The notes: generated by a model from the sequence alone, not told the origin. 60,672 bases of DNA, filler included, from Sluysia triapertura (GCA_046118255.1; 5 parts of 5 records of this genome joined end to end with filler, not necessarily neighbours in it); one strand, 5' to 3'; shown: positions 1 through 60,672, counted from the first letter of the whole stretch. Numbers and translations: made by a program.

Positions 1-17
1 AATAATAATAATAATAA

Positions 18-78
<61 letters not shown>

Positions 79-110
79 TAAGTACTCAAAGGCGCTTAAA
101 ATAAATCAGT
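1..110 (-). mobile_element. L2-type LINE/SINE 3' tail fragment with (TTA)n tail
   Basis: (AAT)n at 1-77 abuts TAAGTACTCAAAGGCGCTTAAA. This nearly matches the reverse complement of 43815-43836, which is itself followed by a (TAT)n tail. Confidence 0.5.
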
Positions 111-133
111 CACTATAATATTTCTTAAATATT

Positions 134-1000
134 TCATAACCATCCAGTAATTTGACATTTTCCGGTAGTTGGTTTTATATTTTTGACACAAACGGTATAT
201 AACCTATCACTTAGCTTATTATCACTGTGTATTCTGTATAGAGTATTATGTCTCAATGAAACGTTCATCTTACTTTCCAAATTTTTATTATTTCTAAGAG
301 ATATTCTAAACTTCCGTAATGTAATCATTTGTAAATTATTGTCATGATTTTGAAATCTATTCTTGCTTTTATTTGCAACCAATGCAATAAGGTGTTTCAT
401 GAGATCTTTTTCCCACTTGAAAAATCAGTTTTGCTATTTGATTAATTATTAATTGTAATATATTCACTTTTCTACATGAAATTGAGTACAACATCTATGT
501 TAAAATCTATGTTATTAGTTATCAATGAATGAAAAATTAATTTAGGTGTTTCTTTATTAATAAATTTTCCAATATTTGATATTTTTGAATTCATAAAACA
601 TCCACCTACAACTAATTTTGTTTCGTTTATTTTGGTATTGTGGCTAATTTTATTAATGATTACATATTCTGACTTTTCTTTATTAGTTAGTGTACTTTTA
701 ATATTATTCTAAATTTAAATTAATTAAATTTAAAATTAATGAAATATATTTCTTAAAAAATTATTTAAATTTTAATTTAAAAATCATTAGAATATTTGTA
801 ATTGATTTTAATATATTTTCAATACTTTGCTCATTTCTTGATATGAAATATTTTGCATACAAAATAGACTATCATGAAAATAAAATCTTTATCCAAATAA
901 AATCTTATCCACTAATGTAACTCCAGAATCCAACAGAATATAATCGTAATGTAATTTTGACCATCTCACATACATTTATGCACCACATTTATTTTAAGGT
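134..1000 (-). pseudogene. Highly decayed piggyBac-like transposase remnant
   Basis: Minus-strand fragments in the expected order: KCGA*MYV (cf. KYGIKxY), KWEKDLMKHLIAL (cf. KWxKxLFFHLLD), ITLRKFRISL and a degenerate C-terminal Cys region. Many frameshifts. Confidence 0.35.
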
Positions 1001-1096
1001 TTTTTGCTAATTTTATTTTAATTATTATCTTCTTAATATTGAGAAGTAACGAATAAATAAAATCAATTTACAAAACAAGATGAAATATTTATTTAA

Positions 1097-1311
1097 CTCG
1101 TTCGCTACCAGGGTATATTTTGAAAAACCTACCCCACAGACCAGAACCTTTTTTGGGATAATACAACACTAATTGAAATAGAAATTACTTATATAAAAAA
1201 ACAACAGAACCTAACATGCCTACTTAAAAAATAACTGGCACATATATGTGCCGCTGGTCTCTGGTAACGAATTACAGTGGCACACATATGTGCCGGCTAG
1301 TAGCGAACGAG
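1097..1311. mobile_element. piggyBac-type non-autonomous MITE (215 bp)
   Basis: TTAA at 1093-1096 and 1312-1315. Perfect 12-bp TIR CTCGTTCGCTAC / GTAGCGAACGAG. Subterminal palindromes at 1237-1252 and 1279-1294. Confidence 0.85.
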
Positions 1312-1339
1312 TTAATAATGAATAAACTAGTATTATTAT

Positions 1340-3480
1340 CAGTTCTTGCTTAATGTTTATTGACAAATGTCATTCCCACTTGTACACAATTTTGGAAAAT
1401 ACTGAACCAGTCAAAGTCAGTTAAAACCAGTAATTAATGCCCAATTTAAACCAGGTTATTATAAAAAGTTAACTGAATCTAAATGATCTTCATTCGTGAC
1501 TATTTTCCTAAATTCTTCAAAAAATCAGCCAATAAATATGTCTTATTTTAAGTAGGACATCACGTTATCAAATAAATTATAACAATTTAATTCTTGCCAA
1601 ATTTTAAATGCCTTATTATAATCGTCATCACTTATGTCATTATTCCACTTTGGTGGCAGTAATGTAATATTTGGAAGTAAACAGAGTGAAATAGCCATAT
1701 GATATGAAAAATAATTTTTGATTTTGCTGCACTATTTGAAAATACTTTATTAGTTAATGTAGACATTGTGTTAGTTAAATTTGATAAACTATTTGGTAAA
1801 AATTGAACTGGATTTAAATTTAATTGAAAATTTTTTTAATAACTTAGTATAAACAAATAAGGCTTGAAGCTTTTCGGAAATTTGTGGTATACAAATTATT
1901 TCTCAATTTATTAATTCATCCTAATACATGATTAATTCATCCTATTAATGCATGCCTAATATATGATGTCACATTCACGTAAATTATGAAAGTTGGACAA
2001 ATTTTTCTACTTAAATTACATTTATTACAAGATGCCCCTAAATACTTACCACTAAAACGGTCGTGATCTTTAACAAGTTTAGTTGTTGGTTTTATACACT
2101 AACAAAATGATTTTGCAGTATTAAACTAAAATTGTTCGTAACTTGTTAAATTCATTTTTTTGATCTTGGTAAGGCATAACTATATTTTGAACAAGTACTT
2201 CAATCTTATTTACAAAACTTACTACATATTTATCATTGTAATATTCCATTTTTGGGCTTACTAATAATAAACCTGCACCTATTGGATCATGTCTTTGTTG
2301 ATACTGTTCGTGCGGTAATAATTCAAATTCAAAATCTGCGTAAATAACAAATGGTGGTGACACTGATTTACTGTAATGAGTAAATTTGAATTTATTATCG
2401 CATAAAAAATTAAAAATTACTTTTAGACATTTTTGATTTCTGAAGTATCTTCTTTTTCAACGACACTTTCCAAAAATTAAATTATGTCCCATGTGTTTAT
2501 TTGCACACATTTGTTCTTCCTCCTACTTCACACTAAAAGACATTAATTTATTAATAAAAACTTTCTTCAGAACATACAAAATAATATACGCTGCTTTCAT
2601 TGTAATTCTATAAATTAATAAATAAAGAAAAAACTTACCTGTGATAAGTAATGAGTCATCTTCTTTGTTGAATACGTATATAGTATTCGACATCCAATAA
2701 AAAATAAAATATCTAACAAAAAAACGTTACTAAAAAGTAACTAAATAGTAACTACATGATATTGTAAATAATATATTATTGATAAAAATTGATTTAAAAT
2801 AATTTTGTCGAAAATTATTCTTGATGACAAAAATTTACTTAGAAACTCTAGTTATATAAATTTTGATAAAAAGCAAATTACACAAATATTTATTAATACA
2901 TTTTAAATACGGACAATGATTGTTATGATGACGAAATACGCATGTGATATTTTTTTGGTACTGTTTCAAATTTGTATGTCACATTATACAAAACTATTTT
3001 AAATTTTGGAAATAACCTTTTCACATGCATATTTTTATACAACAAATATATAAAATACTGTACATCTAATATCATATTTGAATTAAATGCTTGTTTGTTG
3101 TTTTAGCTTTTCATTCAATTCATTTATTTAATTGATGATAAGTATATATATATCGTGAATTGAATCAAACCAGTTTTCCACATACATAATTAATAATTCA
3201 CTAAAAGAAAACTTTCTGCATTAATGAAGGCCAAATTCATTAGATATTATCTACAAAAATATTGATAATACATCCATAAAATGAATAATTGTCCACATGT
3301 TAGTACATTTTGAATTTTGTCTGTTGAAATTTACAGGTCGACCAATTTAAACAAGACGGATTAAATTCATCGGACATTTTATATTTATCACTTTTTATTA
3401 AGATTTTCATGTTATTTAATATTTGCTATCCAAATTGATCTCAACAATGGTGCCTATTGTTTCCATTACAAATCGGTTCA
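1340..3480 (-). pseudogene. Polinton/Maverick (adintovirus-like) protein-primed DNA polymerase B remnant with endonuclease VII-like insert
   Basis: PPFVIYADFE (ORF 2121-2363); VKDHDRFSGKYLGASCNKCNL..FHNL (cf. VRDHCHxTGKYRGAAHxxCNL..FHNL); FLPNSLSNL; LPPK..ISDDDYNKAFKIWQELNC..YLK*D..ADF. Frameshifted, with stops. Confidence 0.85.
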
Positions 3481-3540
3481 ATTAAATTCAAATAAATGTA
3501 CATGTGATTTAATCAAGAAAGGAGAGGTATCTGATATGTA

Positions 3541-4081
3541 CAGTGATAGCCAAACTATTAGACTAAAACAGGAAAAATATGTTTTTTGGTTTTCTTAATA
3601 TTTGCTACCATGACCTGTAAACCCTCTAGATATGAATCCCATAGAAAATCTGTCGGAGATTGTCGAAAGGAGAGTTTCTACCCATAAACCAACCAACCCT
3701 GATAAAAGTATGACATCATGATGACGAGATCAAAGACTTGTGTCCCAATCTCATCTATGGCATGCCTTTAAGAATCAGGAAATTATTGGATAACAAAGGA
3801 GGGCAACCAAAGTACTGATACAACAGTTTGTACATATTTGATTTGTAGTAAATTTTGTTATCATTCTACGTGAAAAAAATTTCTGTATATATTGGATCTG
3901 AGTATTTTACGTATTATTTTTTTATTAATTTTTTTTGAGAAAGTAGTTATTTTCTAACATTTTACATTTCCAGTGACAATGTTTTTATACTTGTATTTAT
4001 ACATTTTTGATTAATAGTTTCATAGTATCCTTGAATTTTATCACAAAAATGGTCTTTAGTCTAATAATTTGGCCACCACTA
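3541..4081 (+). mobile_element. Internally deleted Tc1 (DD34E) element inserted in the Polinton
   Basis: TA flanks. Imperfect TIRs CAGTGATAGCCAAACTATTAGACTAAA / TTTAGTCTAATAATTTGGCCACCACTA. 3602-3818 encodes LP*PVNPLDMNPIENL...LIYGMPLRIRKLLDNKGGQPKY*, a Tc1 C-terminus. Confidence 0.85.
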
Positions 4082-5149
4082 TATACTATTTATACTATAT
4101 AATATTCTACTAAAACTAAACAAGCGCTGATAAATTAATTCATCACGTAAAATAACTGCATCATTATCGTCTTTAATTTGTAAAAACCATTTTATTATTT
4201 TCTAATTCAACTTTTTGAAAGCATGTCATTGAGATGGCCAAGTCTTAGAAATTGAGGAATTTTTGATAAAATGTCTTAGATGACAAATGCATTATCATAA
4301 TTAATAAAAACAAAATTTGAAAACGGGACTTAAGGTCCATTTTTATTATTTAAAATTTTACATGAAAATTTAGCTTAAGGCCTAAAATGAATTACGAATT
4401 TACTTTTGTTATTAAGAATTTGAAATAAATTCAATACCAATGTGTAGATGATAAATCCTTTAACAAAGTTTAATCCATTTGCTCAGGTAAGGCTTCCTCA
4501 TCATGCTTAAATCTTCTTGGAACGATAATTAAATATGTCACATCATCGATAGCAGCTGCTAATTGATGCTGCTGTTTAGTTCGTAATTGTGACTCTTGAG
4601 GGGTTGTCAAATCGATCATTCTTTCTTGAATTTTTGTGCATTCATCACAGCAATTATCAAGTTTTTCTAAGCCATTTTTAAAATTATACAACTGATTCTG
4701 AAAAATAAATTTGAGTTGAGTTTCTGCAGCTTCATCTTAAAATTTGTAACGTTTAATTAAATGCATAATTTCCTCCAATTGTTCACACCTTCGAAATGCC
4801 CGAACGACTACTCGAGTTGCAGTAGTTTCGGCTTCTAATTCTTGCAATTTACTCATAGTCAAATTTCGGAATGATATTTTTAAATCAAATATTTGGTTCA
4901 TATTGATATACCTGTATTTGTTTTATTTTTGACTCCTCTTTATGTTGTTGAATATTAAAACAAATAATAATAAAAATAATAAAGATAAAAATAATAATAC
5001 AAATAATGCAAATAGGAGGAACTAAAAAAATAATAAAAGTAATGAGAATAATTAACGCGAATGGTAATAGGAGGAAAAAGGACTATGATGTTGAAATGAA
5101 AAGCTTCATTTATAATATTAATATTATAATATTAATATTAATGATTTGG

Positions 5150-5830
5150 CGTCTATAGTAAGAAAGTGACAATGAATTGGAGAGTTAAATGTAAAGTTTT
5201 ATAAATGTTGATGAAAATTATTTTAGATAACAGTGATACCAGTCATTTCAAATTTAATTACATCGACGAATTCTGCAAATTTTTACTAAATTAGTTTTTA
5301 TAAAAATGATATTTATATTAACTCACATTTATTGATTCAATTTCAAATTGAGGTGAAATACCAACATTTTTTTATCTTTACTGAATTGAAAAGAAATATC
5401 GGTTATAAAATAACTAATATCTGATATATATTCCTGTTTTTAAAATCCAAAATCAATATGAATAATAATTTTATTTTTTTGGCAATATAATGATGCTTAT
5501 TTAGATAATAAACGATTTGTAGTATTATTTTATTATTTTCCGTAAATGTATTAAAAGTATTGTATTTTATCTATTTTTCTGCAATACATGATTTATCATT
5601 AAGTTTATTTTTTTTCATCAAAGAACAAATCAATGTTAGCAGTGAAGGTAAATTTTGGCCACATTAATTCTTTTAATAAATAGTATTCTGTACCATGCCT
5701 AAATGAAATTTTGAAAAAGTTATAAATAAATTCGACTACTGTAACTAATTATTATTACTGCATTATTATTTCGTTGAGTCAGTGATCAACGATTGCTTGT
5801 TAATATTAAATGAAAACCTTCAGTATTAAA
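5150..5830 (-). pseudogene. Probable Polinton minor capsid (penton) remnant
   Basis: N-terminal GFHLILTSN (cf. FYxTLPSN), EYYLLKELMWPKFTF (cf. EVxLxEIxYP) and C-terminal DVIKFEMTG...LHLTLQF. Lies directly downstream of the integrase. Confidence 0.45.
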
Positions 5831-5849
5831 GTGATGACACTAAAAATAA

Positions 5850-6720
5850 ATTACGTTGAAGTTTATATCACTAGTTGAGATTCAAGTATTCAACCCATTT
5901 AACAATTAACTTTTGGCTTCTAAAATTGATTTAATGCGATAGATTATCGATTTATAAGGTAAAACACGCAATTCTTCATAAAATTTACCGTCTCACCATC
6001 GTCATCTTTTAATGCATACAATACAGATTTTGTCTTGTAGCAATTTTTATGAATCTTAGACACCTTATTACATCAATTATTATTAAAGTTTTCCACGAAT
6101 TTTTTGTTGAAATTTTTGATATTCTTACATTGTCACCAACTTTATATTTGAGTTTATTTTTTATTTATTTTAAATTATGTTTAGCCACATTTCCATAAAG
6201 TTGAATTAATATCTCTAGGTTTACGTGATAATATCAGTGTTTACTGTGATTATATGCATCAATTATATTAGATAATGCGTTAATCTATTTTTATTACCTT
6301 GTTTTGTAAAATAATTTTTTCATCTATCTCATACAGTGCAATTATATCGTGCAACTAATGCTGAATAATGATTATTTCCGTGCTTTTCTAGTACCTTTTA
6401 AACATCTTTATTGTAAAATTCTTATAGGTTTGTTGTTTGCTACTTCATTAACATCTTTATCATGTTTGATATTGCTCTTGCAAATCTTGAAAGTAATTTA
6501 AAATGTATTTGTAACCATTATTAATTTTTGAATATGGAATCATTTCCATTAAATTAACTTGCTATAATTCATTTGATTGATTTATACAATTGAAGATTGT
6601 AATCCTCATAAAATTGTTAAATAACTTTTAATTTATTTTATGACTTGACTCACAGGGGCAAACCGTCTTTTAAAAATAACGTACTAAATTCAGTTAAAAA
6701 ATGGTGCTTCAAATGCCTGC
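5850..6720 (-). pseudogene. Polinton c-integrase with C-terminal chromodomain (remnant)
   Basis: QVNLMEMIPYSKINNGYKYIL, EFYNKDVLKVLEKH, ALVARYNCTV, LSNIIDAYNHSKH, KYKVGDNVRISK, YALKDDDGET, YRIKSIL..KLIVKWVEY, in canonical order. Confidence 0.85.
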
Positions 6721-7049
6721 TGCTTGAATTACAAATGTAAATAACATTGAAACTGAAATAGGAATTATAATTGTGAAATTTTTTTGCAAAGAATCAGCTT
6801 TTATACTGATTTTTGCCCAATTATGTACACTTACAAAATAAAATTTTTATATTTATCTACTTATTATTATAAGTAGTTCATTAAAATTTAAAATGACAAT
6901 TTCGAAATTCTAAAATTTTTTTCTTATAATATAATTATTACTATTTATTACTGACTTATTTTTATAAGTAATGCTTATTATTATTTATTATATTATTCCT
7001 TAAACGAAGATGTGCTGTCATCAACCTAACATCAGGAAGACACACACAT

Positions 7050-8900
7050 GAAGACCATACAAATATTTTAATATGAATACAGGTTATCATAAAAGTTATC
7101 CTAGTGCATGATAGGGAATCATAAATGTTTTAAAAATACAAAAGTTTTAAGCATAAGTCAACAAGTTGGCACAATTATTAAACATGCTAATAGTTTAATT
7201 CCATATAAATCATTAACAATTAAAAGTTCAGATTCATTTTCTATAGTAACATCATTAAAATGTTAGACTCATTTTTAATGTGAAAGTAATGATGCCGATA
7301 TAGATAATCTTAATATTTCCAGAAACTTAATTGATGAAGTAATTATTGAAGAAACTAGTTTAGGTTCATTGGCTTAAATTTATCATCATCATTCAAACAA
7401 ATTATTTTAAAAATATATACATGTAGCACGTAAGACAATATCAATATCACGAAAGTCATTACCTAAGAAACAAAAAAGGTTGAGGAGTCTATATTTCAAG
7501 AGAAAGTTTAATAAGTGTTTAGAAATAAAAAGGTCTGTATTAAAAGTAATGATGGAAATTCTAAAAAATGCTTCCCTTTTCCACTTAATTACCCAATCAT
7601 AAAAGATCTGGATTAATAATCATTTCCTATTGTTTTCAAGCATGAACAGAACTAAAATAATATTTACAAAAATTCTGTATCATCAAATGACGGCGCACGG
7701 AAAATATGTGGTAAAAACATTTCAGAAAACAATGTGGTACTACTCATGGCAATTTGCTGGGTAGGTATCTTTAAGAATTTATGTTTAAAAAGGCTTGATG
7801 ATAGAAGCACATTTATATTAATTAAAATTCTTGGTTCAAAAAACAAGGTGCACATTATGCACCATAAATACGATAAATAAATTACTTATTTAATTAAGAT
7901 TGCGATTTGTATCTTCATCTTTAATCATGTTAGTAAGGTTAGTTTTATTGTTATGAAGCTATCACATATTTTGCTTAAAACTTTGAAATCTACTACTGTC
8001 GAGTACCACTAGACATATATTCATTACAATTGTGTTTTTTTCCATTTATTCAGATTGACCTCAAATTTATTCAAATTTCGTTCTAAAAATTAACCTGGAC
8101 ATAGCTCAAAGCGGAGCGCAAAAAGGTATATGCTCGAAACATATTAATTAAACTTAGTTTTTGTTATCGTTTTTATAGCTTATACATTTTTTGGATAGTA
8201 TAATTAATTCATTATGCAAAATAAAAGAAAGCTATTACTAACTTCACTAAACTGTAACATTTTCATACGATTGTGTTGAATGATTGCTTTTTTCCGTTCA
8301 TCGGAATATTTCTGTTGCATTTCTGGTAAAGTTTTGTACTTTCTAATTATAAAAAGATTCATTGTCCTGTGAATAAATCAAAAGAAGAAACTATTTAATA
8401 TTTTAATCCATTTTTTGTTTTAAACTCATTAAAATATCGTAACAACTTTTATTTAATATGAATTATATCAAATGAAAGACAATTTATTAGAATGAGGTAC
8501 TATATTTCCAACTAAACAAAAGTTTTGATTCCTTCTTTTAGATCCTCATATTCTCTATCTGTGCCTATTCATTTGTCCATTTATTATACACATTACTTAA
8601 AGAAAATTATTTTACCCAAAATTTGTTGATAATCGTTCATTAAGAAAAGAAAGTATTCATAAGACAAATCATGTTGAACATTTTATAAATTATTTACTGC
8701 CATTTGATAGGTTTTACGCTTATTACACAATCATTTTAATAATTTTAAAGCCAGTGAGGGACACATTTCTTCGAATAAACGCTTTATATTCTATAAAATA
8801 GAATGGCTTGTTAATAAATGTAAACTAGCTATGCACACTTTACATAACTACCATATGTTTGTCAACTTATGCAATGTTAATTTCATATTCACAATTATTT
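7050..8900 (-). pseudogene. Very decayed hAT-like transposase remnant
   Basis: Weak fragments: LCKVC (Zn-finger-like), MVHNVHLVF (cf. CxLHxxHNAF), QAFLNI..RYLPS (cf. RHVxTRW), IQIFYDWV. Confidence 0.3.
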
Positions 8901-9020
8901 TCCGACGCACTATTATGGTAATATCAATCGCCATCACTATTCTGTTTTCATTCTTTAATTGGGGTAAGCTGGGTTCATCTGATTATCTGTACCATTATGT
9001 TCTTTGAAATATTTTTCACA

Positions 9021-9360
9021 ATTTGTCCCGCGTCCCGCGACGTTTTTCAAAGTCCCGACTTTTAGAATTAAGTTAAATTTTATATTTATGAAAATCATTG
9101 TTTTACGTTCTAAGAATCCTATGAGCTACGACGACTAACATGTTGCTTTTGCTTCATGTTCATGCTGCGTGCTAGCAAGCTAATTAAACAAACAAATATT
9201 ACAAATCTGCTACTTACCATAGAAAATTAAGGTAAGTCCTATGTTAAAAATAAAAAAAATATTACGATATTATTTTTATTCTGTATGAAAATTTTTGTTG
9301 ATACTTCCCCCTTTCTTCAGAGTCGTCCCGCTTTGCCCATCTAAAAATCTGATCACCTTA
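9021..9360 (+). mobile_element. hAT (Blackjack-like) non-autonomous element, right end recognisable
   Basis: Clustered GTCCCG subterminal motifs (9025-9056, 9325-9330) and terminus ATCTGATCACCTTA (cf. TGGTCACCCTA). Left TIR degraded. Confidence 0.55.
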
Positions 9361-9390
9361 GCTATGAAATTATTTATTTTATTATATTAT

Positions 9391-9690
9391 TACAGGGTTT
9401 CCGCCTTATTTCAATGTTGTAAACCCTTATTTCAATTTAATATTAAAATTTAACAAACAATATTTTTAGTAAAATAATCAATAAAATAAATATTTACAAG
9501 AATTAATATTTTAATTAATTGTTACTTTAAAACTTAAATTTTAATAATGTTACAGGGTTTCTACCTTTATTTCAATTTTGTCATAATTATTAAATTTTAT
9601 TAATCCTTATTTCATTTATTTAAATTTTTATATAAATTTTTTAAAACTTAATTAATTACAAAATTGAAAAAAAAGTGGAAATCGTCATTT
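9391..9690. repeat. Duplicated TA-CAGGGTTTC terminal motif / MITE-like segment
   Basis: TACAGGGTTTCCGCCTTATTTCAAT (9391) and TACAGGGTTTCTACCTTTATTTCAATTTTGT (9551), with an imperfect inverted copy at 9658-9685. A related end occurs at about 23937. Confidence 0.45.
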
Positions 9691-10296
9691 TTATGGTTTT
9701 CTTTTTCTTCAACTTTCAATGGACTCGTTTTATTCTAGTTATTTTCTAGAAATATGTTACATGAAAATTGTTATAATTTGCTGACTTTAAAAACTAACTT
9801 AATTCGTACTGTATGCAGTGTATACATACTTTTTTTCGGTAGACGTAAGAATATAAGCATGTAAAGAATGTAAGCAATTTTTCAAAATAAACCATTATTA
9901 TTATCATTATTGCTAAGATTATGATTACTATTAAGATAATTATCATTTTATTATTCTTATTCTGAAAGTAAATTGCATCTGCAGACATATGATAAAATCA
10001 AAAATTTAAGATTATAATTTAATAAACATTATTTTTTATAAAATAATCAATAAAATAAATATTACAAGAATTTATTATTATATTACTATTATCATTATTA
10101 TTTTATTTCCTGTATTAGCTTTCCATCAGTAAAATGTATCAAGTTATATCAATTTTATTAGCCAGTATATTACGGTTTCAGTCATGCATCGCTTTTTAAT
10201 TTTTCTAAAACTAATCAATATTATAATTCTCACAATACTTATTCAATATATTACTGAATTAATTTCCGAATTATCTCATCAGTTTCATCACAATGT

Positions 10297-10360
10297 ATCT
10301 TTCTTCATTTAAGATCTTTCTTCATTTAAGATCTTTCTTCATTTAAGATCTTTCTTCATT
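10297..10360. repeat. 17-bp tandem repeat (ATCTTTCTTCATTTAAG) x3.8
   Basis: Direct inspection; units are perfect. Confidence 0.95.
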
Positions 10361-10599
10361 ATTTTCATTTGATATTTTTCCATATAAATATTTCTTCTTC
10401 TTCTTTTTCTTTCTTGTTAATTTCGACCTACAATTCTCTTTCTTTTTATAAAAATACATTTAATACATTTATATTTATTAATACATTTTATTTATTGAAT
10501 TTATATTTTTACAATCTACGACCTTGACACATCATTGGACGATAAATTTAAGTTTATTTTACATTAATTTAACTTAACAGAAAATTTTTTAGAACTCAT

Positions 10600-11387
10600 G
10601 TGGCAAGAAAGGTTATTAAAAAGAGACTTATGATAACATTATTTCAATATTTACGATTCAATTCAAGATATATCTTCAAAAAAATGAACAGATAACAGAA
10701 ACTAATCAATTAATTTTTAATATTGTAAGCTGTAATAATGCCTTGTAATAAAGCTTCAAGAGATACAGCAGTTTCGAGACGATTATCTAAAGTGAATATT
10801 ATAAGAAAAAGCTCTCTCCCGTTTCCGGAGAACGAAAATACTATCGAGAAAGGTCAATTTATGTAACGGAAATTTCAGGGTATCTGATGAAAACCGAGTA
10901 TTTTTGGATAAAAGAGGATTTAACTAACTTACTTGTAAACATTATGGATATTCTCTCATGAATATCTTTCTGTAAACTTGTAACATACTTTGACAGTTAT
11001 GCTAGACGCACTTTAGTAATGGATAACCTAAGTGATAAATGCTTTACGAGCTTGTAACATCATATTCAAATTTTTATTACCATATATACCTCAATTAAAC
11101 TTTATTGAGGAATTTTTTCACTGTTTAAAGCACGATATAATAGTTTTATCATTACAGAATGTTTGGAATCTTTACTTCTTCTCTCTAATGACTATTCTGT
11201 TGAATGTTTGGAGATTTAACAAAACGTGCATCGTTGGATTGACAATTCTAGTCGAAAAGAAGTATTTTAATAAATAATATTTTTAATTAAAAGTCCTTTC
11301 ATTTATAAATTTCATCGATTTTGGTGTAATATATCTTCATTGTATAATTTTTAGTTATATGTTAATATAGGATTGCGAAACTCTGTA
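10600..11387 (+). pseudogene. IS630-like (ITm superfamily) transposase remnant with putative right TIR
   Basis: IIRK..P..NENTIEK, FLDKRGFN*LTCKHYGYS (cf. FIDESGFN..R.YG.S), VMDN, FLLPYIPQLNFIEEFFHCLK (cf. FLPPYSPQLNPIE). Ends GCGAAACTCTG-TA. Confidence 0.7.
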
Positions 11388-11878
11388 AAACGAAGATAAT
11401 TTGTTTAAAAATACATTAATTTATGTCTAAATTTGTCTATTATGTATAAAATCTGATATTATTAAAACTCTGAAAAGTATATTAATTTGATATGAATATA
11501 TTAATATTGTAAACTAATGTCAAATAACTAGAAAATTATGAAATACTTAAAAGGCAGACAACGTTATATCTATTTTATATAAATTCTAAGCCACTTTTTG
11601 AGTATTTATTGTATTGTAGATATTAGAGCTGTTGTTAATGTAGGGTTCTTTTGATTATTGAACATGAATTACTCATGCTCATTATCTCTAAGTCGAGAGT
11701 CATTACGTTTATAATCATTAAGTGAACAAAAATACTCATTACTATTGTTATATCTTTATTAACCTTAGATTTATTTTTATCACCAGTATAAATATTATTA
11801 TTATCATTAAGAAAATTAAATACAATTAATTTATAATAATAAAATTCGAAAAGACGTTTATTATTTTTATAAATACTA

Positions 11879-11978
11879 NNNNNNNNNNNNNNNNNNNNNN
11901 NNNNNNNNNNNNNNNNNNNNNNTTAATTAATTAANNNNNNNNNNNNNNNNNNNNNNNNNNNNNNNNNNNNNNNNNNNN
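11879..11978. other. Assembly gap with artificial TTAATTAATTAA spacer
   Basis: N44-TTAATTAATTAA-N44, identical at four positions. Confidence 0.97.
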
Positions 11979-11979
11979 T

Positions 11980-12310
11980 TTCCGTTAATTGAAAATCCAT
12001 TATAGATTGTTATTATTTTTCCATTAAAATCCATTAAGTCTTTTCTTCATAGATTACTTTTTTCCATTAAAATCCATTAAGTTTTTCTTCATAGATTGTT
12101 ATTATTGTAATTATTTTTTAATTGACAACATTCATTAAATTTTTATTTATTATTTTTCTTATGCATTATTATTATTAATTTAAATTGGAAATAAAATTAT
12201 TACTTGTTTTAATTTAAATTGGAAATGAAACTATTTTAAATTGGAAATGAAATTATTTTAAATTGGAAGTGGATTTATTTTTAAATTAAGAATGAAATTA
12301 TTTTTAAATT
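11980..12310. repeat. Degenerate minisatellites (~45-bp TTCCATTAAAATCCATTAAG unit; ~21-bp TAAATTGGAAATGAAATTATTTT unit)
   Basis: Direct inspection. Confidence 0.7.
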
Positions 12311-14199
12311 AATAAAGTTTTATTTACTTACATATAGGTTATTTCTGATATTGATTTTTACGAAGTTTATTTAGAAAACAAAAATTCACAAAAATCTCAA
12401 AGGAAATATTGTTTATTTCTAACATTCATTTGTTTCCACATCATTTCGTAAATCCACAATTTAAAGTTTCCATATTGAAATTGATTGTAAAGCTAATAAT
12501 ATCATTTCAAGGTCGTCCAATTTTGTCCAATAAAAACATTTTTTAAGTTAAGTATTATGTTTTATTTAACTGATTTATATCATTGTTAAAGAATAACTGA
12601 TTGTAATAGTTTGTATTTAATTTTGTGATTATTAAAAATTTAACGAGATTTCAAACAAAATTAATTTTGTTATTGATTTATTGTTGTTAATTTAAACTGA
12701 AGAGATAATAACAGCACACAGATTATCTCGCATATGCAATATTCCATACTTTTCGGTACATCAAATTTTAAAAACTCTTCCAGTGGAATCTGTCGATACT
12801 TTTTATTTGAAAACCGTTCATTTTGATGAATATTAAATATGTGAAGTTTAAAAGTAAAAGAAAGACATACAACCTTTTACTGAATATAACAAATTTATTC
12901 TAAATTTTAATCTTATTTTTTATATTATAATTTAAAATGAATGCATACAAGAAACTTGACATTTTTCTACGGACTGTTAGGTACGTTAGATACTCTGAAA
13001 ATATTGGATTATTGTCGGAAAGATGTACAAAAGTAGTCAAATATTTTACAGTTGCAGAATTATTATTATCATTAGATTAATTGTTCTTAAAGTATGGATC
13101 GTGAAAACTTTGAAAAAATTATAAAAACTACATTGGAAACATAAACTTTTTAAATTTTTTTCTAACAGTTTTGCTCATTCAGAGATAAATATTAAAAATA
13201 AATTAAAACTGATTACAGTTTCAAAACAATGTCCTCCTTTATATTTTTAAATTTATTTTAACTTTTCTAAAAAAATTAAATATAAAAACAATGAATGCTC
13301 TAAGCTTTATTGTGCAATGTAGCATGAATAAACATAAAAATTAATTTTATCTAAAAATACTTTAATAAAATCTCTTTTTTAAGCAGGAATTGGTTTCTGT
13401 GGTAATACGTAATTTTGAAAAATAATTTTTTATCATAAAAAATTCTGCCAAAATGGAAAATAAAATACAATAGAATACAATACCACACAATACTCCGAAA
13501 TACAATAAGCTTCTTACAAATGCGAAAACAATAAACTCCATATGAATTAATAACTAAAAATCCCTTTCCAATTAAGTAACACTAAATCCAAATTTAATAC
13601 GATACTCATCAATACGCGCGAGCAAGTAAACCAGTAAACCAATACACCAGATATCTCTCCACCTGATGGGGGTAGTTTAGCACTGGCATACATAATTAAA
13701 CAATAATAACAATGGCAAATTAGAAATATTTAGAAAAAATAGAAAGTTAAACATTTTTAAATACTGCGAAAACAGTTAAATAGTTGATTATTTATTAACT
13801 GAATTAGTATATTTTTTCTCATTTGTTCTCTTTTGTCAAGTTAATCTATATATGTCTAATAATTATAATAACAGTTTTCGAAATTTTAATGATTGTTCTA
13901 GTAAAAAAGGAAATTTCATATTACATTGGCTACCAATAATTTAAATAATGAATATCTTTTGAAGATAATAAAAAATGCGGAAATCAAAGTGAATTATGTA
14001 TACTTTACACAGAATGCACAATAACAATAAGATAAGCCATAGATTACATAGTGTTTGTGTTTTAAAAATAATCATATATAGAAAAATTTCCTATCACAAT
14101 TTCACTAGGAAGTTTTTAAAGATATTTTTGCTATTTGTTAAGTGCTTTTAGTATTTATTTCATGGTATATACTAGTGCTATATAAATTATTATGGGTGA

Positions 14200-14878
14200 G
14201 CTTCATTTGTACTTTTAGGCAACTGAATCTTTAACGAATTCATTGATTTTGTCTGAGACTTATTACTGCTGCAAGCAAAAACTGGAAAATCCAGTTTAAT
14301 TTCAACTTTGTTAAACTTTCGTACAGGAGATTTGTTAATTGTTATTGTGAAAGATAATAAATCTAAAGAAAAACAATTAACTTTTTGGTAGCAACTTCAC
14401 AATCTATCAAGTTGGATTGTGAAATAAACTTCACCTCAAAGTTCACTTTTGATATCTTTTGAAGAATTTCAATGGCTCCAACTTTAATTTGTAGTTCATG
14501 TCGAGGCAAAGTAGTATTTAAAAATTCCATTGGATATTCCGATAGGTCTTCTTTTAGGATCAAAAATTATTTGGTCTATTATTGCCAAATTTCCAGGAAG
14601 TTTTTAAATAATTTCGTGCACGTAATTATGATGAATTATATCACCTAATATTTCTGCAGCTAATTTCCTTTCAAGAGATTTCAACAAAAATAATGTTTAA
14701 TGTGACTTAATAGATTCAAAAAAATCAAATAAAAATTTCAATATTAACTTCTGAACAATAATTTGTAACACTTATTACTAGAATGATCTGTTTCCTTCAC
14801 TATGAATGGTTAATTTTTCAGGGCCGTTATTGGAAGACAAAATTACTTTATTTTATAGATAATTTGAATATAATAATT

Positions 14879-14919
<41 letters not shown>

Positions 14920-15190
14920 TAACAACAACAATAATAATAATAATAATAATAATAATACTAACATCGTCATTTCCTATTAGATACATAACAACTTGTTCGA
15001 ATTCAATCAAATATTTCATTTTTGTCATACTACAATGTATAAACATATCCAATTCACTTTGTTCTTCGTACAATTCATGAATACATTCAAGTAAACTTTT
15101 ATTTCGATTAAATTCCTGAGAATATGTTTCAAATAGCGAAGCATTATTTAAAGCTCGAATACACAAATCAATAAATTGTTCCAAATATGG
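14200..15190 (-). pseudogene. Helitron RepHel (Pif1-like helicase) C-terminal remnant
   Basis: YPMEFLNTTLPRHELQIKVGA (cf. YPxEFLNSL..GLPPHxLxLKVGA), KLPGN, LSFTITINKS...KVEIKLDFPVF (cf. FAMTINKSQG..VG+xLxxPVF). Interrupted by a microsatellite. Confidence 0.8.
14885..14956. repeat. (AAT/AAC)n microsatellite
   Basis: Direct inspection; explains the poly-N and poly-I ORFs. Confidence 0.95.
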
Positions 15191-15479
15191 ATATGTGTTA
15201 TGGTTTGACTAAAAATTAAATTATTTGATAAATTAACAATTAATTAATAATTAATTAATAATTAAAATTATAGTTATTATCATTAAAAAATGTTTTTAAA
15301 ATTTTTTACTTTATTAATAAGACCCGGTTTGCAGCAGTTCGATTAATTCTTATTTCGAATTATCTAATTAACAGAAGCTATCATTACTTGGTTACAGATG
15401 AAATAGCCAATTATGAAATTAAATTAAATTAAGTATTTATTACTTTAAATATTAATAGAAATATATTTTGTAATTTGAC

Positions 15480-16310
15480 TTCACTTAAGTTCGATCAAAA
15501 TTTGATAGATATTTTACTAAATATTTCAAAATGCACATGCCGAAAAAATCCTTCAGACCTTTGTTTTAGAGTCATTACATCTTTTATCCAGGTGTACGTA
15601 TGTGCTACTAAGAATAAGTGGATAGAACAAAAGCATACGTATTTGATTGATTCAATAGTTCTAATAGTATGTGAATTAGTGTACTTTGTTAAATATTTGC
15701 CAAACGTGCGTGTTTATAATAACATAATGGCTATGTAATAATGTTTAATGATTGTGTTACTAAGAATAGAAATGACGCATTTACTAAAAATAAAAATTGA
15801 ATATTCCAGAAATAATTTGTTTAAGTGTGGCATTGCTGGACTATTGAAGCACATCAGAATTCCTGCGTGCTCTACTCAAGCAACTCATAATATGTGGTTA
15901 CTCCACGAAAAGGACCTAAATAACGAAACCTGAAATAGAAAATTATTCCAATCTTTAATGACTATGAAATAGTCACCTCTAACAGAGCACATTAATTTAA
16001 TTTAATAATTATTAATTTAATTTAAATTATTTGTCCACAGTTACCATATTACATTTGTAAGAAGCAATTACATTTCAGTTTTAGTTCATTTAATGAAAAG
16101 TATATTGAAGTAGACATGAATGTGCATAAAAATTTAAAGTGTACAATCAGATTGAGATCATGTTACCTCTATAACGAAAATGTAAAACGAACATATTGCC
16201 TCTGTAACATAATTTTGAAGTTATTGCAACTTAAAATTAAGAAATTGTAAGTCTGTATCTTTGAAACGGAATATCATTCGGAGATAAGGATTGGTTTTAA
16301 AAAATAATGG
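15480..16310 (+). pseudogene. Very decayed hAT (Ac-like) transposase remnant
   Basis: VCATKNKWIEQKHTYL (cf. TxDxWT..SY), HIRIPACS (cf. HxxCxAH), ET*N (cf. TRWNS), KSVSLKR (cf. ATSVxSER). Confidence 0.3.
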
Positions 16311-17056
16311 AAACTGTCATAAGTTCTATAAATTTATTTTAATTACACACGGCAGAACAATGAAATTTTAATTCAAGAGATTATTTCCTGTCTTATCGGA
16401 AATGCCATAAATTATAAATATTGTTACAATAATTAAAAAACTTAAATTGTAACCAAACTTTTATCGTCTGTTCAAATATGAATCATTATCCAATCAGATT
16501 GAATATATATAATACAAATAAAAACATTTATTAACAATGGAGTATAACTTATTTCTTATAATACTTTAGTATTTTCGACATATTCGCCACATTTATTATC
16601 CATCACTAACTCAAAAATATTTTCATCAAATGTCGATCTAATTCGCAGATTTGCAATGATACAATATCAATATTTTTATTCACATTTTCAACTTTCTCAC
16701 ATTTTGTAATTCTTCTTTTTTCCTTTTTGTCTTGCAATAGCTTCATCCAAATTTCCTTATTCTTGTGGAAATTGATTATTTTGAGACGATTTCGAAAAAA
16801 TGTTTTTAGAAATCATTAGTCAATGAGGATTCGGAGCAGTAAGATAAATTAAATTTCCAACGTAACATCGGTGGAGCATATTTAATGCGTGTAAATTGAC
16901 GTGCACCCTCTTAATTTAGTTATTATTATAACTATTATTACCATTCAGATTAACATTGTGCGATGATAACTTTATCGTCATTTGTAGTGGTGGGGGTGAA
17001 ACTGGAGTTAGAAAGTGTTTCAAAAATGGTGATTGTTTGCAAAGAATTGTTATATA

Positions 17057-17122
17057 TGTTAGACTTCATGAAATGGATTAACTGGGGATCGAACACGGGA
17101 CCTCTCGCTGCTCAGTTCGATG
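17057..17122 (-). mobile_element. Truncated tRNA-LTR family copy (3' half)
   Basis: TGTTAGACTTCATGAAATGGA..GGGGATCGAAC matches the full copies at 29079, 38420 and 60194. Confidence 0.8.
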
Positions 17123-17699
17123 AATTGAAAACTTTTATTTTACAACAAAAACAAGTACGTACATAATCAAATAATATGATACAATAAATATATAAAGAGG
17201 GATCATATTTATATAAAAAGTAGTTAATGTAATAAGGCTGATACTGATTGTCCATTTAAGATATAGATATTCGTGGTGCTGCTGCTGCTGCCAGTTGTGC
17301 TGCTGGTGATAAGAAAAATGTTAATAATTGTTGTCGAACTATGGGGTCACAAGCATACCATTGATAAGTCAGAAAGAACAAAGAAAGATATTAAATCGTC
17401 ATCACACCAATGATAAATCACAGACATATAATTAAGTGGGTGAAATAAAAAAATGAGAATATAGGAAAATAAATAAAAGAAAAAATAAATAAAAATAAAA
17501 GAATAGAAAGAAATCAAAACCACTGAATGCAAAATGAAAAGAAGAAGGAAGTGAAAATGAAAATGTGAAAAAGAATATCAGTTGTTGTATAATAGATTGA
17601 TTATTCCCCAAAACCAAAAGATTAAAGATTAAAAGCACCCAAGAAAGAGGATAAACAAACTCATAAAAGTACCAAGATTAAGTCACATATGACAACAAT

Positions 17700-18630
17700 A
17701 TTATTTATGTGGGATATTGGAGGGAATTGTCCTTGTAGATTTTAAAGGAGGATTCAATGGAGAGTTTGATACACTGGCGTGCTAAACCAGTTATCGGCCC
17801 TACGGAAGCCTAGTTTTTTCAGAAGGATACCATTTTAAGGATCCCAAGAACCAAGTGCTCCAACGACAAACGTGTCAAGGGAAACCTGACATTTAAGTTG
17901 TATTTGGAGATTATCTCTCAGATCGGAATATTTCGTAATGTTGGAAGTTCGGGCCGCCTTAAATTTCTCATAATCATTAATCGGCGACTTGACGTCAATG
18001 AGAAAAAGTTGGGAAGAATTGGTACCTTGCGCTTGTATATCAAGTTTTCGATAGTCACCAGTGAGAGGAGTTTGTATATCCTTTTGACTGAGAAAGTTTA
18101 TGTTTAAGTTTACTATGAAACATTCGAGAATCTTATTGTCTGACTTTACGACTAATGATAGTTCGAGGACAAAGACATAGCACGTGGGTAATTGTTTCCC
18201 GTTCAGAGCCACACCGACACCTAATGGGAAGATGCAGTCGAATATTTTGTGGAGAGAAATTAAGCTTAAATTACTATTCCTAGCCTTAATCATAAAAATC
18301 CAACTCTGGTTGTTTAACTGTAAAGGACTTCTCATGAATCATTCGACAAAGCGACCTTGGGTTTTGAGGGATTTTCAAATGTTTGTATTGGAAATGTGAA
18401 TCAATGCATGAAGATATTTACTTACTTTCTCTTTATGAAACCGATTTAATATGACTTCGTTTATTTTATTTTGTCCTCACAGTAAAATAAGCTAGCAGAA
18501 ATTTGGTATTTTCGGTGTAAATTGAGGATAGATTGTCGAATTTTGGTCTGCCATGTCAGAAGTCGTGAACGCTTATCGGGCTTACCGCCATTCAGCCAAG
18601 ATAGAGTATCAGAATGTTCTCGACTTTATT
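17700..18630 (-). pseudogene. R2-superfamily (NeSL/R5-like) non-LTR retrotransposon 3' fragment: zinc knuckle and restriction-like endonuclease
   Basis: QGRF..WIFMIKARN, CRCGSERETITHVLCLC, KLDI..LIDVKSP..KAARTSNITKYSDL..FVVGALGSWDP*N. Confidence 0.85.
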
Positions 18631-18633
18631 TAA

Positions 18634-18714
18634 TCTACCCACTGAGCTATCAGCTCCGTCTAACAATTTTATTTTATTACAGTCAATATTACCATCATAG
18701 CACTTTAGGCCTAT
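18634..18714 (-). mobile_element. Truncated tRNA-LTR family copy (5' half)
   Basis: CACTGAGCTATCAGCTCCGTCTAACAATTTT...CACTTTAGGCCTAT matches the full LTRs. Confidence 0.8.
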
Positions 18715-18759
18715 GGTAAAAGTGATTGGAAGATTCCAAGATTTCTCCGTAGTTGATTT

Positions 18760-19850
18760 TAATATTTTGCAATTACGGTAAGATCATAATTTTGTGATTA
18801 GTAATCACAACCTTTGGACATTCATATTATACTTTCATTTTTTGAAATAAGTAAAATAAACAATAAGGTTGGTTATATCCAAATATAAAATAATGAAAAC
18901 GAGAACACATAATAATAATAATAAATATAATAGAAATAATTTAATTTCTTCGTCTTCTTGTTTTTGATTATCATCTGTGACGATATTTCATTTTCTACCA
19001 TATAAGGTTCACTAAATTATCCCATACAAATTTAGAAAGTTCTTCCATAAGAACTTATCTCAGCATGATTTTACCATTGCCTTCGAACATCAGTTTCCAT
19101 TTCCAATTTTTAAATTCAATGGGTATCCATTGTTCATTGTATCGAAATAATCATTCGTGAAGTAAAGTTCACACGGGATATTTGCGATTAATGTATTTGA
19201 CATTTAGATTTATTTCTGAATATGGTTCTCGAAAGAAGCCATAAGGTATCATATGAACATTGATTTTGTTGTTGGTCATGAAACAGAAATATTGTTGATG
19301 CCTTATTAAATAAGTAATAAAACTATTATTTGTCGTTGAATCTCCAGTTATTAAATCAATTTGGCTCGAAGACCGCGGAAAGTTAATTTATCCAAAATTC
19401 CTGATTTTATATTGTAAATTCTTTCTAAAAATGATTAAGTTTTCAGGTAATGCTATTTTTATTGGTGAGGATTTGTTTTGATTTATTAACTATATATTTA
19501 TAGCTTAAAGATTTTAGTCCAGGCAGAGTTATTTTATCACCAGCAAACACATTGAATATAAGTAATATTTTAGGTTTACAGATGTAATTTCGAATTTGAT
19601 AATAATTCATATAAATATTATACAATTTTCTAATTGCAAATACATCGAATTGGAGTGTATTCGTTCCATCTTGATTTCGTGTGATAATTACATGCCATCA
19701 GTAGACTATTTACAATACATATTATGTTAGTTTGAAAAATAATCAAAGTAAAGTCCTTAAATTTCTCAACATATTGTATAAGTTTGCATGCATGGAATAG
19801 TAAATGTGCAATTGATCTTGTTTATGACGTCAACATTTTATGAACAAATG
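18760..19850 (-). pseudogene. Ty3/gypsy-type integrase remnant
   Basis: KILLIFNVFAG (cf. LV+VDxFS), FMTNNKINVHMIPY (cf. F..xGIxH..PY), NWKWKL, LYGRK (cf. SPxELxYGR), YECPKVVI (GPY/F-like). Heavily degraded. Confidence 0.45.
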
Positions 19851-20086
19851 AAAATAAATGTGTCTATTTTTTGTAAAATGGTTAAACATTATTTTCATTT
19901 GTGTTAGTATATAAATACATAAGTTTCAGATTTAAATCATTATTCTTAAATATTTATGTTGATGATGATATGATGAAAAATTCAATTTCTGAAAATGGTA
20001 CTCATGAAAATAATAATAATAATAATAACCGGACGGTTATAATCAATCAAATGAACGATTCGAAAATCACAAGATTACAATGCTTT

Positions 20087-20215
20087 NNNNNNNNNNNNNN
20101 NNNNNNNNNNNNNNNNNNNNNNNNNNNNNNNNNNNNNNNNNNNNNNNNNNNNNNNNNNNNNNNNNNNNNNNNNNNNNNNNNNNNNNNNNNNNNNNNNNNN
20201 NNNNNNNNNNNNNNN
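20087..20215. other. Assembly gap (129 N)
   Basis: Run of N. Confidence 0.99.
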
Positions 20216-20949
20216 AGCAGGAATATTTCTAAAGCACTTAGTATTTTTATTTTCTTTCAGAAGCAATAATTTATACTTTTATCGATTATTGCTTTGATTA
20301 AGAAGTGCACATCAGTTTCTTGCTAAAACAATGTAATATGATTTAGTCACATTTAGAAAGCAAATAAATGTAATAATAAAATAATAAATATAACTCGGAT
20401 TTTATTCACGGATTTTACAAAATCCTAATAAAATACAAAGCTTCGAGAAAATATTGAATCTATGAATTGTCTAAAGTTTACAAATAATTTTAATGCGAAT
20501 AAGATACATTAATTATTAACAAGCACAAGTTAACTTTACCAATTTTGTAAGTCTATTTTAAATTAAAGTAATAGCATTTAAATTTTATTACAAAACTAAT
20601 CGAATTTAAACCAAGTAAAAGTCGCATTGTCAAGACTTAATAAAATCATTAAATAAAGGAGATTTAAATTTATTTGAATAAAATAAAGTAATATTTACAA
20701 TAATTATAACATTTATAAAGTAATGTTTATTTTATTATAAAGAAAATAATTTAAGCTAAAGTAATAAATAAATAAATAAATTAGTTTGTAAACAAATTTA
20801 TTAAAATTTAAATAATTTCAATTTAAAGTAATACTTACTTATTTCATTACATGTTATGTACTATATTAAGAAACTTGCTGTCAATAATTTTTAAAATTAT
20901 AATAAAATAAAACTGATGTGGCTTTACTTAAACGCGATTAATCTACAAT

Positions 20950-21300
20950 CACAAAAGAATAATTTTAAATCACTGAGTTCATCCGTGATCCAAGTCTTAC
21001 AAAATTAAGGGTTCGTGCGCAGGATTTTTATATAAAAGAATGAAATATCAGAATTTATGGGGGTCAAATTATTTGCGCAAAGAAGAGTTTCTACTGAATT
21101 TATCATTAATCTTGATGAAGCTTTAAATGTTAATTTATATTAGGATTGGCTTAGGTTGAGTCTGGAACTCCTTGCACTACTGAGGTTCTCGTTTACACGA
21201 GGCTAATTAAGAAATGAATTTATGACATTAGTTAAAATAAGACATGAAATAATTGTATGATAGATTTTCCAACTTTTAACGCTATAGTTTGTTTATAGCC
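20950..21300 (+). pseudogene. Possible hAT (Buster/Charlie-like) transposase fragment
   Basis: TEV..TRG..KIRHEI across a frameshift resembles HTEVRWLSRG...LRxEI. Confidence 0.25.
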
Positions 21301-23826
21301 TGTTTAAAATAATAAGCAGAAATATCCAATAATTGATGAACAAATAAATAAAGGACATAACGAATTGATATTTTCTATACCAAATTAACTACTACTACTA
21401 TTATACTTTAAGGCGATAAAATAAAAATTCAGATTAATAGTTTAAACCTCAAAAGAGAATTTAGAAATTTCTTGAAATTTTATTTTGACATTAACGACCT
21501 ATTTAAAATAGCCGGTACAAAATTAAAGTAAGTTACGTGGATTTTAGCATGTTATTAATTGCTTGAAACTTAATGATAAAGAAAAACAGTGATAAAAAAA
21601 CAGTTAATTAATTAATTGAATGTCGCCAAGTCACCATATAAAAATCATATTGTATATATTTAGAAATTCTGTATAAAATAGCGTAAAATATAAATTATTT
21701 CGTATGTTCGAAATCGGAGGTTAATCTAATAATTGTTGTAAAAGGTTGATATCATAAACTGTGTTATCATATTTAATTATTAAAATGGTGTAACGATTTT
21801 TGTGCCTAAACTTTTGTAAAACTGACTCTGCAATCAATTAATTATTACACAATTGGTTTTTTAAATAAAATAATTAAACACTATTTATAATGTGTTACAT
21901 TGCTTGACTTTAAAGGTTATGATTAGCCACAATAAGTAAATTGTGTACTTATGTTTCAATTTATGACTATGTATATTTTTACTTATAAATGATTTTTATG
22001 AAAAAGGCATATTTATTATTATTATTATTATATTTTTTGGCGCCGATTATTATATCATTATTAAATTATTATTTAGCATTAATATTATTATATCACATCA
22101 TTATTATGTTAATATTATTAATATGATTACTATATTATTATTTACATCATTATTATTATTATTATATAATGTCTTGACAAACGTTATATTTCTATCTTGC
22201 CAAAACTATTTCATAATTCTCATTTAGTATTTGCTTAATCTCATTGTAAATTTTATGTCAAGTAAATTTTAACGAAATTTATAATAGAAAATATGTAAAC
22301 TAAAACAAATGAATTTAATTAATATTAAAATAAATTAATTTTTTTAAATATACTATCAGGCGCTTTTAAATTATTTTCTTTTGTTTTATTCTTTTTGATT
22401 CATTTTAAATAAAATTTCTTTAAGTTTTTTACTCTGTGTTCTAAAATTAAAAATTAATTTAATTAAATTTGATATAATTTTAATTTGGTATGATGAATGT
22501 GAATAGATTTTAATGTTTTAATTAACAAAAATAGTTTTCAAACTTATTACATTGGAAAGTGTTTGGTTTAATGATGAAAATAAAATGAATCTTATACTTT
22601 AAAAATATTTATTACATTAGATATTAGACTTTACGTTTATTTTGTATAGGTTTTATGAGTTTATTTATAAAGTAAATTATTTCATAAAACATCTCTGATG
22701 GTAATTAAATATGTAAATACTGAGCTTAGCAAACAAAGACGTATTTGTTAGTAAAGATTAATGCATCAATACATTTTGAAATAATCAAGGATCACCAAAG
22801 AAATCTAATTAAATTCTATTAAAAATATTAATTTATGATATCAATTTAATAATATCAAATACTAAATAATATCAAAGTTCTCCAATAACAATATAGAATT
22901 TCAATAATATCACGTTTCTCCAACAATTTTCTTAATAATAATATTAATAATATAAAAGTTTTCTAATAGTGTTATCAATATTACACTATTACACTATTAC
23001 ACTATTTTATATAATATTTTCCAGTGATATATTATATGGCCAATAATTCCTTCAATTCCATTCTATAATTAAAATCAGAAATGATTTTAATGGCTTTTCA
23101 CCATGATGTGGCCAATTTCCTCTAGATATTAATTTTTCCTATGATATTTATTCGGCCAAATTAAAATTCATTTATTTTTGAGTATGTATTCACACAGTGG
23201 TTATGTGTCACATTGTATTTCTCTTTTACCAAAATCGTAAGTGTTTCCTTTTTTGTTTAATTTATTAAGTGAATTTATTTCTTAATTGAAAACTTTTAAG
23301 TTGTATCTTTTGAATTATAATTTAAAATTTATTATAAAAGTTTTGTTTTAATTATCATGGACTGGATGTTGTAAATCAAGCATTGTGGTAAAGTATTATG
23401 TTGTCGTTAATGCCGTAAGTTCAGTGGTTGTAATGACATAACATTGAGACTGATGAGTGTCAGACAAGTTAATACCGTGAGGAAGTATTTACGAACAATA
23501 GGGAACAACAATACTTCAGGCAAATTGTAGGTTTTTAATCATAGAAAGTCTTACTATAAAATCCAAAGACTTGGTTCTGAATAGAGAAAGATGAATTTTA
23601 AAAGCAAGATATATAAATAGTAAATTGTTTACTATTATTGTTGCGTCTTTAAAATCTGTGAGTTATTATAACTCAATATTATTATCTTGATAAGCTTAAT
23701 AATTTCAGTCGTTATTATATCAAGTATAATTATACCGTAATCCCTTTTCTATAACTATGTCAATAACTATTATACCAAATTTAAATTCTTGAAAATCAAA
23801 TCAAAACTAAGACAATGATGTACTAT

Positions 23827-23926
23827 NNNNNNNNNNNNNNNNNNNNNNNNNNNNNNNNNNNNNNNNNNNNTTAATTAATTAANNNNNNNNNNNNNNNNNN
23901 NNNNNNNNNNNNNNNNNNNNNNNNNN
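23827..23926. other. Assembly gap with artificial spacer
   Basis: N44-TTAATTAATTAA-N44. Confidence 0.97.
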
Positions 23927-24764
23927 AACTTGAATTTACAGGGTTTCCCGATCTATTAAGTCACTGTTGCAATCAATTAAGTCTACTTTAAATAGATGGA
24001 AACTACCTGATCCAAATATTTAAAATTTGATATTTAACTCACATCGCCAATAACATATAGTTATAATCTTTCTTATCGAAAACATGTATTAATATTAATA
24101 TTAACTTTAAATTATTTTATTGCTGAATGTTTGCAATGATGAATTATATTTTTTCAAAATTCTCTTGTTCATAAAATGCAGTTTCGTTTGTAGAGTTCAT
24201 TCTGACATTTTCTTCATTTGATACATTATTTCTGTTACTTCCATGTGCCTTTTTATTAAATGATCCATTTGTTTCTTGTGACCTGGTTTCTATTTCCTTT
24301 GTCCTTATAATTTTTAACCTTGAAATAAAAAGTAATTTTTTATACAACAGAAACAAAATCCAACAGTGAAGTAAAACTTTGTAAACAATATGCTAAGGTA
24401 AGTATAAATAATAAAATAGAAGAGTAGAGAGATAATAAGAATAATTCGATGCCGACGTTGACTGAAATAATGACAATATGATAACTATAAATTGAAAGGG
24501 TTTGTACAACTAATTTCTACTTATGTTAGTGGATAAACACTAGTTTAAATTATTTAAGATTTTATGATTAAGATTAAGGATAAATATTAGTAGGATTAGA
24601 TTTTAAGATTAAGGATAAGTATTAGTAGTAACGATGTGAGGATTGATGAAATATTTCATGATTATATGGATTCAAAATGGGGTTTCATGCGTGTATGTAG
24701 TATTTACTACATAATATAATCATAGTTGAAGGGCTGAACCACCACACAAGGATAGCTTTAATAT

Positions 24765-25017
24765 TTAGCAAAGTCAAATTTTAATTAATTTTCAATAATG
24801 GAATATTGAAATTTTTAAACTTAGAATGATGAAAAGATAATGAACTGTAAATGAGAAAATTGTTATGACATAATAGAATCTAAAAGTAAGTTTGAAAAGT
24901 CTGTAGAGTGGTTTGTTTGAGAACAAGAACCTTAAACACTTTTCGGCGTAAAAAACTGAAAATCAATTACATTCTAAAAACAAAAATTAAATTCATTTTT
25001 TTATGTATGTTAACAAT
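24765..25017 (+). repeat. Dispersed repeat family A, copy 1
   Basis: Colinear with 29305-29557 (e.g. TGTAGAGTGGTTT(G/A)TTTGAGAA) and inverted at about 33460-33700. Confidence 0.8.
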
Positions 25018-26699
25018 GCAATATAATTCAACGCAAAACATAAATTGTTCACAATTTTTTATTTGGTTGAAATTTATGAAATGATTTACAAGTAAAATAT
25101 AACTTCACAGAATATGAATTGTTTCGAAATTTTATTTAGTTGAATTTTACAAAATAAAAATCTGATTTTAAATAATATAATAACTTTTAAAATCAAATTT
25201 TTAATTGTGGTTTACACTCACCAAGATTATTTGTTTTGTAATTACCAAAGTCAAATTTCTAGTCAAAAGTCAAATATTTAATTACTAAAATCGAATACTA
25301 AATCATTGTAATTATAGAATCAGCATTATAAATATTAAAATATTTTGTCAGGTAATTATTTAGTTTCCTGCATCAATATTACTATTTATGAAATTGTATG
25401 TTAATTTTATTACATTAAATTTATCATCCATTACAATCATGCATAAAATTCATTAATCATTAAGAAAGTTATTCGTCACAAACTTTAAAAATTTATATTA
25501 CATAAATTGAAGTTTATAATATAAGGAATTAAACACGCACTTTTCTTTACATAAACAGACAAAGTACTGAACTAAAAATTTTTATATTCATTTATTTATT
25601 ATTTATATCATTCTTATTAACGTACTATACATTCATTATTTACATACACATTTTAATATACATCATTATTTAAATAATACTACTTATGATTTATGTAATT
25701 CATTTCGAGACTGGGTTGCATAATTTCAACATTAATAATATTCAAAATTTCATTCACCCATACGTCTTAAAATAATTACTATAATTCATTTCATACTATT
25801 TATTTTTACAACATAAAACTTATTAGCATACATTCTGTTATTCAGTAATAGAGTCGAACGTATAATTTATATTATTCAGTTATAATTAATTCAGTAACAC
25901 AATTTTAATTATAATTATAATTATAATTATATAACAAGATGACAAAATATCACTCATTATAACAAAATAATTAAACTTTAAATCAACTATAAATAACAAA
26001 ATAATATGATAATGAAACACCTATAAAAGTTAACTGATTTGCTTCCCATCTCATACAAATCTATTTTCATTAAATATTAACTAAAATCGTCAAACATTAT
26101 TTGCACCACTCGCACTAAGTAGTGAAGAACCACCGACATCCAAAAGATTTCATTATTTATATTAATCGTAAGATAAAAAATAAGTAGAATTTTTGACGAG
26201 AATATTAAATGTGTAAAGAATGTCTAATTATGTGGAAAAGAATTTAATTTATAAAATAAAGAAAAGGCCATGTAATTTTTGCATTAAATTTCTATAATAT
26301 CAATAATATGATAATAATAGAATAATTAAACATATATAATTAAACGTGCATGACAATAATAATAATAATTTTCAACAAAATTCCAAATAGCATCCAGGCC
26401 TGAATTATGTAATGTAAAATAATTTTGGTTACCAAGCATATTACAAATACATATTTTTCAGATATGCTGATGTGCTTTCAAATGGCTAAATTTAATTAAA
26501 CAATAAAATCAAAAATAATATTTATTGTGATAAAAAATAAAATATCACACAATAAAATTCTTACAAATTTTTGGCTTATAAAATTAAACAAAAATGGCTG
26601 CAAAATTGTTGAATGTTTGAAGTTTAAAAAAATATCATGATGGGGGAAGGAGATGACATTAAATAACTATATTGTTTAAAGATGAACACTGTTGAAGAG

Positions 26700-27570
26700 T
26701 TAAATTAAGAGTCATTTAAAATTATTTAAAACTATTTAAAACCATCAAAAAATTAATCAAAATCATATATAACGTCTTAAAACCATTTATTAATCTTTAA
26801 AATTACTTAAAAAAACAATTATTTTCCAAAAAGAAATTTACTTTCCAAAACAGAAATTATTTTTCCTAAAAAGAAAAGAAAATTTCTAAAAAAGAAAATT
26901 AGCTTCTAAAAATTGCGTAGAAGCTTCTAGAATGTTTTAGAATATTCTAGATCATTCCATCGATTTTCATTGGATGATGATTAGTACATAAAATAGCATC
27001 AATACAATGATCGTCGCCATTTTAGAAAATTCAAAATTTTCAAATTCGTGTGTGATTCAAGATAATTGTGAATTTTAGTAATTGTCACAATTTCTGGATA
27101 TTCCTTGATCATTCTCTGGACACTATCAATTTTTGGTAATTTATATATTTTTTAAGGGCTATTTTAATTTTCGAAGTTAAAATCATAAAATATAAGTAAA
27201 ATTCATATCAATTTATAAAGTTTTTTAAGTCTCCGATATATTGAGGGTAAAATATGCTTAAACTCTATTAGCACTAGATTAAACGCTCACGGAGCTTTAA
27301 TCTTTAAATTAATTATTTTTATCTTTGTAAACTATTGTCTTAAGTGATTTGAATTTTTGTATTTTTTAATAAAAGAATTAGAAATTTTGCGTTGTTTAAT
27401 TATTTAATTAATACTATTGAGCGATTATAAGATCCTCTACCATTAATTGTTAGATAGAGACATTACTTTTTAGATGATCTTTTAACTTACTAATTACAGA
27501 AGCTCCAACGATACGTTGTAAGGCGTTTACTGTAACTGGACCCTGTTCAAAAATATTTTGCCGTAGGTTT
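26700..27570 (+). repeat. Dispersed repeat family B segment (promoter/LTR-like, nGAAn array)
   Basis: Inverted homology to 42530-42750 (CATTCCATCGATT, CGCCATTTT), 49120-49260 and 40520-40575 (CGTTTACTGTAACYGGACCCT). Confidence 0.7.
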
Positions 27571-28127
27571 AGTGTTAGAAAAACCACAGCATTACGTTAA
27601 ACGAAAATAAAGATTATAAATCCAAGCAGATAAACTCTGTTAAAGAAATATATCATGTGAATATAATCGAGAATAAGGGTTATCAATCAAAACAGATGAA
27701 AGTTGTCAAAGAGCTATATTATGTAAAGATAAAGAAGAACAAAGGTTATGAATTAAATCACTATGGTACTGTTAATGAACTATATGAAGTAAAGACATAA
27801 AGATACAAACTGTGAATTAAATCAAGTAAACATTAAGAAGGCACCTAGTCATGTAAACTTAAACTGGTACAAACCTGGAATTCAGGTCGTCACGAAGCTA
27901 ATAGACAAATCTATGGTTCATGCCAAAACATTTAATAGTATAATCCCTCTCCAGCAAAAGATAACTGTAAGTGCTCGTGACATCATGCAATTTCTTGGGA
28001 AGTTCACCCTGTGATAAATTACTTAATAATATTTTCCAATAACTATTGTAATAAAAATATGGGAAGAAGTTTTAAAGCGTTTTGTAATAACTTAAATCAC
28101 AAACTTTCAAATAAATTAAAATTTAAG

Positions 28128-28184
28128 CTTTATTATTATTATTATTATTTATTATTATTATTATTATTATCATTATTATTATTA
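28128..28184. repeat. (TTA)n microsatellite
   Basis: Direct inspection. Confidence 0.9.
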
Positions 28185-28429
28185 TTTAAGACCTAATCTT
28201 AAGACTCTTTTAGTTTTAAAAGGCTGAACTTAAGAATTATAAGTTTTGTCAATACTGATCGCAACAGACATAGGTGATTCTATCACATCTCATTAACAGG
28301 TTAAACAATGTTAAAAATAAACTGAATAAATTGAATTACGTGAGAAGTATTAACAGCATTAATTCTATCTGCTTTATCTATCCCCTTTTACAAAATTTTA
28401 ATACTCGCTCATGTTTACGAACCCTATTC

Positions 28430-28800
28430 TATTGCTGGGATTGCCCAACTGTAGATCAGGAGATGAGTAAGAAACATATAGAACTATAAAATCAAGGAAG
28501 AATTGATACAAGTGATGGATTAAAACATTATAAACATTGTTGAAATAAGAATCAGGAAATAGAAAATATTTATAATGATCTTAACAGATAAAGAATATCT
28601 TAAGGTTCCAAAGACTTATATAAGGGTGAGACCTTATGAAAGCTTGAGATGGACTTGAAAAACCTTCAGAAGCATTAAGGTACCTTTGAACTTTAGAACC
28701 TTTAGATCGTTTAAGACCTTAATAACCTTTAAGTATCTTGGAACATCGAAGAGAATTTGAGATCCTTTAGTAATCTTATAAAGTGTTTAAAATCTTTAAA
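28430..28800 (+). repeat. Dispersed repeat, inverted copy at about 50480-50845
   Basis: TGGGATTGCCCAACTGT..GAAACATATAGAACTATAAAAT is shared between the copies. Confidence 0.8.
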
Positions 28801-29078
28801 ATAGTTGAGAAATAAAATCATTGTTATTGGTATTAAGAATAAATCTAGTACAGTAGAAAAAGGAATCGGAGAGGCGAAGATGAAAACATCTAGAGCCTCC
28901 TGAATACCTTATAAATTACTAAATAACTTTAGGATCTTAATAAAACCTTTAAACACAGAATGAGATTAAGTCTAAAAATAGATTAAATAATTAAATATCT
29001 TAATTAGGAAAAAGTACGTTTTTCTGAATAACTTTTGAATGTGGAATGCTATGTTGAATTTGAAACTGTGTATGCATT

Positions 29079-29236
29079 TGTTAGACTTCGTAAAATGGAC
29101 TGACCGGGAATCGAACCCAGGACCATCGTCTGCGCAGTCGATGCTCTACCACTGAGCTATCAGCCCCGCCTAACAATTTCATTTTTAATATATTTAATTA
29201 TACTACTTGGCACTTTTTAGGTCTTTTACCCCAACA
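29079..29236 (-). mobile_element. Solo LTR containing tRNA-Ala-derived sequence; 4-bp TSD CATT
   Basis: TGTT...AACA termini. CATT at 29075-29078 and 29237-29240. Confidence 0.9.
29096..29166 (-). pseudogene. tRNA-Ala(CGC)-derived sequence within LTR
   Basis: GGGCTGA-TA-GCTC-AGTGGTA-GAGC-A-TCGAC-TGCGCAG-ACGAT-GGTC-CTGGG-TTCGATT-CCCGG-TCAGTCC-A, then TTTT. A and B boxes, G3:U70 and CGC at 34-36 are present; the anticodon arm is non-canonical. Confidence 0.75.
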
Positions 29237-29249
29237 CATTTATTTTAAA

Positions 29250-29800
29250 AAGACTTTTCGATGAAGATATGGTTTGACCAAGTTCATGCAAGGAAAGCCT
29301 TATATTGAGCAAATTCAAAATTTAATTAATTCTTAATTATGGAATGTTGAATTTTTAAAACTTAGAGTGATGCAAATATGATAAATGGAATATGAGATGA
29401 TTGCTATGAAAGAGGAGAATCTAGAAGTGAGTTTGAAATGTTTGTAGAGTGGTTTATTTGAGAATAAGAAGCTTAACATTTTGGTGTGAAAAACCAAAAA
29501 TTAATTAAATTCTTTAAACGAAAATTAAATTCATTATTTTTTATGTACGTTAACAATAATGATGATTGTTTATTAATAAAAAAATTTAATTTAAGTAAAA
29601 GTGGATTGAGTAGAGTAAAGGAAAATAATACATAATCTTAAATAAATTTTCTGCTTTTTGTATCTAATAAATTCTCAAAGAATGTTGCAGTGGTTTGCTT
29701 GAGAGAATGTTTAATCCAAAAATTAGGAATGATTGGATGATGAGAGATATAAAAAGGAATACCAAAACTTTTACCTCAGAACAGTAACATCAATTAATAA
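29250..29800 (+). repeat. Dispersed repeat family A, copy 2 (coding-like)
   Basis: Shares TTTGACCAAGTTCATGCAAGGAAA with the reverse complement of 33705-33728. Translates as WFDQVHARK..DDCYERGESRSEFEMFVEWF. Confidence 0.75.
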
Positions 29801-30719
29801 TGCAAATGAGAAGATCCATGATTTAAGTAATTTTTGAATTTATTTTATAATTAAAAATAATATTGTTTTGGTGGATTTTAGTAAAATAGTTTTTGTTGTT
29901 GTGTTGTTCTTTGGAAATTTATATTTGATTATTATTAAAGAATAATCGTGAATAATAATTAATTTTTTTCTTAGTGTTGCGTAACCTCTGGTTTCTTTAG
30001 ATGGATTGTTTTATCCTTGATACTATTATAAACGTTATTGTTAATTTCGTCATTTTAGTCATTTTTAGTATTGTTTAGTGGAGATTTATAGTAATAATAA
30101 TTTGTATTTGATCTTTCTTTAACCAATAAATTATTGTGTTGTTGTTATTGATTTGATTTTCAAGAGCTTAATTTTGGGGTGAATAATTTTGAACATTATT
30201 ATAATCAAAACTCAATATACTTGATAAAACATAAATAATTAATATCATTATGTAACTCACCTAATAATTTTACTTCGTCTTCCTCAGTTCTTTGTGTATT
30301 AAACGAATGTATTTTAATATTCATTTCGATATTTCTGGCAATTGCCTTCTCAAATAATATCTGTTCTAATAGTGTCGTCACCATTCGAATTTCAATCAAA
30401 TACATGTTTACTCATTTGAAAATTCTTTTTCTTGCATGCAAGGCTGTTAAATTGTAGTACAAAATAAAACAAACTTCAATCATAAAAGTGATGCTAAATT
30501 GGAATTACAAAATGATGGTAAATTGTTACATAACAATTTGTTGGGATTAGTTAAGGATAAGGAGGAACATGATTAATATTTTATTATTAACATCTATTAT
30601 TTGTTAAAAATTTAATTTGTTTAATTAATTTTAATTAAAAAAATTTATTAATTATATTTCCTACATTCATGTACATTTTTTATTTTTAATCTTTAACAAT
30701 TTGAATCAAAGCAAAAGAC

Positions 30720-31372
30720 ATGAACCCGTTATAAGGTATATTTCTTAAAATAGTAAAATATTTGGTAAGTTAATTAAAAAATATTTGCTCATGACGCAGT
30801 AATATTAGAATTAGTGTATAATGACGAGTTTTATTAGTATTTTTAATGCTGAAGTGTTGCGATGCAGATCGACGTAGATAACTTAAAAATTAGTCATTTT
30901 AGTTAAGTTTTATAATCTAAATTTAGAGTTATAATCTAAAATTAGAGTTGTGATGTTTAAATATAAGTAAAGTATATACTAAGATACATATTCATTAAGC
31001 ATATATTCATTAAGATACAAATTCAACTCGACTTGCGACGTACGGTTGACGTATAACGTATTACAAAAACGATAAATTTGGTATTTCATTAATTCTATCC
31101 TAAATTAATAAATTTCGTTGATGATAGAATATTCATGCAATAACGATATTAAATTTTGATTTAGTTATGTTGAAAAGGTAAAGGGTTGTTTATCACAAAT
31201 CCAATTGTATCTGGGTAATTATAAAAGATAATGAAATTGGACATAAACGGAAATTACTGTTAAAATTTAATCATTAAAATTGGTCGGCTTCTGACCGACC
31301 AAAAAGAAAAGATAATTAATTAAGTAATTACTTCCAATATCCTAAATGATGGTCAAACTGCTACATAAATAG
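30720..31372. repeat. Dispersed repeat family C, direct copy at about 36995-37655
   Basis: Shared blocks GAACCCGTTATAAGGT, TTTGCTCATGA, TTATGTTGAAAAG, TTAAAATTGGTCGGCTT and a TATA-like end. Confidence 0.85.
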
Positions 31373-33069
31373 TCATATAGAATAGAATAGAATAATATAA
31401 AATATAACAGAAAAATATAAAATAGAATATAAAATAATAAGAATGTGAAATGGAACCTAGCATAATTAATTATCCAGAAGGAAATCAATGGATTAAATAG
31501 AATTATAAAAATACGAAATATAAGTAAAACAGAAATAGAAAACAAGCATCAGCTACACAAACTCACAGATAATACGCAAATTAATTACATGGCCACGTAA
31601 TCACAAAATACATAATCAACAAAACATAACTATTACACTCTTGGTTATTAGTGCACCTAAACCTTCCAGTATTATTTACGTAAGTCTCTTTCATTTACAT
31701 TCTCCGAATCAAAATTTCGGTTCCACGGATTTGACTTTCGAATATATAATATGATTTGATATTGTAAATATGGTAAAAGGAAAATCAAAATAAAATAAGT
31801 ACCACTTAAATATCTTCATTATCAATACAAAAATCAATACTCGCATTATTCATAAGAATCTACAAAATGTGCTTGTAACATACATAAAGCCATTAAACTT
31901 ACATTAGCTAAACTATATCTGTAAATAATGTAAATCTAAAAGAAATTTTTGTAAATAATGTAAATTTAAATGAAAAATGTAAAAAATAAATTGATTTACT
32001 GAAAATTTGTAATTAAAAATGTATCTAAAAAATAAATTATTATGAAAATTATCAATTAATTTAAGTTTAAAGTTTGAAATATTAAAAAAGGAAGTTAAAT
32101 TATTTGATTGACCTAAAAGTATAATATTTATTAAGAAAACTGAAATTTATAAATCATTTATTTACATTATTAATGGACTTATTTCGATTAAATGTTTGTT
32201 TCGTCAAAACTTAAACATTCACTAATTCGTTTATATTATTATGTCAATATTATTCATTAAAATAAGCAAATTATTTATTATTGGCAAAAAATGGTATAAA
32301 AAGTTTAACATTGTAACGACGTTAATAACAACTAAAGATTATTCTCGGTAAATGTTTGGAATTGTCAAGTGACCAGTACATATTCTTGTGGAATTGTCAA
32401 TATTTTATCGAAGTCGTACATATTTAATTGAAATTCTTCAATACTAAATTGATCGGTGAAAGTCCTTTAGTGGAATCATCAGTGATCTATATTACCAATT
32501 GATCGAAACCATTCATATTGAAGAATCATAATATCAAGAATTTTAATGAATAAGTTTGATATTTTTTGTTAAGATTTGGCATTAATATTTTGTCTTTGGC
32601 ATTCGCCTGAGTCAAAATCTTAATTAAAATACGAAGTTTATTTTTATCCAGAAGAAATTCTGAGTTTTTACACATGTATCTATACATCATTGTAATCTGT
32701 TGCACAATTTATAATTTTGTTTATTTGTGAAAGAATAGATAATTGTTTCGAAGTTTTTGCGTTGTAAATTTGGACATAGTAATAACCAATTTTGTAATTA
32801 AATTTTGATCGATTAATTTCTGAGTAATTATTAAGTTCTAAAACTCATTAAGTTAAAATGACAAAAGTGTCATATATATATTGACAAGTAACAAATTAAC
32901 TCGAATAAATTAGCGACTAAGAAGTTATTGAAAAATATCACGAGTACTGCATCCAAGTAGTAAGGAATTATTTACGTAGCATTTTTCACCAAAAATCATG
33001 TGAGTACATCTTTCACGTAATATAAACCGTGCATCACAGGCGAACACGTAAGTTTAATAATCTTATAAT

Positions 33070-33752
33070 TCTTTCAAACTCAGAAAAGTTGAACATATCA
33101 TTGGAATCGAATTAAAAGAGGTTTCTCAATTTATAAATTAATTTTACTTAAAATATAATAAAATAGTATTAAAATAAAAATTGAAATGTTGCTCAATGTT
33201 TGGAACAAGGATTGATGGGATACTTTCTCATTGTCCAATCACTCTTTAGTTTCGTAATAAAACAACTTACACAAATAATCCGAATTTCCTTTTACAGTCG
33301 AGCCAACAATTACAGCTCTGACTTGTCCGACTTAATTAAGTACACAACACAAAAGCTTAATAAATGACCAATCATTACTTTCCTCTACTCTATACGGCGT
33401 ATTTCCTTCTAGATTATTTCTCGAAATAAAAAGAAAAATCACTAATATTTCCGAAAATAAAAAAATAATGAATTTAACTTTAGTTTTTATTATTCATTTT
33501 TCAGTTATTTTTTCTCAGTTTTCTAATGGAAAATATTTAATGTACTTATCAAAGAAATAATTTTACAAACTTCTCAAATTTATTTCTTCTCTTTCATATC
33601 AATTATATGTATTCAATTTATTATCCTTTCAGCATTACTATTATGAAAAATTGATAATTAATTAATTGAGAATCAATTAAAATTTTACTTTGCTCTTTTA
33701 AGATTTTCCTTGCATGAACTTGGTCAAATCATAATCCTGTCGAAAAATCTCA
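33070..33752 (-). repeat. Dispersed repeat family A, copy 3 (possible SF3 helicase remnant)
   Basis: Inverted homology to 29250-29760. Fragments FIKLLCCVLN..AVIVGSTVKGNS, LFQTLSNISIFIL, KPLLI-SND. Confidence 0.55.
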
Positions 33753-35033
33753 GAAAACCAAAATCATGAATACTTACAGCTTAATCACATCATTTAGAAA
33801 TATTTCTAAAAATTATTTTTCCTTAGTTAAGTTAATTAAGATTTTTATTCGTCGTTGATTTGATAATTGTTAAATTTAGTCAGATCATCGTGAACTATAA
33901 AATAATCAATACAGAATTTATCGACGCTATTAAAATAGTCAAAATGAAACTTAAAGTGCTTATAAAATGAACATAGCGAATTATAATTATAAAACAAATT
34001 ATAAAACAAATTATAATTACAATTTAGAAATATTTCGAAAATGAAATTAGAAAATTATATTATTGAGTGCCAAAAAAATACAAGAAATGTTTTTTGATTT
34101 TATTAAAACCGATATTAATTATTTTTATTTTAGAAGTCTCTAACACTCTATCAGATAAATATTTCGCATAATCATTACACAATGATTTTTAAAGAGTTGT
34201 TTCAGATTCATTTGGAAATAGCCAATATTAAACAAATTAAACAAATCATGTAAATCTGTGGTAGATCAATTCAAAATATTGTGTTTTTTTAAAGACTACA
34301 TTAAACAATTAAATCATAAATCATAACAAAATAACAAAATCTTCAATCTTAATCATTTCATTTTACAACATGATTATACACTCAACTTTTAACTGTGTTC
34401 TTAGATATTATATTATTTGCTGTAAACATCACTAAATTACTTAATACACATCGTTACTCGTGAAAACTTTTTGGTTTTAAACATGCCAATTAAAAGATCA
34501 AATTTAAACACACCGTGTTTCACATAACCTTATATTCAATTTCAGTATTACTTTCAATAGAAAATTCCACAAAAAATACATATAATCAATCTCAGTTTAT
34601 ATTAATCTTAATTCAAACATTAACATAAGAAAATTTCATATTTTGCAAAAAATGTCTTTACGTAACATTGAAAAATAACATTTCACAACATCTACAATCT
34701 TCATCAATAGCGATTTTCACGAACAACCGACAATACATTATTTAGAATCATCATCATATTCACCAACAGGGTACATACTTATTCTACCTTTTATTCGATA
34801 CTAAGTTATGTGGTCTGAAATAAATGAAGTAGGTATTCGTGTTTGTTCTTAATATAAATTTCTTTTCAATAAATATTGACAAATTTCGCTAAATCATAAT
34901 CTATTTAGCGAAATAAAATTATTCCTCAATCTAGTCAATATTAAATGTTAAATGGCGCAATTAGAAATTTCTGAAATTTAGAAAATTATTGGTACCGAAC
35001 TTCAAACACTAATTACCTTGCAGAAAAATCTGA

Positions 35034-35034
<1 letters not shown>

Positions 35035-35108
<74 letters not shown>
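35035..35108. repeat. (AAC)n(AAT)n microsatellite
   Basis: Direct inspection; abuts the gap. Confidence 0.95.
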
Positions 35109-35208
35109 NNNNNNNNNNNNNNNNNNNNNNNNNNNNNNNNNNNNNNNNNNNNTTAATTAATTAANNNNNNNNNNNNNNNNNNNNNNNNNNNNNNNNNNNN
35201 NNNNNNNN
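35109..35208. other. Assembly gap with artificial spacer
   Basis: N44-TTAATTAATTAA-N44. Confidence 0.97.
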
Positions 35209-36390
35209 TAACCGAACCGCAAACTTAAATAAAAATTAGATATGAAAAACAACAAATGCAATTTTTTATTTTGTCATTTTATGTTATCTTCGCTACTATT
35301 CATTCCCTTCTGCAAATAGTAGTTTTTGTTGCGTGATCTTATTGATTTTGTTCTGCCGTCATTGCTTGATTTTTATTCATTGTGTGCTTCTGGACCCTCA
35401 TTATTAAAAATTCAGCGAAAGACTTTAGATTTAAACGAACATATCTTTGTTATTAAGAATTACTATTCAAGAACTAGCTACAAGAATGGTGAATAAAGAT
35501 GGCAAGCAAACTTCAGAACACCTATATCGAGCAGGTCGACAATGTTCAATCTTGAAGTAACTGGAAGTGTGTCAGATGTTCCTTAAGAAGGTCGTCCGAA
35601 AACAGTTCGTTCACCTAAAAACAGGAATACAGTGGCATTTGTTCATTCTCCTAGAAAATCTACCCGCCAGGTATCGAAAGAGCTCAACATTTCTCGAACC
35701 TCACTCCACCATATCTTGCATGACTTTGGTCTAAAACCACAGATATCTCATCTTCTTCATGCCCTAAATGAGGATGACCCGGATAAACGATTAGAATTTT
35801 GTTAGAATTTTATATAATTTTGTGAAGAATCACCAGATTTTCCAGTTTGGATCGTATGGAATATTTATTGGGACAGTGAGAATCCCCATCGTATTATTGA
35901 AAAGAAAGTCACAGTCTGGGGTTGAATCGGCAGCACTGGCCTAGTTGGTCCATTCTTCTTTGAAGGAAGTGTTAATTGTGAACGTTATCTTGATATGCTG
36001 AAGACTAAAGTGTTTCTATTGTTAATGAGTTCTCCCTAAGATGTTCGACAATGGCTTATTGAAAAATTTCTTGAACGTTGGATTGGACGCCAAGGATTCT
36101 AAGAGATCCCCGGATCCGACATCGCATCATTTTTTCTACGGGGATTTCTAAAGGAAGCAGATTATACTAAAAAGCCCAGGACAATTAATCAACTAAAACA
36201 AAGTATTCAGCACGAATGGAACAAAATTTCAGAGAAAAATTGCCAGAAAGTACGTGTCAGTGTTGACAAAAGATGTCTCGCTTGTATTGAAGTTCAAGAT
36301 GGACATTCTCAAAATTTGTAAATACTAAATATACCTATTAAATTTGTATTTTTGATACCTAATTTTTATTTTTTTGCGGTTCATTTACAT
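35209..36390 (+). mobile_element. Tc1/mariner DD41D (rosa/VS)-type element with pseudogenised transposase (about 35430-36321)
   Basis: TGSVSDVP*EGRPKTVRS, SPRKSTRQVSKELNISRTS, LNEDDPDKRLEF, WDSENPH, KVTVWG, GPFFFEGSVNCERYLDML, RWIGR, FFLRGFLKE, RCLACIEVQDGHSQNL*. About 45-bp inverted repeats (GAACCGCAAA..AATAAAAATTAG) at both ends, followed by (TA)n. Confidence 0.9.
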
Positions 36391-36994
36391 ATATATATAT
36401 ATATATATATTCTTATTAAACTTAAGAAGGCTTGTCATAAAACTAAGAAATTATTCAAGATTTGTTTGAATGAATTTTGAACTGCGTTCTTAAAATGATA
36501 TGGTCCTAACAATATTTTGATTTTATGTTTTTTAAAACCTTAGATCTCTTAACTGGGAATAGAATTTCATGCCAAGCAGCCCGTATATCATCATTAGTAT
36601 TTATCATTACCAGAATAAGAACTATTTTTTGTTTCTAAAAATTTCAATTTATCTCTTAATACTTTCAAACTTATAACTTCGCATGTCTTACTTGACTTCT
36701 GTGGTAAGGAAATCCATAAATTTTAATTTATCCTAAATTCAGATATCGTGACATTCAAGCAGTGCATACTTTTAGGTTTAATTTTATTATTGGGTAATAA
36801 CATTCATGTAACCTGTTCAAGGTGTGTGTTGAGTTTGGTTAAAGATGAAAAGAAACACAAGAGTTATAACTCGTGGTGTGAAAATAAAGTAGGTAATATT
36901 GAGAGATTAAGATAATGCATTGAGATGAATTGTGATAACAAAAGAAATGTTTAAAATATTTAAATCAAAACAAAATAATGAAAGATACGAAGAA

Positions 36995-37655
36995 AGAACC
37001 CGTTATAAGGTCTTACTTGTTAAAATATTAAAGTACATTTGTTAATTAATTTAATTAAAATTTGTCTAATTTGATAATATAGTGAAAAATGTTTGCTCAT
37101 GATAAAATAACATTAGAATTAATGTATAGTGCTGAATTTTATTAGTATTCATAATGTTGAAGTGTTACGAAATATGTCTACACAGATAACGTAAAAAATT
37201 GGTTTTTGTAATTAATTAGTTTTTATAATCTAAAACTAAATTTATGTATGTTATAATGTTTAAGTATCTATCAAATTGATGCTTATCTAACATGTTATTG
37301 AAATTGACGCATAACCTATTCTATAAAAGATTTCTGTGGGAAAGTAATTTAGTTTTTGATTAGTTTTAACTTTATTTTAAGTTGATAAGTTGTGTTAATA
37401 ATAGAATATTAATGTAATAACGATGTTAAATTTTAATTTAATTATGTTGAAAAGATATGGGATTATTTACCACAAATCCTATTATCTTTGGACAATTGTA
37501 GGAGACAATGTTATTAAAAACCGACGGAAATTACTATTGAAATTTAATTATTAAAATTGGTCGGCTTATGACTGAGTGAAAAGAATGAATAATTTTATAA
37601 GTAATTATTTCCCATTTTTAATACCCTAAGCGATTACCAAACCGCTATATAAACA
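36995..37655. repeat. Dispersed repeat family C, copy 2
   Basis: Colinear with 30720-31372. Confidence 0.85.
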
Positions 37656-38419
37656 AGAGCATTTTTGTCATAAAATCAGAATAAGAATATTTGAACTAGA
37701 GAGAAAATTTGTTATCCAAAACTTTTTCTCAATTATGGACACTGCTTCAACGCATTTGTTATAAACACTGTGACAGACACTGCGACTTATCTTCTTCAAT
37801 TGATTAAACTTCAGAAACAGTAGTTTTATTGTTAAGTTACTTACGTTATTCTTATTTTATTAGTTTTATCGCATTGGATTTTATAGATTTAGTAATTTAT
37901 AGTTGTTGAATTTATATAGAATTTAATGTAGTAAAAAACAGCTGAATTTTTAAAGAACTGTTGAATTTATATATTAGAGTATATTGTTATAATTGACAAT
38001 TTAATGTAATAATTGCGAATATATTGAGATTTCGTATTAATTTAATTATTGAGTTATTTTCTGAATAAAGACACAACATGTGTCAACCAAACTATTGAAA
38101 TCAATATCAAAAATGCCATGAATGATTTAGTATTCATGTTGTTGTTAGACGAAAAACGTATTAGCGTAGAACGTCGAAAAGTTCGACAACCACGTGCAAA
38201 TAATGTACATTCGATTTTGAGTGTTCGTCACAATTCAAGTAATGCCCACCTATTCGAGATATTTTTATTATTGCACTATCTTCATTTATATATAATGTTT
38301 TTGTTTTGTACTTTGTTGTGGATAAACCTAAATTCAGGCTATCTAAATTCTAAAACTAAATTACAAATTAATTTTAAAGAATCAAATGATCAAATGAAAT
38401 TTAGTTTTGCTACTATGAT

Positions 38420-38576
38420 TGTTAGACTTCGTAAAATGGACTGATCGGGGATCGAACCCGGGACCTTCGCTGCGCAGTTCGAATGCTCTACCACTGAGTT
38501 ATCCGCCCCGTCTAACGATTCTATTTTATTATAGTCAATTTTACCAAATGGCACTTTAGGCCTTTTTAACCCAACA
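38420..38576 (-). mobile_element. Solo LTR containing tRNA-Ala-derived sequence (38437-38508); 4-bp TSD TGAT
   Basis: TGTT...AACA termini. TGAT at 38416-38419 and 38577-38580. B box GGTTCGATCCC. Confidence 0.9.
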
Positions 38577-41479
38577 TGATATTCAATCGTATGACTTTGA
38601 AATATAAAATCTTTGGTATTCAGATTGAAATAAATCTCAGCCGGTTGATAGTACATAAAAATGTAATGAGTACAATTTTAGAAGTACAACTCTAATAAAG
38701 TTTAGGCCATCAATACCTTACTCGGTGTTAAATACCATATATGAAGTAAAAAGAGCAAGCATTCCTAAATGTCTTCATTTTAGTAAGACTATTTTATTAA
38801 TGTAACTAAAATAATAATAATAAACTAATAATTTCAACAATGTTCTTAATCACTGACCCTGACAACTGTATACTCACGCCATCGAAAGCCTTTTTCTCAT
38901 AAACGCATATGTCTAGAGTTAATGTCAATAATACAATCTCCACTATGTCTTATTTTCAATCCATAATTTAAATACCGAACCATCTATAAAGTCATCTCAT
39001 AACATTGTTAAACCATTAACATTACAAAATTTTGCTAAGTCCACCATTAAATTTATCATTTTTAATTTTGATTCACTAAAATCTAGTTTTACTACATTAG
39101 TTAAATTTTCCATTATGAACTTAATATTTTCATCGTCTTGCAAATTTATGGACATGCGATTAGCTTCTTTCCTTCCAAATTTATTAACATCTGTTAAGGA
39201 TACTGATATGTCAATTCTCGAAGACAAATGATTAATTAGTTTTTTTCGTCTTATGACATCAGTAGTCAATATTTATTGATTTATTGACTAACTTTATGAC
39301 ATTTATTTATCTGAATTAATTATATTAACTTTATATATTTATTGATTACTTTGGAAATATTTTATTTGAATGTAAGAATTTTTATTTTAAATTTTATTCA
39401 TAATTTTATTAAAATTTTATATTATTCATAATTTTATTAAAATTTTCTTAATTTTTATTATTACGAACTAAAGTGGCTATTCTAATTTTGATTATTTGAA
39501 TATTTTAATTTAATATTTTATTTTAATCTGACCAAGGTCAGACTAAAACCAGTATATAAACATCAACTTTTTGCAATTATAAACACACTTAGCAACTCAA
39601 CAATACACAATTGACATACCAAAATTTTCGCAAGGTGTTTATAAATTATTGATAATTTGACGATATTAGATCCGCAATTTATTACAATCCTTCCAGACGT
39701 TATTAAATAAAGAATTTAAGATTTTGTTACGAATTAACTGAGAATATTTTTTTTATTTGGATAAAAGTTTTACTAGTAACTTTAGTTTGATTTTGTTAAG
39801 ATTGATATTTTTATCAAACGTAAAATAGACTTAATATCATTTATAACATTGGGATCATATAATGATCCATAGTAAAATATATTTTTTAAATTTTAATTAT
39901 TGATTTAACTAACTGAAACAGTTAGTTCGTGTAAATTTATTATTATTTATTATTGATCCCAATTTTGTATAGTTTAGACATAAAGTTTCCTTTTTGTCTG
40001 TGCTTAATTTACTAACTTACATAGTCTAAAAATCTGTTAAAATCTAACACTGCGATTCTTTTCGAAAAGCTAGAATTTAATTCTAGACACGCAAAATCTT
40101 TTTCAACGATTCCATATAATGGAATCCACGTAAAATTAATAAATAAGTTCACATTTTTATTTAAATATTTAGCTTCAAGATTTGCTAAGCAGTTTTCAAT
40201 TTAATTTGCCAAGAGCCTCAATTTATAAATCACTAAGGAATATTAAAACGATAAAAGACATAGAATTTACCTCCAAGTGGAATTGAATACTAAGGACTTT
40301 GTTATCATATTTTTCAAGACTTATTTTACAAGAAATCAAACGGCTGGCCCTAACTGGTAAGTCCAGTAGGTTGGTGAACTCACATATTTATCTCATTTTA
40401 TTCTATTTAACACAAAACTTTCACAGTAATATATTTCCAACTTTAAGTTGATATGACAAATTTTTTAGCGATTATTGTGCTATGGTTTTCTTAAATCTAA
40501 ACCAACAATAAAATAAAAAATTGAGTAGGGTCCGGTTACAGTAAACGACTTACTGCTTTATAGTTGGCGTTCCTGCAACTTAAAGTTCATAATCTTAATA
40601 TATTTATCCGAAAAATGTGTCTAATACGTTTCTAACTAAATGTAATATAATGTTCATTAATTTTTTTTAAAATTCTTAATAAAATGTTCATTTATTTAAT
40701 GTCTCAAATATTTATTCATTTTTAATTTAAAATTAATTGTTATTTTCAAAATAAAATTAAAATAATTATCACTGAGATTATAAAGCTCTTATATTAATTT
40801 AAAATGAGATTACGTAGAATTAATTTAAAATTTAAAATCAATTTTAAATTGAAATTGTATAAATAATCATTTTAAAATGAGATTCTACAAAGACAATATG
40901 AAATTAAAATTTATAAACATCAAACTTTATTATTATAGTCAAATTATTTTAAATTAAGAATTAATAACGTGAAATCAAAATTTGAGAACATAAAATCCGA
41001 TTAAAATTATCTTAAAAACATGATTTAGTAAAGTATAATATGCAAGTTAAAATTACATTAAATTGAGATCGAATAGAACTAGTATGTAATTAAAAATTAG
41101 TAACATTTTTTTGATCAAAATTAACTTAAATTAAAGATTTGATTGAATAGATAAAAGTTATCAGTAATCAAAATTTAAAAGCATTATTATTATCTTAAAT
41201 TAAAACCAAATGAAAATAGTATAAAATTAAAATTTGAATGTCATTAGCATATAAATCGGAAAGACTTACATACGTAGATTAGAAACAATATTGATTTAAT
41301 TAAAATTATATATTTAACCACTATTTACAGTTACATCAACTTACTGTTTATATTAAAATAATTACTGCATTAATGGAATTATATTAACAATTATAAACTA
41401 TTGGAATTATTATACGTAATATTAGAATTCTATTGGAATTATACTATAAAACACCATAAAAACCCACAAAAATTACTGA

Positions 41480-41755
41480 AAATAGATAAAATTTGGTGAT
41501 ATTATTGATCAGTAAACACTGTTAACAAATTCCACAAGGGTCATCCGAACATTATTGAACTTTTATATCAGAAAATTGATTAAATTTGGCAATATTATTG
41601 ACTGAGAAATACGACCCACGAGTTCCATAAGACTAATTCTATTTGAAAATAAAATTCGAAGATTGATTGAGTTTAGTAATATTATTGATTAGTGAATACT
41701 GTTAACGAACTCAACAAAAATGATCCTATTTTATAATAAACTTTGGTAAGTATTG
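41480..41755. repeat. Degenerate ~90-bp tandem repeat x3
   Basis: Recurrent TTTRGYRATATTATTGA at about 41492, 41585 and 41672. Confidence 0.65.
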
Positions 41756-42449
41756 TTTCCGGCATTAATTGATTAAATATAAAATTACAGATAAAATTTT
41801 ATTAATTTCATATATTTATATAAAGAATAGAAATAAAGAATCGTTTGTAAAATAATTTGACTTGTAAAATACTGTGTTAAACATTTTCACATATTTTTTG
41901 ACCTTAGAGCTACTGAGTGCACCATCAAACTGCATTAAAATATACAAAATAAAAAATTTCCTTTATTGAATAAAGTAAAATTTCATCAATAATATTAAAA
42001 CACGTACAAGAATTCTATACAAATTCTATAAAATGTAATATAACATTAATTTTTTCAGATAAGTATATAATTTAAAAACGAAATCAAATCTATAATCAAA
42101 ATTCAACGAACAACGATTTTATTACACAACTAAAAAGTATTCAAAAAGTTAAAAACCAAAAATCAAATAATTATTTTGAGGTTAAAACCCTTGTGAGATC
42201 TTTAATCTAATCTTCTCAGAGTTTAAGTTAAAATTTTCCCCTCAGTATATTGGGGTTCTTACAATAAAAGAAAATAGCAAACTTGAAATTTGTGTGCATT
42301 TTAATATTTTGATTATTAAAATCAAAATGCCATTAATAATAAAAAATTTACTTTTTCAAGGAATGAAATGAAAACTGGAACGAAATGAAAGCTTGAACGA
42401 ATCACCAAAATGTCGATTGAATTAAATCAAGGAGAAGAGAATTTCCGAT

Positions 42450-42750
42450 TTCAAAATGGCGGAACAAAGCACATAAAGTTGTAACACTGTATAATCGTAA
42501 AATTATAAAGTGAAAATTGTAGCTAAATCCAAAATGGCGATTAAGCAATGGCCACTAAATTAAACTGATGCTAGTTTATATACTAGTCAGGAGGAATCGA
42601 TGGAATGTTCTAGAACATTTTAGAAACTTCAATTCTATTTTTAGAAGTGGAATTTCTTTTTTCGAAAAAAATTTCTTTTTTGGAAAATAAATATATTTAA
42701 AGTGATTTAAAAGTTTTAAAAGATTTTAAAATGATTTTAGAGTGTTTTGA
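42450..42750 (-). repeat. Dispersed repeat family B, inverted copy
   Basis: AATCGATGGAATGTTCTAGAACATTTTAGAAACTTC mirrors 26918-26966. Confidence 0.7.
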
Positions 42751-43807
42751 CAACCTAACAATTGTATAACTTGTTTTTTTAGCGGTAATATTTTCTTCTT
42801 AACTTAAGTCTAATAATTTATTAAATGATTCTTCAAGCAAATCTTGAAATAGTTCTCTTTTTCATCACCATTAATTGCTAGCATTATTTTTTGTAAGCTA
42901 CAAGTTTTTTTTCCATGAATTAATTCAAGAAATTATACATTTTAGCTAAATAAGGTGAAGACATTGAAAAATTGAAGTTTTAACCTATTCTTTGGTCTTC
43001 ATTTCTGATTCGTGATTTAGTTTATTCTTTGATTGTTATTTGTAAAGTTAATGTATATAGCTGTTAGGAATGTGATTAAAACTTATAATTAAATTTGAAA
43101 AGCATTTCAGTGAGATGAATAAGATATTTGAGGATCAACTGATTGTTTAAGAAATTTAATTATGGAATATGTTTAATGGTTACGTTGTGATAAATTACTG
43201 TTAATAAATGTATGTTCATTTTTCTATATTACCAATATGTATATTCTGAAATGTAATGTTATTAATGTTTTTTCGGTAGTTAAAATCGTTTGAAGAAGAA
43301 CGTTGTAAATTGTTACTAGTGAAAATCTTGTAAAATAGGGATTCTGAATGAAGTAGTATAAAACTCTTTATGATTGTATTTCGTTGTTGATATTAATGTT
43401 GTTGGCGACGAAAATCTTATCGTATGTAGAAAGATTAACAAATATTAGTTTTTGAAGTGCTGAGTAAGATATGTGGAATATTTATGGTATAAATCAGTTC
43501 CGCTTTTTTAGGTTTGATTCTGATTTATTGGAAGTTGTTGGACAAATTTTTATCTGAACTGATGAAAAGTGAATTTTCTATTAATTGTTTGAGGTATATA
43601 TCTTATCTTTTTGGTGAAGTTTGGAAGGGATTTTGTAAGTCGTATATTAAGAGTATGTATAATGAACTAGTATTAAAAGTATAATGTGCATAATTGTAAA
43701 ATATGAATTGTTTTATGCTTGATATTATGTTTATTATGTATTTATTATGAGTATTTATATGAATGGCAAACTTGGTGAGGTTTTCAGCTAGAAAATTCAT
43801 GGTAAAT

Positions 43808-43900
43808 GATTTGCTTTAAGCGCTTTTGAGTACTTACGCAGTAGATATGAGCTCAGTATAAATTAATATTTTATTATTATTATTATTACTATTATTATTA
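43808..43900 (+). mobile_element. L2-type LINE/SINE 3' tail (stem-loop and (TAT)n)
   Basis: AAGCGCTTTTGAG-TACT..AGTA-GA...TATAAAT followed by (TAT)n, resembling the L2-clade 3' end. Confidence 0.6.
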
Positions 43901-44512
43901 TTTTTTTATTTGAATAACATATTTACTTTTACAAATAATTATAATTTCTGTTTAACTTTTTAAACTATAGGCAAAAATTTGAACATATGAATAAATAAAT
44001 GTTTTTATAAGTTTAATCAAAAATGACAAAGTTATTTAAAATAAAATGCGATAAATTTGAGCTATTTTTTGCTTAATTTGACACAATTATGTCAGGAAAT
44101 ATATCTATACAAATTAATTTGAATACCGTTGTATGTAAGAGCGGTTACTCTGAGTTATTAATCCCCGACCAACAATATGTTTTATTATTTATTAATTTTT
44201 GATTATGCTAATTAGTAAATATTAGAATGTATAATAATTACATAAAGTACATAAAGTACATTACATCAAATGACGAATATTTGTTTGTTTAGTCAAATTT
44301 TCAGATTTTATCTAATAGAATTATTATTGATTCCGCATTATATTCATGAGTCCTAATAGAAATAATAAAAATAATTTTTAATTATACAGTAATATCAATT
44401 TGAATATACTACTTTTATTAAATTGAATAGTTATCCAATCATAATTTTATTTAAAAAAACAATATCGAAACATTTTTTTGTTATAAATTTCATTTTTATT
44501 ATTTTAATCAAT

Positions 44513-44733
44513 ATGATTTATTGTCTTATAATTTTGTTTGTAATTGTGCAATATTGCAATGCAGAATCATATTTGTTGACATTTAATGGAATTAACTATG
44601 TGTTTAATAGTTATGGTGAAAAATGGCACAGTGGATGTTCTACAACGTGCATAAATAATGGTACCAATATTCTACCATATAATAATCCATTTCCTGCGGC
44701 AGTTCTGTGGAATGAATTTGTAAAATACGAACT
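44513..44733 (+). CDS. Secreted C-type-lectin-like protein, coding exon 1
   Basis: Signal peptide MIYCLIILFVIVQYCNA, then FNGINYVF..KWHSGCSTTCINNGTNI (CTLD N-half pattern). GT donor at 44734, phase 2. Confidence 0.7.
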
Positions 44734-45489
44734 GTAATGTTTAATAAATAATAATATTTATTTTAACAAAATTTTCAGCAATACAATGTTTTCATACATA
44801 TAATTTTAGAGTGTAATCAATTTCTTTTGTTTTAATACTCATTTTAATTTATCTAACGAGATATGAATACTCAGAGGTGCTTAGCAGGGATCATTCAAGT
44901 TATTTCCAAAAAATATTCCAGTTGTTTGATATTTTCTGGTAGTTGCTTGTACATTTTGAAATACAAACGATGTAAAACCTATCATTTATTTTATTGCTAA
45001 ATGTTATCTTTTTAGTTTCTGCATTTTTATTGTCTTCCTGGACTTCAAAAATGGAAACATTTTTAGTCTACTATAGTGATTTCGAATTAAATGCTTACTT
45101 TTATTAGTAACCAATGTAATTCTTTAAAATGAGACACTAATTACAATCTTCGAATAACTTTTTTTATGGAAGTCCGTGCAATAACTATTTGAAAATCTTT
45201 AATAATAAATTTTCAAAAATTTTAATTAATATTTTCTTCCATATTCTTTTCCGAATCTATATAGCATTCTACATTCATTAGTGTTGTTTGAAGAAGAAAT
45301 TATTAAGAAATTGACAACATTTATAGTATTGAAAATCTATCTAAGCATTATCTGCATTATACTGAATGTAAAATTCTGGTTTTTAAAGATTTACATCTCA
45401 TTGGATAGATTGATAACCATTTTATATATTTTATATTTTTTAAAATTATATTTAAATATAATTATATATATCATTGTATTAAAGTTTTA

Positions 45490-46240
45490 TTTTATTTTAC
45501 CCCATTTTTTAAATTCAGTGGCACATTATTTTAATGAAATCAGCACAATGTCTGAGTTAAATCATTGTTCTCTTTCTCAAAAGTAATACGTGATTTATTT
45601 AAAATATTTAGTGACAAAAATCTATTAATTTCCATTATAAAAAGATGGCTCAAAGAATTTTAGAATGCAAAACGATCCGGAGAACAAAGCTAAATTTATG
45701 AAAATGATAGCGAAAATTTGATAAATTATTAAAAATGAAGAAAACCATGACAATAAAGCGTACAACATGTTTAAACTTGAAGAAGAGAAATACAAATATT
45801 ATTAAGTAAAAATGGTATCAGATAACTGAATTTCACACTTTCTAATAGCAGAATTACAAAAAACTCGTTTGAAAATTTGTTAGAAAATTTTCGATTACTT
45901 AGTGTATTAGAGAGAATTTATTGGATAATATAGTGACCATGGTTCACAATTGTGTTTCTATGTACATTCTTGAATCAAGAATGTTGCGCGAAGAATGAAC
46001 AAATAAGACGAACTGTTCTATAACTAGGGACTCAAACATATTGCAAGAATTTGTGTTTGATTTGCTTTGTTTTGATTTATGTAGTGAGTTCCTTACAATC
46101 TTAGTCTTACTCATTAAGGACTAAGTTGTAAGTAGCAATAAAGAAGAGTTAATTGCAGGTAAATAAAATACAAACGTTAGTAATTTAAGTAGAACTAATT
46201 GGAACAATTTGATGATATTGGAAAAAGAATGATATTTGTA
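45490..46240 (+). pseudogene. mariner (DD34D) transposase remnant in the lectin-gene intron
   Basis: IIKRWLKEF..KRSG, KMVSDN*ISH (cf. KxxARWVPH), LLDNIVTMVHNCVSMYILESR (cf. FLxRIVTxDETW+xxYxPE+K). Confidence 0.6.
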
Positions 46241-46559
46241 TATAAAATTGTACAAAAAATTCGTTGTATATTTATGTAAGATTACTGTAGCTTTTATAGC
46301 TGCCAGGATGTCCTTGAAATTTAATATATTTAAAAAATTGTAAAGAATTAAATTATTTAAAATAATTTTTTATGAAAAATAATAATATTAATGCCATATT
46401 TAACAATTCAATTAAATTCAATTTATTTTTAGATATGTTTGTTTGTTTTATGTATTATATTCAATTTATTTTTAGAAAATCAATATAATTTGTACAAAAT
46501 ATACAATCTACTTTTTAGACATAAACTATTATTAACAATATTTATTGAAATATAAATCG

Positions 46560-46890
46560 ATTTAAATTGACCTATGATACTTGTTGACTCTCTGGCGTAT
46601 GATTTTAAAGCAAGCCTTGAGTACTACTCATACTTTGTTCCATAAGTCAGAACATGCATCTTATCAGAAAATGAACTTACTGAGACTCCAACCAAGGCCT
46701 TCTCTCTATGCAGTTCTGTACTCCAACCAGTGTAACAGTCTATTAATACAAGTCAATTATATAATCTTTTACACATGCATTTTACGGATCTTTTTCAGGA
46801 TCATTATGATAAATTTCGGAATTTTTATCCTTCGCGATCACAAATTAATTGATTTTCTTCACATTCAACAAGATTTTCTTAAATAGAGAA
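46560..46890 (-). pseudogene. Ty3/gypsy RT-connection/RNase H remnant
   Basis: KDYIIDLY..DCYTGWSTELH (cf. TDASxxG+GAxL) and EKALVGVSVSSF..LTYGTKY (cf. ExLA++..F..YLxGxxF). Confidence 0.45.
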
Positions 46891-46903
46891 TTATAGGGAT
46901 TCC

Positions 46904-46975
46904 TACTGAGCTATCAGTCCTGCCTAACAATGTATTTTTTATTATATTTAAATGATCAAATGACACTTTGTCCTA
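46904..46975 (-). mobile_element. Truncated tRNA-LTR family copy (5' half)
   Basis: ACTGAGCTATCAGTCCTGCCTAACAA...CACTTTGTCCTA. Confidence 0.75.
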
Positions 46976-47153
46976 CGTAATATTCAGAAAGTAAGACAAT
47001 TTCTGTCATTTTCGAAAGGCAGTTGATCGTTTTGTCTATATAATTCAGGAGTAGGCAACCCAGAAAGGCAAAGTTTAAATACATTAAGTTAGGATCTGCA
47101 AAATGTGAATTCGCTCAAGTGTATTTTCGCAGGTTTTAAATATTTTGCATACA

Positions 47154-47154
<1 letters not shown>

Positions 47155-47186
<32 letters not shown>
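47155..47186. repeat. (ATT)n microsatellite
   Basis: Direct inspection. Confidence 0.9.
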
Positions 47187-47444
47187 CTTATTATAAAATT
47201 TAAATAAAAGTTGCTACTAAATAATACTTTTTGGACTGTGTGGATTCCTAAAGATATTTTTTTTACAAGAAAAAAAATAAATTTAAAATATTTCTTTTGA
47301 TTTAACTCTAAAATGACTTTCAAATCACATAAAACACAACTGTAAATATTTAGTTACAAAAGGAACATAATTTGCATTTACATTTAAATTTTATTTTAAC
47401 AAATATTTTAATCACATTGTTTTAATTGAAATATATAATTATAG

Positions 47445-47614
47445 ATCAAGTATGTGGATAGCAGAAACGTCGTATAATAAATTAATAACACGACCGTTGG
47501 TGGATGTTACTAATAATAATCAAAATTTTTGTTTCTATTGGTTTAGCAGGTATGAATTATCACAAGAAAAATGTGATAAACCTAAATTATGCTTATGCAC
47601 TAATTTAACAACAG
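47445..47614 (+). CDS. Secreted C-type-lectin-like protein, coding exon 2
   Basis: AG acceptor at 47443-47444 restores the frame (CT|A = Leu). SSMWIAE..NNQNFCFYW..EKCDKPKLCLC fits the CTLD WIG motif and C-terminal cysteines. GTGAGT donor at 47615. Confidence 0.7.
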
Positions 47615-47719
47615 GTGAGTTCAATTTTGTTACAAAATACAAAGAAAAAAGAAAAATAATTTATCACATCAATTTAAGATTAATAAAATATTAAATTAAT
47701 TATTTAAAGTATATTATTA

Positions 47720-47819
47720 NNNNNNNNNNNNNNNNNNNNNNNNNNNNNNNNNNNNNNNNNNNNTTAATTAATTAANNNNNNNNNNNNNNNNNNNNNNNNN
47801 NNNNNNNNNNNNNNNNNNN
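47720..47819. other. Assembly gap with artificial spacer
   Basis: N44-TTAATTAATTAA-N44. Confidence 0.97.
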
Positions 47820-47875
47820 AAAAGACAAAGAATATAGCATTCTTTTAACCTTTAGTTATTATTTGACAAAGCTTT

Positions 47876-47980
47876 AAAATCCTACGTGAACGTCCTTATA
47901 GGTAAACCGTTTAGCGTAGGCGGACTCAACTTAAAATTTATTTATTTTTATAATTGTTCGAGCAGTAAGAAAACCGAACA
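47876..47980 (+). repeat. GC-rich structured repeat, direct copy at 50333-50435
   Basis: CCTACG..GTCC..CGTAGGCGGAC..TAATTGTT..CGAACA in both copies. Confidence 0.75.
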
Positions 47981-49440
47981 TATATATTATAAAATATAAA
48001 ATACATATTATAAAAATTATATTATACCAAAATTTGATATTTGGTTTTATTTAATTTTTACAAAACAAATTAAGTGTGACAACTTATACACCATGTTTTC
48101 TTTTATTGGTCTTTCAAATTAAGCACATTCTTAATTGTAAATAATAAAATTTTTTGGAAAATAAAATGTTTAAGTTTGGTAATAAATCAAATAATATAAA
48201 TTCAAAAAAATATTGTAATTAAAATAAAATGATTTTGATTAAAATATTTGATATCTTAATAATAAATCATTTATATGGCAATATCGGGGTAACATCAATA
48301 ACTATATCCAGTAAGTAGAGTGGGCGATATTTTAACGAGTAACACTTTTATATAATTGAGAAATAAACACGAAACTTGAAAAAAAATAACTTCAAAAAAC
48401 ATAAACAATTTTAATTATTGCGAAAATATTAAATTTAATAAATAAAAACGAGTATATGATTATTGTGAAAATATTAAATTTAATAAAAATAGGCTTTGAG
48501 AATATAAATTAACTTTCTCAAGTTACATAATAATTGATTGTTAAAAATTTTTAAATTAATTTACGTACTAATTCTAAGACAATAGTGACGTTTTAGATAT
48601 GTTTTTATGAATTTGACATTATTTCAAATTGAAACCAATAAACTTAATAATTAGGAGTTATTGGATTTTTTAATACTAATCACTTATACCTGTAGCAATA
48701 AAAATTAAATTAATAATAATTTTAAATTAAGTAAATACAAATTTCATTTTTGAACTGACTTATAAGACAATGATTACACATCTACTAATCCAGATTTCAC
48801 AAATTCGTTCACAATAAATACAACTATGATTCACGAAGAGATAAAATAGATCGAATTATATTTCATTTTTATTAATATACTGAAAATAATTACTTTCATT
48901 ATTATAACTTATGTACGAATACAAAAAAATTTACACTTCAAAATCACCAATAATGTATAAATCGTAAAACTGCACTTTCATTTAATTATTAATTAATTAT
49001 TATGTAAATTAAATAAATTAAATAATTATTTATGTAGCAAAAACCGAACTTTAATCTAATAAGAAAATTTAAATATGGCAATAAAATTTCATATGTTTAT
49101 TAGGTCTCATTCTTATTTTCTTTTTTGGGAAAATAATTTTCTTTTTTAGAAAATAATTTCTTTTTTGGAAAATACTAGTTTTTTGACTAATTTTTAATTA
49201 ATTTTATGATATTTTTATAATTTTAAATGATTATTTATTGATTTTAATTAAGTAAAACATGTTATTATGTTGTCCTAAAGTTAATTTGTAGGGTTGTGAT
49301 GGCAACCTAACCAAATTATCATTTATAAATATTCATGAATTATCGCTGCACGTTAAGTTCACTGTATAAAGCAAGTAATAATGATAAATTCTCACAAGAA
49401 AACTTATTGTAAATTTTAGGAGAATTTTAAGACGTGTTTG

Positions 49441-49542
49441 AATTAAAGTGTTTTGAATCGTCAGTAATTTGCTGGATTAAAAAGTGTTTTGAATCGCCAA
49501 TAACTTATGTATTAAAGTGTTTTTGAATCGTCAATAATTTGT
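49441..49542. repeat. ~35-bp tandem repeat x3 (ATTAAAGTGTTTTGAATCGTCAATAA)
   Basis: Direct inspection. Confidence 0.85.
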
Positions 49543-52000
49543 CTCACGAAATCAGTTTTTTATCGAAGGTCCAAGTGAGGTAATAATTTCTTTTAAGTTG
49601 TGCTTTGATACTGATGGCCATAAAATAATACTTAAACTCTATCACAATACACCGAAGAATAATTCCTGGGTTAAATATTCTCTAAATAATTTTATACATA
49701 TTCAGAAGAGAAATCTTCAAGGAATTGTAACGTGCATATATATTATTATTATTAAATGTTTTGTACTATTTTTAAAGTAATTTTTATAATCGAATTTTGT
49801 TTAATACATATATAGTTGTTCAAGTTGAGTTTTATTTTAAAGGAGAAACAAAATTTTGGTAAGTTAAAGGAAATATAAATCAGAGCATTTTGAAACCTTT
49901 AAAGCGCACTTAGAGTTGCCCAAAATAACTGTTTGATAAATCGTATATTGTTTAAGTCTATACGTAAATTATTAACGAATAGAACGTTTCATTAAACGAT
50001 AATCATTATCGCAGACGCATATTTTTTGACGAGTAAGGATAAGATAAAACATTTGTATTTCTAAAGATATTAGTTATTCTGTAGCTACGTCTACTGCACG
50101 TTTTAAATCGTAGACTACAGATGAACCCGTTTAAAATTTTATAATTGTTATAAAATATTTTTTTAAAAAAAAATTATAACAATTGTTAGGGATTAAATTG
50201 TAAAATTTTGTGAGATAAACGTTGGAATACAATACGAAAAAGAATTTAAAATAATAAAGGAGTTTATATAGAACTTTTAACCGTTAAGGAAGTGACCCTC
50301 TTTGATAATTCTTTCTTTAAAAAAGGAAAATAAAAATCCTACGAACACGTCCTTTTAAGGCAAATGGCATTACGTAGGCGGACCCATTTCTGTTTTAAAC
50401 TTTCATAATTGTTTCAAGCTAGAGAAAGCGAACATTACTAAACTTATTCTTAATACCAATAACAATGATTTTGTTTCCCAACTATTTTAAAGATTTTAAA
50501 CACTTTATAAAATTACTCGAAGATCTTAGATGCTTATCAAGGTTTTAGGAACACTTAAAGGTTAACAAGGTCTCAGATGATCTCATTATTCCCAAGCCCA
50601 AAGGCACTCCAATACCTTTAAGTCCATTTCAAGCTTCACAAGGTCCAACATCCCATATAGGTATTGGAAACTCTAAGGTATTATTCAGCTGTTAACAATA
50701 CCATAAATGCTTCAATTTTTACGACTCTCATTTCAAAGCTGCTTACAACGCTCATTCCATCACTTGAAATAAGTTCTCTCTTCATTTTATAGTTCTATAT
50801 GTTTCTCAGGTATTTTCTGATACACAGTTGGGCAATCCCAACAGTATTACGTATTAAATTAATAAATTTAAAGATATAAGTTCATACAAAATTGACATAA
50901 AATGATTTACGAAGTTTTGATTACATGGTATATATCACTGTCACAGTTACTAGCATGCCTCTTGCACGTTTCAAGCCGCACACTGAACCGAACTCGTAAA
51001 TTTTATTTTGCTGCAAGTTATATTTTGAGGGAATTAACAAACAAGTGTTTCATCTCATTTCTTGGATAAAACAATTAATTTAATTCGTAAAATATTCGAA
51101 TATTCCCATAATTTAAAAATAAAAACAAATTGGTGTTCTTTTAGTAACATTCATCAAAATTTCAAATTTTATAATTTTTCATCATTACATTTAAAGCCTT
51201 GTTATTTTGATTTACAACAGAAAGAGGAAATACTTATGCTGCAACACTCCATTGAAAAGAGATGGGTTTTTAATCAACTTTTATTATTTTATTGATATTT
51301 ATCGACTTTTTGAGTTTTATTTTATGAAACAGTAACATTGCAACAAAACGAAATATTACTATTTTATACGATTTTTTACACGCAGTGTAAAATAAGCGTA
51401 ACTTGAACATTCTGTTACACTTAATCACAACAATTTTGACTAATTTAAATTTTCGAACTGTTTTATAAAGGCGTCAAATTAATGCTAGTTCACATTATGT
51501 ATTATATAAATCTATTGTGCTAAAATTTTACTTTACGATAGAATATTTTAAAATATAAAATTTAGAAAAGTTGTAAAAAACATCAAATTATGTATTTAAT
51601 ATATTAAATTATACTGTATGGATCTTCTTCTTCTCTAAGATAAATGAATATTAAATAAATAAATTTACAATGTTAGTCTTGCTTTTTTAATTTTGTTTTC
51701 TTTTTTGGTTTTAAAATATCTTCTACAACCCTTTATTAATGTTCTCAATATAAGTGTCAGCAATATGCATATCAGAATAAGAACTAATCCTTGCATAATT
51801 AATGATAAATAAAATAAAACTGGATATTGTTTTTGTATATGTGCTAATTTTTCTATTATATCCTAAAATAATTTTATAAGTAATTTAAAATTTACCATTA
51901 TTAATAATTGAGTTAACTTAATTGTTTAATTGCAATATATACGATAATTAATTTCCTTAAATATTTAATTTCTTAAGTATATTAATGAAGAAATAATCTT

Positions 52001-52002
<2 letters not shown>

Positions 52003-52040
<38 letters not shown>
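52003..52040. repeat. (TA)n microsatellite
   Basis: Direct inspection. Confidence 0.95.
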
Positions 52041-52043
<3 letters not shown>

Positions 52044-52640
52044 TATTATTACACAAATATTTATTTTCAAATAACTTAAAGATTGATTTTTTTTACAAGA
52101 TTCGAGAATAATTAATATACTTATATTAATCAATAAATTTTAATTGTTATTGTTTATAAAAAAATTTAATATTTTTGAACATATATTGTTTGCTAAAATA
52201 TGAAATTATGTATTTATCATCGAATAAATTATGATAAATAATGAAGATAAGTGCAAGCAATTGCAATATAATTACAGTATTTAATGTTTTTAAAAATGTA
52301 TTTGTTCAACAATTATTGTGATATTAATTTTAAACAAGTAATAAGTAAAACTCTATTACTTTTGCATTTTTATTTTTTCTTTGATATCAAGCAATCGTAA
52401 ACTATTAATAAAGTATTTAAATAAAAATAAAACATTAAGTTATTGTAATAAAAATTTTATAAATATAAAAATGCAAATTTAATGTTAGAAATTCAAAAAA
52501 ATGATAATTTTAATCATGTTTTAATAATTCAAAGTTCGTTACTTAGTAAATAAATTAATTCAAATATTTTGCAATTTGTAATAGAGTTTATGATAAAATT
52601 AATATAATCAAAATATTTAAATGAAGTGTATAGAGTAAAA

Positions 52641-52643
52641 ATG
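52641..52643 (+). CDS. MAGI: MAGI putative first coding exon (ATG only)
   Basis: AAAA-ATG|GTAATA. A 69-bp intron with an ACTGAC branch-like site ends TTTTCAG at 52712, phase 0. Confidence 0.55.
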
Positions 52644-52712
52644 GTAATATTTATTGGTATTAATAAAGGATATATGTTATGACTGACATATTTAAATTGT
52701 AATTGTTTTCAG

Positions 52713-53124
52713 GGTGATTCTCATTGGAGTAATCATATAGCGGAGGCAACAGTATTAGCTCAATTACCCGATCGTTTTTTGCATTTAACGGTTTATGGTT
52801 GTTCCGACAATGGTAAATTTTGTCTCGTATCTCCTCGAATCAATCATGGTCGCATATGTTATCGTGAAGGGTCGAAATTAAACCCTCATGATGTAATTTT
52901 GGAAGTTCACGGTTACAAAGTATCTGGTTATACTCAAAGTGATTTAGAAGATCTCATACAAACTCTTAGTGCCAATTGTGAGCCAATTATAATAAAGACG
53001 GTACCTGGTAATTTATTGAATCCTACTTTGAAAGAATATCTCAGCCTCAGTTTTAGAACTGAATCTATTGATCATGATTTACAAAGAGTTATTAGAGATA
53101 ATGTTTATCTAAGAGTTGTGCCTT
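52713..53124 (+). CDS. MAGI: MAGI (membrane-associated guanylate kinase inverted) exon: PDZ0 and start of GK
   Basis: HWSNHIAEATV..VYGCSDNGKF..ILEVHGYKVSG..LKEYLSLSF..DHDLQRVIRDNVYLRVVPC matches the MAGI N-terminus. GTAAGC donor at 53125. Confidence 0.95.
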
Positions 53125-53143
53125 GTAAGCTTGTTTTTATTAA

Positions 53144-53311
<168 letters not shown>

Positions 53312-54319
53312 TAATATATCATACATAATATTATATTTTTTTGTGCCTAAATCTAAAAAAACAAAAAAAAATTCGCATCTAAAAAGATAAATAATTACGC
53401 AATGATTAATTATTTATTCTAAGTTTCTATTTTATCAATATGAGTAAACTATTTATAAAAGTAATACGAATTAATAATAAAATACTTTTTAGAAAATTTT
53501 CCCGTTAAATTTCTCTTTATTTTACTCATGTTTTCTTTAATAAACTTTTATAATTTAAAAAATATTTGGATGCTTAAATAAAATTTTATATTTAATTGTA
53601 ATTTTTTTGTTAAAATTAAAATTAGAAATTAATATCAAGATTCGAAATATTTAATGAGTTATGAATAAAATGATATATAGAATAATCTAGGCGTTTAATA
53701 ACATAACCACTAATCAATAATAGTCAAATTATTCTAGATTCTACAGTGTGCTAAATTTTATATTTTGTTCTTTTTAATTAGAAATTTCATTGTAATATTT
53801 GTATAATGATTATTATATTTTAATTTTGAACATGCATAATCATTATAGAATTAAAACATTGGTTGAAATAACTATAATCCAAAGTTTATTTGAATCAAAG
53901 TTGCAAACACGTTACTCATGAATCATACAAAGCTTTACAGTACTTTTAATTTGTCTGATTTCACCGATAATAGCATAATAATTATTATACAGAGAATATG
54001 TGGAGGAAACTGTTAATTTACTGTATTGTGTAAGAAACTTTCAGACTTAGGCATCAATATAGAAATTAAATAGAGAATTCGATTTTAAGAATATATATTT
54101 TTGTATATAACGAACTATACTCGTGACCATACAAAGGATTTTCTCAATTAAATTTTAAATTCTGAATTTGAGTTAAGTTTGAAGTTGATTTAAAGAATAT
54201 AATTTAAATTTCGATTTTTTAAATCAATTTAGTTTTATGTTAATAAATTTTATTTTTTGTCAAAAAAATGAAACTTATTCTTTATTGTGAGTATTTCAAA
54301 ATAATATAATTATATTAAC

Positions 54320-54780
54320 GACATCTTTGATTTGGCAAAAACACATGACTTTAAAATGACCTTCACTTTATATGACTAAATATTCGTTCTTTATTAAGCA
54401 AAATCTAAGTGCCAAAAATAAAGGAATGCTTAGATATCTCGATGATAAATTATTTTAAAACTAGCTCATATCAGGTTTCTCATAAATTAGCAAAGGAAAT
54501 GGCTTGCAGTTCTCGCAGTAGGCAGAAAAAAATTCACATTAATATACTTTACTTGCAATTGATTTCACTTTGTTTCTTTTCTTATGAACCTTATCTGTTG
54601 AGAAAATATCTATATTGTAGAAAATTTTAACACATTTTATGTCGGGTTAGTTGAGTGTGACTTGCTATTTATCGCAGGCAAATATAGCTAGCCTAACAAG
54701 ATTTTCGCGAAGGTGCTTAATCGATTAACTTCTAGTGAAATATTACCTTCGATTGAATAAACAGAGCAACAATCTACAAT
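54320..54780 (-). pseudogene. Possible hAT (SPIN/Buster-like) C-terminal remnant
   Basis: FIFGT*..ERIFSHIK (cf. FGSTYxCExxFSxMK). Confidence 0.3.
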
Positions 54781-55068
54781 CAGTATTATTTTCGTCTGAA
54801 TCCATTTTTATGGGTTAATAAATTGATAATAAAGTACAATGGATTCTGTGTATTTGTATAATTTTTAAAAATAAACGAAATTAGACGTAAAGTTTTATTC
54901 AAAATAACATAAACTAACTATGATCACAGTCACCCTTGATCACTATATGTTTTAAAATGTTCCTAAAACAACGAGTGGTGTCTAAAAAACAGGTAATATA
55001 AAGATTTTAAAATGTTTTTGTCAGTTTTATTTTATTATTTGTTTAATTTACTTATAAAGCATCTAGTG

Positions 55069-55376
55069 CAGTGATTCTCAACCAATGTGCCGCCGAATTT
55101 TAGTCTTATGATTATGTTCACATTTGTATTCTATTCTAGTACAAATATAAATGAAATAATGAAAAAACGTCAACCTCAAATTTTGCATTGAATGTATTTA
55201 TAATTTTATATTTAATTTTTAATTTGTATTTAATGTATTTTATTAATAAACGTATGTTATTTTTGTAATACATATTACTTTATTTTGCACATTTAATTAA
55301 ATAATTTTTAAACTGTGCCGCCAAATTTTGAAATCTTTAAAATAGTGACGCAACAAAAAAAGGCTGAGAATCACTG
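55069..55376. mobile_element. hAT (Charlie-type) MITE, 308 bp
   Basis: TIR CAGTGATTCTCAACC / GGCTGAGAATCACTG (14/15). Subterminal TGTGCCGCC twice. Degenerate 8-bp flanks ATCTAGTG / TACTAGAG share a CTAG core. Confidence 0.85.
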
Positions 55377-57459
55377 TACTAGAGTGTAAAAACATTTTTT
55401 GCAAATACCCAACGTTATATAGTATTTCCTACTGATACTGTAGCATAGCAAATAAATTTTTTAATGCTACAGCACTTCTTTTTGGATTGTCAATTTCTTT
55501 TATATAGAATCATTTCAATGATTCTAATACATGTATTTAATCATACATAATACAGATTTATGAAAAAAATAAGTTGCCACACGCTTTGTTTTTATCATTG
55601 ACACTAAATGCTTAGGTATAATAAGTAATTGTAACATTCAAAAATATTTCGAATCCCAAAATTGGCCTATTACGGCAATTATTTAGTGATTGTGATAAAT
55701 TATTCATTATTGCACAAGGTGAAACTTATGGTAATTGTTCAGCGATGAGCAGAATTGAAGCTGATATACGAAATAGTTTTCGATGATACTATAACATAAT
55801 ACTCTACAAGTGAAGAAGATGATTAAATGATGTGGACATGATTGAAAAATTCTCGATGATAAATTATGATTATTATTACATTGGATAAGAATTTACACAA
55901 AATTTATCAGGTTATGCTCCTCTAATAAATGTAAATATATTATATTAAATATATTAATCTATAAAATGTTTAATGGTGAAATTTATTTAATCTACAGAAA
56001 AAATAAGTAATTAACCGACTGAAAAGTAATAGTAGTAATGTATTTCTTATAGACAGAATGGTAACATCAATAATAGCTTAGAATTATGAATATTTAGTTA
56101 TGTATGGAACAATGAATATATGTGCAGAATATCGACTGCAACTAAAAATAAGCTAACGTATAATTTAATTGGTCAAGTAACAAAAATTAAATATAGATAA
56201 TTGATTGTAGAAGAATTATTATGGAATGAATTTCTAACCAAGTAAAGTAACACGAAAATCAATATATAAATAAATGTCTTTCATTGTAAATACAAACACG
56301 GAAGAGAAAAAGTTATTTTAAAAATAATGAGGCACATTTCAACGAAAATTATAATTTATTGTAAGAGAACTAGAGATTCAGATTAGATATTTTTGGAGGA
56401 AATTTTAGTTTTTAGTTAAATATTATCGAGGAATTTTGAAATCTAGCACTTGGTTCCGACTTTGTGAATTGTGAAATTGTTTAACCAATATAATTTTGGC
56501 ATTGACGGGAACTGTTCATGCCAGTTAAACATAAAATCACAATAAAGTCATTTTTAATGAGACTAATAAATATAATTTTCAAAATTAATTGTCGAAGACT
56601 GTATCTAAGGTTGTTTCTAGACAACATTGATCAACATTTTAGAAATCCATTCATTATTATTATTATTAATTAGTGTCAGTGATTATATGTATTTCTTGCT
56701 TAAGCAAGCTTAAAATTGTATTCAAAATCATAAAGTTTATTTCTGATAATTTAAGAAATTACGCTTAAAATCTCTTAAAAATACAAATTTTTATTTAATT
56801 ATAGTTTAGTAATTAACCTACAAATCTAATTTTGTTTATTATTAGTTTTGTTTAATTCTACTGTAGTTGCATTATTTTGATTTCATTTTTTAATTAATAT
56901 AACTTCGTAATATTCATTTTTGAATAATACGAAATAAAAAATTTGTATTTAATAAATCTAAATAAATCGATAAATTCATATATACAAAATTGATTTGAAA
57001 ATACTTATAAAGTTAAGTGTCACTTAGGAAAACGAAATTAACGCAATAAATTATAAATTTTAATTACTTGTCAAATTATTTTTATAAATTTTTACTAAAG
57101 TCCCATAGGAATGCCTACTTTATGTGGTAACTCACTTAATAATAAGTCACTTAGTGCCTTAAAAATGCTATTTTGCTAAATTAAATTATAATAAAACACT
57201 AACAGATAATGGCACCTGAATTTGAACTAAAATAATTCATGTATGTTTATTGCATATAAATTTATATTGAATTGTATAATCATGTTATAAAATTTACTAA
57301 GTTGAATTCGAATTTATGTGCTAAATCTGAGTTTTAGTTTCTGTTTTACGTAACGCATGCTATTTAGTGATTTGATGAGTGCGTTAGACTGCTTTGAAAT
57401 TTGTTCAAGATTTTGTTTATTATAAATGTGTTATATTGCGTTGGGGTTTGTTTAATGTT

Positions 57460-57690
57460 ATGATTATGATAAACACAACCTACCAGACCATAGTCCCCAC
57501 TGACTACCACTTCTTCCGCAATTTGGACAACTTTTGTTAGAAAAGCAATTTAACACTATTGTAAAATTAGCTTTCCAGGAATTCACTGACTCAGGTCCAC
57601 CGGGGTTTTATCAAACCGACTTAAACAAGCTGCCGCTTAAAAGGAAAAATTTATAGACAGGATGGGTGCACATTTTGAAGAAAATAAGTC
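57460..57690 (+). pseudogene. mariner (cecropia-like) transposase C-terminal fragment
   Basis: PTDYHFFRNLDNF..KLAFQEFTDSGPPGFYQTDLNKLPLK..IDRMGAHFEE. Confidence 0.85.
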
Positions 57691-58879
57691 CTTATATATT
57701 TAAGTTATCAACAAACTTTGCGTTTTCTACAAATTTCATTATTGATAATTATTAATTAAATTACTACTGATTTGAATTGTCAATGACTTAAAATTATATT
57801 TGCTTATATTTTTTTCAATACGATTAAGCTAAGTTATTAACCGTATAAGATAAATTGTGTTGAAAAGCAACTTAAGCTATAAATCGACAACCACACGAAA
57901 TATAAAAAAAGAGACAAATAATATTAAATATAATAAGATTTATATGACATCGATATAAAACAAGCACACCTTAACCTTAGCATTATCAAATCTTCACTTG
58001 TTAAATCGATGTTATATACACTCATTAAGGTTAATTTATAATTCACAGTTATCAAATTCATTATATAATCCACGCATATTAAGTTATCCTGCATTAAAAT
58101 TGTACATTTGATTATAATAAAAAATTGTTAAATTGTATTGATAAAGTCAGCGGTCGTCAGATTAAGTAGCGAATAATCCTGCATTAGATCCCGGATTTCG
58201 ATCACTTTCTGAAGTCTGACAAGCTGTTCAACTTACTAATTGTAATATTGTAATGATTTTAAATTTTAAATTATAAAATATTATCCTTTTTATTTTGGTG
58301 ATTTACGTGAAAAAATAAAAGAAACCATTGCATAAATTTACAAATCATTAAATTTAATTAGACACGCGTTATTAAAATTAAATGAAAACAAAACTCTGCT
58401 TCTTACATTTTTTGTGATTTTCAGTAATCCTAAAATTTAAAAAATATAATTCTAAAGGTTACATCTAATTTTAATGAATATAGAGATTTAAAAAAAGTTC
58501 AAATACTAAATTAAATTAAATACTAAGATGAATTAAACGGTCGAAGCTAACTTTTAAAGCAATCCGTTGATTATTTTAAATGATGCATATATTTCTTGGT
58601 TGTTTATTCTTGAACATTTTCGAAGTATGTTGTTTTTGTTTTAGTAATAAAGCAGAAGCAAATAAAAACAGATACAATAATTGGTAAAATATTTAGTTAG
58701 TTTCAAAAGAATATCTTTGTAGTGAGTAATAATACAATTATAGCTAATGTTAATTTTTTAATAAACTTAAAATTTTATAAAATTTTGTAAAATTAGTTAG
58801 TATTTATTTTACTTCTTATTATAAGTAATACATTTTTTTAAATATATTTGGGATGTTTATATATACTGTAATGTTCATT

Positions 58880-59300
58880 ATGGTTATTACTTTCTAATAT
58901 TGCACTTTCTAATGAATAAGGGTTCACGAATGTGAATAAAATTTCGTTTGATGTAATTTGAGCACTCTGGAACTTTTCACAGATACTTGAAATTTGTTTT
59001 GTCAAATGTATTGATAAAATTACCATCTAATCAAGAAAATTTGTCAGTAATTTAAAAAATAGATAACGTTTTAATAAAATTAGATGAAGCAACCTCAATG
59101 GGCCAACTTCTGGGTCACATTGTAACTTGCAACATCAAAGAATACCCAGTACCAAGAAAACATGTCCAAGTACAGTTATTTCTCAGCCTCCAAAATGCGA
59201 AATTTTCTTCGAATTCATACTCCTCTGCAAATGGATAAATAACAGGATCACCTACAATTAATTCCTTAGAAACAATGGTAAGTTTCGTTTAAGCCGTAGC
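58880..59300 (-). pseudogene. Possible hAT transposase fragment
   Basis: YHCF..LIVGD (cf. HCxAHxLNLxVxD) and ISSICEKFQ (cf. SxxLQ). Confidence 0.3.
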
Positions 59301-59671
59301 ATTTTGTCATTCTATTTTTATTTACTTATTTATTTTGTCTATAACTGATTTTATTATTTATTTATATATTTCCTCGACCAACTCATTTCTTATTTTAAGC
59401 CTCGTGTTAACACTTTTTCTACATGGGTAGGTATATAAAATAAAATGAAATGTTAAGTAATAAAATAATTAAAATAATTAAAATATAGGAAAATGTCTAA
59501 TTTAGATGTAGCATACTATTGATCATAGTAATATATTATAATAACCATGCTAAGAATAACAATATAGCCAATCAAAAACCAAAGTAGATATGAGTATAAT
59601 GGCGTCAATATTTTAAGTGTTGTACGGCCAATCAAAATAAGCCTACACACAAACCAGTATAGAAATGAGTA

Positions 59672-59752
59672 CTGTATTTTCCGGATTACAAGACGCACCT
59701 TAAAAAATATTTTTAGTTAAACTTTAAGAAAAGCACCATATAATCCGGTGAA
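59672..59752 (+). mobile_element. pogo/Tc2-type DNA transposon left end
   Basis: TA-CTGTATTTTCCGGATTACAAGACGCACC with an internal inverted ATAATCCGG. No clear right TIR. Confidence 0.55.
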
Positions 59753-59986
59753 GTGAGTAGGCTAAGTAGATGGTTTACCAATTTTTTAGAATGCAATTAT
59801 GCAATGCTATTTTCTAGTGGAGGAGCAGCTATTTATGGGATTTAATATTGGAAGAATACATCTCTGGTGTTGATAGAGTAATTCAACTATACTGTTTCCG
59901 TTACAATTTTGTGTATCTCATAAACATGTATGTACATACTAAATATTGAAAAATTAATAATTGTAACAGTATAATTGTAGTTTATG

Positions 59987-60348
59987 TGTTAGACTTCGTA
60001 AAATGGACTTACCCGGAATCGAACCAGGGACCTCTGGCTGCGCTACCCAATCTAACAATTTCATTTTTATTATATTCAATTATACTACATGCCACTTTAG
60101 GCCTGTATCCCAACATATCTCACCCAATTCAATTATGTTTGTCCTCAAACATCATATAAATAATTTAATTCAACATCAGAAGGAGATTCGATATGTTAGA
60201 CTTCGTAAAATGGACTGACTGAGGATCTAACCCGGGCCTCTAGTTGCGCAGTTCGATGCTCTACCACTGAGCTATCAGCTCCATCTAACAAATTCATTTT
60301 TATTATATTCAATTATACTATATTGCACTTTAGGCCTATATCCCAACA
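59987..60348 (-). mobile_element. Complete two-LTR miniature retrotransposon (TRIM) with tRNA-derived LTRs (Helenus-like); 4-bp TSD TATG
   Basis: LTRs at 59987-60115 (internally deleted) and 60194-60348, with a 78-bp non-coding spacer. TATG at 59983-59986 and 60349-60352. Minus-strand TTTGAGGACAAA...GGGTGAGATA precedes the 3' LTR. Confidence 0.9.
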
Positions 60349-60672
60349 TATGTAATAAACATTAGATTTTAATATTAGTGTTTTATGTTCACTTCTCTCT
60401 TAAGTTCTAGATGGATAATAACTCTGACGTAAATATTAATCGCTTACTTAGATTATTTCGTGCTGCAAATCTTTAGAGTAACTTAACATAGAAAGGATTT
60501 AGCAATTAAAGAAATTAAAAACTACGCTTAAGAATATTATAAACGGATAAATTTTCTGCACGGTTTTTGATTTAGGTGCACCTGATTTTATCTTGTGAAC
60601 ATGATCGATAAATAAATGACAATATAATGGTCTTAAAAATCATGAATTTTCATTATCCTTCTTGAGTGTTTT

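What the first reader, a model, noticed from the sequence alone, without database searches (positions are those of the whole stretch)
29075..38580. Two solo tRNA-LTRs with independent exact 4-bp TSDs (29079-29236 and 38420-38576)
Seen: CATT|TGTT...AACA|CATT and TGAT|TGTT...AACA|TGAT. With the TATG-flanked element, all three complete insertions have different but fixed-length 4-bp duplications at TG/CA ends. Known: this is the signature of DDE integrase insertion, followed by LTR-LTR recombination to leave solo LTRs, and not of LINE-type target-primed reverse transcription.
Basis: partly seen in the sequence, partly recalled or inferred. Interest (0 to 1): 0.7.

Follow-up and report, generated by a model that had tools for sequence, protein, structure and literature searches.

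The report
Solo ends of tRNA-bearing mini-retrotransposon
The two 157-base repeats are real insertions, each with an exact 4-base duplication and a broken tRNA copy inside, and are most likely leftover ends of a tiny gene-less retrotransposon of a kind (Helenus) described in 2024, here very abundant in an animal that is probably a flatworm.

Summary
Confirmed. 29079-29236 (CATT) and 38420-38576 (TGAT) have TGTT...AACA ends and exact 4-bp duplications, as does the two-repeat element at 59987-60348 (TATG): 3 of 3 testable insertions, chance about 1e-6. For the first, empty sites were found: other copies of the host repeat lack 162 bp, that is the LTR plus one target copy. The second was not tested this way. 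Each repeat holds a tRNA-Cys-like core on the minus strand, with Pol III boxes and a T-run. Layout, sizes and 4-bp TSD match animal Helenus (TRIMp3; Kojima 2024), whose solo LTRs are already described. One defining feature fails in the only full copy: it has no canonical primer site. Solo formation by recombination and a Gypsy helper are inferred. Genome-wide TSD counts and the solo:full ratio could not be measured because no genome is held. This scan has noted the same kind of element three times on other pieces of this genome. Side finding: a third LTR is split by a NeSL-like LINE fragment within 1 nt of the site that planarian LIN15_SM uses in tRNA-Arg. Verdict: new member of a known kind; modest interest.

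The parts
29075..29078 (.). left TSD CATT of solo LTR S1 (right copy 29237-29240)
29079..29236 (-). solo LTR S1, 158 bp, TGTT...AACA; strand given as the tRNA sense
   Evidence: empty sites
29096..29166 (-). tRNA-like core of S1: box A, box B, enlarged anticodon loop, followed by TTTT
   Evidence: Rfam tRNA 53.4 bits; ARAGORN anticodon unresolved; motifs
38416..38419 (.). left TSD TGAT of solo LTR S2 (right copy 38577-38580)
38420..38576 (-). solo LTR S2, 157 bp; tRNA-like core 38437-38508, box A with one change, box B intact
   Evidence: (34.3 bits)
59987..60348 (-). complete two-LTR element, 362 bp, TSD TATG at 59983-59986 and 60349-60352
60194..60348 (-). 5' LTR (tRNA sense), 155 bp; tRNA-like core 60211-60281
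60116..60193 (-). 78-bp internal part: no TGG-type primer site; purine-rich GGGTGAGA two bases before the 3' LTR; high-copy in the run
59987..60115 (-). 3' LTR, 129 bp, with a deletion of about 26 bp that removes box A; 88% identical to its partner
17057..18714 (-). LTR split in its tRNA D-arm (17057-17122 and 18634-18714) by a 1.5-kb insertion carrying the 3' end of a restriction-like-endonuclease LINE
46664..46975 (-). decayed family copy, probably two LTR remnants
   Evidence: score 121 against a shuffle maximum of 85.5; the internal part alone is not significant
58098..58221 (+). decayed LTR in the opposite orientation
   Evidence: score 72.5 against a shuffle maximum of 46
33430..33920 (-). 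paralogue of the host repeat around S1 that lacks the LTR (empty site); the outer limit is approximate

Best explanation
The two repeats are single tRNA-bearing terminal repeats with exact 4-bp target duplications, likely left behind when a gene-less two-LTR mini-retrotransposon of the Helenus kind (like the one at 59987-60348) lost its middle by LTR-LTR recombination. Shown: the TSDs, the fixed ends, the tRNA-like core with Pol III boxes, a two-LTR parent whose internal part is repeated in the genome, and empty paralogous sites for S1. Inferred: RNA polymerase III transcribes the element from the tRNA-Cys-derived boxes; a helper Gypsy element supplies reverse transcriptase and integrase; the integrase joins the TG..CA ends with a 4-base stagger; recombination between the two LTRs then leaves one LTR between the original TSDs. 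The copies are old (85-89% alike) and appear inert.
For: Exact 4-bp TSDs at 3 of 3 testable insertions, each with a different sequence. Joints in run X1 skip 162-163 bp at S1 in 4 table rows holding 11 contigs. An in-window paralogue aligns with one 162-bp gap at 29081-29242. The two-LTR element has high depth over its internal part (69,000-525,000 against 15.6 on unique flank). Its layout (AT-rich part, tRNA-like core, T-run, CA end) resembles fungal Helenus LTRs. Sizes 157/78/362 lie within the published ranges; 4-bp TSDs mark animal Helenus, and solo LTRs with TSDs are reported. Inverted repeat at the ends is only 4-6 bp.
Against: The only full copy has no TGG-type primer site, which all animal Helenus in Fig. 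S2 show. No helper element lies in the window and none could be searched for. The two LTRs of the full copy differ about as much (K2P 0.128) as unrelated copies do (0.135), so age or a hybrid origin cannot be told apart. A TTTT run follows the tRNA core in 4 of 4 LTRs and could stop Pol III before the internal part; known Helenus LTRs show similar T-runs. Three of the four empty-site rows are marked 'between: not known', only 15 of 251 joints were shown, and all come from one run that is probably the source of the assembly. S2 has no empty-site test.
Confidence: 0.85

Rival explanations
1. The 157-bp unit is a non-autonomous cut-and-paste transposon moved as DNA by a Ginger-type (integrase-like) transposase; the two-repeat element would be a composite of two such units.
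For: Ginger elements have TGTNR ends and 4-bp TSDs (PMC2836005). The full copy lacks a canonical primer site. An earlier unchecked note reports one related copy with long inverted ends (e1-9844839).
Against: Ginger TIRs are 40-270 bp; here only 4-6 bp are inverted. None of the 3 targets is CCGG/CCGT or RTATAY. The pair shares one outer TSD, neither LTR has its own exact TSD, and the spacer is itself high-copy.
Confidence: 0.07
2. The single LTRs never had a full parent at these sites: an LTR integrase inserted one-LTR DNA directly.
For: A single LTR has both integrase ends, so direct insertion would give the same TSD and the same empty site (inference).
Against: No evidence here favours it. 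Recombination is the published route for Helenus solos, and full copies are abundant.
Confidence: 0.06
3. The repeats are tRNA-derived SINEs inserted by LINE machinery, or tRNA pseudogenes.
For: tRNA-like core with boxes A and B; short length; very high depth.
Against: The tRNA is internal, about 70 bp from the 5' end. Both ends are fixed to the base in 4 of 4 LTRs, there is no A-rich tail, the TSD is 4 bp each time, and a head-to-tail pair shares one TSD.
Confidence: 0.02

Closest known systems
Helenus (TRIMp3), animal families; Kojima 2024, PMC10886601
   Same: tRNA-like sequence with boxes A and B inside the LTR; two LTRs around a short non-coding middle; total under 1 kb; 4-bp TSD; purine tract before the 3' LTR; solo LTRs with TSDs.
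   Different: No TGG-type primer site in the one full copy here. Host probably outside the six listed animal phyla ('Platyhelminthes' 0 hits in main text and supplement). Abundance seems higher than the published maximum of 5,575 LTRs, though measured differently. No close sequence match turned up in six motif searches of the supplement; most consensus sequences were not read or aligned.
Cassandra and Ajax TRIMs (as described in PMC10886601)
   Same: Small-RNA-derived Pol III promoter inside the LTR of a non-autonomous LTR element.
   Different: They carry 5S rRNA sequence; Ajax makes 5-bp TSDs.
Ginger1 and Ginger2 DNA transposons (PMC2836005)
   Same: TGTNR ends and 4-bp TSDs made by a Gypsy-like integrase.
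   Different: 40-270-bp TIRs, specific targets, transposase gene; no direct LTR pair and no tRNA core.
LIN15_SM, NeSL-related LINE of Schmidtea mediterranea (PMC4640811, S6 Fig), for the insertion at 17123-18633
   Same: Restriction-like-endonuclease LINE inserted in tRNA sense at the 3' strand of the D-stem; the 3' junction here lies 1 nt downstream of the LIN15_SM site, compared by eye.
   Different: Target here is a tRNA-Cys-like LTR core and not tRNA-Arg; one case only; no sequence comparison with LIN15_SM protein was possible.

Membership tests
Helenus (TRIMp3) | tRNA-derived sequence inside the LTR | tested here: met
   Rfam tRNA hits of 53.4, 34.3 and 28.2 bits in 3 of 4 intact-ended LTRs; the fourth has a deletion
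Helenus (TRIMp3) | box A (TRGCY..YGG) and box B (GGTTC) kept | tested here: met
   box A exact in 2 of 4 LTRs (changed in S2, deleted in 59987-60115); box B exact in 3 of 4; both exact only in S1
Helenus (TRIMp3) | two LTRs around a short non-coding middle, about 0.3-1.3 kb in all | tested here: met
   129 + 78 + 155 = 362 bp at 59987-60348; the middle is high-copy in run X1
Helenus (TRIMp3) | fixed TSD, 4 bp in animals | tested here: met
   3 of 3 testable insertions; empty sites for S1
Helenus (TRIMp3) | polypurine tract before the 3' LTR | tested here: inconclusive
   GGGTGAGA (7 of 8 purines) ends two bases before the LTR in tRNA sense, but the other orientation also has 8 purines in its last 12 bases; one copy only
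Helenus (TRIMp3) | primer-binding site after the 5' LTR | tested here: inconclusive
Absent in canonical form from the one full copy; self-priming not supported (61-122 of 500 shuffles as good); a split 5+9-base complement to planarian tRNA-Trp sits there.
Helenus (TRIMp3) | tRNA-like part not a working tRNA | tested here: met
   anticodon unresolved, enlarged loop, non-standard stem pairs in two copies; computational only
Helenus (TRIMp3) | Pol III transcription and mobilisation by a Gypsy helper | not testable with these tools
   no genome held, no RNA run found among holders (DNA search)
Ginger DNA transposons | TIRs of 40-270 bp | tested here: not met
   4-6 bp only
Ginger DNA transposons | CCGG/CCGT or RTATAY targets | tested here: not met
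   0 of 3
tRNA-derived SINE | tRNA head at the 5' end, A-rich or repeat tail, variable TSD | tested here: not met
   tRNA internal, fixed TG..CA ends, 4-bp TSD in 3 of 3

The most novel reading that the evidence does not exclude
A flatworm Helenus-type element has reached tens of thousands of copies, includes a subfamily that spread without a canonical tRNA 3'-end primer site (primed otherwise, for example by a tRNA-Trp fragment cut in the T-loop), and its tRNA-like LTRs act as decoy landing sites for a tRNA-targeting LINE.
Probability: 0.1. Interest if true: 0.6.

Novelty: new member of a known kind. Interest (0 to 1): 0.3.

Why it matters
It gives a direct insertion test (filled against empty site) for a kind of element so far described in one paper found by my searches, and probably adds a host phylum. 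Very abundant tRNA look-alikes would inflate tRNA gene counts and could be mislabelled as SINEs in such genomes. If the primer-less form is a real mobile subfamily, it would show another way to prime an LTR element.

Tried and rejected
No whole genome is held, so the TSD census and solo:full count were not possible. Depth ratios give solo:full anywhere from 0.7 to 26 and the tool says depth is no copy number, so I set no value. Scans of metagenome (2), viral (1) and prokaryote genome (1) contigs for LTR motifs found 0 matches. Host naming by protein search failed: three homologue searches gave nothing, the Atlas gave no answer, and the representatives search was still queued when I stopped. 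The second host-repeat paralogue (24.4-25.0 kb) does not align on the left flank (138 of 1000 shuffles as good) and was dropped as an empty site. Self-priming of the internal part on the LTR was not better than shuffles. A tRNA-Trp primer motif occurs in the window only at chance level. Pfam and PDB did not name the LINE fragment; its label rests on motif order compared with PMC4838377 passages, and the Utopia supplement held no matching alignment. The ciliate code gave no long genes. The sigma-70 scan is irrelevant to this host. The decayed locus at 46.7-47.0 kb does not show a significant internal part.

Full report
Observation. The letters and coordinates are right. S1 is 29079-29236 (158 bp) between CATT and CATT; S2 is 38420-38576 (157 bp) between TGAT and TGAT. 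The third element is 59987-60348 between TATG and TATG. Of flank lengths 2 to 8, only 4 matches in all three. In this window a 4-mer recurs at such a distance with frequency 0.011, giving 1.2e-4 for two and 1.3e-6 for three. A profile search found 8 LTR copies at 6 loci; the three loci not counted above have lost an end.

Anatomy. The four LTRs with intact ends are 85-89% alike over aligned columns. Read on the minus strand each runs TGTTGGG, about 60 AT-rich bases, a tRNA-like core, TTTT, and ends CTAACA. Rfam scores three cores as tRNA (53.4, 34.3, 28.2 bits) and ARAGORN cannot assign an anticodon. A 16-base stretch of the core hit only one row of the Schmidtea tRNA table, a tRNA-Cys-GCA (PMC7962491); by eye 21 bases are shared, so the core is likely Cys-derived. 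Box A is exact in 2 of 4 LTRs and box B in 3 of 4. Only 4-6 terminal bases are inverted. The full element is LTR 155 + internal 78 + LTR 129 bp.

Empty-site test. No genome is held. One public run, X1, holds the DNA, as contigs, and is probably the source of the assembly. S1 lies inside another very abundant repeat, so other copies of that repeat act as empty sites. Of 15 joints shown (251 in all), 7 cross S1, and 4 rows holding 11 contigs skip 162-163 bp. One 163 row carries one extra letter, so its net length is 162; the other three rows are marked 'between: not known'. 162 is the LTR plus one target copy. The three remaining rows skip 169, 188 and 210 bp with other letters between. In the window, the paralogue at about 33.4-33.9 kb aligns across the site with one 162-bp gap at 29081-29242; the best excision length is 161-162, and its left-flank similarity is reached by 1 of 1000 shuffles and 11 of 1915 random stretches. 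A second paralogue at 24.4-25.0 kb was uninformative. These are paralogous sites, not alleles. S2 was not tested.

Abundance. Summed contig depth is 0.8-1.9 million over S1 and 69,000-525,000 over the internal part, against 15.6 on unique flank. The tool warns that this is no copy number. It does show that the internal part belongs to the family and suggests tens of thousands of LTRs. The solo:full ratio falls anywhere from 0.7 to 26 and is unresolved.

Known kind. Kojima 2024 (PMC10886601; I read main text parts 1-5 of 6, supplement parts 1, 10 and 11 of 11, and search passages) defines Helenus as short non-autonomous LTR elements with a tRNA-like sequence in the LTR, a primer site and a purine tract; animal families make 4-bp TSDs and are thought to use Gypsy helpers; solo LTRs with TSDs are reported. 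The element here fits in layout, size and TSD. I recalled this family before searching. Parts 2-9 of the supplement, which hold most consensus sequences, were seen only as passages, so a closer named relative could have been missed.

The feature that does not fit. The one full copy has no TGG-type primer site in either orientation, whereas all animal Helenus in Fig. S2 have one. Self-priming was not better than shuffles. Its first 20 bases hold two blocks, 5 and 9 bases, complementary to the T-loop and anticodon stem of planarian tRNA-Trp. The gapped pattern occurs once in the window against 0.01 expected, but I chose it after seeing the data. An earlier unchecked note gives a 410-bp copy with a Trp-class primer site (e1-9808870); 410 minus two 157-bp LTRs is 96, which is 18 more than here. 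One contig from another locus seems to share the short junction, with only 11 letters on the LTR side, below the tool's 31-letter rule (record 3). Membership is therefore likely but not complete; 'works like Helenus' is the stronger claim.

Mechanism. Shown: staggered 4-base insertion at fixed TG..CA ends; a two-LTR parent form; a Pol III-type promoter sequence. Inferred from established LTR biology and the Helenus paper: Pol III transcription, reverse transcription and integration by a Gypsy helper, and loss of the middle by LTR-LTR recombination. Ginger transposons share the ends and TSD length but need 40-270-bp TIRs and prefer other targets (PMC2836005, passages); neither holds here. A SINE reading fails on the internal tRNA, fixed ends and fixed TSD.

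Host. GC is about 0.24 and a MAGI-like gene is present, which points to an animal. Earlier notes call it a planarian flatworm; my own searches could not confirm this. Flatworms are not listed in the Helenus paper. Searches for Helenus, TRIMp3 and planarian tRNA-bearing TRIMs listed no report of one in a planarian (listings only), and passages of a 2026 Dugesia genome preprint had no 'TRIM' or 'Helenus' (its supplements were not seen). Repbase was not searchable and may already hold it.

Side finding. The LTR at 17057-18714 is split by 1.5 kb whose broken frames show CCHC, D..D-K, KY and LG.W motifs in the order given for R2-type endonucleases (PMC4838377 passages). Databases did not name it. 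Its 3' junction lies at the 3' strand of the D-stem, 1 nt from where LIN15_SM enters tRNA-Arg genes, in the same sense (PMC4640811 passages and S6 Fig part 1 of 3; PMC5035012 passages). It is one case, compared by eye.

Verdict. Real, well supported, and of a known kind. The scan has noted the same kind of element on three other pieces of this genome; those notes are not independent support. What this window adds is the empty-site proof for S1, a full copy without a canonical primer site, and a possible tRNA-targeting LINE landing in an LTR. Novelty: new member of a known kind. Interest 0.3.

Noticed in passing
window 17123-18633 (minus): A 5'-truncated, frameshifted LINE end with a CCHC knuckle, a D..D-K nuclease core, KY and LG.W motifs splits an LTR in its tRNA D-arm, 1 nt from the LIN15_SM site in tRNA-Arg; no TSD, about 2 target bases lost.
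   Followed up: partly
window 60116-60193: The internal part begins TATC and ends GATA, so with the LTR ends both junctions form an 8-bp inverted repeat; its first 20 bases hold a split complement to tRNA-Trp.
   Followed up: partly
window about 28430-29570, with relatives at 24747-25017, 33430-33920 (minus), 50436-50846 (minus): S1 sits inside an unnamed AT-rich repeat with depth of 1e5-1e6 against 15.6 for unique DNA; Pfam gave no convincing hit on six frames of its left part.
   Followed up: partly
window 52683-53314 (plus): Host gene pieces like MAGI (PDZ plus guanylate kinase); best PDB match MAGI2, E 1.7e-22.
   Followed up: partly
window 30777-31369 and 37085-37653: A 600-bp direct repeat pair, 69% alike, between the two solo LTRs; unrelated to them.
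   Followed up: no
window 60544-60672: Another high-copy repeat begins here (depth up to 94,000).
   Followed up: no
window 11879-11978, 23827-23926, 35109-35208, 47720-47819, and near 20.1 kb: Assembly gaps padded with N and a TTAATTAATTAA spacer; the two solos lie on opposite sides of the gap at 35.1 kb, so their spacing is not assured.
   Followed up: no
window 11032-11277 and 2121-2456: A weak DDE_3 match (E 0.09) at 11.0-11.3 kb, and an ORF at 2.1-2.5 kb that by recall resembles a Polinton-type polymerase fragment; no Pfam hit for the latter.
   Followed up: no
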